This document shows positions 1 through 64,000 of a DNA stretch of 64,000 nt, one piece after another. The DNA is from Octopus vulgaris (lineage: Eukaryota), in the NCBI GenBank assembly GCA_951406725.2, contig OX597818.1:2790001-2854000 (forward strand), written 5' to 3'. A program made the position numbers and the translations under genes. The notes under the pieces are model-generated. The model did no database searches. It saw only the letters and a list, made by a program, of their open reading frames with translations, and was not told the origin of the DNA. The first letter of the stretch is position 1. Each line of letters opens with the position of its first letter.

Positions 1-180
1 ACTGTGGATGAACTGTTTACGAAGTATAATCATGTGTTTTCACGAATGTACTAAAGAGATTTGGTCTGATATTCTCATTTAAATATGAATAGGTAAATAC
101 GGGCGGGTTTGGGCGGCTTGGTCACATGAATCAAAATTTTTTTCGGGCGGCTTTGGGTGGTTTGGTAATGAAAGGGTTAA
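1..180. mobile_element. Possible end of a piggyBac-like non-autonomous DNA transposon
   Basis: Ends in ...GAAAGGG|TTAA, the piggyBac-type terminus plus TTAA target. Subterminal GGGCGG repeats. The other end is not in the window. Confidence 0.3.
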
Positions 181-402
181 ATGAACATGTTAGCAAACAT
201 CATAACAGCTTCCATGACATTCATGGATACAGTGAGAAAATCATGGAAAGTCATTTCACTTGAGTGTCCAGGGCGGGGGGGGGGGGGTCCTTTTCTCATG
301 TTGGCATTCAGCACAGAGTCTCTTTGCAATCATTGATTTAAAAGTTTTTGGGAATTCAGGCTTTTGCTTTCCTTTCAACAGTTAAATTTTTCAATGGATA
401 GT

Positions 403-2540
403 CATATGGCCTGGTCCCAAGTCCAGGATGAGAACGGAGGAGGGTTAGGCTTTGGGCTAATAATCTGACCCTGTAAAAACTTACAGTGCTAAAGAAACAA
501 TCAGTATTGCTAGACTCCACCATGGCCTGGTCCCAAGTCCAGGATGAAAAAGGAGTCGGGTTAGGCATTGGGCTAGCAACCCGACCCTGTAAAAGCTTAC
601 AGTGCTAAAGAAATAATCAGTATCGCTACAAACAAAGATTTCGTGACTGATCCAGGGGAAAGCTGAGAGGTGTCCTGGACCCTAATGAAGAGCCAACTCC
701 TAACTGCAAAAAAACTAACAAGGAACTTGGAATGTGGGGGACATTGTACTAGTGTAGCAGAGTGACACTGTTGCTGCAAGAATTTGACAACTATAAGTTG
801 CGCATTTTGGGAGTAAGTGAAATATGCTAGATAGAAAGTGGAAAAATTACCATGCTCTACTCTGGACGTCAAGAGTACCATGTACCTAAGCACCAACAGA
901 CGATGCAGAAGAAACAGAGAAGGATAATTTTTATTAACATGATGTGATCAGTAGCGCACCACGCTTTGGCATCAAGCTGGTTGTGAAGGACTGGAATGCT
1001 TAGCTAGATTCTATTTAGAGCAAGTGGAAGCAAAACAGCTGAAAATGGAAAGCACTTTTTGTTATTCTGTAGTATGAATGATCTGTACATTGGCAACACT
1101 TTCTTCCCATTTTCAAGACCATGACTCTATGGTAGTTAACTGATTCCAACCACTGCAACAGACCGGAGATTTGGAAGAACAATGGAATATGTTCAAAAGT
1201 GCTTTTACCCAAAGTGCAAGGATGTAAAAAGACGTATCAGGAAAGATGGATTACTCCAGATACATGGCAGTTGATTGACAGCAGGAAGGAAAAGAAAGAA
1301 GAAAGGACTAAACAAAAACAGAAAAACAGTAGTGTAGTGTCGAGTGGCAGATAGGCAGGTGAAGAGAGGATGCAGGAATGACAAAAGAAGATGGGTGGAA
1401 GATGAAAGAAGCTCAGAAGGCAATGACATCAGAACCCTATACAGAATCGCGAGAGATTTAACAGGATTAATAGAAGGGGGCAGTCTGCCAGTGAAGGCTA
1501 AGAATAAGAAGACTCTGCTAAGTGAAGAACAACAAAATGAAACCCTAAACTAACCAGCACTAACAGTAAAATTGAATTTAGAGGACCAACAAACAGAACA
1601 TTTGGCAGGAGAAAGGGGAGCAATAAGGGAAGATGAAGTGAGAGAAGCAGTGAAGAGACTAGAAAACAATAAAGTGCCTGGACTGGACAACATTTCAGCA
1701 AAATTGAACTGGCTATAGACATACCATGGATGACAAGGGACTGGCTAACAAGATTTGGAGTTTGCCTATGACATTGCCATGTCAGCTGAGAATCACCCAA
1801 CATTACAAGAAATATCAAAAATGGAAAGGGAAGTGGCAAAGACTGGGTTGAGAATCAGCAGTCAAAAAACAAAGGTAATGCAAGTTGGGGAAACAAGTAG
1901 AAAGTGTACCAGTGAAAGTTTGACAAGAACCAGTTGAAGTTACAAGTTTTACTTATCTGGGAAGCATAGTAACAAGCAACAGTGATGCAGAGACAGATGT
2001 AAGCTGCAGAATTGGCAAGGTGATGACTGACAACACTTAGGTGTAGCAATAACGTAAGTATAGAGCTGAAGATTTGTCTGTACAAAACAGCAATACTGCT
2101 AATAGTGATCTAAGCAGCTAAAACTTGGAAGATGAAAGCAAAAATCATCTGCCAACTCAACATATTTCATTGGCAGTACCGCACAAAGATCCTAAGAATC
2201 ATTTGTTGAGACAGAGTGACAAATAAAGCCATTCTCCAAGCAGCAAGAGTAAGGCCCTGCATGCAATTGTAACTGAACAACAAATGAGAATGGCTGGACA
2301 CATACTAAGATTACCACAGGTAAAGGCTTGCCAAAACAGCGATGGGCTGGATGTTGCTGGAAGATAGGAGAAAAAGAAACCAGCCAAATAAGATATGGCG
2401 TAGTACCTTCAAAGAAGACCTACACAAACTGAACATCACCTGGGAAGAAGCATACCAGTTGGTCAGAGACAGAGATAATTGGCGATCACTGACTGCCCAA
2501 TATGCTCCTCAAAGGCACCAATGGAGCTAAGAAGAAAAAG
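403..2540 (+). mobile_element. Degenerate RTE-clade LINE with duplicated 5' UTR motif
   Basis: Two ~115-bp copies (403-512, 521-628) of the RTE 5' motif GTCCCAAGTCC..GGAG..GGGTTAGGC..GGGCTA..AC.CTGTAAAA. Downstream are frameshifted ORF2-like fragments (e.g. RNQPNKIWRSTFKEDL...RDRDNWRSL). Confidence 0.7.
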
Positions 2541-3379
2541 AAGTCTATCCTAAATTGCATTGCTACATTTGCTCAGAACAGCAGATGGTTGCATAGCTTT
2601 TTGAGTCTCTTCTGATTTTGTATGTAATGAAATGTTTCACAACACACATATTTACTATGTACCAAATCAGGTATCCACCACTAATTACCTGGTCTACCAA
2701 TCAGGTGATTACTCATTATCTGATTCATGTGATCTATACCATTTATGTAACTGTTGTAATCAGTTGATTTTCTTGAATACACAAGAGGATCTATAGATGA
2801 TGTGTTACCTAATTAGCAGTTGCTAGAAAAAGTACAGGCCCGTGTCTAATAACATGGTATTGAGACATGAGAACCTAATGCAGTATTTAGGAGTAGGATT
2901 TAGGATTTAGAAGTAAACTGAGGGTTAGAGTTTTGAGATAAGGACTTACATTTAGGATTGAAGGTTAGGGTAGAAGCACTTGGAATGAACGTTTTTGGTT
3001 AGAGTTAAGGTTATGCTTAAATAAAAATTAGGCACAGAAAATATTTAAATTTGTTTACAGTGATTTGCTGAATCATAAAGTAATAATTGTAAACTTGGGT
3101 ATACATCTCGTAGTATGCCGCTTAAAGCACATTCACTGTCTTCAGCTACCTGATGTCGTCAACAGTATGTATATAAGTGCCACTAGATTTACTTCAGGAA
3201 TCCCTTCATGTCCATTGAGTGTTTAACAGTATATAGTATATACTATAAAGTAGGGAAGGTACAAATGGTTATGCTCAGAGTCAAAGGATGTAGAAATCAG
3301 GCGTAATTCACCAGATGTAGAAACAGCCAGGAAGTGGAAAGTAGAAGCAGAGACTAATGACATCTTGTCATCACTTACA

Positions 3380-4340
3380 CACTGAGATATAGTGGATTCC
3401 ATATAAATTGATCAGAAGAGATTGGATTTGGTGCTGGTCGGTCCAGACCGTTTTCAAGTATGATGTGGAACGAATGCAGATTTATTGTTAGTAACAGCAT
3501 CAAAGTAAGAGAAACAGAGAAAAGAGCTTCATTTGATTCTATGCTCTCAACAAGGACAGATGACAAGTTGGGAAGAATATGCAGTTGAGAGAAAAATAAG
3601 TTGCAATAAAATAGGAAAGTGGAGTACATCACATTTGAGTTTTCTGATTCATTCATCTGATGATGCCTTGCCATTGGCTACAAACTTAGTAAGATGGAAC
3701 ATATCAGAGAAAATTATAAATTCAGATACAGAAAAGTTGGAACACTGAAACTTTTCAACTGTTCACTAGCATTGAATAGATATACATGGAGACACAATCT
3801 GGTTCTCTTCAATGCTACGAAGAACCAAATTGCTCTCATCAACAGTGGCATAAAGCCACAGAAGAAACCAACCAGATATTTCATTACTTTTGTGCATTCA
3901 AAACAGCAGATCCATTTGAAGAAGAAACTTCCTGTGAATGATGAAAAGTGGAATGACTATTGGGAGGTGGCTGCAGATTCACCAGGGTGCCAAGGATTCT
4001 TCCCATTCCAGTTATGAAGAAACCTGATATAATGATATGTTGTGAAAGATAGAAAGTAGTAAATCTAATAAAGTTAAAGGTTCCTCATGAAAATATCATG
4101 GATGCATCTCAAGCTTGAAAGATCAACCATTATAAAAACCTCCTTGAGGAATAAGAAGATGCAGGCTGGAAAGTAGAGAATTTACTAGTTGAAGTTGAAC
4201 TTAGAGGATTCATTGAACTCAGTGTGAGGCAATTGTTGTTGTCACTTGGCCTAACACATCATAAAGCAAATACAATCATGGGGAAGAGAAGCCACTGGAT
4301 TTCGTTAAAATGAGACAATAAGCAATAGCTAGAAATATTG
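3380..4340 (+). mobile_element. 3' fragment of a non-LTR retrotransposon with restriction-like endonuclease (Hero/NeSL-like)
   Basis: RYTWRHN in ORF 3694-4017, then broken PDI...KVPHEN...GWKVE..VEVELRGF, matching the RLE domain layout. Confidence 0.6.
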
Positions 4341-5819
4341 AGGACCTAGAAACATATTGAGTGAAACCTATCAAGCATGGCCTCACTTCAATGAAGGGAC
4401 AGTATATATACATCTATATAGATATGTGTGTGTATATATAAATACACATACACACACACATATTCTTTTATTTGTTTCAGTCATTTGACTGTGGCCATGC
4501 TGGAGTCAGAATGTAAACATTAGCAGATCACTAGATACAAAAACAAGGCGGATTACTAGTTCTAGTTCTTAATCCACTAACAGAAGTAGTATTAGTATGG
4601 AAAAAATCTTTGTAATTATGGTAGAAATAAAATTTGTCCCTTAAATACTGAATGTATGAGGGAAAATTTAGTGTACCATTATAAGATTATGTTGGAAAGG
4701 TGTGTGCTCAACAAACTTCAAATCGTGACTGGCAAACCATTTACATTTGTTTAAGGATTGGCTTAAAAGGCGTAACACCATCTGGTCCCTTAAGGATAGA
4801 ATGGGAAAAAAGTAGCATGACTGTACCTTATATAATAGGTGGAAAAAGATGAATCTTGTGCAAAGAGATAATTTTCCAGATTTTTACATCTAAACACCAG
4901 TTGCTTAACTGTATACTAGAACAAGACTTAAGATGTCCACACTTGCACAAGATAACATTAAAATACTTCCATGCAAGTGATGGATAAGTTAGTATCTGCT
5001 ATACAAATGGGAGGTGTACAAATTTAAGGGATAAATGTTTGGTTTGACTTTCAAGTAACTATCAATATCCTCAACAATTGAAATATCTTTTTTAGAAACC
5101 ATAGCAACACATACTGAACATAGAAACTGCATATAACCTAAAACTCAATTATACAGAGAAATTTTCAAATTCTCATCATAAATAAGTTCCTTATACCATA
5201 GATATCCAAATTAATTTGACAGAATTAATTTTAGTTTGTTTTTGTTTTATCTCATTTTGTACCTAGTTATTGTACAAAACACTGAGATATAACTTTGATC
5301 CATTAGGCTCAAGGACTCTCAGTTTCATCCTTAAACCTAAAGTTGAGATGAGGTTAAATGTGAGGTAAATTTTTATAGCCATTTCAAGTTTTTAAATTTC
5401 CCCTTCACTTTATTAAGCCACACAAATAAAATTCATTCACTTTGAACCGCATTTGTGGACAGACCCTGAATGAATGAAAATAGCTGGTTGCAAATGCAAC
5501 TGGACACTTCCTATACAGTGGAAACACGAACCAGTCATATAAACCAATTATGCTTTATAATTAACTGTAAAAATAAATTTTTAAAAGAAAAAATATGATG
5601 TACTAGTTTCCGTATTCTTCGTAATTGTTTTGAATTTACACTCTTAAATATTCTTAATCCTGTGAAGTGAACCCAGGATTTACCCGTCAGTGGGATTGCT
5701 CACTTTGAGTAATCCTAAGTGCTTCTTACTATGTAATGCGGTTAGGATTATACTGGAGTGCCCATATGGTACCTGCCTGGATAATTTATCCTTATATACT
5801 CATCACATGTGTGTGTATG

Positions 5820-5999
5820 TACAGGTGTGGCTGTGTGGTAAGAAGCTTGCTTCCCAACTACATGGTTCTGGGTTCTGTTCCATTGCATGGCACATTCAGC
5901 AGTTGTCTTCTCATATAGCCTTGGGCTAACCAAATCCTTGTGAGTGGATTTGATAGATGGAAACTGAAAGAAACATGTCGTATACATACATACATACAT

Positions 6000-6050
<51 letters not shown>
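5820..6050 (+). mobile_element. tRNA-derived SINE, 5' part, running into a (TA)n tract
   Basis: A box TGGCTGTGTGG and a B-box-like GGTTCTGTTCC. Same family as the copies at 6217-6340, 31750-32132 and 43040-43485. Confidence 0.75.
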
Positions 6051-6055
<5 letters not shown>

Positions 6056-6167
6056 CTCAGGAAAAAGTTTGTGTGCCATGTTAAAATAATGGTTTTTATA
6101 TATTTTTGTGGTGTGTGTGTTCATTCAGTTCATTATTTTAACATGGCACACAAACTTTTTCCTCAAC

Positions 6168-6207
<40 letters not shown>

Positions 6208-6332
6208 CATATAAAGTGCAGGTATGGCTGTGTGAAAAGAAGCTTGCTTCCCAACCACTTGGCTCCAGGTTCAGTCCTACTGCATGGCACCTTGCGAGTG
6301 GATGTGATAGAGGGAAACTGAAAGAAGCCCGT

Positions 6333-6368
<36 letters not shown>

Positions 6369-6397
6369 ACGGGCTTCTTTCAGTTTCAGTTTCTAGT

Positions 6398-6427
<30 letters not shown>

Positions 6428-6432
<5 letters not shown>

Positions 6433-7035
6433 AAATAGGGTAATAATAAATTATTATTACCAGTGGCCTAGCACAAAAAACGAATTAGTCATTAGACTAT
6501 TTATTATTCATATAGAAATACAATAAGAGGCTTCCAAATAGGAAAGTGTTGTGCTAGAAAGAGCAGTAGAAATCTCAAGACCACAAAAAAGGATAAATTC
6601 ACGAAAGGAATGAAAATTAAAAACGTTTACCATCTCAGCTATTTCCCAGACCGACGGTTTCTAACTATTTCCAGCAAAAAAGTATTTGCTGAAGGCCAGT
6701 TTTCTTCAGTGGGACAGCCTTTAGATTTCAGACATACAGACCGCCAGATCCACATATAGAACTAACGGTTTGTAAATCCTAACTTTTCAAACCACTGCAC
6801 AGACGCAGATTATACCCAGCGACAGAGAGGATGCCGGTAAAAATTTCGAACAAATTTATCAAACAATATTTAAACATAATAAAATAGGGTAATAATATAT
6901 TATTATTACCAGTGGCCTAGCACAAAAAGCAAATTAGTCATTAGACTATATATTAATCATATAGAAATACAATAAGAGGCTTCCAAATAGGAAAGCGTTG
7001 TGCTAGAAAGAGCAGTAGAAATCTCAAGACCACAA
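6428..7035 (-). mobile_element. Penelope pLTR/retrozyme-like unit: 450-bp period with ~160-bp direct repeats
   Basis: 6428-6586 is repeated at 6878-7035. The unit follows a (TA)n tract and contains a hammerhead motif. Confidence 0.6.
6644..6714 (-). ncRNA. Type I hammerhead ribozyme, intact core
   Basis: Minus strand reads UCCCA-CUGAAGA-[AACU..CAGCAAA/UUUGCUG..AGUU stem II]-GAAACC-GUC-GGUC^-UGGGA. Stems I, II and III pair, and the cleavage triplet is GUC. Confidence 0.75.
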
Positions 7036-7252
7036 GTTTGAACATAAAGCAGGTAGAATATATGGTCCAGATATGGGCTCGTTCAAATACTATAGGGTTA
7101 ACTCCAGTGATATAGTTTATTAAATACACTGTTTTGGTTTTGAAGGTCTTTTTATCATATTTGTATAGGAAACAGGATTTTGTGTTTGTGATATGTGTTT
7201 GGCTATTTATGATAATACCTTTATTTATATATGTATATATATATATGTGTGC

Positions 7253-7288
<36 letters not shown>

Positions 7289-7361
7289 GAAAACTTTTCC
7301 ATTTCAAATTTTTACAAATTGATTTCAAATTTAAGGGTAACTTTTTAAAATTTGATTGAAG

Positions 7362-7549
7362 GTGTCAAAATGTCTGCGGGAAAAGATGACCTTGGACAGC
7401 AATACCTGACTCCAGAGAAAGCTATTTGTGTGCATGGTTCTGATGCAATAATTGTTGGTCGTGGAATTATTGAAGACCCTGACCCTGTGGCAGCTGCAAA
7501 GAATTTTCAGGCGGCAGCATATGCTGCATATGAAACCCAAGTTGAGTAA
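7362..7549 (+). CDS. UMPS: UMP synthase (OMP decarboxylase domain), terminal coding exon
   Basis: Translates GVKMSAGKDDLGQQYLTPEKAICVHGSDAIIVGRGII...AAYAAYETQVE*, with the hallmark DxLGQQY and DxIIVGRGI motifs. AG acceptor at 7360-7361 (phase 1), stop at 7547-7549. No upstream exon found in the window. Confidence 0.93.
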
Positions 7550-7655
7550 TTGAATCGTCAACTATATAAACAACTATTTAATCATGTTACATTTCTTTCA
7601 TTACTAACCATACTTGTAATTTTCAAACCTTTTGGTTATGCACAATTTAAGAAGA

Positions 7656-7661
7656 AATAAA
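7656..7661 (+). promoter_or_regulatory. Candidate UMPS polyadenylation signal
   Basis: AATAAA ~107 nt after the stop, followed by T-rich sequence. Confidence 0.5.
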
Positions 7662-8419
7662 GGACATGTTGTTTTCATCAAAGAATATTTTACTTCATTC
7701 TTTATTCTGTATTCAAATTTACATACACACACGCACGTGCGCGCACACACACACACGCACAGTATACACATACATGGGATTGATAATAACTAATCACAAT
7801 AAACAATAGAAGAATTATCATAATTATCAAAGAGACTGAAATCCAAAATAAATATACCTTATTATATACACATTATCCTATCAAAACTACTCCACCATCA
7901 GGGGTTCCTATCAGATCACATTATTACACCACTGCCCTAATAGTCTCTGCTTCTCTGAGCAGGTTAGGCTCATGCTGTCTCCACTCTGGTATTTGTGTCT
8001 TGTATTTCCTCCTCCCCCTACCTTGCTGCCAGGCCATACTAATCACTACATCTCATTTTACTTCCAAGAACATTGACTCTCTAGAATTCCTTTCCAGCTC
8101 ACCACCTTCATATTTCTTTATCAAATGTAATACTTATTTATTGATATTGTTTGAATTATCATGCATTATCTTGTAGCTTCAAGATTTCAATAGTGTGCTT
8201 GTTTATTTTTAGAATGACATTGTACGGTAGGTGTGAGAGGTTGGATCTGGTTAATTTTAACATAAAGCGGATAGAATATTTGGGCCAGATGTAGTTAAAT
8301 GCTAAAGGGTTAATCGCACCAGTCTCATTAGTCTATGGACATAGACTTAAAAAAACCAAGTGCACTACCTCTTCTTCCAAACCCTGCAAGTTAATACGCA
8401 CGCACACACACATACAATT

Positions 8420-9200
8420 ATAGGTATCTTGGACAAGATGAGAATGTCAGATATGATAGACCCATAAAAAAGGAGAGGACAAGGAATGAATACCTCAGGA
8501 GAGTAAAGAGAATATGGTCATCAGAACTTTCAGCTTACAACAAGCATATTGCCTGCAACAGCTTTGCAGTGCTTGTCCTTTGGCCTACATTTGGCATTCT
8601 GGACTGGTCACTACAAGAACTGAATGGACCACTTCACTAAGATTTTACATGGGTACTTGGCATGAAAAACAGACTAGCCTAGCAACCTTTTGATGTCACT
8701 TCAACAAAAATAACACCAGTAAAAAGCAACCCATCAACAGAAGTGGAAAGTTACTGTAAATCAATTTGGGAAAGAAATGATGGATTTAGTAAAACGACTG
8801 AGTGGATAGATGAGACAGAGCAGGGATACTGCAAGCATGTTAAACAAACACTCTACAAAATTGACAGCACAGATACCAAATAGGGAATTCTGAGGCCCAG
8901 ATCTTATTACTGGATACTGGTTAAAAAATTTCAACTGCTATCAGCAACATTTGGGAGGAGTATCAAAGGCATATTAAACATTAGCTACATGGCTATCAAC
9001 AGCTATCACTCTTATTCCCAAACATAACTAAACCACCGAGGCTAAAATTTACCTGTCAAAACATGTATACTGGTTGCCTCAACTTGTTTCTTGAGGATAA
9101 TTGTACCGCTTGCAATATTGTAAGTAGATGTGGGGATGTATTAAGCACTTACCATTTAATAAGATGATGTAACAAAGAACTGCAAAAATTTGGCTATGGT
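8420..9200 (+). mobile_element. Degenerate R4/Dong-like LINE fragments
   Basis: YLGQDEN...EYLRRVKRIWSSELSAYNKHIACNSFAVLVL.PTFGILDW resembles the R4/Dong post-RT region. The pieces are rearranged. Confidence 0.55.
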
Positions 9201-9206
9201 GTAGCT

Positions 9207-10700
9207 CAGGGATGGTGAACCTCTTTGTGCATGAAGGCCACCCTTTAATTCATCATAGAGGCCACATTAAACAAATTATTTTTCTTTTTTTTAGTTATTT
9301 TATTCCTTAAATAATCTATTAGTAATCTAATAAAAGAAAGACAGGTGTGTAGAAATTGAAAGCATGACTTCAAATATTTTATTTAAGTACAAATAATAAG
9401 TAAATGAATAATATCGAAAGCAAGACATTTTCAAATATTTTATTTAAGTTGGTACATTGTAAATGAATAATAATCTTATAAAAAAGACAGCTTATGAACA
9501 TTGAGAATATAACATTTTCAAATATTTAACTTAGGCAAGTAGGTACTTTTTATACAAGCAAATTCAAAGAATTTCTTTGAATTTGCCTTTTTTGAGAAAG
9601 CATTTTGCTATCAGGCTCTAACATAGTGGTTCTTAGTTTCAGTTGGTCCTCCAAATGCTCATCTGTCAATTGCATTCTCAGCGATTTGCGTCAAGTACGA
9701 GAATGTAGACTCATAATAGTATGTTGAAGAAAAGTAGGAAATTAGTTGCTCTGCATGTTCACGAAGATGAGGATATTCTACCACATTTTTCCAAATTTTG
9801 ATGGGATTTTTCCCTCTTGTCAAACTGAGATTTCAGGATATTATCTTCAGACATTTTAATAAGCTCCATTTGTAACTCTTCAAGAGCTTTTGGTACATCA
9901 ACTAAGTGAGGCTGAAAAGCAAGTTTCAGAATGATGTTATGCTTTTCAAAATCACCAGATCTTTTGTTGTATTCTTCTACTAATGAGTCTAAAACTGACT
10001 TGTATTCTTCAAAAGATCCAGAAATATCTTCATTTTCTCTCATTAACTTCGTAAACTGGGGAAATTGTCCCTCTGAAAGTTTTGATTTACCCAAAAGAGA
10101 CTTGAAAAACAACTTTTTTCTAAATGCCTGAATTTTTTGCCACATATCATAGATTTTTTTTCTGCCTGGCAATGAAATGTTTAACTCATTTTGTTTTGAT
10201 ATAAAATCACATGGAAATGCAATATCTCTGTAAAAGTTTGGATTTGATGAATCACAATGTTTGTTGTTTCCTTTGAAAAAGTCAATTATTCGCTTTTGTA
10301 AAGACAAAATTTTGACCAATACTTGTGACAAGTGTACTTTTGAGTGATAAGGCAAATTAATTACTTCATCATCCATCATTAGCATGTTTCAAAATTGATG
10401 ATGCTTCAGGGCATTTGCTTGAATATAGTTTACACTTCTGCAAAGTGTCATTTAAAATGACAGATTTTGCACGATCTTACTGATGTAAAATACAATGAAA
10501 AGAAATTAGTACATTTGATTCTTTGGTTACTCTTTCAAGATGTGCAATAAATCTTTCATTCTTAGCCATCATAGCTAGAGTACCATCTGTGCACACACTT
10601 ACCAAATTAGTAAAATTTAGTTCTACATTGCTCTTTGAAGTTGTTAAAAATATCTATCCCTCATGCCCTTCTTTTAAGGGTGCCTAAAGCAAGTAATTCA
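9207..10700 (-). mobile_element. hAT (Charlie/SPIN, GTF2IRD2-like) transposon remnant
   Basis: TIR-like CAGGGATGGTGAACCT at 9207. ORF 9759-10385 (NELNISLPG, KIQAFRKKL, ELQMELI), plus upstream VCTDG and HCIL remnants on the minus strand. Confidence 0.75.
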
Positions 10701-10964
10701 TATATACCAGGGGTCACCAAACTGCAGCCCACTGCACTGTACCTTTTGTGTAAGTAATTGCAATGATAGTTCGTTCCTGCAGTGATCATGTTTTAACTAT
10801 GTGTAAACTGGTTTGAAGAGTGCCACATATAAAAGGGACTGACTTCAGTGAATTATGTCATATATTTTGTATATTTGAGTGTTGAATGAGCTCATAAGAG
10901 GAAAGCATCTAATATTTTCAAATTTTGATATTTATTTAAGCCTTATATTGTAACGCTGACCATA

Positions 10965-11210
10965 ATATTAATGCTAACCCTAAACCTATCCCTAAAGCGC
11001 AAAGAAGACCTAACACTAACATTAACCATAACCCTAAACCTCACTTGAAATCTAGCTCCAAATCTACCCCTAACTCAAAAACTAACACTAACTCTAAACC
11101 TAACACTCAATGTGAACCTCACCCTCACCCCTACCTTAACCCTAACCCTAACATTAACCCTAAACCTAAATATCACCCTCACCCTAACCATCACCTTATC
11201 TCTTAACCCA
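10965..11210. repeat. Degenerate (CCCTAA)n-like hexamer tract
   Basis: Many AACCCT/AACCCTAA variants. Opposite-strand tracts occur at 2890-3020 and 26510-26790. Confidence 0.7.
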
Positions 11211-11399
11211 TATTCTCCTGAATCCTTTTTTTTTTAATCCAATTTGAACAAAACTTAATAGTTGTGTTTTATATGTTACACAGACACACAGAAAATATAA
11301 CTGAGAAATGTTTTGTTTTTGAAATAATGAGTGTGCCATAAATGGCATGCTAGTAGAATACGAGTACAATTTTAAGATTTATTAAATGAATGAAAAAAA

Positions 11400-11795
11400 G
11401 ATGGAAGAGATGTTGAGGGAGGAAGATGCATGAGGGAGAGTGATGGAAGGTTGAATTTTAGTGAGTAGGACAGGGGAAGAGTTTGGAAGGAGTATATGGA
11501 GGGAATTATGAACGAGGAGAATGAATGGGATCAGAGGGTTGAAGTTGTTGTAGTGGAGGGGCCAGTGGAGAGGGTTAGTAGAGGCCATGAAGGAAATGAA
11601 AGCAGGAAAGGCAGCTGGTCCATCAGAAGTAAGTGTGGAAATGATAACTGCAAGTGGAGAGATAGGGATTGTTGTGATGATGGAGCTCTGCTAGGGTGTG
11701 CTGGATGGAAGAGGAATACCAGATGATTGAGCACTAAGTGTGGTGGTACCAATCTTCAAGGGCAAGGGGGATGTGATGAGTTGTGGGGCATATAG
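11400..11795 (+). mobile_element. RTE-type LINE ORF2 fragment
   Basis: MEGIMNEENEWD...VEGPVERV...VVPIFKGKGDVMSCGAYRG, the region just before the RT domain. Confidence 0.65.
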
Positions 11796-11810
11796 AGGTA
11801 GCTTGCTAAC

Positions 11811-12499
11811 TGCTACCAAGTTGTCGTATGTGAAAAATTGAACATTTGAAGCACAACCACAGGTAAGGCATTTGTTTTTTGGGAGCTTAGTGAAGTCTGT
11901 TGTCCGTATGGTTATTATTTTTTCGAACGAGGGTCTCCACTGAGTTCCAGACATTTGTTTGCCAGTGGTCTTACTAAAAGACTCACATTTTAGTGAGAAT
12001 TATGTGAGTTTTCGGGAGGTGTGTCACTCCAAAAATTTTTTGGAAATTTCTATGACTGTGTTTGTGCTCTTTCAAGTGGATTTTTACCATAAAGGATAGG
12101 AGTACAGCCAGAGTTGGATGGAATACTATTTGTGCTATGAAGGACTACCAGTTTGGATTCCCAGAGTATCAGAATTGTGTTGTGTTGCCATTTTGGACTA
12201 TCTTCCTTCGCTCTTTCTTCTCCTGTCTGTCTTTCTGATCTTTTTCGAATTTCTTTATAGACTTTCATTTGAACATTTTGATTTTGGCTTGTGGATTTTA
12301 ATTTTTTTGGCTATCAACATGGCAACTGTGAAATCCACTTTGGGGTGGCAAATTGTGACCCCCAAAGAATGGTTGAAAAATTATATGGAGAGAACGGTAG
12401 TGTTAAGGGCCTATTCCAGGGTCCTTGACACCATCAAGGTCTTCTCTGAGGAAGAAATTGAGGAGGAGTTGGTAGACTACCTGCCAAATGTTAGGTTTC
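11811..12499 (+). mobile_element. 5' fragment (UTR and ORF1 start) of the ORF1-only Tx1-like family at 32133-34215
   Basis: 11811-12030 is the reverse complement of ~33985-34215. MATVKSTLGWQIVTPKEWLKNYMER is homologous to MAIKCKKALEWRIVAPKEWLKNYDER. Truncated by the CATA array. Confidence 0.8.
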
Positions 12500-15400
12500 C
12501 ATACATACATACATACTTAAATGCATACATACCCACTTACATACCTACATACATACCTGCCTCCCTACCTCCCTACCTACCTACATACATACCTACATAC
12601 ATACACACATACATACCTACATACATACCTACCTCTCTACCTGCCTACCTACATACCTACATACATACATACCCACATACATACCTACATACATACCCAC
12701 ATACATACCTACCTACCTACCCACATACATACCTACATACCCACATACATACCTACATACATACATACATACATGCCCACATACATACCTACATACATAC
12801 ATACCCACATACCTACGTACATACCTACATACACACCTACATACATACATACCCACATACATACCTACATACATACCTACCTACCTAGCTTCCTACATAT
12901 ATACATACTTACCTACATACATACATACATACATACATAACCAGGTGATACACGAAGGAGTCATACCCAATGACTGGTGTAGCAGCATACTAGTCAACTG
13001 CTACAAAGGTAAAGGAGACGCCCTAGATACAAATAATTACAGAGGTATCAAGCTGTTGGATCTGGTAATGAAGGTTACAGAGAGGGTCATAGCCCAACTG
13101 ATTAGGGAGAGAGTCAACTTGGACGAGATGCAGTTTGGTTTCATGCCAGGGAAAAGCACCACTGATGCCATATTTCTGGTGAGACAGCTGCAGGAGAAAT
13201 ACCTAGCCAAAGATAAGCCCCTGTACCTGGCTTTCGTTGACATGGAGAAAGCCTTTGACAGGATCCCCCGATCCCTTATCTGGTGGTCAATGAGGAAACT
13301 AGGGATAGATGAATGGCTGGTGAGGGCTGTGCAAGCCATGTACAGGGATGCCGTAAGTAAGGTTAGGGTTGGCAACATGTACACAGAAGAATTCAAAGTA
13401 GAGATTGGGGTCCACCAGGATTCAGTACTCAGCCCCCTCCTGATTATCATACCTACCTACATACATACATACCCACATACCTACATACATCCCTACATAA
13501 CTACATACATACATACATACCCATATACCCACATACATACCTACCTACCTACCTACCTACCTATCTAATACCTACATGCATACATACATACCCATATACC
13601 TATATACATACATACATGCATACATACATACATACCTACCTACCTACCTACATACATACATACATAACCACATACCCACATATCTACCTACTTACATACC
13701 TACATACCTACCTACATACATACATACATACCCACATACCGACATACATACCTACATACCTACATACATACATACATACATACATACCCACATACATACA
13801 AAAATACATACCTACGTACATAATACCTACCTACCTACCTACTTATATACATACATACATACATACACACATACCCACCTACATACATACATATCTACCT
13901 ACCTGCATACATACATACATACCCACGTAGCTACATACATACCTATATACATACATACATACATACCTACCTACCTACCTACATACATACATACCTACCT
14001 ACATACACACATACATACATACCTACATAAATACATACATACATACCCACATACATACCTACAAACATAATACCTACATACCTACGTACCTAGCTACATA
14101 CATACCTACATACCTACATACGTACCTACATACATACATAGATACCCACATACATACCTACATACATACCTACCTAACTCCAGGCAATTACGGAGGAATT
14201 CAAGACAGGTTGCCCCTAGGAGCTCCTATATGCTGACGACCTTGCTCTAATTGCTGAGTCACTAGCAGAACTGGAGGAGAAGTTCCAGGTGTGGAAGGAG
14301 GGTCTAGAATCGAGGGGCCTTAGAGTCAACCTAGTTAAAACCAAAGTACTAATAAGTAGGAAGGTAGACAATCCACAAATGTCTTCAGGAAGATGGAGCA
14401 GTGGAGGGAACCCGTGGAAGAGGTAGACCCAGGAAAACTTGGGACGGGGTGGTGAAGCACGACCTTCGAACTTTAGGTCTCACTGAGTAAATGACCAGCG
14501 ACCGAGACCTTTGGAAATATGCTGTGCGTGAAAAGACCAGGCAGGACAAGTGAGTCCAGCCCACTTATGCATGCCTTTCCTCCCTTGGACACACAAAGAC
14601 CTGTTGAGGCAAGCGAAGTCGATATCGAACCTCATCCGACGACAGGCACCTATGCCAACCCCACTTTGCTTGCGAAAACCTGTTGAGGCAAGTGGAATCG
14701 AACTCGGAATCGAAATTGAACCAATCCTATGACTGGCACCCGGCAGATGCCAGGACCCCTAGACTGGAGATACGTAAAAAGCACTATCCGAATCATGGCC
14801 AATGCCAGCGCCGCCTCGACTGGCTTCCGTGTCGGTGGAACGTGAAAAGCACCATCCGAATCGTGGCCGAAGCCAGTGCCGCCTCGACTGGTTTCCGTGC
14901 CAGTGGCACGAAAAATGCACCAATCTGACCGTGGCCGATGCCAGCCTCGCCTGGCACCAGTGCAGGTGGCACGTAAAAAGAACCCACTACACTCACAGAG
15001 TGGTTGGCGTTAGGAAGGGCATCCAGCTGTAGAAACATTGCCAGATAAGACCGGAGCCTGGTGCAGCCTTCTGGCTCCCCAGATCCCCGGTCGAACCGTC
15101 TAACCCATGCTAGCATGGAGAACGGTCGTTAAACGATGATGATGATGACGATGATACATACATACATACTGACATACCCACATACATACATACATACCCA
15201 CATACATACCTACATACCCACATACCCGCATACATACCTACATACCTACGTACCTAGCTACACACATACATACATACCCACATACCTACATACATACAGA
15301 TACCCACATACCCACATACATACCTAGATACATACCTACCTACCTGCCTACCTACCTACATACATACATACACACCAACATACCTACATACATACCTACA

Positions 15401-17155
15401 TACATACATACATACATAAATACATACATACATACCCACATACATACCTACATACATAATACCTACATACCTACCATACATACATACATACATACACATA
15501 CCTACATACATACATAGATACATAAATACATACATACCTGCATACCCACATACATAACTACATACCTACCTACATACATACATACATACATACATACATA
15601 CATACATACATAATACCTACCTACCTACCTACATACATACATACATACCCACATACATACCTTTTTACATACCTACCTACCTACATACATACATATATAC
15701 ATACATGCATACATACCTACCAACCTACATACATACATACATACGTACATACCTACATACATACATACATACATACCTAGATACCTACATACATACATAC
15801 ATACCCACATACGTACCTACATACATATACATACCCACTACCCACAAACATACATACATACATACATACATACATACATACATACCCACATACTTACATA
15901 CATACATACATACATACATAACCACATACCTACATGCATAACTACATAAATACATACCTACCTACGAACCTACCTACCTACCTCCATACATACTTACATA
16001 CATAAATATCCACATATCTGCATACATACGTACATACTTACATACATACATATACACATACATACCCACATACATACCTACATACCAAACTATCTACCTA
16101 CCTGCATACATACATATCTACCTAACTACCTACCTACCTACATACATACATACCCACATACCTACATACATCCCTACATAACTACATACTTACATACATA
16201 CCCATATACACACATACATACCTACCTACCTACCTACATACCTACCTAATACCTACATGCATACATACATACCCATATACCTATATACATACATACATGC
16301 ATACATACATACATACCTACCTACCTACCTACCTACCTACATACATACCCACATATCTACCTACTTACATACCTACCTTCCTACATACATACATACCCAC
16401 ATACCGACATACATACCTACATACCTACCTACATACATACATACCCACATACCGACATACATACCTACACACCTACCTACATACATACATACATACCCAC
16501 ATACATACAAAAATACATACCTACGTACATAATACCTACCTACCTACCTACTTATATACATACATACATACATACATACACACATAGCTACATACATACC
16601 TATATACATACATACATACATACCTACCTACCTACATACATACATACCTACATATATACACACATACATACATACCTACATAAATACATACATACATACC
16701 CACATACATACCTACAAACATAATACCTACATACCTACGTACCTAGCTACATACATACATACCTACATACCTACATACGTACCTACATACATACATAGAT
16801 ACCCACACATACCCACATACATACCTACATACCTACCTACCTAACTGCCTACCTACCTACATACATACATACACACAAATATACCTACATACATACATAC
16901 ATACGTACATACATACATAAATACATACATACATACCTACATACATACATAGATACATAAATACATACATACCCGCATACCCACATACATAACTACATAC
17001 CTACCTACATACATACATACCCACATACATACCTACATACATAATACCAACCTACCTACATACATACATACCTTTTTACATACCTACCTACCTACCTACC
17101 TACATATATACATATATACATACATACATACATACCTACCTACCTACAACCTACA

Positions 17156-17190
<35 letters not shown>

Positions 17191-19455
17191 CCACATACCT
17201 ACATACATACATAAATATATACATACATATATACCTACATACATACCTACATATATACATACCTACATACATACATACATACCTACATACATACATACAC
17301 ACATACCCACGTACATACCTACATACATATATACCTACCTACCTACCAATATACATACATAAATACATACATACATATGTACCTACATAAATACATACTC
17401 ACATACATACCTACATGCATAATACCTACATACCTATGTACCTACCTACATACACACATACCCACATACATACCTACATACATACATACGTACCTACATA
17501 CCCACATACATACCTACTTACATACATACCTACTATCCTACCTACCTACAAACATACATACATACCAATATACCTACATACATACATACATACATACATA
17601 CATAAATACATACACACATACATACCTACATACATAATACCTACTTACATACATACAGACATACCCACATACCTAGATACATACATACATACCCACATAG
17701 ATACCTACATACATACATACATACATACTTACATACCTACATACATACATACCTAATACATACCCACATACATACCAACATACATACCTACCTAACCTCC
17801 TTCATACATACATACATACATATATACATACCCTCTACATACATACATACCCACCCACAAACAAACATACCTACATACATACCTACCTAACTACATACAT
17901 ACATACATACATACCCAAATACTTACATACATACCTAGATACCTACATACCTAACTATCTATCTACCTACCTTTTACCGTCATGCATACATACATACCCA
18001 TATACCTACATACATACATAGATACATACATACATACCTACATACCTACATACATACATACATACATAACCACATACCCACATATCTACCTACGTACATA
18101 CCTACCTACCTACATACATACATACAAACATACCCACATACGGACATACATACCTACATACCTACATACCTACCTACCTACATACATACATACATACATA
18201 CCCACATGCATACATACATACATACATCCATACATACCTACCTACCTATCTACCTACATACATACATACATACCCACATACCTACATATATACCTACCTA
18301 CCTACCTACATATATACATACATACCAACATACCTACATACCTACCTACATACATACATATATACATACATACATACTTACATACCCACATACATAACTA
18401 CATACATACCTACCTACCAACCTACCTACCTACATGCTGACATACATACATACATACCCACTACCCAGAAACATACCTACACACATACCTACCTACCTAC
18501 ATACATACATACCCACATACATACCTACCAACCTAGCTTCCTACTTACATACATACATACATACACACCCACATACCTACATACATACGTACATACATAC
18601 AGACATACCTACATACCTACCTACTTACCTACATACATACATGCATACATACATACATACATACAAACATACATACCCACATACCTACATACATACCTAC
18701 ATACATACATATATATACATACATACGTACTTACATACATAACCACATACCCACATACATAACTACATACATACCTACCTACCTACATACATACATATAT
18801 ACATACGTACATACATATCTACATACATACATACACACATACATACCTACATACCTACCTACATACAGACATACATACCCACTTACATACCTACATTCCT
18901 ACCTACCTACTTACCTATCTATGTACATACCTACCTACCTACCTACATACATACAGATATACCCACATACCCATATACATACCTACATACATACCTACCT
19001 ACCTACCTACATACATACCTACCTACCTACCTACATACTTTTATACATACATACCCATATACGTACATGCATAACGTCATACCTATATACATACATACAT
19101 ACCCACATACCCTCATACATACCTACAAACATACCTACCTACCTACTTACCTACATACATACATACCCATATACCTACATACTTACCTATATACCTACAT
19201 ACATACATACCCACATGCCTACATACATACCCACATACCTACATACATACCTACATACCTGCATACATAATTACATACCCACATATCCAAATACATACCT
19301 ACATACATACCTACCTACCTACCTACATACATAGATACATACATACCCACATACCTACATAACTACATACATCCATACATACACACACACACATATACAT
19401 ACATACATACATACATACCCACATACATACCAACATACCAACCTACCTACCTCCC
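12500..19455. repeat. Large degenerate (CATA/CCTA/CCCA)n tetranucleotide array with higher-order structure, interrupted by LINE pieces
   Basis: Seen directly. Further tracts at 21290-21497, 23650-23835 and, on the opposite strand, 25985-26100. This array produces the spurious HTYI-type ORFs. Confidence 0.95.
12939..15150 (+). mobile_element. 5'-truncated RTE LINE (RT domain, 3' UTR, (GAT)n tail), split at 13451-14176 by microsatellite
   Basis: RT motifs QFGFMPGKST, AFVDMEKAFD and GVHQDSVLSPLL in 12945-13450. The ORF resumes LQAITEEFKTGCP.ELLYADDL at 14177. Confidence 0.9.
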
Positions 19456-19464
19456 TACAAACAT

Positions 19465-21287
19465 GAAAATTGAAAAGTAAGAACGCTTCAAAATCGCGGC
19501 AAACGCCAGTAGCAATCCAAAAACCTTCTTCGCCCATGTCCAACGGAATTCCCGCTTGAACAATTAAATTGCAATGTTGGTAGACTCAACAGGCGTATCG
19601 ATTGAGGACCCTTATCAACAGAGTCAATTATTTGCCGAGGCTTTTTCAAACAAGATGATGGTCGTGAACCCCCTCCATTTGATAGATCGGTACCTCCAAT
19701 GCTTCGATTGGTCATCACATGGGACGAAGTCAGACGTGTTATTCAAGGCCTCGATGTCAACAAGAGTCACGGCCCTGACGGCATACACCCATGGGTTATC
19801 AAAGCATTGGCTCCGGTCATCTGCGAGCCCTTAACACGTCTGTTGAATATGTCATTGGCGACGGGTGGTATACCTGCGGACTGGAGAACAGCGATAATCT
19901 GCCCAATTTTCAAGAAAGGGAGCCGCGAAGACCCGCCTAACTACCGACCGGTTTCCCTTACATCAATAATCAGCAAGATGTTTGAAACCATCCTTAAGTA
20001 AAGTATGATGCTCCACCTCCAAAACACAGCCTCTATCTCTGATTCCCAACACGGCTTCGTGCCGAAGAGATCATGCTTGACCAACTTACTGGTAATGGAA
20101 GAATTGGTGACACGCATCCTCGATGATTGTGATGCTGTTGACATCGTTTTATTGGATTTTGCCAAAGCTTTTGACACGGTAAACCACTATTACTTGTCAA
20201 GCTTCAAGCATATAGTTTCCATCCGGATATTGTATGATGGGTCGGTGCCTTCCTCTCCGATCGCTCCTTCCAAGTCCAAGTAAATGGTTCGCGGTCCGAC
20301 GTCTCCAGTGCGAGCAGTGGCATGCCTCAAGGTTCAGTGCTTGGGCCCTTATTGTTCTTAGTCTTGATAAATGACTTGCCCGATGACCTCACGCAACACA
20401 CCCTTCTATTTGCCGATGATGTCAAACTGGCCGCTCCTCGCGGTGATATAGAGGATCTTCGTCGATGCCTCCACCAAATTTAGAGGTAGTCTAACGAATG
20501 GGACCTGTGTCTGAACATGTCAAAGTGCTGTCATCTGCCTGTTGGCTCTCCTCCTGCAACTCAACTTGATTTCGAGCCGGGTCGTCTGCTGCTGGAGAGG
20601 ACCGATCAGGTAAAGGACCTGGGTATCTTGGTGGATTCCTCCTTTTCACCTTCGGCCCAGTGCGTCCATGCTGCCAACAAAGCACGTGGAATTCTGTTCT
20701 TGATTCGACGGTCATTCGGAATGCTCACAGCAGCCATATTCCTACCGCTCTATGTCACGCTGGTGAGACCCATATTGGAGTACGGGATTCAAGCCTCTTC
20801 TCCTTATCTCCTCAAAGACATACAGCATCTCGAAAGAGTCCAGAAGCTGGCTATCCGCATGGTTCATGGTCTCAAGAATTTGTCTTATGAGGAAAGGCTG
20901 AAGACGCTCGACCTTTATTCTCTAGAAAAACGCCACCGCCGTGGTGATCTCATTCTCGCTCACAACATCATAAGCGGAAAGTGTAACCTCTCGAAAGAGC
21001 TGTTCTTCACTCCTGCTCCAGAGCGTCGGCTGTGGGGTCATTCCGAAACGCTCTACCTGCGACGATTTAATCTCAATCGAAGGAGAGGAGCTTTCTCCGT
21101 CCGGGTTGCGGATCCGTGGAACAAGCTGCCAGACGAGATGGTGAAGATGCTGACGACCGCTTTGTTCAAAGTCTCCCTTGACCTCAAGTGGCCTGAACTC
21201 TTTACATGAACACCACCCTGTACTTAACTCTATGTCCCCCTACATGGCCTTGCTTTTTGCTTTTGAGCCAAAAAATTAACTAACTAA
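19465..21287 (+). mobile_element. 5'-truncated CR1-clade LINE (RT, C-terminus and 3' tail)
   Basis: KSHGPDGIHP, NYRPVSLTS, QHGFVPKRSCLTNL, LDFAKAFD, LFADD, LVRPILEY and WNKLP motifs. Tail (TAAC)n. Few disruptions. Confidence 0.9.
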
Positions 21288-21497
21288 TATATACATACAT
21301 ACCTATATAAATACCTACATTCCTACATACATACATATATACATACATGCATACATACATACCCACATACATATGCACATACCCACATACATACCTACAT
21401 ACATACCCACATACATACCTACATACCAACCTATCTACTTACCTACATACATACATACACACAAACATATCTACATATTACCTACCTACCTATATAC

Positions 21498-23646
21498 AAT
21501 CAAGGGAAATGTAATAGATAACTTTAGGCCCATCACTCTGCTTAATGCAGACTTGAAAATTTTGGCCAAGGTGCTAGCCAAGAGGTTGGCGCTTGTCATC
21601 GAGAAACTAGTCGACAAGGCGCAAACATGCACCCTGCCGGGCCGGGCCATCCACGACATCCTCCACCTGATGCGCTATATCATAGACAGGGTAGTTAACG
21701 AACCTGGCATGGGTGGGGCGCTGATCAATTTGGATCAATCAAAAGCTTTCAATAGGGTGGACCATCGATACTCAGAGCGGCTGACTTCGGTCCCGTCTTC
21801 CGCAGCTGGATAGCTGCTTTGTACAGAAGCATCCGTTCGGTAATTCGCGTGAATGGACATCTATCGAGACCTTTCGACATCGCACGTTCGGTCCGTCAGG
21901 GATGCCCCCTCTCGTCGCTTCTATACAGATTGACTCTCGAGCCATTATTGCGGAAGCTGGCAACTTTGAGGGGCATCCCGCGAGAACTGGGATGCGGGAC
22001 GAGCGTGTCTGCATACGCGGATGATGTCACCATCATAGTGTCTAGCCACGAGCACATCGAGCAGGTCGGCGAGACACTGAAAAACTACAAAGGGGTGACA
22101 GGAGCGAAAATCAACCGGGAAAAGTCAGTGGGCTTGCGACTAGGCACCTGGAGAAGCAAGCCCATGCCGTCCACCAGCGCCTCCGTCGTGGGACGCTGGA
22201 CCAACGGCCCAGTCGAGTTGCTCGGGGTCTGGTTCAGACCGGACCTCCAAGTGGAGAAGAATTGGAACGAGATAACGAGTAGGGTGGTCACTCTCACCCG
22301 GCAATGGGCCGAGAGGAAACTGTCCCTAAAAGGTCGGTTGGAGGTGGCGAACACGTACATCGCGTCCGTCATCTACTACCGCCTGACCGTCGTGCCTTGT
22401 CCCGACTCTACCATCACCAAACTAGAACGCATTCTCTTTCGCTTCTTGTGGAAAGGATGCGTCCCGATGGTCAGGCGATCCATTTGCTGTCAACACCCAT
22501 TAAAAGGAGGAATGGGCATGCCGTGGTTGATGATGCGCAGACACGCGCTGAGACTACAACATCTCAGGCTCTTGGTAGACGACGGTGAACAGGTGTGGTT
22601 GCCGTTTGTGAGGCATGCTTTCCCGCAGCTCGTCTCCATGACCGAACTGCAATCGTGGATTAAAAAGAGGCCGAGGAAGGGCGAATGGCACCGCGAGTTT
22701 CGCGTTGCTCTCAAGCAACTCTGCCGTCCTGGGTCACCCTTGAGTGACTCCATCACAACCAAAGCATTCTATAGGGGATTAGTGGAGGGGAGGTACGACG
22801 ACGAGCTCAGGGCAAACCTGGACGTCGACGAGGAATACCTGACCCGCCTGTTCTGCACGCACTCATGCAGTGTCCAACAATTTCCGACCTGTGAGCTTAT
22901 GTCAAACAACTGCTGTCATGTGTGGGACAAGTCGGTTTATCAGCTGAGTCTATCGTCAATATTGTCACGCCTCCTTCCTTCAAACAGGAAGCAAGAGCTA
23001 TTTTCATCATCCTTGTGGCTATGGCGAAAGAATGTATCTGGTGGACGCGTCTGAAAGGATTGGAGACAAACACTTTCCTCTCTGGTCAACCTCTCATCAA
23101 TTTCTTCAAGTACCACTTCAAAAGGAAAGTGAGAGTAGAGAGGCAAGTTTTGTCTAGCGAATGTTTTAAAAAAAGATGGGTGAATGTAGCAAGGATGGCA
23201 CGTATGAATGACGAAGCCACCTTGAGCATAATCCTATGAACCCAGAAACTGAAAACAGAGGGTTACCCACTTGCAAACAAATGTGGTAACATATAACAAT
23301 ATTGACCAAGGGTACCGTGGTCTTACTTGCTTTCCCCTTTACACCATATATCATAACACTGATACACGATCCCTATTGATCGGTTTTTTTTTCCTCTTCC
23401 CCTTTTTTCTTCTTTTTCCATTTCTCTTTTCTTTTGTTCCTTTTCCTTTTTTTTTTCTTTTTTATTTTATTTATTTTTTTTTTTTTGTTCTTTTCTTCCC
23501 TTTTACGATCCCTCTTGATCGAAAACCTACGCCACCCCACCTTTTTTTTGTTTCTTTTGTTTTTTGTTTTTTTCATCCCCCAAAAGAAAAGCTCTACCTT
23601 GTAACTTGTCCCATCTGTGTGCAGCCCTGTGTGGCCAATAAAGAAA
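21498..23646 (+). mobile_element. 5'-truncated Tx1/L1-clade LINE (RT, 3' UTR)
   Basis: FRPITLLNADLKILAK, LDQSKAF, VRQGCPLS, AYADD and KLSLKGR motifs. T-rich 3' UTR ending GCAGCCCTGTGTGGCCAATAAAGAAA. Confidence 0.9.
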
Positions 23647-23835
23647 CTTATCTACCTACCTACCTACATACATACATACATACCCACATACCTACATACA
23701 TTAATACATACATACATACCCATATACCCACATACCTACATACATACCTACATACCTATATACATACATACATACATACATACATACATACATACATACA
23801 TACATACATACATGCATGCATGCATGCATGCATGC

Positions 23836-25985
23836 CCCCTCGTTATCGAGAATGGCCATTGCATGAAGCTTAACTGTTACTGGTGCTAAGATCTACAACG
23901 TCATGTACAGAATTGGCAGCTGAAACCTTTACTGGTAATAGCCGTCTGTAATTGTAACTGGGCTTTATGTACCTTTGTATGTTGTTTAAGTCCACCTGCC
24001 GAATTACACTCTCTTCCACATGCCTGACAGATATGATTAGTATGGTGTGTAACACCACCACCAGTGGCCAGGTTGTCACTTATCTGTCTCGCTTTATGAC
24101 TACGAAGATGACTCTTGAGTTCAGCTTTACTGAGACAGGGTCTTGCACAGACACTGCATGACAGCATCATAGGAAGACCCTTCCCATCTGGAAGTGTACC
24201 AGTGATGCCCTTCCTGACATCCCTACTTACTTTCTCATGTGCAACTCGAGATTTCTCAAAAGTAGCTGTCCCCTCGTGCATAATCCTTCTCCATCTGCTA
24301 CGATCAATAGCTATGCCCTCCCATGTGTCAGGATAAATGCAAGCATCTCTTAAGAGGAGCCTTCAGCAAGCCCTTATACCTCTTTTTTTGTTTATGTGGC
24401 GGTCGTTCTCATTTAGCTAACTCTCCATAAAAGAGTTGTTTTGGCATCCTTGAATCATTCATCTTGACCAGATGACCACTCCATCTGAGCCTTTGCTTTA
24501 ACACAAGAGTATCTATACTTTCACACTGAGAGCCTTCCAATATTTCAAGATCACTGATGCGGTCCTCCCACTTAATGCCATAGATTCGTCTGAGACACAT
24601 CTGATGGAAACGTTCCAGTTCTTTAAGGTGGTATCGATATGTGACCTACATTTTGCAGGCATAGAGAAGAGAAGGGAGCACCTTGTACACCTTTATCTTT
24701 GTCTTTCTGCATATGTCTCACCGACTCCAGAGGCACCTTTCTAGCCTTCCGAAAGCAACACTTGCTTTCCTAATTCTATATGGAATTTCATCATCCAAAT
24801 TGCTATATCTATTAACAGTGCTTCCCAGGTAGACAAACTGAGCAACTACATCAAGTCGTTTACCATACACATAGATATTTGGTACACTATACTGCTTGCC
24901 AGGGGCAGGTTGGTACATGACAACAGTTTTCTTGAGATTGACTATCAATCCTAAGGTAGTGCAAGCATCAGAGAATGCATTCAAAATGTGTTGCATATCA
25001 ATCTCTGTGTGTGCTACTAGATCACAATCATCTGCATACAAAAGGTCTCTTATGATAGAGGTAAATACCTTTGTTTTTGCAGCAAAGCGCCTGATATTAA
25101 ATATGCTGCCAGAGATTTGATAATGGATGTGAACACCATATCTATAGTTTCTGAATGCAATACAGAAAACTATTGCAAAATATATGGCAAATAGGGTTGG
25201 TGCCAGTATATCCCCCTGTTTCACTCCATTTTGTATTGAAATAGGCTCCGACATTTTCCCTCTAACATTAACCCTACCCTTCATGTCTTCATGAAAAGAC
25301 CTAACCAAAACAAGGAACTTTTCAGGACACCCAAGTTGCTGGAGGACTTTCCACAATGCTTTTCTATTGACGGTATCAAAGGCTTTTGTCAGATCGACAA
25401 AAACCTGATACAAATCCAGACCCTGTACCACACACTTCTCCTGAAGCTGTCTAGCTGAAAAGATCATATCAGCAGTGCCACGTCCCACATGAAAGCTAGA
25501 TTGACTTTCTGGAAGAACACAATCTGCAACATATTTCAGCAGATGATCCAGAAGTACCCTGCATAAAACCTTTCCTACGAAAGCAATGATATTCCCCTAT
25601 AATTACCACAATCATTCCTGTTGCCCTTTCCCTTATGCAAGACCACCATTACTGTATCTCTCCAATCCTCAGGTACAGATTCACTAGCCCATATCTTACC
25701 AAACAAAGAGTGAAGTTGCTGCAGAAGTTACCACCATGCTGTAACAACTCCGCATGTATGCCATACCCGGAGACTTCCCATTATTCATCCTTGAGACAGC
25801 CACTGCAACTTCATCCAACTCTGGTGGTTCTGCGAGTGCTGCCTTCACAGGTAATCCAGGGATGAGATTGAGAACATCCTCACTAACTACAGACTGCTGA
25901 TTCAAAAATTCATCAAAGTGTTCTTGCCACCTTCGCAGAATTTCTTGTGAATCACAAAGAAGTTCTTTACCATCCCTGCTTTGAA
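23836..25985 (-). mobile_element. RTE-BovB-like LINE fragment (RT and C-terminal C2H2 fingers)
   Basis: ORF 24718-25488 has FVDLTKAFD, GVKQGDILAP and LLYADD. ORF 23901-24281 has CSVCARPC..H..H and CQACGREC..H..H. Confidence 0.88.
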
Positions 25986-26849
25986 TGTATGTATGTATGT
26001 ATGTATGTATGTATGTATGTATGTATGTATGTATGTATGTATGTATGCATTTATGCATGCATGTATGCATGTATGTATGTATATATGCATGCATGCATGA
26101 ATATAATTACTATATCTTTCATATTCAGCAGGGAACAAGTTTCCGAAAAAGTACTTTTTTCTAAGATCAAGTTTTTTTTTTTTCTTCTTTGAAGATTTCT
26201 TCGTATATACGAAAATATGCGAAGGAATTTCCTTCCAGCAACTGTTGGTTTTGTGGATCTTTACCTTTTGACCGACAGATTTAAAAAATAATTTTTTGCA
26301 ACTAAACACTTTCAAACTTCAGACACTGGTAGAATGTGTCATATAAAACATCTTTAACTCTTAGCGTTTTTGAGAAAAGCTGATATTTACGAAGTTATTT
26401 CATGTTAAAGTTGTCATATTTTGGTAATTTCAACCAATCAATGACGTGTATTCAGCTGAATAAAATTACTGCCGTTGTTTGTCAACAACAACTATCGGCA
26501 GTGTAGGATGAAGTGTAGGGTTAAGTTTAGTTTTAGGTTTTTTGTTATGGTTAGGTTTAATTTTAGCTTTAAGGTTAGGTTTATGTTTAGGTTTTGCTTT
26601 AGATTTTGGTTTAGGGTAAAGGTCAGGTTTAAGGTTAGGGGTGTTGTAAGGGTTAAGGCAGAGTTAGAGTTAGAATTATTGTTAGGAGTCTGCATTAGGG
26701 TTAGGCTTAGGTTCAGGTTTGGGACGAGGATTAGGGTTAGGTTTAGTGTAAGGGTTCTCGATAGGGTTAGGATTAGGGTTGGGTTATGATTCATGTGAGG
26801 GTTTGTGTTTCCAAGTCTAATTAATGTTTCTGAGTTTCATTTTCGAAAT

Positions 26850-28290
26850 TGGTGACTTTCAGTCTTTCTCATACTCTTCAGATGGAGAAGTAATGGGTGA
26901 ATATACATCTACTAATACCTGTGAGGATTATTAAAAATGCTGTAAATCAGCCTGAAATCATTAAAAAAATTTGTAAATGAAAAGTCTTCCCATTTTTCCA
27001 TTCACACCCATCAGATTAGGAAGTATTGCGTAAATTAACATATATTTACTAATAGATGAGAAGATTACATTTACCAAACATTCTATTAAAGCTTCCACCT
27101 TTCTCAGAAATCATGTACATCAAAAATGTTGCAAAGCAGTGTGAAATCATTCGAGAATTGCAAAATGGAAAATTGTTTTCTCAGGCTAATATTCAACATT
27201 AGCTGTTAAGCTTTCTCAATCACACTTGTCAGATTGAGATATAATATTTTAAAATACATTTACTAATAGCTGTGATTATTACATTTACCAAATATCTCAC
27301 TGAAGCTTCAACCTTTCTCAGAAAACATTAATATCGAAAATGTTAGAAATCAGTGCAAAATCATTTGAAAATCTTGAAAAGTAAAATCGCTGGTTTCTCA
27401 GGCTAATATTCAAAATTTTTATCTTTCCATTTTCCTCATATATACCCTTCAGATTGAGAAGTATTGGCTTAATTGATATATGTTTACTAATAGCTGTGAA
27501 GATCTTGTTTACCAAATATTTCACTGAAGCTTCCACCTTTCTCAGAAATCATATAAAACAAAAATTTGTAAATCAGCGTCAAATCACTTGAAAATTTTGA
27601 AATGGAAAATTGTTGGTTTCTCAGCATATACTTTCAATTTTTCTCACTAACAGATTGAGATGTAATGAGTTTATATTCATTTAGAAATAGCTGTGAAGAT
27701 TATATGTATCAAACATTTCCCTGAAGCTTCAACCTTTTACAGAAAACATGTACAGCAAAAATGTTGCAAAGCAGCATAAAATCATTTGAAAATGGCAAAA
27801 TGAAAAATTGTTTTCTCAGGCTAAAAATATTGCATATTTGTGACTTTGAATGTTTCTCACCTATGCTTGTCAAAGTGAGAATAAATAGGTTAATACATAT
27901 TTACTAATAGCTGTGAAGATTGTATTTACCAAACATTTCTCTTTCACAGAAAGCATGTACATCACAAATGTTGCAAATCAGGGTGAATTCATTCAAAAAT
28001 GATGAAATGAAAATTTGTTGTTTTGTGACTCAATTTTTCTCACATTTCTCAGATTGTGAAGTAATGCATTAAAATTCATTTACTAATAGCCATGAAGGTT
28101 ATACTTTCCAAACATTTCACTAAAGCTTCAACCTTTCGTAGAGAACATGAATATAGAAAATGTTGTATATCACTGTGAAATCATTCAAAAATTGCTATTG
28201 ACTTTCAATTTTTCTCACTTACGCTTGTCAGATTACTAAGTAATACATTTACTTATAGCTGTGTATACTATATTTATGAAACATTTCACT
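26850..28290. repeat. Degenerate tandem satellite, ~8 units of ~180-220 bp
   Basis: Recurrent TTTACTAATAGCTGTGAAGATT..TTTACCAAA..CACTGAAGCTTC..CCTTTCTCAGAAA core. Detached copies at ~29130-29345 and ~31290-31345. Confidence 0.8.
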
Positions 28291-29729
28291 GAATTAACAA
28301 TACTAACAAATCTACGATGGAAGCATACAATGAGGGAGGGAAGTCATAACAGCAGTATGTATTGAGAAATGTGTAAGTGGACTTGATAGGGTTACTGGAT
28401 GATGTCTTAGAGAAATCACATTATTGTTGGTGATTCTATTGCAGCTATGTGACATGTGTTTGCAACTAAGTGACATATGATGATGATTCACTCACAAACT
28501 GAATAGGCTCCCAGCCCCTGTATCATGAAAGGTTATGTGAACCATTCCTAACAAAAGCCAGAACTTCCTTTGACATAAAAAACATTAAGAAAAAATGCTA
28601 TTTAGATATACTTTTCTTTTAGTTGTTTACACTATTTTACATTTGTTTTTTATTCTTATACATTCAAAGCTCACAAATTTTCTAATTTAAATTATGAAAT
28701 TTTGATAATATCATTATGATTACAAAACTTCTTTGTAGACTATATTTTCTGCTTGGTCGACACTAATTTTCCAATTACTGGAGTCTGTTGCTCTACTCGT
28801 GACGTATAACTGGACATGTGTAAACATTGGAGTGGGTAAAAATACACCTACACGATCTAAAAATCTGGCCTTGTGCCTTATTTGCTGTAAATGCATGAGC
28901 GGAATCTTTAGGATTGCAAAAAATTAAACTAAGACTTACCTCTTACTGTTCTATATGAATAATATCTAGATGTTCTGGTACTATGGGTTATTTTGATTGA
29001 CAAAACTGAGACATAAACAACAGTTGCTTCGATTAGCCATTTTGAATCCTGCTTGAGACTGACACACTTCAATAACCACTGAATAGTCACACTATTTACT
29101 GTCCTCGCAACTCCCTTTGTATCTACAATGGGCTTCCACCTTTCTCAGAAATCATGTACATCAAAAATGTTGCAAAGCAGTGTGAAATCATTCGAGAATT
29201 GCAAAATGGAAAATTGTTTTCTCAGGCTAATATTCAACATTAGCTGTTAAGCTTTCTCAATCACACTTGCCAGATTGAGATATAATATTTTAAAATACAT
29301 TTACTAATAGCTGTGATTATTACATTTACCAAATATCTCACTGAGATATGATGAAAATCCAGAGTTACTTGTGGTTGGTGAATTCTTAATAAAAATGTGT
29401 AGGTGGTTTATCAGTTCAAAAATTGATATCCATGAAATAATCATCCTTTCTGATATTTTAATGCTAAAAACCTTCCTGATGGCTGTCTTTGTAATCCTAA
29501 AAAATATCGTAACCATTGGTCCAGCCATCTGGCCTTGAAGAGGGAACAGACAAAAAGACAGACAGATGGACAGACGCCCAAATCTGTCCATCTACGATGG
29601 GAAACAGAGCAAGAGTATCACAAATCTAAACTTTCTAAAGTCACAAACAATACAGCGGGGGTGGAATCCAGAGTTTATCTTTGTTGCCAGAATTTTTAGA
29701 AGATGATGATGTTGATGATGCTGATGAAA

Positions 29730-30830
29730 TTTCATCATCAACATCATTGTTTAACATCCATTTTCCATGCTGGCGTGGGTTGGACAGTTTGACTGGGATC
29801 TGGGAAGCCAGGAGGCTGCATGAGGCTCCACTCTGATCTGGCAGTGTTTCTACAGCTGGATGCCCTTCCTAACACCAACCCTCTGAGAGTGTAGCGGGTG
29901 CTTTTTATGTGCCACTGGCATGGGAGCCAGAGGGGGCTGGCATCAACCGTGTTTGGATGGTGCTTTTATATACCACTGGCATGGGAGCCAGTCAAGGTGG
30001 TGCTGGCATCAGCCATGTTCAGATGGTGCTTTTTACATGCCACCAGCACAGGAGCCAGTCAGGGTTAGGAGGCTGGCATTGACCACATTTGGATGGTGCT
30101 TTTTATGTGACACTGGCACAGGGAGCCAGACAGGCGGTACAATTTTCATTTGATTGTGGTTTGATTTGATATTGATGTTGATGTAATCCTGAAAAATATC
30201 GTAACCATTGGTCCAGCCATCTGGCCTTGAAGAGGGAACAGACAAAAAGACAGACAGATGGACAGACGCCCAAATCTGTCCATCTACAATGGGAAATTGA
30301 GCGAGAGTATCACAAATCTAAACTTTCTAAAGTCACAAACAATACAGCGGGGGTGGAATCCAGAGTTTATCTTTGTTGCCAGAATTTTTAGAAGATCAAA
30401 AAAAATTACTTGACTCAATAGGTCTCCTCAAGCATGGTATGTCACCCTTCGATCCAAAGGTACTTTTTGAGTGGGCTGGTTATGCGACACTGGTGTAGGC
30501 TACAGTTGCGATCTCACTTTATTTGCTGGGTCTTCTCAGTCACAGCATATCTCCAGAGGTCTTGGTCTTTTGTCATTGCCACTGTGAGGCCCAACATTTG
30601 AAGGTCATGCTTCATTCACCACCTCATCCCATGTCTTCCTGGGTCTCCCTCTACCATGGGCTCCTTCCACTGTTTGGGAGTGGCACTTCTTCACACAGCT
30701 CTCCTCATCCATCTGTAGTACATGACCATACCAGTGCAGACATCTCTTTTGCATGCCACATCTGATGCTTCTTATGTCCAACATTTCTCTTAGGGTGCTT
30801 AGACTCTGTCGTATGTGCACACTAACACTA
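29730..30830 (-). mobile_element. RTE LINE 3' end, interrupted by a duplicated 215-bp segment
   Basis: (CAT)n tail, 3' UTR repeats and WYGHVLQMDEES...RGRPRKTW (ORF 30605-30820). Confidence 0.8.
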
Positions 30831-31749
30831 CAAAAAACTCAATATCCACTAAATAATCATACTTTTTCACATTTTTTCCACTAAAAACCTTCCTGATTAC
30901 TTCCTTTGTAATCCAAAAAAACATTGTGGCCATTTGTCCAGCCATTTGACTGTGAAGAAGGACTCAGCGTTATGCCTGTTACAGTAAGATGTGGACAGAA
31001 AGCATGCAAAAAGTTGAAAATATTTGGCAAATTCTTTGAATGTTTTGGAATGAAATGCCAAATTCAAAACATTTAACTGAAGTAAAAATATTTCACTGGA
31101 GTAAAAATATTTATCTCAAAACAAGTGAAGAAAAAGTTTCTAACATTCATGAAAGTATTCAATGAATCATTCTAAAATTTTAAAATTCAAAAATTCAGTT
31201 TTTGTTTTGGCTAATTTTATTACAATTCAAGAGTAGTGTTTCAATTTTTAATTCATTGTTGTTTGATTGAAAAGTGATGTGTTAGAATACACTTGCTTAT
31301 AGCTGTGAATATTATATTTACCAAACACCACTGAAGTAAAAATATTTGTCTGAATCTCATTTTGGGGTATTGTCCTGCTACAGTACAGGAAATGCATTGA
31401 CACCAGCTCCTGAAGATTCAGCATCCTACAGGTCTCCATGCAAATGACTGTGTCAAATCTCTTGAGTGCTCCCCAGTCAGGCATAGACTGCATTAGGCTG
31501 TAAAACGGTATTACTTATGCACTGTGACACACACTCAAGTCAAACATGGGTTGATTGTGGCTCATATGTATGAGAACCAGGTGCATTTCAAGACATTAAT
31601 TGCAAGTACTATCTCCTGGCAGAACTCTGAGCACTTGTTGAGCAGGCCTTGTAGTCCACTTGATGAGCATCATGTCATTAGCAAATGGACCCCCATATTG
31701 TCAAATTGGTTCTTTTGTCCACCTGCCAGCCTGGATTGTGGAGCATATT

Positions 31750-32132
31750 CTTTTATTCTTTTACTTGTATCAGTCATTTGACTGCAGCCATGCTGGAGCA
31801 CCACCTTTAGTTGAGCAAATTGACTCCAGGACTTATTCTTTGTAAGCATAGTACTTATTCTCTCAGTGTCTTTTGCTGAACCACAAAGTTACGGGGAGGT
31901 AAACACACCAACGTTGGTTGTCAAATGATGCTGGGGGGATGAACACAGACACACAAAAACATACAAATACACACATACATATATATATATGTGACAGGCT
32001 TCTTTCAGTTTCAGTCAACCAAATCCACTCACAAGGCTTTGTTCGGCTCAAGGCTATTGTAGGAGACACTTGCCCAAGGTGCCATGCAGTGGGACTGAAC
32101 CCGGAATCATGTGGTTGGTAAGCAAGCTACTT
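31750..32132 (-). mobile_element. tRNA-derived SINE, split by an insertion; its 5' head continues at 34216-34256
   Basis: Collinear with the intact copy at 43040-43485. Confidence 0.85.
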
Positions 32133-34215
32133 TATTTTATATCATTTGCCATAAAGGCAGTACACAGATATGTAGCTTTGCGGGCTGGATGATAATAATA
32201 CAAGATGATAAAGATGGGAGAAGACAGAAAGCGCCCACCGACCCTCTGCTTCTCTAAAACATTGTTCGTTAAAAACAACATATATAGAGGTATTAAACCT
32301 CTTACAAATAAATACAAAACGTTGGACTATAAGTCCATCACAAAGGAAACAAAATTTATACGCATACATATGTAGGTGATAAATCTCATACATTACTCCC
32401 CAATTAACTCTTTTGTGGCCTGCAGGTATTCCTGCAACCACCAATCGGAGCCAAAAAAAAGTAATCTGTATTTCTCCTTTGGGAAGGATCTTGACCTGTG
32501 CAAAAAATCTTTTCTTTACAGTACTAGTGCAGCCACCTGTGAAGGCCACTCTGGACTGTCAATAAAAATCAGGTCCATCAGAACCTGAATATCAAGATTA
32601 TTTTCCACATACTCCTCATTCGCCCCCTTCCCTGTGATAGAGGAATACAAATTCCCCATCATTTTCATTGAGAGGGACCTCAACTACCTTGCTCAGTGGC
32701 ACACATCCCACTGATAAGGTTTCCTTCTTCTCCCCCTCCAGTGGCACACATCCCACTGAAGGGATTTTGGACATGCCATCGCCGGCAATGCTCCATTTTT
32801 CTTTTTCTTCTTCTTTCTTTTCCCCTTTGCAACGGGAGGGTGGAGTTCCTCCAACATGTCCGGAGGTCCCTCCTCCCCTCCTGCCACCTCAGAGTCCATC
32901 AGTAGGCAACCATTGTTTCCTACCTTCTTTCTCTTAGTACCTTTTCTCAAGGAGGTTACCTCCTTCTCGACTTTCCCCCTCTCTCCCTCCAATGAAGGAG
33001 CAGGAGGCGTTGTTGGAGGAACAGGGGGTTAACAGTTATCAATCAACTGGTCCAGGACCTTTGCCTGGTCCCAGCAATAGTTCTTCTTCATGTGCCCTGA
33101 TTCCAGGCACAGGTGACACTTGGGGGGGGGGGGGGGAGCATCCATCAATGATCACCGGGTGCCTGGAACAGGCTATTGTCAAGAAATCTAGTAAAACTAG
33201 ATCTTCGGCCAATTGGGTCCATAGGGTCAAAATTACTTTTGACCCGACCCAATCGACTGCAGGCAGTATTTTTACATTCAAGAGCCTGGTAGGGCCACCA
33301 CCCAGGCCTCGACAGATAGAATCTTCTATCCATTCAGTCTCTATACCGGGCAGCAGCCTACACACCCAGTCTCTTGTCAATTTACGCCCACCATAAGTGG
33401 AGAGAAACAACATCTTCCTCACATCTATAGGTTGGCTTGCAAATTTCTGAGCCTCCATTGAGGTGTCTAAAAGAACGCACACCGTACCGTACTTTGCACC
33501 CCTACGAATGAACCTATAAGTTGGTGCATACCCCTCCAACTTTTCTTCAATTTTAGCCTGAGAGAATACACAGATGGTGTCGCAGATCTTGCAATAGGTC
33601 CGCGACACCACCATTCTCTCATCATAGTTTTTTAACCACTCCTTGGGGGCCACAATTCGCCACTCCAAGGCTTTCTTACATTTGATTGCCATTAATAAAA
33701 TAAACTAAAATATAAAAGCCCACAACAAAATCAAAATGTTCAAATAAAATTCTCTGATGCAAACACAAAAGAGACAAGAGAAAAATAATGAAGGAAGACA
33801 GTTCAAATGACAACAAAATTCAACCCTGGTAATCCTTTGTAGCACAGTTAAAAATCCCTTGCAGCACAAAAATAGCAGCAAAAAATTCCTGGTTGTACTC
33901 CAAATGGTAAAATTCTGGTTGTACTCCAATTGGTAAAATCCACGAAGTGCAACACAGTCACATAAAATCATAAATTTTCGGAAGGACACACCTCCCAAAA
34001 ACAAACACAATTCTCACTAAAAAGTGAGTCTTTTAGTACGACCACTGGCAAACAAATGTCTGAACCCAGTGGAGACCCTTGTTCGAAAAGATAATAACCA
34101 TATGGACAATAGACTTCACTAAGCTCCCAAAAAACAAATGCTTTACCTGTGGTTGTGCTTCAAATGTTCAATTTTTCACAAACGATGTGACTTCCACTGC
34201 GACAACTTGGTAGCA
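32133..34215 (-). mobile_element. ORF1-only Tx1-like non-autonomous retrotransposon (HAL1-like) with 15-bp TSD
   Basis: TSD GTAAGCAAGCTACTT at 32118-32132 and 34216-34230. ORF1-like frames 33039-33692 and 32693-32992. No RT or endonuclease seen. A-rich 3' end. Confidence 0.8.
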
Positions 34216-36129
34216 GTAAGCAAGCTACTTACCACACAGCAACTCTTGCACCTATGCAGAAATAAATGTAACTGTTGATTTATCTAAGACAAGTCACACA
34301 TTCTAACTACTTCAATTACTTTGTCTACTCATTTTTCTCTCAAAAGCATGCTGACACCCCATTGCTGTTGCCTACCCACAAGAATTTGTAGCTATGCTCT
34401 TTGTCTGTGAGGAATCCAGCTGAAGCATCCCACTCTTACCCCTTGCACACAGATACATGTCCTTTCTAGCATTTAAATAATTTCACCTATCCTTCCTTTC
34501 ATTATATTGACATTAATTGTGGCTGTTCATAAACTACAGAAAACATATATGGCATTTTATGTTTTATAAATCATACATGCAATTCACTAAACTAACTGCC
34601 AGGATTACATAACTGCATGTTGAAATATTACATAATCTTATTCACTTCTTCAGTGTTTAGTAAAAAACACAAAGAATGGTATCCTCAATATGCAAATTAT
34701 CAATAGACATTAGCAGGATGGTTGAACCTAGGACAATATAACAGAAGACAAGCAAATAAGCACTGTTTTTTTTATATCTAAGTGGGCAGTTATGCATGTA
34801 CATTTGTCCACACTCACAACCATTCCTAATGTATATAAATGGGAGGATAGAAAAAGAGCAAGATAAGGGACAATCATAAAATCTTGTAGACAAGACAGCT
34901 TCAGCATCAGCCATCCCACAAACACCACCTCAAGATGCAAACCCAGCAACCTAATAGCAGGAACAGCTGCACTCATGTCATAAATCAAGGTCAAAGATGT
35001 TTGTGGTCTGTTAATTGACAAGTTTATGATATCAGCTTCAAAGAATCTGTTCTTTGGAAGACAAATATATATATATAATATTATTTTTAAGAAGTATTTA
35101 TGCATGATTTCACTGGTAAACTAAGCATATAAATACACCATTTCTTCTTTATAAACAGTAAAATGGAAATTGTTTTGATATGATTCATGGTCTTTTATCA
35201 CTTGTCAGACAATAAATATCCATTCATCCTTCTGCCTATAAAGAAATCTTATAACATATCGCTATTTAAATCAAATACAAACAAGAACTTATCTGTAATG
35301 ATTAGACTAGATTGTATATCATGTGTTACTAATTAAGAACTATTTATGTACAACATAGTATATATTAAAACCTTGAGATAAATATAAAATAGTGAAACCA
35401 AACCTTCTGAATGTCTTAACTCTGCAACTGTAAACAGATGTAAATACGTCTGGTTATTCTTTTTACACACATTTAAATTCTGGTTCATGTTTGATTTAAG
35501 TAGTAATCTGCTGTAAGTTTCCTTAGAGAGCAATGGAATGCAAGACACTCATTTATCAACAAGTGTTAACGGATTGTGAAGTATGTCAAGACAGTCTATT
35601 TGTTATTCTGTGTGTGGAGAATAACAAGATGTTTAAAATTTTACAGCAAAGGCTATACGAAAATTATAGTTTAACAATACAGGATAACAATCCCATACTC
35701 AGTGTGTAACTTTGAGTTAATATGAATAATGATACATAATTTCATGTGCATATTCCTGAGATGGGGACATTGGACATGTGATTGTACATCCAATCACATG
35801 TACAAGGTCCCCATCTCAGGAATATGCACATGTGGATCCTTTAGAGAACATTTTTTTCTCAGATGTCTAGACTATCACTCTCAATATGGCTGCCACAAGT
35901 GTCAAAGCAATCCAGTGCAGACACACTAAGAATATTGCAATTTATTATCATTGAATGAGTGATGAATGGTGGAATTTAGGGCAGTAGATGGAGGATTGGT
36001 GAAGTACCAGTCAAAATGTCTTGTGGTACTGTTATGTATTTTTATGCTCTGAGTTCAAATCTCATCAGTAATATAGCAGTAATATTGATCACATGCCAAT
36101 AAAATTGATTATCGTTATTATTACTACTT

Positions 36130-36345
36130 CTAAGGTGGCAAGCTGGAAGAATTGTTAGTATGCTGGGTGAAATGCTTAGCAGTATTTTACCTGTCGCTAT
36201 GTTCTGGGTTCAAATTCCACCCAGGTCGACTTTGCCTTTCATCCTTTCAGAGTTGATAAATTAAGTACCGGTTGAGTACTGGGGTCGATGTAATTGACTT
36301 ATCTCCGCCTCTGAAATTGTTGGTCTTGTGTCAAAATTTGAAATC
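36130..36345 (+). mobile_element. Second tRNA-derived SINE family
   Basis: GGTGGCAAGCTGG head, B box GGTTCAAATTCC, body GGTCGACTTTGCCTTTCATCCTT. A decayed copy of the head lies at ~35985-36065. Confidence 0.7.
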
Positions 36346-36888
36346 CTTATTATTGCTACTATATAAGTAGAAAGAAATGCACTTCTGTTGTAAGATTAAA
36401 TTTTTACTAGAAACCAGAAATAGAGATGACATCAACATATTCAAAGAATAAGTAAGTTGACCTTTAGCAAGAGTAAGAGATAGCTATTAAACTCAACAAA
36501 AACTTTCAATATATGTATTTATTCAACAACATTGACAATTCCAAAGATGATTATAAAACTCAAATAACTGGTACAATAAGAGAATATGAATATAAACATA
36601 AAAAACTGCAACAGAAGAGGAAAATTCCATATTAAGAAAATGCAAATAATGTTGATGATAGCAATAATACTTATTTATAATTTAGGTAGAAGTCCAACAG
36701 TTTTGAATCAATTATGTTAACTCTAGTACTTTATTTTATCAGTTCTGAAAGGTAGGATATGAATTCATAATGTAAAGTACCAAAAGAGATCTTGGAATGC
36801 ATTTTTTCTGACATTCCAGTGATTCTTCCAGCTCATTGGCCTACTACAACAGCAACAACAACAATAATAATATACAATGCTCAACAAA

Positions 36889-36984
36889 TTACACAATGAT
36901 AGATTTAACAGCTAAGCTTGCTTTTTTCCATTTTGGTACTGGATCATCATTCTTTTCCTTAGTTTCTAATTTCATTTCATCAGC
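36889..36984 (-). CDS. Possible terminal coding exon of an unidentified minus-strand gene
   Basis: Polypyrimidine tract and TTTCAG acceptor, then an open frame ADEMKLETKEKNDDPVPKWKKASLAVKSIIV*. No homolog recognised. Confidence 0.25.
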   Translation of the reverse strand, partial: ADEMKLETKEKNDDPVPKWKKASLAVKSIIV

Positions 36985-37455
36985 CTGAAATTGATAATAG
37001 AAAAGATAAATATTTCAAATATTTCTGATTTGTAATGAGTTCATTCAGTAACAATCTTCTTTGATGATTAATCTAATATATATGAATCCTGTTCCACAAG
37101 TATAACAGTGTTTGTTGGTGACAATTTACTACTAGTTCATTTATATTTATCACACCCCGCTTTAAAGGTCTTAGAAACAGTAAAGCCTAAATCAAGTGCC
37201 TTAAGTTTGGGATGATAGAATTTGAGAATTTGCTTAATAGTGTTCCCCTGGTGAAGATAACATATTGAATCATGGTCTTAGTGAATATGAGAAAAAGTAT
37301 TTTGTCAATCATTAAGAGTCATTGTATTATTGTAAGCTTTCTTGACAATCACTGTAATGTTTGGCGGATCTTTAAATCCTTATTGAGGATTGCACCTAGA
37401 TCTTTCTCTTCCTCAATAACTTTGAATAACTTCAATTTATATGAATACTTTAGAT

Positions 37456-37733
37456 CAGTGCTTCTCAAATTATCTGATGTGGTGTACTGGCAGTTTTTTT
37501 CCAATGTGCCAGGGACCAGTAATATTTCCTAGTAATATTAATTTATACCAGAAACAATATATATATAATGAATATAATAAAAGTCAACAATTTTATATTT
37601 ATTTTGTAAACAAATAATACAATATTACATAAGCATTTTATGTTTCTTTCTTTTCTGGAAACTCGCTGCACACCGGCAGCTGATGGCTTGTGGACTGGCA
37701 CCATTTTGCAAACCACCACTTTGAGAAGCACTG
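37456..37733. mobile_element. hAT/Charlie-type MITE
   Basis: TIRs CAGTGCTTCTCAAA and TTTGAGAAGCACTG. The 8-bp TSD is degenerate. Confidence 0.75.
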
Positions 37734-38159
37734 CTTTTATCTACGAACTTATACTCTTCTATAATGAAGAATAACTGCAATTGATTAGACAAACATTTCT
37801 CTTAGGGAACCTTGGAAATAACCCTAACCCTAACCCTAATTCCATATCTCAGGGAACTATCATGATCATGATCATCATTATCCTTATCATCATCACCATC
37901 ATCATTTAACGTCCATTGTCCATGCTGGCATGGGTTGGATGATTTGATCAGAGCTGGAAGGCTGCACCAGACTCCAGTCTGATTTAGCATAGTTTCTATG
38001 GCTGGATTCCCTTCCTAATGCAGATCACTTTACAGAGTGTGCTGGGGGCTCTTACATGGCACTGCAGGGATGCTTTTACATGGTGCCACATGAGTTCTTT
38101 TACATGGCATTGCACAGGCATTTTTATGTGGAACCACATAGGTTCAACATGCTGAGAAA

Positions 38160-39170
38160 ATTCTCTAGGCTTTTGAAGTAATCTTTCTACCCGGCTTTTC
38201 CTTCACAGGGAGCATAAACAACAACCAACCTGAACACTTTACCACTGCAGTGCGTTACATCCAAAATGACCAGCCTGCCTTTCGGTTCTCTAAAGACAGT
38301 TCTAATCTCTAAATCCAGGTTTTTTCTGGCCAGCACTCCTCCGCCCCCTCCCAGTTGACAAGGAGAAACATATTTCTTGTAGCCGTTCAAACGATGTGAC
38401 CCAAGGTTGTTAAGGAGGTAGCCTTGCTTCCAATCTGACCCCAGGCTGCGAATATTTAAACAACCGAGTTTAAACGAGAACGTGAAAAATTAGTCGAATG
38501 TTTAAAACTTACTGTTTGAACGGGAGAGAGGGTGTAGTTTCACCCTCCTCTTTTCTGTCTGTAAGTGTTGTGGTTTGCGAGGTCATTTTTTTGCGAATTG
38601 CCGGTACAGATGTCTCGAAAAGTTCATCTGTAATGGGCCGACATCCTCCACAAAAGATTTTTTTAGTTCGAAATAGTCAGTGTTGTCTATGGTATAAAAC
38701 TCGACATTTTCAAGAATTATACTATTTAAATCTGTTGCGATATATTTTTTTGTCGATTTCATTAAACCAATTTGGTCTCTTAAGTGTTTATTATTTTTGT
38801 TTATCACCATGAAGGTGTTTCACTTTTTTATATTAGGCGATTGTGGAGGGGTGTGTGTGCTTGTAGGTGAGTGTGTGCTTGTGGTAGGTGTCTGTGTGTT
38901 TGTGTGTGCTTTTTCCAGTGTGTGTGTTTTATTTGGCTACGTGTGTGTTTGCGGCTGTATTTGTGGGTGTGGGTGTGCTTGTCTCTCTCGGAGCATAGTC
39001 CTGTGTATCTGAAGAGGGTGGGTTTTTTTGTTTCTGTCTTCTTTTTGAAGGTTCCACGGTGACCCACTCCTGGTTGTTGTTGTTGTTGTTGTTTTCTCCT
39101 GCTGTTGGCTGTACTTCAGCAATTTGTGTGCATGACGTGGCTGCTATTTCTAGCAGTGTGGTCGTTGTCT
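38160..39170 (-). mobile_element. Tx1/L1-like LINE 5' fragment (ORF1 end and start of APE endonuclease)
   Basis: ORF 38187-38390 GGGGVLARKNL...KGRLVILDV...FRLVVVYAP is L1/Tx1 APE-like. ORF1-like frames lie upstream. Confidence 0.7.
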
Positions 39171-39689
39171 GATAACAGACTTTTAAATCGTCACTTTCCA
39201 CATATTATTATACCCACTACAGAAATACGATGTGCTGAAATCAAGGAAAAAATCGTTTATGAGATTAATTCCGAAAAATGTTCAACTATGTAGTAATTAT
39301 AAAGGATGACCTTTTATAATGGTACATGAATATAAACTTAGCAACTTAAAGCTGCTGTACGGTGCAGAAACAAATATTGTTACCTACTATTAAAGTGGTA
39401 CATCCTCCATCCTCATGTTATATTATTTTTGTATTATTCTTATGCAAAGAGGAGTGTCATATATGTATCCAGCCCAGAAATATAGCCTACTGTAAGATAA
39501 CATGTGAAAGCCAAATAACAACATAAGGGCTCTAAATGCATGCTACAAGGTTTTTACCCAAATTATACAATATATGCATGCATGTGTGAGTGTCTGCAGT
39601 ATATACACATATAATTCATATGTAATTTCACCCTAGTTTGGAATCAAATATTCTCTCTCTCTCTCCATATATATATATATATATATATC

Positions 39690-40880
39690 TGTTTGAAGTT
39701 TTATATCAGAGCTGTGGCCATGCTGGGGCACCACCATTTTGCTACACTGTCATTACTGAGAGCCTCCTCTAATATGTGGCACTTGGTGAAGAATAGAGTT
39801 TGATGTTGCTACCCTCATTTGCACCTCTTGCCATGAGGTAGGTTTGTCTAAGACTCTTGACAAGAAGAGGTCCAGTTTTGATTTGAAAATACCTACATCC
39901 ACTTTGTGTAGGTCCCTCAGGCTCTTTGGAAGAATATTAAGAAGCTGTGGGCCTCTGAAACCCAGGCTGTTCCAGTAGCTGAGCTGTTGCAATGAGATGA
40001 TCCTCTTTGTGAAGCTTTGCTGGATTGCTTCAAGGTCTGCTGTTAATTTTACACTGTTGGGTGACCATAGCTGGAAGCAGTAATCCAGGTGGCTGGGGAT
40101 GAATGTTCTCCAGAGGACCATCATGGTTTCCTTTTCTCTGGTTCCGAACATTCTCAGAATTCATCCAGCCAATCATCTGCACTTTGTCACCATCCTGGTA
40201 ATGTACACTTGGAAAGAGGTATCATCACTCATGTCAAATCTCAGGTCCTTTACTGATTTAGGCTCTGGGATTGTAATCCACTGTAGACCAGTGTACCCTG
40301 TAAGTTTTATATTCAGTTTTGGACACACAGGGCTTGGAATTTTTCAGCATTAAACAGCATATTATTATCCTCGGCCCATCTGTAAATTGAGTCCAACTCC
40401 TGCTGCAGGTGTGCAACATCACTGTGGTTCTGTATTTTCTGCGAGACTCTTGTATCGTCTGCGTAGCTAGCAAGGGTGGTTATCCAGGCAGTTGAGGGCA
40501 TATCTGAGAGGGCCACAATGAAAAGCGGTAGTCCCAAGACAGTGCCTTGTGGAACACCACTCACTATTTGTGTTTTCATTGAGGTGGCTCCATTGGCCAC
40601 TACTGCTTAACTTCTATCTTTCAGAAAGTCATGTAACCACTTCCCTAGTTTTCCAGCTATATCAAGATCACACAGTTTATGGCATATCATAGAATGATCC
40701 ACTTTATCAAAAGTTTTTGCAAAATAAAGGTATATTACATCCACATTTGAGTTGTTGAGTAACTGCCTCAACACCCAGCCATAGTGCTGTAAAAGCTAGG
40801 TCAGGCAGCTCCTACTTGGTCAAAAGCCATGCTGGGTATCACTCAGCAAGTCATTTTCTTCAAGGAATGCGATTAGTTTT
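39690..40880 (-). mobile_element. CR1/L2-group LINE 3' part
   Basis: SGVPQGTVLG, YADDT and HLDYC..LWSP motifs. Its 3' tail GGTGGTGCCCCAGCATGGCCACAGC matches the SINE tail. Confidence 0.85.
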
Positions 40881-43039
40881 GTTGGTAAATCATAAATCCA
40901 AGCACATTCTAAGTTATAGAGCAGTATAGTATAAAGATAGATAAAGCCAGGAATGTAAAGGTCATTCTTTATAATTACAACATAGTTGAATATTTTTCAG
41001 CATCATCTGTGTGTGGGCACTTCACTGGGTGGAATATGATTAATTGCTGTTGGATTTTACTGAATACTCTGGGTATACAATGTACATTACTTCACACCAA
41101 TTACATTATCAGATTCCAGGAGATGCAAACACAAACATATAAGTAATATTGCAATAGTACTATCAGCAACAATATCAGTAACAGAGCCATGGTTGTCTTC
41201 GAGTTGTTCATAGTATTAACAGAAAAGAAAAACTAATCATGGTTAAGTGATAGTTACAGTTAAATAAATAAAAAAAAACCTAAAGTAGGAATTGAAGATG
41301 ACTTTTACCAAAGAGTAGATGAAATGTGTCAAGAGAAATAAAATAAAATAAAAATAGCAAAATAAAGGATTATAAAAAATAGTTAAAACACTTTGTTTTT
41401 TTACAACCTGGTTAGTTTTTTTTAGTCTTTTATCTTCATCATTTATTATGTTCTCAGGCCAGTATGGTTTTCAGTAACCCCTATGAACTATACTGGCCAT
41501 TAATCTCTAAGCTGCATATGGAGTGTATTAATCAATGTTAGTCATAAAATATCAAATAGAAAATACTGTTATGGAAAAAATATATAACATTCATGTGAAC
41601 ATAAATAATTTAATATTTCTTATATCATAATGTAATTTAGAGAGAAACTTCAGTATTTGCCAGAAAGTACAGCTGAAGCAACATAGTATATCTTGAGTAG
41701 TAAATGGATTTTGGTAGTGGGTAACCAGCGAAATGAAATGCAGCAGTTGGAATTGAGTAGACTGGACATTGATTGGTGTTGGGAGGATAGAAATTAATGC
41801 ATATATTGTGTATGGAATTGCTAGTTTGTAAGGGTATAAAATGAGATAAATGTATTTAAAACCTAAAGCTACAATAGTAAATTAAATAAATAAAATAAGT
41901 GACAGAAAGCTGTCCTATTACTTAGAGAGCATTCTTGCCATCCACTACTGGAACAAATGCATCTGGCATTCTGGTCAGAATGTCAGATGCATTTTGGCCT
42001 TTTCAATAGTGTGAACTTGAAGCTAACCACATGCTCAGACAAGAATGCCTAAATAACATAATGAGTATAAATATAACTCATTATATCACCTATTCTATAT
42101 CTCATACTAGATGAGCAGTGTTTTGTCTGAGTCAGACTTGTTTAAGGGGTATAAACGCAAGGAAAAACAAAGACATCAAACAGAAAAACAACATATTCCC
42201 CTCGCAAAAATGGCAGATCCATTTAGCTAGATATACCAGAGAAACAAATCGTTCAACAAACCACCCTCAGCCCCAATGTTGACCCCTAAATATGCTGCCA
42301 CTAAAATAACTAAAATAAGATGCAGCCACTAAAGTGACTGTATGCTAGGTGGACCCTACACATGCAACCCACCACAACCCTCCTGGGTTTTGTTAGTCTT
42401 CATCATGTAAAGACTGAATCTGATGTCTTCGTGCAGCACTTCCCTAAGACTGGCATTGTTAATGTTCTGGACCTGCTGGATGAACTCAGCTATCCTAATA
42501 ACTTTAGCTTTAGGTGTTTTCGCTCAATAAACACACACAACACCCGGTCTGGGAATCAAAACCGCGATCCTCCAACTGTGAGTCTGCTGCCCTAACCACT
42601 GGGCCATTGTGCCTCCATCCTAATAACATTTGACCACTGAAAATATTTTTTTCCTTTGGTCACAAATGACAGTTCCCCAGTAGCTATTTCCTGATACTGA
42701 ACACAAAGGACACAGTCATATTGAAGATATTGGCAATGATTGGTGGTTTAAGCGTGCTTTTCATTTTCTGTGTCAAACTGGAATCTGTCACATTGATGTT
42801 GCTGCCATACAGAAAGAGAAGTAAGAAAGTTAACACTTTGGGTATATCATTATTACATAATGTCATGTTTATGACCTGCTAAAATTTGCAAACAAATAGT
42901 GTATATTGTATAATCATAAAGAATTTTGAAATATTTATCATAAAACTAGTTATTATTTGTCAAAAGAAACAAAGAAGTATGTTATTCTATAAATACAGAT
43001 TCCTCGAATCAAAATTAAAATGATCTTTATTCTATTTAT

Positions 43040-43251
43040 GATTTACTCTTTTACTTGTTTCAGTCATTTGACTGCGGCCATGCTGGAGCATCACCTTTTT
43101 TAATCGAGCAACTCGACCCCGGGACATATTCTTTTGTAAGCCCAGTACTTATTCTATCGGTCTCTTTTGCCGAACCGCTAAGTAATGGGGACATAAACAC
43201 ACCAGCATCGGTTGTCAAGCAATGCTAGGGGGACAAACACAGACACACACA

Positions 43252-43305
<54 letters not shown>

Positions 43306-43485
43306 TATATACATATATACGACGGGCTTCTTTCAGTTTCCGTCTACCAAATCCACTCACAAGGCTTTGGTCATCCCGAGGCTATAGTAGAAGACACTTG
43401 CCCAAGGTGCCACGCAGTGGGACTGAACCCGGAACCATGTGGTTGGCAAACAAGCTATTTGCCACACAGCCACTCCTACGCCTAT
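43040..43485 (-). mobile_element. Full-length tRNA-derived SINE with internal (TA)n and LINE-derived tail
   Basis: Minus-strand A box TGGCTGTGTGG, B box GGTTCAGTCCC, tail CCAGCATGGCCGCAGTCAAATGACTGAAACAAG. Confidence 0.88.
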
Positions 43486-45074
43486 TTAATTATTTTATGA
43501 ACCTATGTAGGCTAAGACCAGGAAAAATTCTGGCAGAAATTAAGAAATTTTGTTTGACACTACTATTTTTGTCACATCACAGAATAGTTTTACTCTAATG
43601 TAAGTCACCTTAAACAGCAAACTGTATTCAAAATATCTGCTCAAATTAGGTTTAGTATATTTATTAGAATCTTATTCATTAGTGTCTGCCTACAAACCTC
43701 TATCTTTGATGCACATATCACTAAATTTCATCACTCTCAACTGTTAGGGTTCAGATAAGATAAGTGTTAATGTATAAAATTCTTTTCATCTCTCTCTCTC
43801 TCTCACCCATCTCTCATTGAGGGCTGAGGGAATTCAGATAAGTACTAAGCTAATAATTAATACTAACTTTTAGCTATACATGCATATCTCCCCACTTTCT
43901 TCTCTCTGAGCTCTATTAATGGTTCCTATTAAACTCCATTTGGCAAACGTCAAATAAACAACATGTTTCTATCATTATTTTTACTTTTATACTTGTTTTA
44001 ATCATGGGACTGCAACCATGCTGGTTATTTGTTGAACCACCAAGTTATTGGATATAAACCAAAGAACACTAATTTTTAAGTATTGGCAATATAAAAACAT
44101 ATATAAAGGCATGCACACACACATATCTCTATATTTGTCTTTTTTATTAACAATTTTTTGGTATCATATTTGTTAGTATACACATCTCTTTCATGCACTC
44201 TACTTATCTCTCACTCCCAAAATCTGTCCTCATGGCCCTGTTCACTATATCATTGATATCTGGTAGCCCCCCTATACACTCAGGTTTTTACCACTTACTG
44301 CATTCCCCTATCCCACTCTCTATTCACACATTTTTGGCAATGCTTCAAGGGTATGCCTTGGCACTTGCCACCATCTATCTCTTCCTTCTTTTATTCAACC
44401 ATCTCATTTATATTCTGATCCTTGTCCCTTGTGAGTATGCTTGGCACTTTGCCACCATCTCTCTCCTGCTCTCTCTTGTACTCTTGCTGTCTCCTGTGCT
44501 CTCTCCTTCTCCTGCTTTTCCCTCAGGCTGGATAGCCATGTATCTCCTTTACAGCAGCACACCTGTTTCTGTCCTCATTCTTGATCGCTCAATCTCTCTC
44601 TCTCTCTCTCCCTCTCTCTGGCTGGGTAACCATGTACCTCCTCTACAGCAAGATACCTGTTTCTGTCTCTGTCTCACTATAACCTTTCATCATCTGACAT
44701 AAGGTTACCTCCTCCAATGCCACCTCCCCTCTCAAAGTATATTTGTTTTGCAAGTTACTTGGTGATCCTGCTAGTGCTGAGCCCACGTAAAAAGCATCCA
44801 GTCTACACTGTAAAATGGTTGGCATTTGGAAGGGCATCCAGGTGTAAAAACTATGCCAAAACTGACCGTGCCTGAGTTTGTGCCATGCAAAAACCACTCA
44901 GTCCACTCTGCTGGGTGGTTGGTGTTAGGAAGGGCATCCAACTGTAAAAACCCTGTCAAAACAGACACAGAAGTCTAGTGCAGGCTCCTGTCAGCATGGA
45001 AGGCAAACATTAAATGATGATGATGATGATGATGATGATATATATATATATATATATCATCATCATCATCATCA

Positions 45075-45107
<33 letters not shown>

Positions 45108-45111
<4 letters not shown>

Positions 45112-46028
45112 TTATAAACAAGGGCAAAAGAAAATTATTTCTATGCCAATATGCTGATAACAGACTTTTAAATCATCACTGTCCACATATTATTATACCC
45201 ACTACAGAAATACGATGTGCTGAAATCGAGGAAAGTTAGCCAACAGAATTTTTAAAAAGATCGTTATTTCTATATTGAATCAATTTCGGAATTAATCTCA
45301 TAAAATACTTTTTCCTCTTCAGTAGAAAATACGAATAGAAAGAAATGAAATACTTACATGCGCCCATGGAAAAAAAGCCGAAGCAAAAATCATGAGTACA
45401 CATAAGTACCCCAGATATATCTAAATATAAAATCCTTTGGTTAGCCTCAGCACACGTGTGAACTGTTCTCCACCACAGCTTATAGTGGTTACCAGTCCCT
45501 ATAGCTAATAGTAATAAATCTACTACTAATATAGGATGAAGTTCTTTTACAGAAAAAATTTCATCAAAAAAGTGGCAGCATATTAAAATACCTTTAAAGG
45601 TTAAAATTCTAAACAACTTATAAACAAGGGCAAAAGAAAATTATTTCTATGCCAATATGCTGATAACAAACTTTTAAATCATCACTTTCCACATATTATT
45701 ATACCTACGACAGAAATACGATGTGCTGAAATTGAGGAAAAAATCTTTTATGAGATTAATTCCGAAATTGATTCAATATAGAAATAACGATCTTTTTAAA
45801 AAATTCAGTTGGCTAGCTTTCCTCAATTTCAGCACATTGTATTTCTGTAGTGGGTATAATAATATGTGGAAAGTGACGATTTAAAAGTCTGTTATCAGCA
45901 TATTGGCCTAGAAATAATTTTCTTTTGCCCTTGTTTATAATTTTAACCTTTAAAGGTATTTTAATATGCTGCCACTTTTTTGATGAAATTTTTTTCTGTA
46001 AAAAAACTTCATCCTATATTAGTAATAG

Positions 46029-46030
<2 letters not shown>
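45108..46030. repeat. (TA)n-flanked compound inverted/direct repeat element
   Basis: Segment order A-B'-C-D-A-B-A'-D'. Palindrome 45524-46024. A partial A-B copy also lies at 39169-39285. Confidence 0.8.
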
Positions 46031-46060
<30 letters not shown>

Positions 46061-47139
46061 AACATCATCATCATCATTTAATGTCTGTTGTCCATGCTGG
46101 CATGGGTTGGATGGCTTGACCAGGGCTGGTAAGCTGAGGGTCTGCTCCAGACTCTAGTCTGATTTGGCATGGTTTCTACAGCTTGATGCCCTGTCTAATG
46201 TCAACCACTCTGAGAATATAATGAGTGCTTTTACATGCCACCAGTACAGGTGTCAGTTTGCATGACACCAATATCTGCCACAACTACGATTTCACTTGGC
46301 TTCATGGGTCTACTTCTCAAGCATGTCATTTGTCATTGCCTCTGAGAGGCCCAGTGTTCAAAAGGTGCATTTTTTGGGCCACTGGCATGGGTGCTAGTTA
46401 TGCAACACCAGTATCAGCCACATTGCTTCTGTGAGGTCCAACACTTGAAAGATGCTTTTTATGTGCCAGTTATGTGACACCATCAATGACCATAGCTATG
46501 ATTTCACTTGGCTTGACTGGTCTTCTCAAGCATGGCATATTGCTAAAGGTCTCAGCCACTAGTCATTGCCTCCACGAGGCTCAATATTGGAAGATCATGC
46601 TTCACCACCTCGTCCCATTTCTTCCTGGGTCTCCCTCTTTCACAGCTTCCTTTGATTGGTAGAGATCAGTACTTCTTCACACAACTGTCTACATCCATAT
46701 GCATCATATGACTGTACCAAAGCAGTCATCTCTCTTGTACACCACATCTGATGTTTCTTATGCCAAGCTTTTCTCTTAAGATATTTACACACTGTCATGC
46801 ATGCACACTCACATCCAATGAAGCATACTAGCTTCATTTCTTTCAAATATATATATATAAATATTTGTCATTTTTATATGATATTTATTGCTGATATTGT
46901 TATTATTACTATTGTCAATTATACAATCCAACAAGTATTTTGTTGTCAGGACGTTTTTATCTGATTTGATAGTTTTTTGACATGCGAACTCCATAAATGG
47001 AATTCATTTTTTACTATCACACCTAGATTTAACTTCACCCAACCTCACCCCAATTTTTGTAATTTTCTTCAATTTCCAGAAAAATGCATTGTTTACCTGT
47101 GAAATAGCCGTACTTTTTATGTTTGTGAGACAGCAGAAC

Positions 47140-47545
47140 CATGGAAAAACATTGGGTAATCAAAGAACGGTCACAGCAAACATTAGTTCCAAGGTCTTTT
47201 AATGTGGTTGAAGAGCCTTTAGTTCAACCAGGAAAACTTATCCTACCTCCATTCCACATCAAAACTGGCATTATAAAGCAGTTTGTTAAAGCTCTGGATA
47301 AAGATGGACTATGCTTTTATTATGTCTGCAGCATATTTCTTGGTCCAAGAAACAAAAAGATAAAAGCTGGAGTATTTGATGAGCCTCAAATCAGAAAATT
47401 AATGAAAGATGGGAATTTTGTAAATTCTATGAAATGAACTGAAACAGCAGCATGGAATTCATTTGCAATAAGCAGCCAACTATTCCAAAATAGTTGATAA
47501 TATGCTGGAGAACTTTCAAAAGTTGGGAGCAAATATGAGCATAAA
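47140..47545 (+). mobile_element. DNA transposase fragment, probably Chapaev3 (CMC)-like
   Basis: ILPPFHIKTGIIKQFVKAL...KIKAGVFDEPQIRKLM resembles the LPPLHIKLGLMKQFVKAL motif. Confidence 0.55.
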
Positions 47546-49484
47546 GCTGCAGTTTTGCTGTTGCAGCAATCTCCAGTTCACTTATGGTGGCAGTTGGAGT
47601 CGACATGTGTCTCATTCAATCCTTGAGGCTTACAAAATGGATATTGTCAGACACATCAGAATTTACGATCTCTGACTGATTTGGTCCAAGCAAGTCATGA
47701 AGCTCATCCATGTTTGTTAGCATTAATGACATAACAACCAGCCTGAGGCTATCTGCCAGAACTGTTTCCTTCAGTTCAACCAATCCTGCCATCATAGTGA
47801 TCTCCCTTCCCTAATTGGTGTTGTTCTCAGACTAAAAAAGTCTGCAAGAGGAGTGTCCAAATGAGTATCCCTCCCTATCTCTTTTACTCTCTCTCTCTCT
47901 TCCAGTTTCTACATATTATATTTTTACATAGGATATTTGGTGCTGGAATGAAGAAACTGCCACCACATGAGTTAGACAGTTTGACCAGAGATGGTAAGCC
48001 AGAGAGCTGCACCAGGCTCCAGTCTGTTTTAGCTTGGTTTGTACTGCTGGATGCCCTTCCTAATGCCAGTTTATATAAGATAAATATTCAAGCTAATAAT
48101 TATTGGTATTATTATTAATTATCATTGTATCTGTTTATTGGTCACAAACAATATGACTTCTCTTTCTTTCTTATATTTCACTCTTTCTGAAACCTTGTGA
48201 TGATTATTTTTAAACTCTGTTGAACACATTTACTCAATAGTAGATTTCTATTGTTATGTCTCCCAACATCTCTCTATCATCCACACTAAGTTTCTCTACA
48301 GACAACCTCTCTAGTGTTGCTATCACAAAATTCACAAACTTCATATAGGAAAGGCATCCAGCCAATAAAATCATATGAAAATCATGACAATTACATAATG
48401 AAAAACCCTAATTGCATTTACAACACTAACATCTACCATGTTAGTGATGCACACAGTAGTGGGAGTGGTTAGGTGGGAACATCTGACATGTGGGGAACCT
48501 CTTTATCATCATACAACTGAACTACCTCATTTCCTTTGAGACATCAAACAATCCACCAAGCACTGAGAACATATTTCCTTCACTCAGACACAAAACATCA
48601 ATGTTTCCGCCATCAACATTGGCATGATGAGAAGTAAGCCTGGAATGATAGCAGAGATGTATTAGAGATGAACAGATTTGGGCTGTGTACAAAACATAGC
48701 ACAGAGAAGAGAGGAACCTATGCTAGATTGCTCACAAGAAAAGAACATGGGAGTGAATTCTTCTGTGTAGGAAATAGTGGGTGCATATTTTTGGCAGAGA
48801 AATGGATAAAGTAATAGAGGAAGTCAGAAAATGTAATAGAATAATTAAGCCTAGATTAGTCACAAGTAACATAGCAACAAATGTTATCTCAGTATAATCA
48901 CTTCAATAAAGAATGACATGAACAAAAGGGCTATTTCTGAGGCCCCCTTGAAAGCTATATGGATTTCAGAAATAGTAACCTTGTTATCACAGTTTGTGAC
49001 TTTAATGGACTGACTGAGAGACAAAATCATAATGCTTAATACAATGTACATGGAGGCATGAGGAATGTGGAAAGACCAAGTTTTTGAGAATTCTGAATTT
49101 TGTATGATTTAACTATTTAAAAAAAAAAACAAAAAAAAAAACTAATTTCAGAGAACTGGCCTCTCAGTCACCTACCATTTAAGTGAACTTGCAAACTTAA
49201 TTCAACTTCATTCTCACCAGGAAGCAGGGTAAGCAACAGGTTATGAATACTTACTCCTTCCCCAGTGAAGATTGTACTGCTTAACATAGACTAGTGATCA
49301 GCAACTTTAGAACCAACATAAGAGCCAGACAGAATCAGAGACACAATACAATCATTGGAAAGTGTGCAGAGAATCATAGTAGAATATTTGCCTTCAATGA
49401 TAACAAAAAGAAAGATGTATGAAAATGTAATATGAGAGATTTCTGAATGAGTAGAAGGCTTAGGAGAAAGACAATCTAATTCAT

Positions 49485-50330
49485 ATATGAAAGTAGGCTG
49501 AAAAGTTCATAGGCTAACTATGAAGGATTGACACTAGAGCTGTAAAATCTTGCATACCTAAATATCAACTCTTATTATTCATCATTGTATAGTTTCTTTC
49601 CAGGTAAATTGATATCTGACTGTTCAAAGAGGATTTCAAAACTAACAAGTAGTGACTTCTCTTGAAAATGGATAAAATTTGGTATTTTGGCATTATCAAA
49701 TACCTGCAGAAAAAGGGTTAAGATCCCAACGACATTTGTGTTGACATAGTTCATATATTAGGGAATAGCACTTCAGTTTTATCAACAGTGCAAAAGTGGG
49801 CAGCTGAATTTAGGAGGGGAAGAGAGAGTCTTGAAAATGGTCCAAGGTCTGGATGCCCTGCAACAGCCACAACCAAGGAAAACATTGATTGTGTTCACCA
49901 CATGCTGGTGGAAGACAGGCAATTGTCTATAAATCAAATACCCAATGCTTTTAGCACATCCTGTGAGACAGTTGAGAATATTCTGCACAATGAACTTAGT
50001 ATGACGAAGTTTTCTACTTAGTGAGTGCCATGTCTTCTGACACCTGATCAAAAGCACACCAGGTTCATCACATCACAGGAGAATCTGTCATTGCTTGAGG
50101 CCAATCCAGCTGGTTTTCATGAACATCTACTAATCCAGGATGAGTGTTGACTTCATCAATTTGAGCCAGACAGAGACAATCCATGCAGTGGAAACAAACA
50201 CCCCTCCTAATCTGCTCCAAAGAAGGTCAAGATAATTTCATCTGCAGGGAATGTTTTTGGGGATGCAAAATCACTGTGCTTATTGACTATCTTCAAAAGG
50301 GCCACACCATCAATGGAGAGCACTATGCTG
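49485..50330 (+). mobile_element. Mariner transposase pseudogene
   Basis: KWAAEFRRGRESLE..PRSG.P helix-turn-helix region, (W)VPCLLTPDQK, DE...QFEP..QSMQW and IDYLQKGHTINGEHYA, with frameshifts. Confidence 0.85.
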
Positions 50331-51039
50331 TTAGCATACCTGTACATGGCTTGTACAGCTCTAACTACTCATCTATCCCTAGTTTCCACATTGACCACCA
50401 AATAAGGGATTGGGCAGGGGGGGACCTGTCAAAGGCTTTCTCCAAGTCAACAAAAGCTAACGTACAGAGGTTTATCTTTGGCAGATTCAGCAACGGGAAC
50501 TAGGTCATCAATATACAAAAGTTCATATGGATAGCCAATCTTAAATTGCTGTTATGGCCCAGAAAATTATAATAAACAGAAGGTTGAAAACTGAGCCCTG
50601 AAATACACCTGCGTGTATGCTAAGCTCCTCACTCATACCTAACCTTGGTGACAAGTATCTCTGTACATGGCAAGGAGAGCTTACACAAGCCATTCATCTA
50701 CATCAAGTTTTTTTAAACAACAACCAAACTACAGAGCATGGTATTCTCTCAACAATTCCAGATCAATGAATGCTAGGTATAACGGCTTACTCTAAAATAG
50801 CAACATCCCCTTCAATTGTCTCATAAGAAGAGGGTATCATTGGTACTTCATCCTGGCACAAACCTAAACTAAGTGTTCTAACACTTTCTGTGAGTTTTTC
50901 TTTTTCCCAGCCTGGTCCACCAATTTGATGCCTCTGTAGTTTCTAGGTATTTTCTTTGCCCATGTAGAAGCTGATGATGTAACTTCTGTATCCATCATTA
51001 GATATAACATCTTCATATGCTATTAGATTGACTATCTAA

Positions 51040-52540
51040 GTAAGGTGAAGGTTGGCAATGAGTACAGTGAAGAATTCAGGATTACCAAGGATCAGTCCTC
51101 AGCCCCCTCTTGTTCATCATAGTCCTCCAGGTAATAACAGAGGAATTTAAGACAGGCTGCCCCTGGGAGCTCCTCTATGCTGATGACCTTGTTCTTATAG
51201 CTGAATCACTACCAAAACTAAAAAAGAAGCTTCAGGTATGGAAGCAAGGTCTAGAATCAAAGGGCCTTAGAGTTAACCTAGCAAAAACCAAAGTCTTAGT
51301 AAGTAGGAAGGCAGACAAATCACAAATCCCTTCAGGTAGATGGTCCTGCTTGATCTGTAGGAAAGGCATAGGTAGAGACTCCAGAAGATGTACCCAGCGT
51401 AAGCTATGGGCATAGAAGAGGTGCAGCAATATCAGAAGAGGGTTAACAGGGAAAATAAATTTTGTGTGTGGAAGATGCACAGTTATAATAAACACTGAAA
51501 ATGTACAGAAAATAGACTCCATCAACTGCCAGTGGGGGTAAGCTAGAGTTAGTAGATAGCTCTTATTATCTAGGTGACCAAGTTTATAGCAGAGGTGGAT
51601 GCTACGAGAGTGTAGCAGTGAGAATAAGATTAGGCTGGATAAAGTTCAGAGAGCTCCTACCTCAGCTGGCCACAAAGGGCTGCTCTCTCAAAGTGAAAGG
51701 CAGATTGTATGATGCCTGTGTGTGTACAGCTATGTTACACAGCAGTGAAACATGGGCTGTGACAGCCAAGAACATATGTAGGCTTGAAAGAAATGAAGCC
51801 AGTATGTTTTGCTGGATGTGCAATATCAGTGTGCATGTTTGACAGAGTGTAAGCATCTTGAGAGAAAAGTTAGGTATAAGAGGCATCAGATGTGGTGTGC
51901 AAGAGAGATGATTGCACTGGTATGGTCATGTGATGCATATGGACAAGGATAGCTGTGTAAAGAAGTGCCGATCTCTAACTGTGGAGGGAACCTGTGGTAG
52001 AGGTAGACTCAGGAAGACATGGAATGAGGTGGTGTAGGATAATCTTCGAACTCCACAGAGGCAATGACTAGTGATCAAGAACTTTGGCGATATGCTGTGG
52101 TTGAGAAGACCTGTTATGGCTGATGCTGGTGTCGCGTAACTGGCACCCATGTCAGTGGCATGTAAAAAGCACTTTTTGAGCATTGGGCCTCACAGAGGTA
52201 AAGTGGCTGATGCTGGTGGCACACTGAAAGCTCCTTTAGAGTGTTGGGCCTTAATGAAGCAATGACTAAGCCTTTTGGCATTATGTCATGCTTGAGAAGA
52301 AGACCCATCAAGCCAAGTAAAATTGCAATCATGACAGATACCAGTGTCACACAAATGGCACCCATGACAGTGGCACATAAAAGCACCCATTACACTCTCA
52401 GAGTTGGTTGGTATTAAGAAGGGCATCCAGCCATAGAAACCATGCCAAATAAGACTGGAGTCTGGTACAGCCTTCTAGATGGTCAAACTGTCTAACCCAT
52501 GCCTGCATGGACAATGGACTTTAAATGATGATAATGATAG
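51040..52540 (+). mobile_element. RTE LINE 3' part with (GAT)n tail
   Basis: GCPWELLYADDL, VKGRLYDACV and WYGHV motifs. Same family as 12939-15150. Inverted RT scraps at 50330-51030. Confidence 0.85.
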
Positions 52541-53323
52541 TTATGTAAAATATTAACTCTAGGTTTGAGCCAAACAGGTGATACAATGTGCCCATAGGTT
52601 TTTTTTTTTTATCTCTGTGCCAAAACTCCCTTAATTAAGAAAGCTGTTCTGGAAATGCAATAATATGGAAAGGTATTCCTAATATAACATCAGTGCATGA
52701 ATCGGGTAGTACTGGAAATTGAATATCAGCATATATTCGTCCTCGAAGAGCTATATCTAACTTGCAGCATGTTTTGATAGATGACTTAAAATTAACTGCA
52801 GCCATCAATATAGTACCATTATGCTGAAAAGTAGGAAGCTGAAGAGAGCTGATCATGGATTTTGAAAGGAAATTTTCCGAGCTTCCAGTGTCTAAGAGAG
52901 CTTTTAATGAAAATCCATTCATAGATATTGCTATGATCGACATGTTCAATGCGGAGAGAACAGAAGCATGAGGAGCAGTTTGAATTGATGCAGTAACTGA
53001 ATTTTTAGACATGCATACTTTTGAAAAATGACCAATCTTTTTGCATTTCCTACATTTAGTATTTTGTGTGGGACATTTAACATGCTCATGTCATGATGCA
53101 CTTCCACACCTGTAACAATGAGTCCAATGTTTTGATGTATTACTTGCTGCTGCATTTGTTTCCTCTAAATTTTAACTACCTTCTACACTTTAGCATTTCT
53201 TCACTTTGTTTCACTGTAGCAACATGGATTGACATTGGATCATAAATTTACAAGTCAGTATTAGCAATTTCCAAAGCACATGCCCGATCGATTACCGTAG
53301 TCAGAGTAAGTGATTTATTTTCA

Positions 53324-53544
53324 TCTCTCCCTCTTTTACGTTGTCTGCCATCCCCCCTCTTCCTTTGCTAAGAGCATTTTTAAGCCAGCCCGTCATATTC
53401 CCGTGTCAGGCAGAAGAACGAAATGTTCCCAAGATAAGAGAGTCTTTCTAATCTAATGTTGTGGTTGAGCTGTTTATTATTTATTATTATTACTATTATT
53501 AGTAGTATTAGTATTGTCCCTTTGATCCTCGGTCGAAAATTTGC

Positions 53545-53580
<36 letters not shown>

Positions 53581-53901
53581 TTACTATTTTCAGCTTCGCC
53601 TTGTATTGCATATTATTTCTCCATACAGGGGTTTTTTTCAATGGCGGCCCATTTTCGCGGGGTTCCACTATTTCCCTTCTCTCTCTCCCTCTTTTACGTT
53701 GTCTGCCATCCCCCTCTTCCTTTGCTAAGAGCATTTTTAAGCCAGCCCGTCATATTCCCGTGTCAGGCAGAAGAACGAAATGTTCCCAAGATAAGAGAGT
53801 CTTTCTAATCTAATGTTGTGGTTGAGCTGTTTATTATTTATTATTATTACTATTATTAGTAGTATTAGTATTGTCCCTTTGATCCTCGGTCGAAAATTTG
53901 C

Positions 53902-53937
<36 letters not shown>

Positions 53938-54259
53938 TTACTATTTTCAGCTTCGCCTTGTATTGCATATTATTTCTCCATACAGGGGTTTTTTTCAATG
54001 GCGGCCCATTTTCGCGGGGTTCCACTATTTCCCTTCTCTCTCTCCCTCTTTTACGTTGTCTGCCATCCCCCCTCTTCCTTTGCTAAGAGCATTTTTAAGC
54101 CAGCCCGTCATATTCCCGTGTCAGGCAGAAGAACGAAATGTTCCCAAGATAAGAGAGTCTTTCTAATCTAATGTTGTGGTTGAGCTGTTTATTATTTATT
54201 ATTATTACTATTATTAGTAGTATTAGTATTGTCCCTTTGATCCTCGGTCGAAAATTTGC

Positions 54260-54295
<36 letters not shown>

Positions 54296-54617
54296 TTACT
54301 ATTTTCAGCTTCGCCTTGTATTGCATATTATTTCTCCATACAGGGGTTTTTTTTCAATGGCGGCCCATTTTCGCGGGGTTCCACTATTTCCCTTCTCTCT
54401 CTCCCTCTTTTACGTTGTCTGCCATCCCCCTCTTCCTTTGCTAAGAGCATTTTTAAGCCAGCCCGTCATATTCCCGTGTCAGGCAGAAGAACGAAATGTT
54501 CCCAAGATAAGAGAGTCTTTCTAATCTAATGTTGTGGTTGAGCTGTTTATTATTTATTATTATTACTATTATTAGTAGTATTAGTATTGTCCCTTTGATC
54601 CTCGGTCGAAAATTTGC

Positions 54618-54653
<36 letters not shown>

Positions 54654-54976
54654 TTACTATTTTCAGCTTCGCCTTGTATTGCATATTATTTCTCCATACA
54701 GGGTTTTTTTTTTCAATGGCGGCCCATTTTCGCGGGGTTCCACTATTTCCCTTCTCTCTCTCCCTCTTTTACGTTGTCTGCCATCCCCCTCTTCCTTTGC
54801 TAAGAGCATTTTTAAGCCAGCCCGTCATATTCCCGTGTCAGGCAGAAGAACGAAATGTTCCCAAGATAAGAGAGTCTTTCTAATCTAATGTTGTGGTTGA
54901 GCTGTTTATTATTTATTATTATTACTATTATTAGTAGTATTAGTATTGTCCCTTTGATCCTCGGTCGAAAATTTGC

Positions 54977-55012
<36 letters not shown>

Positions 55013-55334
55013 TTACTATTTTCAGCTTCGCCTTGTATTGCATATTATTTCTCCATACAGGGGTTTTTTTCAATGGCGGCCCATTTTCGCGGGGTTCCAC
55101 TATTTCCCTTCTCTCTCTCCCTCTTTTACGTTGTCTGCCATCCCCCCTCTTCCTTTGCTAAGAGCATTTTTAAGCCAGCCCGTCATATTCCCGTGTCAGG
55201 CAGAAGAACGAAATGTTCCCAAGATAAGAGAGTCTTTCTAATCTAATGTTGTGGTTGAGCTGTTTATTATTTATTATTATTACTATTATTAGTAGTATTA
55301 GTATTGTCCCTTTGATCCTCGGTCGAAAATTTGC

Positions 55335-55370
<36 letters not shown>

Positions 55371-55692
55371 TTACTATTTTCAGCTTCGCCTTGTATTGCA
55401 TATTATTTCTCCATACAGGGGTTTTTTTCAATGGCGGCCCATTTTCGCGGGGTTCCACTATTTCCCTTCTCTCTCTCCCTCTTTTACGTTGTCTGCCATC
55501 CCCCCTCTTCCTTTGCTAAGAGCATTTTTAAGCCAGCCCGTCATATTCCCGTGTCAGGCAGAAGAACGAAATGTTCCCAAGATAAGAGAGTCTTTCTAAT
55601 CTAATGTTGTGGTTGAGCTGTTTATTATTTATTATTATTACTATTATTAGTAGTATTAGTATTGTCCCTTTGATCCTCGGTCGAAAATTTGC

Positions 55693-55728
<36 letters not shown>

Positions 55729-56050
55729 TTACTATTTTCAGCTTCGCCTTGTATTGCATATTATTTCTCCATACAGGGGTTTTTTTTCAATGGCGGCCCA
55801 TTTTCGCGGGGTTCCACTATTTCCCTTCTCTCTCTCCCTCTTTTACGTTGTCTGCCATCCCCCTCTTCCTTTGCTAAGAGCATTTTTAAGCCAGCCCGTC
55901 ATATTCCCGTGTCAGGCAGAAGAACGAAATGTTCCCAAGATAAGAGAGTCTTTCTAATCTAATGTTGTGGTTGAGCTGTTTATTATTTATTATTATTACT
56001 ATTATTAGTAGTATTAGTATTGTCCCTTTGATCCTCGGTCGAAAATTTGC

Positions 56051-56086
<36 letters not shown>

Positions 56087-56407
56087 TTACTATTTTCAGC
56101 TTCGCCTTGTATTGCATATTATTTCTCCATACAGGGGTTTTTTTCAATGGCGGCCCATTTTCGCGGGGTTCCACTATTTCCCTTCTCTCTCTCCCTCTTT
56201 TACGTTGTCTGCCATCCCCCTCTTCCTTTGCTAAGAGCATTTTTAAGCCAGCCCGTCATATTCCCGTGTCAGGCAGAAGAACGAAATGTTCCCAAGATAA
56301 GAGAGTCTTTCTAATCTAATGTTGTGGTTGAGCTGTTTATTATTTATTATTATTACTATTATTAGTAGTATTAGTATTGTCCCTTTGATCCTCGGTCGAA
56401 AATTTGC

Positions 56408-56443
<36 letters not shown>

Positions 56444-56623
56444 TTACTATTTTCAGCTTCGCCTTGTATTGCATATTATTTCTCCATACAGGGGTTTTTT
56501 TCAATGGCGGCCCATTTTCGCGGGGTTCCACTATTTCCCTTCTCTCTCTCCCTCTTTTACGTTGTCTGCCATCCCCCCTCTTCCTTTGCTAAGAGCATTT
56601 TTAAGCCAGCCCGTCATATTCCC
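53324..56623. repeat. Near-perfect tandem array, 9.2 x 357-359 bp
   Basis: Marker CGTCATATTCCC recurs at 53391, 53748, 54106, 54464, 54823, 55181, 55539, 55897, 56254 and 56612. Units differ only in homopolymer length. Confidence 0.97.
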
Positions 56624-57112
56624 GGTGCACCCGCCCTTGCCCACCCCCACCACCAATACCGGATATCTCTATATTTTTGCTCCATCTATACCGGATGTCG
56701 CTTCTCCCACCACCATTATAGGTGTCTACTCTTCGAACCCCCTCTTCAATACGCTATTTCAACATGCATTACCCCTCTCTTGATATCCTACGTTCTACTT
56801 GCCTAGAACCTGTCATCATTTCTCTGAACCACCCCTCCCCACTGGTGCTCCCCTATATTCCCCCCCCCACATAAAAAGCACCATCCGAACGTGGCCGATG
56901 CCAGACCCCTCTGGCACCTGTGCAGGTGGCACGTAAAAAACACCCACTACACTCGCGGAGTGGTTGGCGTTAGGAAGGGCATCCAGCTGTAGAAACACTG
57001 CCAGACTAGACTGGAGCCTGGGGCAGTCCCGAGCTCCCCAGACCCCGGTCGAAACCGTCCAACCCGTGCTAGCGCGGAAAACGGACGTTAAACGATGATG
57101 ATGATGATGATG
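56622..57112 (+). mobile_element. Non-autonomous RTE-tailed element (C-rich body, RTE 3' UTR, (GAT)n)
   Basis: Closely similar copy at 62112-62610. The last ~240 bp match the RTE 3' end at ~14900-15150. Confidence 0.85.
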
Positions 57113-57648
57113 AGTCTAGTTTGAATACTTTGAGATGAAATTCTGGTAATAAAGAAATCTTGAATGTACTCATCTCTGTAAGTTTTGGCAGAAACACTCG
57201 TAAAATCGCAATCCAGACTAAGCTTTTGAAGAGAACACACATATTCATCTATAGATTCACTAGGTGTTTTCATGTAAACAGTTTACGTCAGGTGTCAACA
57301 GAAAACAGAATTGACTGGCTTAATAAAGGCATCCTTCAAATCAACTAAAGCAGAATCAAATGTGATACATTCTGAAATAATTTCAAAGTTTTCTGAAGAA
57401 ATTGAATTCACCTAAAGTCCGAGGTATGTATTGTAGGTTCCAGAAGTAACGGTACCTTTATATCGAGAGAAGAGGAACAACCAGAGCTTGAATGTTCTAG
57501 CAGCTTCTAGAGCACTAGGAAGAACTTCCAATCTTTCGGGACATAAGCCCTGCTCTGTATTTTAAGTAAATAAAATTAAAGTATACTGACAGTTCCAAAA
57601 AGAAAGCAGCGAACTTAGGTTTTTACTTGCTTACAATTCGACCACCTC

Positions 57649-59269
57649 AATTTCTTTATTGCCTACAAGGGGCTAACACAAAGGGACAAAAAAATGGATG
57701 GAAAGGATGAATTAGATAAAAAATGATAAATGAAATGAAGCTGTTCGGCCCCACCTCCAAGCAACTTCATTTAGCCTGTTAATACAACCTTTAAAACATT
57801 TGTAACAGTTAACTTTCATCTCACTGAAAAATGTCTATGCTAAAATCCTTTAAAAGTTCAAAATGGCTTACCCATTCTGGTATTTTGCTGGTGTCAATTT
57901 TCTTGACCCAGCACTCAAAGTCTTCCTCATCATCATTTACTCTCAGAAAATACTCTGAGTCTGCCACCACACAATGATAGTGCCAGGGTAATCCAGTAAC
58001 TCCTGTTGTATTCACTTTTATCGTTTTGTTCCATGAGTCTATCTCAATATAAAGTTTATCATTTTGTCCATTGTACAATATAACATATTTTTCTCACAGG
58101 GCACTGGTGGGGAAGTTTGGGGCTCCTGTGTGCTTGTGCTTGTCTTTGTGTCAGGTGGAACATGGAGAGGGTTGGTCTTTGTAGGAGGAGGTTGGGGCAG
58201 AGTGGGTATGGGTGGGAGTCGGGTGGGTATGGGATGGGGGTCAACATTTACAAAGAGTGCTTTTTTCCTCCTTCTTTTTTTGCCAGCCATTTCCCATCTG
58301 TTCCTTTCCTTGGCACTGGTACTGGTTTTCATCAGCAGTGAAGGCTCAGTTTCCTTCCTGCTCTCAGGCTTCTTTTTAGTCTTCACCGATAGCATCGCAC
58401 AATCCTACCCTCCACTCTGACTCTGAGTGTCACTTCTTTGACTGTGATGATCTTGACCATGTTTTCAAGGTCTTCCAGAGCCACCTGGATTATCATATCT
58501 CGGTTCTGCCCTTACCAGTTCTTATGGGGCATTCTGGTGGCCTGGAGGACCACTACCTTCTCTTCTGTGCCCATGAGTATGGCAGCTACTAGCCAGGTTA
58601 TATCAATTTCTGGGGGTATATCCTCTACCCTAGCCCTGGAAGCATACCTCTCAAAGTATATGGGTAGAAGCACCACTTCATCCATTTTTAAGAGTGTTGC
58701 CAAGTGCAGCCTGGTAGTATCTACCTCCTGGAACCACACCTCCACTGTTCCAAACTTTCTTCCTCTGGCAAGGTAAAAAATCCCTTGCTAGATTGATTTT
58801 AATGCCTTTTCGACTTGAGCGGTTGACATGACTTCAATTTTCCTTGTTGTTATTGAATATGTCCTGTAAATAATAATCCTTTCCTTTGTCTCCTTTAAAA
58901 CTTCTTTGGGAAGGGACACCTTTACATTGTTCCCCTCCCTACGAAGCATGTTCTTGAATTTACTAAGATCAATTTCCTTACTGTGGCTTTTGGCCACTGC
59001 TACAAACTTCATATTCTTTTTCTCTCTTTGTTTGTCATTTGTGTCATCTGACCTTAGTAATACCTCCTTGGAAGACGTAAGCTCTGAGGAGCTGAGGTTT
59101 TCATAGTTCATTTTTAAACACCAGTGCTACCCCCTTTGAACAAGGGGAAAACAGTCAATAAAACTGCTGTAAAGCAGCAAAACAAAGTCTTTATAATACA
59201 TGAAACAATTAAACAGTGTTGTAACAACAAATTGCGACTTACTGACAGATGATTTCAACTGTCATTTTG
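57649..59269 (-). mobile_element. Second ORF1-only Tx1-like (HAL1-like) family with ~17-bp TSD
   Basis: TSD TACAATTCGACCACCTC (57632-57648) and TACAATTTGACCATCTC (59270-59286). ORF1-like frames 59111 to 57821 (VSLPKEVLKETKERIIIYRTYS resembles IVAPKEWLKNYDERMVVSRTYC). 3' end GTGTTAGCCCCTTGTAGGCAATAAAGAAA resembles the Tx1 3' end. Confidence 0.75.
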
Positions 59270-59787
59270 TACAATTTGACCATCTCTTGAAAACAATATA
59301 CACTCTTTGATTTATACTTATTCAGTAGGATACAAATACACACTATTAATATCCAGCACAAGTCCACATACTCAAACAAAGGAAGAGTCTACATATTTAA
59401 ACAAATGAACCAATATATTCACCTGATTAATGCACTCATTTTTACTTTCCATTTAATATTCTAATAACAATTTATTATAATTTAAAGGCACAAAGTCAGA
59501 TGAAACAGGTTCAAATTCTATAGCTGTTTTAGCTAATCAAACGGTTGTATTTAAGCCTTTCTACAATCTACATAACTACTTAAATTCACAACACCTAGGC
59601 AATGATCAAGTAGAAAAAGGATGGGTGATAAAATAATTGGATGGTCTTTTGGTACCAAAAAGTGAAGGAAGAGAGACAAACAGAGTGGTGTAGAGGAGGT
59701 TGAGGGAAGAGAGGTAGGAAGAAAAAGGGCATGTAAAGAAAGAGAAGAATAAAGATATGCAGTAGGTAGTTGACAGAGATGGACAAA

Positions 59788-60260
59788 TCATCATCATCAT
59801 TGTTCGACCGTGGTCGAGACAATGGAATTTACCATGCTACGCCAGACTTCACGGTCCATCATGGCGTTACGGAGGTCCTGTTGCTGGATGCCTGTATCCC
59901 TGGAGATTAAATCAGGGTAGGAGAGCGTGCGCCTCCTGGTGTTGCGAGTAGATGGCTTCCAGAGGAGAAGAATAGAAATTACCTCTTTTTCAGCTCTACA
60001 ACAATGTCCAGCAAACTGGACTCTCCTACCTTTCACAAGAGATGACACAGGTGGTAGTTTCCCCATATATTTGCATTTTGGTTGGATGGCGCTTCCACGA
60101 GAGATTTTGAGCTCTCATAAGGAGGCGAGTGTAGGTTCCATCCAACCGCCTCTCAAGCTTCTTTGATAACGTCCAGGTTTCTGAGCCATATAGTAAAATT
60201 GGTTCGACTGTGGCTTTGAAGATTTCAAGTTTGAAGTCTCTACTTAGATTTGATGGACAA
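59788..60260 (-). mobile_element. RTE/RTE-X-like LINE 3' fragment
   Basis: FKATVEPILLYGSETWTL...RRVQFAGHC...AMMDREVWR, with a (TGA)n tail. Confidence 0.8.
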
Positions 60261-61073
60261 AGGAAGAAATCGAAGGTAGAAACTGAGATAAGTAGAGAGA
60301 GAGGCAGATAGAAATAGATAGGGAAGGTTTTGTGCACAAGAGGGGAGAGGAAAAGGATATAGAAATGGATAGAAAAGAGAGAAAGTCTTACACCAAATAT
60401 TGAACATTGTGAGAACAGAAGTGGATGTGTGACACTATATTTTCTCATAGCCTTAAAATGTTGCACAGAAGGTCGACATCATACACATACACACACAGAT
60501 TTAAAAAATGCACTGAAGGACAACAAAGAAGCAATTGGAAAAATCACATACAAGTGGTGGTGGTGGCAGTGGCAGCATAATATGTGTGCTTTGGTGTTGG
60601 CTGGTGCTGCTTATACAAATTGAGTGTCTTGTCCTAGGTAAATGAGTGAAATTGCAATTACTGCATATGCATAGTCACTTGCATTGAGAAAACTGGCATA
60701 TTTTGGGATTCATGTGTTCATAGATTTTACTTTATTTACAGTTGACAGATTCATCATGGAGCTGTGAGGTACATATTCAGATTGAGTTGGAAAGTGTGTG
60801 TGTGGGGGGAGGCGTGATTCCTCACTAATTAAAGTAATAGTAGTGGTTATGGTTGTAGCATGGTAATGATTATGATGGGTCAGTTGTAATATTCAGAGAA
60901 AATTAAGAATGTGGATAGCTGGACAGTGAATGGCTTTTCATTGTGGAGTTTTAGATCAACAATGGTGCTAGTTTTGAGGAGTGGCTGCTGGTCATGTTGT
61001 TGCTGCTGCAGATATATACATATCTGCAAGGATATTTTAATCCCATTTTTTTCTTTTATATATATATATATAT

Positions 61074-61598
61074 ATTAATAGTTATCGCCATACTAATATG
61101 GCAGTCTATAAATAAGACCAAAGCTGTCGCTGATTAGCTCCAAGAGGCCATCGCCTCTAGCTAGCTATATGACACACGAACCTGCGTCCATTACAACCTT
61201 CGAACAGAGAGACTTAGTAATTTTAATATTTCTATTATTGAAAACAAGTGGATGTATTCCACTGTAACTAGGTAAATAAAATCTTCGAACAGACGGTCAG
61301 TAGCGACACCTGCTGGTTCTGACTACACTGCATTGATAAAGGGCAACAACCCTGAAACATGTCTGCAGATGTCTGACTAGCAAGGTGAAGCGGCTGACCT
61401 CCCCTGTTCGAAGTTTGTAATGGACGCAGGTTCGTGTGTCATATAGCTAGCTAGAGGCGATGGCCTCTTGGAGCTAATCAGCGACAGCTTTAGTCTTATT
61501 TATAGACTGCCATATTAGTATGGCGATAACAATTAATATCCAGTAATGCTGCCGTAATCTCCTTTAGAGAGACTTAGTAATATTAATATTTCTATTAT
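61074..61598. mobile_element. Penelope pLTR-like fragment with 135-bp inverted repeats
   Basis: 61074-61208 is inverted at 61404-61538. A 33-bp direct repeat lies at 61206 and 61566. The fragment follows (TA)n and has a hammerhead motif in the spacer. Confidence 0.6.
61328..61368 (+). ncRNA. Minimal type I hammerhead motif with mutated core
   Basis: CUGCA-UUGAUAA-AGGG caacaa CCCU-GAAACAUGUC^-UGCAG. Palindromic stem III ACAUGU. The core differs from CUGAnGA at two positions. Confidence 0.65.
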
Positions 61599-62104
61599 AA
61601 GGCAACCCACAACATGTGCTCTCTCTCTCTCTCTCATTCATCTACCTCATCTACCAGCTATATAATCCCGTGCACAGATAAGTTTGAATGCCTATTTTCA
61701 CTCCTAGACTGATCATACATGTTTCTCTATCTATCTAACTATTTTATCTGATTTCTATCTATTTTGTCTGATTTGTTCATTTCTCCTCTCGTTATATGAT
61801 CGACCTTCGATTCGCCATCTTGAAACCTTTTTCCTTTAATACACTTCCGCCTTCTCCAAAAATCCTTCTTCCGGACAACTTTTTACTTAGAAGGCAACCC
61901 ACAACATGTGCTCTCTCTCTCTCTCTCTCATTCATCTACCTCATCTACCAGCTATATAATCCCGTGCACAGATAAGTTTGAATGCCTATTTTCACTCCTA
62001 GACTGATCATACATGTTTCTCTCTCTATCTAACTATTTTATCTGATTTCTATCTATTTTGTCTGATTTGTTCATTTTCTCCTCTCGTTATATGATCGACC
62101 TTCG
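61599..62104. repeat. Tandem duplication, 1.7 x 292 bp
   Basis: AAGGCAACCCACAACATGTG at 61599 and 61891. The second copy ends at GATCGACCTTCG, 62104. Confidence 0.9.
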
Positions 62105-62111
62105 TGTATCG

Positions 62112-62610
62112 CGGTGACCCGCCCTGCCCACCCCCACCACCAATACCGGATATTTCTATTTTTCTCCATCTATACCGGATGTCGCTTCTCCCACCACCAT
62201 TATAGGTGTCTTCTCTTCGAACCCCCCTCTTCAATACGCTATTTTACCATGCATTACCCCTCTCTTGATATCCTACCTTCTACTTGCCTACAACCTGTCA
62301 TCATTTCTCTGAACCACCCCTCCCCACTGGTGCTCCCCTATATTCCTGCACCCCCACCCACATAAAAAGCACCATCCGAACGTGGCCGATGCCAGACCCC
62401 TCTGGCACCTGTGCAGGTGGCACGTAAAAAGCACCCACTACACTCGCGGAGTGGTTGGCGTTAGGAAGGACATCCAGCTGTAGAAACACTGCCAGACCAG
62501 ACTGGAGCCTGGGGCAGTCCCTAGCTCCCCAGACCCCGGTCGAAACCGTCCAACCCGTGCTAGCGCGGAAAACGGACGTTAAACGATGATGATGATGATG
62601 ATGATGATGA
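62112..62610 (+). mobile_element. Second copy of the non-autonomous RTE-tailed element
   Basis: Collinear with 56622-57112 from CGGTG(C)ACCCGCCC to the (GAT)n tail. Confidence 0.85.
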
Positions 62611-62636
62611 TATAAGAAAAATGGGATATATATATA

Positions 62637-64000
62637 TCATCATCATCATCATCATCATCGTTTAACGTTCGCTTTCCATGCTAGCATGGGTTGGACGATT
62701 TTGACTGAGGGCTGGCGAACCAGATGGTTGCACCATCTCCAATCTTGATTTGGCCGAGTTTCTACAGCTGGATGCCCTTCCTAACGCCAACCACTCCGAG
62801 AGTGTAGTGGGTGCTTTTTACGTGCCACTGGCACGGGGGCCAGTCAGGCGTTACTGTTGTCCTTCAGTATCGCTCGAATCCTTTTACACATGCCACCAGC
62901 ACAGGTGCCAGTAAGGCAACTTTGGTAACGATCACGCTCAAATGGTGCCCTTTTACGTGTCACTGGCACAGAAGCCAGTTGGCTGCTCTGGCAACGATCA
63001 CACTGGGATGGTGCTCTTGGCACCCTACTAGCACGGGCACAAGTGCCAGTAAGGCGCCGCTGGTAACGATCACACTCGAATGGTGCCCTTTAAATGCCAC
63101 TGGCACAGAAGCTGGTTAGCCGCTCTGTCAATGATCATGCTCGTATGGTGCCCTTTAAATGCCACTGGCACAGAAGCTGGTTAGCCGCTCTGTCAATGAT
63201 CATGCTCGTATGGTGCCCTTTAAATGCCACTGGCACAGAAGCTGGTTAGCCGCTCTGTCAATGATCACACACGTATGGTGCTTTTTGCACCCTGCCAGCA
63301 CGGACGCCAGTCATCGAATTTGATTTTGATTTTGCTTTTGATTGATTTGATTTGATTTCACTTGCCTCGGCAGGTCTTCGCAAGCAGAGTTTTAGTGACC
63401 AAAGAAGGAAAAGGTTATGTACAAGTGGGCTGGTTATGCCCCTGGCATAGGCCAAGAGATTATGGTTTCATTTGGCTTGCCGGGTCTTCTCATGTACGGC
63501 ATATTTCCAAAGGTCTCGGTCACTAGTAATTTCCTTGGTGAGGCCTAAAGTTTGAAGGTCGTGCTTCACCACTTCATCCCAGGTCTTCCTAGGTCTACCT
63601 CTTCCACAGGCTCCTTCAACCACTAGGGTGTGGCACTTTTTCACATAGCTATCCTCATCCATTCTTGCCACATGACCATACTAGTGCAGTCGTCTCTCTT
63701 GCACACCACATCTGATGCTTCTTAGGTTCAACTTTTCTCTCAAGGTACTTACACTCTGTCAAGTATGCACACTGACATTACACATTCATCGGATCATACT
63801 GGCTACATTCCTTATGAGCTTATGCATGTCTTCAGCAGTCACAGCCCATGTTTCACTGCCATGTAGCATGGCTGTTCATACACAAGCATCATACAGTCTA
63901 CCTTTTACTCTGAGCGAGAGGCCCTTTGTTGCCAGCAGAGGCTAGAGCTCTCTGAACTTTGCCCAAGCTATTCTTATTCTAGCAGCTACACTTTCAGTGC
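62637..64000 (-). mobile_element. RTE LINE 3' end with ~53-bp tandem repeats in the 3' UTR
   Basis: MDEDSYVKKC...RGRPRKTWDEVVKHDL. (CAT)n tail lies tail-to-tail with the element at 62112-62610. Repeats TGGTGCCCTTTAAATGCCACTGGCACAGAAGC at ~63080-63260. Confidence 0.88.

Follow-up and report, generated by a model that had tools for sequence, protein, structure and literature searches.

The 64-kb window of Octopus vulgaris DNA analysed here (contig OX597818.1, positions 2,790,001 to 2,854,000) carries an insert of 2,083 bp at 32133-34215 on the minus strand, named copy 1, which interrupts a SINE and encodes an ORF1-like protein (Table 1). The target-site duplication (TSD) GTAAGCAAGCTACTT was located by exact matching only twice in the 64 kb, at the two flanks of the insert, and no other TSD-like site of at least 14/15 was identified in the window. 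The element of about 2.08 kb with a perfect 15-bp TSD described by a preceding sequence-only reading is thus borne out, with a duplication unique in the window, and the true TSD would be 13-15 bp as the junction is ambiguous. The 5' UTR of copy 1 starts with TGCTACCAA, a near-repeat of the TGCTTACCAA of the target. The C-terminal region of ORF1 contains a tandem duplication with a 45-nt offset near 32759/32714, and the 3' region may in part be a decayed ORF1 extension.

Table 1 Features of copy 1, its host SINE and the related elements in the 64-kb window
Feature	Position	Strand	Remark
Host SINE head, 5' piece with A-box-like motif (34242-34232)	34231..34253	-	aligns to empty copy 43322-43482
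Upstream TSD copy	34216..34230	-	element-strand AAGTAGCTTGCTTAC; inside quasi-palindrome
5' UTR, 523 bp, 35% GC	33693..34215	-	first 250 nt 91% identical to copy 2
ORF1 N-terminal part	33126..33692	-	189 aa from ATG at 33692; predicted RRM-type region
Frameshift at 15-nt homopolymer (33122-33136), then degenerate CCHC zinc knuckle	33032..33136	-	
ORF1 C-terminal region, basic, low-complexity, past internal stop (33031-33029)	32696..33031	-	
3' region, ORF2 remnant undetected, ending in GCC-loop-GGC-AAT tail	32133..32695	-	bridged by diverged contigs
Downstream TSD copy	32118..32132	-	exact repeat match
Host SINE remainder: B-box-like motif (32101-32091), core, (TA)n tract, 3' body	31752..32117	-	83% to 43042-43249
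Copy 2: target-like flank (11796-11810), 5' UTR, first 60 ORF1 codons, in RTE-like fragment	11796..12498	+	
Third ORF1-bearing element, distantly related, Tx1-like tail	57650..59130	-	29%/135 aa to XP_029652367.1, E 7e-13

After removal of the insert and one TSD, the host SINE gives a gap-free alignment with the empty copy (141/161 positions match), and it lies on the same strand as copy 1. The A- and B-box-like motifs, called by eye against the consensus, stand on either side of copy 1, so that the insertion falls between them; in the empty SINE they are about 44 nt apart, a spacing that fits a tRNA-derived head. Position and strand therefore agree with the earlier placement of the element between the A and B boxes of a same-strand, tRNA-derived SINE, whereas the tRNA origin gained nothing from ARAGORN (0 genes), from Rfam (no tRNA match) or from the search for a cloverleaf (not found). 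The host SINE may still be of tRNA origin, and a 1994 paper, by its title, reportedly deals with three tRNA-derived octopus retroposons. Three more copies lie within the window, and the empty SINE runs on through 32132 in 809-1,474 contigs per run in four runs; the host SINE is a high-copy, interspersed repeat. The host SINE as a whole shows no detectable flanking TSD of 6 nt or more. SINEs account for 11.6% of the O. vulgaris assembly (PMC13282606).

The ORF1 of copy 1 is broken by the frameshift at the G15 run and by the internal stop. An intact Octopus sinensis protein, XP_029652367.1 (281 aa), is colinear with it across the frameshift (E 1e-74), with 60% identity over 184 aa of the N-terminal part and 49% identity between residues 186-275 and the C-terminal region as far as 32825. 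The element thus codes for an ORF1-like protein alone, as had been read from the sequence, though in a broken form. A phmmer search returned four proteins and the profile search three. Word-indexed protein searches with copy 1 ORF1 returned no matches, and neither did the ORF1 profile when run against PDB sequences. Pfam assigned no ORF1 family to the ORF1 pieces of copy 1, and no Transposase_22 match was identified in these pieces or in XP_029652367.1. The zf-CCHC match of XP_029652367.1 (E=0.058) lies under the Pfam cut-off, with a visible, degenerate knuckle, and its Atlas features are nearest to CCHC/RRM/ZCCHC3-like clusters (0.90-0.93; TM 0.46, below 0.5); the broken copy 1 piece reached a top Atlas score of 0.78. 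ORF1 may be of type I (RRM+CCHC) on these predictions, the RRM call being based on the Atlas features (0.93) and the TM of 0.46; the AlphaFold model of ORF1 is too poor (pLDDT 37). XP_029652367.1 gave no confirmed locus in 595 metagenome pattern matches, where octopus DNA is not expected. In O. sinensis, the RefSeq entry "uncharacterized protein LOC115225585" probably represents a retroelement ORF1 and not a host gene.

No ORF2 remnant was detected in copy 1, neither an EN start nor an RT or C-terminal trace on either side. A stop-free frame at 32145-32558 (138 aa) was rejected as such a remnant because it shows no similarity to the ORF2 C-terminus of the window or to Pfam. The tail of copy 1 resembles the LINE tail at 23610-23649, with 27/37 columns matching at 23613-23649 and a score of 34, which none of 42,430 other 40-mers sampled in the window reached in an anchored test; without anchoring, a score of 35 was reached by one unrelated stretch of 80 nt. 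The 3'-end likeness to the Tx1-like LINE at about 23.6 kb is real, if weak, but a partner role does not follow from it. The LINE at 21.5-23.65 kb shares only these 27/37 tail columns and borders on a (TACA/TACC)n tract instead of the SINE, and it is probably not the direct partner of copy 1. Its ORF2 fragment (21756-22850) has human L1 ORF2p as the nearest solved structure (E 4e-17 to 1e-16; R2 2e-8) and belongs to the L1 superfamily, the structure matches reaching no finer clade; by its motifs we take it to be Tx1. Stem-loops in the tail of copy 1 are no more stable than those of shuffles, so a structured tail is not claimed. An autonomous partner with ORF2 and a closely matching tail was seen neither in the window nor among the contigs listed, though an abundant sequence has the last 60-180 nt of the element in common with it. 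The copy 1 family, which has no RT, is likely a derivative of the Tx1 clade and not an autonomous member.

Contigs from four organisms cover 30/30 bins in 4/4 runs. A tiling of 23 of the 32 contigs listed (6.8-15.3% other letters) bridges each position of 32133-34146 except 33348 with at least 31 letters per side; 34147-34215 are unbridged, and the 5' junction is bridged by no contig among those listed. The tiling joins contigs from different loci and runs, and no contig listed spans the whole stretch. As contigs diverged by 7-15% tile from ORF1 through the tail, the lack of ORF2 characterises the family and is no private deletion, which supports the proposed multicopy, non-autonomous, ORF1-only LINE derivative. 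Record 28 of run X9, aligned over 337/529 letters, departs from the element at 32764, which shows that some forms have a different sequence upstream. Summed contig depths were not taken as copy numbers. Probably spurious, and not taken as truncated copies, are a joint 33230->34218 with a side of 23 letters and the peaks of depth at 33065-33289, which coincide with a homopolymer and a short palindrome. DNA patterns taken from the conserved 5' UTR were absent from the metagenome, genome and viral contigs searched, where octopus DNA is not expected.

Two contigs run across the 3' junction into the SINE, namely X6 record 9 (32094-32487), with 48 other letters and 21 gaps, and X9 record 25 (32092-32430), with 40 other letters and 22 gaps. 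At about 12% divergence they represent a second locus type joined to the same SINE position, as expected if the SINE serves as a target, and they may be a single locus. Between organisms A, B and C, contigs recur with the same length and with equal or near-equal difference counts (records 10/18, 12/19 and 3/13/20), so the 12% is not species divergence for X6. The TSD at a fixed target nucleotide is seen as the 15-bp TSD of copy 1 and the same 3' junction in the two contigs, at about two loci only; SINE targeting would accordingly be documented on about 2 loci among the contigs listed.

Copy 2 starts directly after AGGTAGCTTGCTAAC, which bears out the reported 13/15 match to the target (chance about 1.3e-6 for a fixed position). 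It does not represent a second independent SINE hit, as had been suggested. The RTE frame runs up to Y-R-G (11799) and the next 11 nt are SINE-like (10/11), so on the simplest reading the match travelled with the element. The flank is best read as SINE-derived sequence on the 5' end of the element, carried into the RTE. The target-like 15-mer would thus partly be the element's own 5' end at copy 2, and the copy 1 insertion stands because both of its TSDs are contiguous with SINE sequence. The 3' part of copy 2 is lost in a (TACA)n tract, leaving no testable TSD. Copies 1 and 2 are 73% identical at the ORF1 start, against 91% in the first 250 nt. The third element, at 57.6-59.1 kb, has no ORF2-sized interval and no TSD was found; its flanks differ from those of copy 1 and include no SINE. 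It is probably a second ORF1-only lineage. A C-terminal extension common to copy 1 and the third element, noticed by eye, was rejected, as its alignment is no better than shuffles (46/200).

HAL1 was reportedly treated by Bao and Jurka in 2010, and HeT-A belongs to the Jockey clade. As a half-L1, HAL1 is a non-autonomous LINE derivative coding for ORF1p alone, and the part of PMC5753468 available to us gives no site specificity in its account of it. Like HAL1, the octopus element has ORF1 only and has spread as a family lacking ORF2, and several independent origins are probably common to both, given the third element at 57.6-59.1 kb. Mammalian L1 ORF1 is of type II (Transposase_22), and type I ORF1 combines an RRM with a CCHC knuckle (PMC5203782); unlike the L1-derived HAL1, the octopus ORF1 has no Transposase_22 match and may be of type I. 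The copy 1 family works like HAL1, yet is not a HAL1. Drosophila HeT-A, in the accessible part of PMC5537684, is a gag/ORF1-only non-LTR element without pol, moved in trans to a specific target. The octopus element is likewise ORF1-only with a proposed trans movement to a specific target, whereas HeT-A, by the same partial account, adds to chromosome ends with no internal nick and no TSD.

Dewa and Mutsu are Tx1-clade elements, sequence-specific for multicopy targets. Further families appear in the portion of Kojima 2015 (PMC4494074) available to us: Keno targets U2 snRNA, Kibi/Koshi target microsatellites, Tx1-Mar LINEs and SINEU-3 target Mariner-N4_AMi, and Tx1L lies in Tx1D, Tx1-9_AMi in Harbinger, and Tx1-8_Crp and Tx1-4_AMi in LTR elements. 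The octopus element would share sequence specificity for multicopy targets with Keno, Kibi/Koshi, Dewa and Mutsu, but these are autonomous, with two ORFs, and their targets are genes or simple repeats, not SINEs. A "parasite of a parasite" is, in that portion, an established Tx1 strategy, and a target-specific family is one with more than 20% of its flanks of one repeat type. On the same excerpts, the likeness to the TE-targeting families extends to a fixed site in an abundant transposon (theirs with a TSD of about 16 bp), a non-autonomous passenger at the same site, and 5' extensions from flank or target. The octopus case differs in its cephalopod host, in a target between A- and B-box-like motifs of a SINE head, and in its passenger, a 2-kb ORF1-coding half-LINE where SINEU-3 is an snRNA-headed SINE. 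Its specificity is seen at about two loci, against hundreds in the families described there.

Collectively, we lean towards copy 1 being a decayed, multicopy ORF1-only LINE derivative, likely of the Tx1 clade, that likely reaches the SINE site repeatedly via the endonuclease and RT of an unseen partner. From the sequence-only reading of a half-Tx1 family using a SINE as target, this keeps the ORF1-only family and gains a second junction locus, and drops the copy 2 hit and the 23.6-kb partner. The TSD, the tail and the lack of an RT suggest mobilisation in trans by an autonomous LINE. The RNA of the family would be packaged by its own ORF1 and passed to the partner ORF2 by way of the 3' tail that both have in common. 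A nick made by the partner in the antisense strand (CTT|AC) would leave a TT end, and pairing of this end with the terminal A's of the RNA could prime reverse transcription. The quasi-palindromic target shows CTT|AC on each of its strands, so that a symmetric second nick would yield a duplicated core of 13 bp. Transcripts may carry about 11-15 nt of the SINE target at their 5' end, via read-through or earlier capture, and this leader could help the cDNA anneal at SINE sites; such a leader would explain the target-like flank of copy 2 inside the RTE.

Rather unlikely, in our view, is a hitch-hiking composite, in which the element landed in one SINE once and a SINE-head, ORF1 and SINE-tail unit was then amplified whole, by the partner LINE of the SINE or by segmental duplication, with copy 2 as its 5'-truncated copy. 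It would explain without targeting the SINE junction in the diverged contigs and, for copy 2, the short SINE-derived flank and an AGGT/AAGT microhomology. Host SINE and paralogues have diverged to a similar degree (88% to another copy for the former, 85-93% for the latter), which agrees with it, and Kojima raises the same rival for SINEU-3 in the accessible part of that paper (PMC4494074). However, the TSD copies are identical while copy 1 differs from nearly all contigs at no fewer than 40 listed sites, which over 30 nt is only suggestive; the difference between copies 1 and 2, 27% at the ORF1 start against 9% in the first 250 nt, is not what uniform decay after a single event would give; the element ends in a LINE-type tail of its own; and the whole host SINE has no detected TSD of 6 nt or longer. 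We regard as improbable a HAL1-like family, untargeted or weakly targeted, with a fixed SINE-derived 5' end, whose SINE hits reflect abundance and 5' homology. The position of copy 2 in an RTE, the third element outside any SINE and the share of SINEs in the assembly fit such a family, but a contig type diverged by 12% joins the same SINE position unbroken, and abundance alone would not give the same nucleotide. That copy 1 arose from a full-length Tx1, by chance located in a SINE, through a single internal deletion is very hard to credit. Its decayed ORF1, the contig departing at 32764 and the 80 L1-Tx1 consensus families of O. vulgaris speak for it, but the stretch from the ORF1 end to the tail is fully bridged by 10-14%-diverged contigs, and an EN start and RT/C-terminal remnant are undetectable on both sides.

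Beyond the favoured reading of a repeatedly delivered ORF1-only passenger, we tentatively entertain, with more doubt than confidence, an octopod half-Tx1 lineage with the quasi-palindromic SINE head as a long-term landing pad, since split into subfamilies. The SINE-derived 5' leader might act as a homology guide for second-strand joining, insertions might part the A and B boxes and kill the SINE promoter, and ORF1-only Tx1 derivatives might have arisen more than once in this genome. Three tiers would result, namely the SINE, an autonomous SINE-targeting Tx1 and an ORF1-only passenger.

No paper on ORF1-only or SINE-targeting Tx1 in cephalopods was found in the literature searched, and repeat libraries (Repbase, Dfam, the consensus library of the O. 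vulgaris annotation) may hold the family. The 2026 O. vulgaris annotation has Tx1 in tables only, its text and supplement being without nested, target, HAL1, autonomous or ORF1. Half-LINEs (HAL1, HeT-A) and TE-targeting Tx1 elements (Tx1L, Tx1-Mar, SINEU-3) are each known, and their combination was not found in print. If confirmed, the octopus family would bring half-LINE biology, as seen in mammals (HAL1) and Drosophila (HeT-A), to the Tx1 group, and a SINE head would join the known targets of Tx1 elements. Genome comparison could then ask why the passenger retains ORF1, possibly under purifying selection, and would make the role of target-derived 5' leaders in precise integration testable. 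The partner, once found, would provide a new sequence-specific APE endonuclease.

In the window, the 15-mer GTAAGCAAGCTACTT occurs exactly twice, at 32118-32132 and 34216-34230, and no other site matches it at 14 or more of 15 positions, which bears out the exact target-site duplication (TSD) claimed by the sequence-only reading. A 2,083-bp element lies on the minus strand between the two copies. When the element and one TSD copy are excised, the host SINE aligns without gaps to the uninterrupted, empty copy at 43322-43482 (141 of 161 positions); beyond the junction come a (TA)n tract and a 3' body with 83% identity to that of the same copy. The empty SINE site is read through by 809-1,474 public contigs per run. 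The ORF1-only element within the SINE is a real feature. The insertion had been described as splitting a tRNA-derived SINE between its A and B boxes; its position between A-box-like and B-box-like motifs stands, but neither ARAGORN nor Rfam detects a tRNA in the host SINE, whose tRNA origin we infer from these motifs.

Features of the element, its host SINE and a second ORF1-bearing element
Feature	Position	Strand	Detail
A-box-like motif, host SINE	34242-34232		
B-box-like motif, host SINE	32101-32091		
5' UTR	upstream of ATG 33692	-	523 bp
ORF1 start codon	33692	-	ATG
ORF1 frameshift	33122-33136	-	15-nt homopolymer
ORF1 internal stop	33031-33029	-	after degenerate CCHC knuckle
Second decayed ORF1-bearing element	57650-59130	-	29% to P0001 over 135 aa, E 7e-13

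Past the internal stop, ORF1 continues as a basic, proline-rich tail. A phmmer search with ORF1 against 1.84 billion proteins gave four matches, the best being P0001 (Octopus sinensis XP_029652367.1, 281 aa, annotated 'uncharacterized'), which is colinear with ORF1 on both sides of the frameshift, with identities of 60% (184 aa) and 49% (101 columns) and an E of 1e-74. No Pfam family matched the window ORF1 pieces, and P0001 gave only a sub-threshold zf-CCHC. The Atlas neighbours of P0001 are CCHC, RRM and ZCCHC3-like clusters (features 0.90-0.93, structure TM 0.46), and our own predicted ORF1 structure is too poor to use (pLDDT 37). Type I ORF1 is associated with the Tx1 group in PMC5203782; the element's ORF1 appears to fit type I, and the resulting link to Tx1 is a lead rather than proof. 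Another O. sinensis match, P0003 (XP_029639579.1, named K02A2.6-like), carries 46 residues of the ORF1 N-terminus (52% identical) joined to a region that resembles an integrase, and is probably a chimeric gene model spanning nested elements. A short palindrome within ORF1 (33208-33253) coincides with a peak of contig depth and with an unexplained contig joint, 33230 to 34218, to a SINE piece in runs X1 and X9 (side of 23 letters).

Words of the element are present in 12 of 24 listed public sequencing runs. These 12 represent four organisms and were produced in six studies; contigs of four of them (X1, X6, X8 and X9; one per organism) were compared at 80% likeness. Two of the listed records, X6 record 9 (32094-32487), with 48 other letters and 21 gaps, and X9 record 25 (32092-32430), with 40 other letters and 22 gaps, span the tail and join the 3' region to the B-box side of the SINE. 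In organisms A, B and C, contigs of the same length recur whose difference counts are equal or nearly so (records 10/18, 12/19 and 3/13/20); because of this recurrence, the 12% difference in X6 marks a paralogue, not an orthologue, a control that covers these three organisms and hence the X6 record. The two records may represent one locus, and the same SINE junction is found at about two loci. No contig among those listed crosses the 5' junction. Hitch-hiking, in which SINE and element travel as one composite, accounts for the same data, and we consider it possible if somewhat unlikely. Kojima excluded it for SINEU-3 via 5'-truncated copies, in section 14 of PMC4494074.

Copy 2, the diverged relative in an RTE-like fragment, starts at 11811, and its first 15 bases are identical to those of copy 1. 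Comparison of 11811-12498 with 33513-34215 gives 91% in the first 250 nt and 73% at the ORF1 start, a mosaic divergence that points to either exchange of 5' ends or constraint between subfamilies. The copy is interrupted by a (TACA)n tract. Its location speaks for weak or no target specificity, a reading that we find doubtful. The upstream RTE-like frame stops at Y-R-G (11799), a point after which I-K-L or I-S-L follows in three further RTE fragments of the window; in copy 2, the 11 nt that come next agree with the SINE at 10 positions. The match is most simply explained if the element brought SINE-derived sequence with it, the join lying at an AGGT/AAGT microhomology; less simply, in view of the RTE fragment at 13038, which reads AGAGGT-ATCA-AGCT, the likeness may be native to the RTE, with a small deletion. 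From copy 2, a divergent subfamily therefore also appears to bear the target sequence at its 5' end. Copy 2 had been taken as a second target hit: its flank does match the target at 13 of 15 positions (P ~1.3e-6), but copy 2 is not itself seen inserted in a SINE and the flank is probably element-borne. The element's first bases, TGCTACCAA, echo the target's TGCTTACCAA.

The target is a quasi-palindrome, GGTAAG-TAGCTTG-CTTACC, with CTT/AC on each strand. In target-primed reverse transcription, the first nick falls on the antisense strand at the upstream edge of the TSD. A first nick at the antisense CTT/AC would leave a TT end able to pair with the terminal A's of the RNA, and a symmetric second nick would produce a 13-bp duplication, provided that the element leader contributes the last AC. 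In the empty SINE copy, the target hairpin (43445-43466, minus strand) has paired changes on both arms, GGCAAA...TTTGCC replacing GGTAAG...CTTACC, possibly by template-switch correction of a quasi-palindrome; it folds better than 200 of 200 shuffles.

Without a reverse transcriptase, the element would need a partner. The Tx1-like LINE fragment at 21.5-23.65 kb contains RVT_1 by Pfam, is closest to L1 ORF2p among solved structures, and terminates in a microsatellite tract. The tail likeness reported earlier holds for 27 of 37 columns (anchored test, 0 of 42,430) and for these only; given that and the microsatellite end, the fragment would be a relative at best. Small insertions at 32168-32172 occur in one to five contigs of very high depth, e.g. 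2,390 in X1 against 10-25 for single listed contigs there; depth does not equal copy number. These contigs hint that the element's tail also belongs to a sequence that is more abundant and homogeneous, which may be a better partner lead than the LINE fragment.

Between ORF1 and the tail, no ORF2 remnant was detected by six-frame tblastn, BLASTP or Pfam, and when this region was aligned to the ORF2 and EN fragments of the window, 100 and 14 of 200 shuffles, respectively, did as well, in agreement with the ORF1-only coding first proposed. All 30 element bins are covered in all four runs, with several distinct contigs at almost every listed site. The window copy carries private decay, since it departs from almost all of the other contigs at 40 listed positions, among them the stop at 32518-32516; indel rows overlap the ORF1 internal stop in X1, X8 and X9, not X6. 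Tiling used 23 of the 32 listed contigs (6.8-15.3% other letters), leaving out records 2, 6 and 30 (near-identical to the window), 17-20 and 23 (repeats of contigs already included) and 31. The tiling contigs bridge every position of 32133-34146 except 33348 by at least 31 letters on each side; the tiling mixes loci and runs, and no single piece among the contigs listed covers the whole stretch. Since diverged contigs bridge these positions, loss of ORF2 is common to the diverged copies. A private internal deletion of a full-length, ORF2-bearing element, raised by the sequence-only reading as a possible refutation, is thus very improbable, yet X9 record 28 departs from the element at 32764, and 192 of its letters do not align.

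The element would combine two known ingredients, an ORF1-only passenger and transposon targeting. HAL1 (PMC5753468) and HeT-A (PMC5537684) are ORF1-only passengers, and transposon-targeting Tx1 elements include Tx1L in Tx1D, Tx1-Mar and SINEU-3 in Mariner-N4_AMi, and others in Harbinger and LTR elements (PMC4494074). The octopus element works like HAL1, yet without its L1 ancestry, and could at most be a derivative of a Tx1 element. We found no published cephalopod account of an ORF1-only, SINE-targeting Tx1 element; the 80 L1-Tx1 consensus families of PMC13282606 may include its family.

Elsewhere in the window, very long (TACA/TACC)n tracts (12400-21500 and 23650-23840) are intermixed with pieces of several LINEs (12945-13450, RTE-like; also 19600-21200 and 21490-23650), so that the region is either an assembly artefact or a microsatellite-rich sink for insertions. 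A tandem array at 53275-56624 holds 9-10 near-identical units of 357-359 bp with (TAT)n tracts, and a degenerate repeat at 27035-29342 (period ~200-220 bp) includes a near-exact pair in the 27035 and 29076 regions. A decayed LINE piece (38150-39150, minus strand) has an endonuclease-like frame at 38190-38489, after a CA-rich, lysine/threonine-rich region, and no Pfam match. MITE-like inverted repeats lie at 61072-61539 (136 nt, 98%) and 45085-45967 (174 nt, 89%).

The second decayed ORF1-bearing element, a distant relation, has its tail within ~0.75 kb of ORF1, leaving no ORF2-sized interval, and this tail resembles the Tx1-like tail more closely (score 39.5). No SINE flank or TSD was found there, and a 90-aa open stretch after the linker (57824-58093) has no Pfam match. 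ORF1-only derivatives may be general in the O. vulgaris genome.

Follow-up and report, generated by a model that had tools for sequence, protein, structure and literature searches.

Why should a long tandem array stand directly in front of a LINE-tailed element, with both lying inside the gag gene of a third element? The question is raised by a locus of Octopus vulgaris, contained in a 64,000-nt stretch of contig OX597818.1 that is referred to here as the window. A preliminary description of this locus held that a 9.2 × 358-bp array and its tailed element had entered the gag of a Gypsy element as one block, and offered two origins for the array. Either a circular template was copied at this very insertion, or the array is the 5′ monomer array of the element itself. 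These two possibilities make different predictions for other copies of the element and for related organisms, and it is these that we follow below.

Structure of the array-bearing element

The element at this locus (element A) opens with a head array at 53324-56624 on the forward strand, for which TRF gives a period of 358, 9.2 copies and 99% matches, in agreement with the preliminary description, the count being read from the assembled sequence. The array is made up of nine full monomers of 357-359 bp and an 80-bp partial monomer. It is C/T-rich with (TTA)n tracts and has a CpG observed-to-expected ratio of 0.87. Its units differ by C5/C6 and T7/T8 runs and by one G3T10, and once homopolymers are collapsed all nine full units are identical, just as had been claimed. 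No convincing higher-order period is seen in the distribution of variants among the nine units.

Downstream of the array come, in order, a 244-bp body, a 225-bp tail of LINE type and (GAT)6. The body (56625-56868, forward strand), which is shared with other copies, is 70% pyrimidine, carries two ETS-like CCGGAW motifs and has no tRNA head. Its folding is slightly better than that of shuffled sequences (z −2.8). In other copies the body contains go-back joints that span about 165 bp (56859 to 56706), which indicates that the retroposon family duplicates internally. The LINE-derived 3′ tail (56869-57093, forward strand) is present at very high copy and is common to several further elements of the window and to a broken, RT-encoding LINE, a remnant whose 3′ end (52356-52538) it matches with 72.8% identity across 195 nt. 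We take this tail to resemble the 3′ end of an abundant octopus retroposon. The terminal (GAT)6 microsatellite occupies 57094-57111 on the forward strand. The window in general is rich in microsatellites and retroposon tails.

Coding capacity and small-RNA ancestry were both sought. The two longest frames across the last units and the body are without a Pfam match. ARAGORN returned no tRNA, and the A/B box pattern is absent from the monomer of element A, from the monomer of a second copy (element B, discussed below) and from the body. Rfam gave no accepted match in either element. A SNORD107 match near A (E 1.3, at the tail) was rejected because its score lies below gathering, as do those of all 29 matches near B, most of which reflect a hairpin formed between two (GAT)n tails in opposite orientation. 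A tRNA-derived SINE (SINE2) was rejected because there is no tRNA-like head with A and B boxes, and membership of L1 because there is neither ORF1 nor ORF2 and a (GAT)n tail takes the place of poly(A). A 23-nt pattern from the body has no match in prokaryote genomes and none in viral contigs. A 20-nt pattern from the unit met two loci in metagenome contigs, which have 60-62% GC and only 20-25 matching letters and are taken as chance.

A single, recent insertion in a Gypsy-type gag

The interrupted gag lies on the reverse strand. Its upstream part (57112-57555, reverse strand) corresponds to residues 2-148 of the best homologue and has stop codons of its own. The downstream part (52668-53322, reverse strand) corresponds to residues 150-374, comprises the zinc knuckle and the protease, contains a stop and a frameshift, and has no RT after it. 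Pfam matches zf-CCHC and gag-asp_proteas in this left flank of element A. With a gag, a zinc knuckle and an aspartyl protease, and with homologues that carry RT, RNase H and integrase, the host belongs to Ty3/Gypsy. When the two flanks are aligned separately to the Gypsy-type polyprotein P0001, residues 2-148 fall at 57555-57112 and residues 150-196 at 53322-53194, and in all seven of the homologues aligned (11 were found) the flank matches are separated by exactly one residue. This places the block at a single point and restricts any TSD to at most 2-3 nt. A direct search for flanking direct repeats of at least 4 nt around element A returned none. The entry of a LINE-tailed element as a single block, its single insertion point between consecutive parts of a Gypsy polyprotein and its little or no TSD had all been proposed from the sequence, and each is upheld by these alignments. 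A Helitron reading, based on a TC start after A and a CTAG at 57117-57120, was rejected, as the CTAG sits in gag sequence that aligns to the homologues and is present in empty-site contigs.

Those contigs come from sequencing runs. Among 24 runs listed, 14 hold at least half of the sampled unit and body words, under three organism labels; in six metagenome RNA runs the share was 0.04. Four of them were compared, all as short-read contigs: X2 (organism A), X3 and X5 (organism B), and X10 (organism C). The compared span, 56267-57600, represents one unit, the body, the tail and the right flank; the uncovered interval 56267-56460 and the lack of gag-flank cover in X5 were left out as evidence. The preliminary description had called for a check of empty-site alleles, and these exist. 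One contig in each of X3 and X10 aligns from 57112 outward and lacks the element, continuing instead into 299 and 355 further letters, respectively, that are unlike it. In X2, a filled-site contig (57089-57468) runs from the end of the tail into gag, with 23 letters on the element side, which is below the 31-letter bridging rule. Filled (X2) and empty (X3) alleles show four listed differences over about 490 nt of flank. Both the empty site in the contigs of two related organisms and the small number of differences in the flank indicate that the insertion of element A is young. The insertion is probably neutral, since the interrupted gag has other breaks.

A likely partner LINE and the class of the element

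The broken LINE whose tail is related to that of element A is a 3′ half at 51071-52540 on the forward strand. It matches RVT_1 (E 4.5e-13) and represents the likely partner family; Pfam and the Atlas clusters classify it no further than RT-like. It is a candidate member of the RTE clade, going by its C-terminal motifs. Several properties of a LINE-mobilised retroposon are found together in element A: the tail shared with an RT-encoding LINE, the (GAT)n end, a non-coding sequence, a second copy in the window, and a site that is empty in X3 and X10. The TSD is not of the RTE type, for which 7-15 bp is given as typical (PMC6007223), as element A has none of at least 4 nt and element B has one of 6 bp. 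The family is best read as a non-autonomous retroposon that is probably mobilised by RTE machinery.

A second copy with an unrelated head

Element B lies about 5 kb from element A and was missed in the preliminary description. Its head array (61599-62104, forward strand) consists of a 292-bp monomer in 1.7 copies with 97.7% identity over 218 nt, and includes GCCATCTT at 61814 and two ETS-like CTTCCG motifs. About five extra nucleotides join this head to a second copy of the body and tail, which ends in (GAT)9 (62110-62611, forward strand) and is 95% identical to that of A over 501 nt. The 6-bp TSD of element B has its left copy at 61596-61601 (forward strand) and its right copy at 62611-62616, the left reaching 3 nt into the monomer and the right 1 nt into the tail.

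The monomers of A and B are unrelated, with (CT)n runs alone in common. Both copies of the body within the window stand behind a tandem head, which in each case begins with a partial unit. The occurrence of the same body behind unrelated monomer arrays is best read as a sign that heads are exchangeable between copies. At the unit-body junction of A, where the preliminary description had seen microhomology, the second body copy shares seven of eight letters, which is a partial check of that microhomology.

The unit and its junction outside element A

Two contigs among the matches listed bridge the junction between unit and body. Record 27 of X5 (organism B) covers 56571-56669, a stretch of 99 nt with 0 differences, of which 54 letters lie on one side of the junction and 45 on the other. 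Record 9 of X2 bridges the junction in a diverged form (56587-56663) with 2 differences and 6 gaps. X5 may be an RNA run. In organism B the junction is bridged in X5, yet the site of element A is empty in the DNA run X3. The presence of the junction in other contigs means that it is older than the insertion of element A.

The unit itself is also far more widespread than the locus. A contig of the unit with a 2-nt deletion, a variant absent from array A, reaches a depth of 10000 in X3 and 1668 in X10, where the locus contig has depths of 52.3 and 6.78, so that the variant unit stands at roughly 190 and 246 times the locus. Such high-depth variants, absent from array A, identify the unit as a repeat family. 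The ratio of unit to body start in summed depth, which is not copy number, is 1.4-2.2 in X2 and X3 and 5-8 in X10, and these values are weakly indicative of a few monomers per element. Summed depths, again as distinct from copy numbers, suggest that monomers number in the low thousands. Whatever its function may be, array A is very likely the inherited head of a family.

Candidate promoter features of the monomers

A putative YY1-like core, so labelled after PMC5381506, is found in monomer A at 53641-53648 on the reverse strand. It occurs once per monomer, nine times in all, and its end lies some 33 nt ahead of the point in the monomer where the array begins. The core CGCCAT is present in both monomers, and with 2000 shuffles of each a match arises in 10.9% for A and 4.5% for B. 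Longer YY1-like matches arise in 0.8% (A) and 0.75% (B) of shuffles and are absent from 59.2 kb of masked background. Head B holds the exact core that is given for mouse L1 monomers (PMC6454616); monomer A has the shorter core alone, in the orientation opposite to B. The ETS-like pairs arise in 0.4% of shuffles for the two in B and in 1% for the two in the body. All of these motif tests are post hoc and cover nine patterns on three sequences. The CpG observed-to-expected ratios of the monomers (0.87 in A and 0.89 in B) lie above the mean for the window (0.38), but they are equalled or exceeded in 13-14% of the 197 background windows, so CpG enrichment is not distinctive.

The start points of the arrays are of additional interest in this context. 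Both arrays open with a partial monomer at 33-76 nt downstream of the phase of the YY1-like motif. For the T and G monomers of mouse, 5′ ends are described as clustering closer, within about 21 bp of the YY1 site (bioRxiv 10.1101/2022.08.06.500894).

Origin of the tandem head

The account that we consider, on balance, slightly more probable than not is that elements A and B are copies of a young, many-copy, non-coding retroposon whose tandem 5′ monomers act as redundant, and so far putative, Pol II promoters, and which is copied as a block by the machinery of the LINE that shares its tail. Transcription would start inside a monomer. Each round of copying would lose the part of the head upstream of the start, and the monomers left over would still allow the daughter to be transcribed. 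Priming would proceed from the (GAT)n tail on a target that matches it, and the reverse transcriptase of the tail-sharing LINE would insert the element whole. Arrays would be replenished either by template switching of the reverse transcriptase between identical monomers or by unequal exchange, both of which are routes proposed for mouse L1 monomers (bioRxiv 10.1101/2022.08.06.500894, PMC6454616), and new heads would be captured occasionally. Rolling-circle or template-switch copying could lengthen an array. The reading of the heads as promoters draws on the inherited junction, the existence of a unit family, the unrelated tandem heads on two of two bodies, the YY1 cores, the partial-monomer starts and the mouse L1 precedent. 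Set against it are the post hoc nature of the motif tests, a CpG content that is not distinctive, array starts at a greater distance from the YY1-like motif than those of mouse, the lack of an RTE-type TSD at A, a total of two bridging contigs among the matches listed, and a head of nine units, which is long in comparison with mouse averages.

The circular-template model of the preliminary description supposes that, after copying the element, the reverse transcriptase jumped to a circular 358-nt RNA or DNA and travelled around it 9.2 times at this insertion. Such an event would suit the identity of the units save for homopolymers, the missing TSD and the few letters of microhomology at the junction. 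It also has a precedent in retrozymes, for which copying of circles into multimers by RT has been proposed (PMC7761336). A jump at this locus would not, however, be expected to reproduce the unit-body junction that is found in other copies and in another organism, and as monomers are homogeneous across the family, the identity of the units needs no one-step synthesis. The circles of retrozymes are described as carrying a hammerhead and pairing extensively with themselves (PMC7761336), whereas here neither strand of the two doubled monomers contains a hammerhead core, no Rfam ribozyme family is matched in element A or B at E up to 10, and the folding of the monomers is not unusual (z −0.88 for A and +0.80 for B), although a spliced circle or eccDNA would require neither a ribozyme nor a strong fold. 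A twister-like pattern occurring once per B monomer was set aside, as it derives from a crude pattern and Rfam reports no twister; identity as a non-LTR retrozyme was rejected given the lack of a hammerhead and of a self-paired fold. In X5, the unit has only 1.7 times the depth of the junction, a weak point against the circle. Circle copying at this insertion is weakened by these results, and we regard it as quite improbable. The 5′ monomer array, which the same description had named as its alternative, fits better, as the junction is shared with other copies.

Three further explanations accept the element and differ over its array. A short head of one to three monomers may have been inserted and then grown in place through unequal exchange or replication slippage. 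Such growth would have a direct repeat to start from in a partial plus a full monomer, element B has no more than 1.7 units, and the go-back joints of the body reveal a family prone to internal duplication. The youth of the insertion, given its few flank differences, speaks against such growth, as does the absence of any substitution or clear higher-order period that would mark successive exchanges, and we hold it to be unlikely. Alternatively, the monomer may serve no promoter function, being a passenger or a dispersed tandem repeat of independent origin that was joined to a single master copy, with flanking promoters driving transcription. The excess of unit depth over body-start depth, five- to eight-fold in X10, is in keeping with this, as are the post hoc nature of the motif evidence and the unremarkable CpG. 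It would nonetheless require that tandem passengers came to lie twice, independently, at almost one position of the same body, each with a YY1-like core, and the depth ratios are far from the expectation for a large free satellite, albeit as weak evidence; a passenger thus appears distinctly unlikely. Finally, long-read assembly could have inflated the unit number of a real element, as the homopolymer-only differences resemble an unpolished long-read consensus and no record compared spans the whole stretch. We give this very little credence, since in X2 the continuation from monomer to monomer appears as a loose end at 56624, and short-read contigs often carry a T-run length variant (21% in X3 and 42% in X10), which indicates that some of the homopolymer variation is real.

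Relation to known elements and significance

The promoter-bearing head that we favour has its counterpart in the 5′UTR arrays of murine L1 (L1Md A, Tf and Gf, and the approximately 650-bp monomers of rat). As described for these elements, tandem 5′ monomers begin with a partial first unit and are followed by a non-monomeric stretch, a YY1-like motif is present, and unrelated monomer types are found on related bodies (PMC5381506, PMC11602158, PMC6454616). Mouse L1 heads are reported to average 2.3-3.7 units, to be lost in daughters and to be repeatedly replaced (PMC5381506, PMC11602158, bioRxiv 10.1101/2022.08.06.500894). Unlike murine L1, the octopus element is non-coding, bears the tail of a different LINE and ends in (GAT)n. 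Its monomers, in further contrast, are AT-rich (36-38% GC) with microsatellite tracts. The likeness is one of description, and the promoters are putative here.

Bipartite non-autonomous RTE elements and RTE-tailed SINEs (RTESINE, WALLSI1/1A with swapped 5′ regions, Bov-A and Ceph-SINEs) are similar in being non-coding, in their LINE tail and microsatellite end, and in the exchange of 5′ regions (PMC5786205). The tandem heads set the present element apart from them, the word "tandem" being absent from the main text of PMC5786205, and so does element A in having no tRNA head that could be found. Metazoan non-LTR retrozymes likewise consist of tandemly arranged units, each a few hundred bp long, in invertebrates (PMC7761336). 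The element here differs from them in lacking a hammerhead and a stable fold, and in the apparently fixed attachment of its units to a LINE-tailed body. The octopus SINEs (OK, OR1, OR2, "Octopus-SINE" and unclassified SINEs) are set beside it by description and not by sequence, the likeness being a presumed resemblance of tails.

No description of a tandem-headed retroposon of this kind was found in the accessible cephalopod literature; Repbase, Dfam and subscription papers could hold the family. Short motifs of the window, including one from the tail, were not found in the available paper text and supplements, which for PMC9115989 means four readable supplement files of eight. A set of 893 recently active unclassified SINE families is reported in PMC13282606, and the retroposon family may already be present in that library or in Repbase with its head undescribed.

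A more far-reaching proposal, which we offer tentatively and with more doubt than confidence, is that a mollusc non-coding retroposon independently reached the murine L1 solution to promoter loss. It would capture unrelated YY1-bearing promoter fragments, multiply them during reverse transcription by template switching or on a monomer circle, swap heads between subfamilies and scatter kilobase arrays of identical monomers. Tandem 5′ monomers are presented as a special feature of mouse L1 promoters, with their adoption and expansion described as unclear (PMC6454616). If the proposal is true, this would be a second independent case of a monomer head, and thus an instance of convergence, in an element that is short and non-coding, has two or more types of head and numbers hundreds to thousands of young copies. 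Comparisons of donor and daughter copies would then tell whether arrays expand while being reverse-transcribed or in place. Among the "satellites" and "unclassified SINEs" of these genomes, some may belong together as the two halves of a single element.

Neighbors of the Tail-Family Elements

The tail family comprises elements that share a LINE-derived 3' tail, and one minus-strand member, at about 29720-30180, is flanked on both sides by a 215-bp direct repeat (29490-29704 and 30182-30396) whose copies differ by five mismatches. In its placement, this repeat resembles a very long TSD. TSDs of approximately 200 bp may be a feature of C. elegans RTE-1; a literature search found no confirmation of this length.

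Directly upstream of element B (61599-62611, plus strand), which carries a 292-bp monomer at its head, lies a MITE-like element with 136-bp inverted arms that are 98% identical (61072-61207 and 61404-61539), and positions 61566-61598 repeat 61206-61238. Two pairs of elements are arranged tail to tail, at 62585-62660 and 45014-45079, with (GAT)n opposite (ATC)n and a short AT-rich spacer between the opposed tails. This arrangement suggests that insertion is targeted to AT-rich or tail sequence.

Other Repeats and the gag Flank

A 5'-truncated LINE fragment is present on the minus strand at 59797-60226, and its truncated end is adjoined by a 254-bp stretch (60227-60480) that is pyrimidine-rich on the element strand and, by sequence comparison, unrelated to the 358-bp monomer of element A or the monomer of element B. 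The nested inverted and direct repeats at 45085-45967, with arms of 126-174 bp at 89-96%, form a rearranged foldback element. A degenerate old satellite with a unit of about 214 bp occupies 26985-28293 and 29076-29342. In the gag sequence flanking element A, position 57286 is C in the window and T in all three DNA-type runs; the C is either a variant private to the window or an error in the consensus.

Tandem Repeats within the Tail Family

Tandem repeats of 65-70 bp lie directly 5' of the tail in other family members (14772-14952, 29897-30134, and 62899-63303), and this pre-tail repeat is also visible in the run contigs as loose ends, where contigs leave the reference, at 56868 and 56904. The tail family appears to form tandem arrays at three levels. 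Within the body of element A, at 56706-56859, the run contigs contain go-back joints from other genomic copies that give a unit of about 165 bp.
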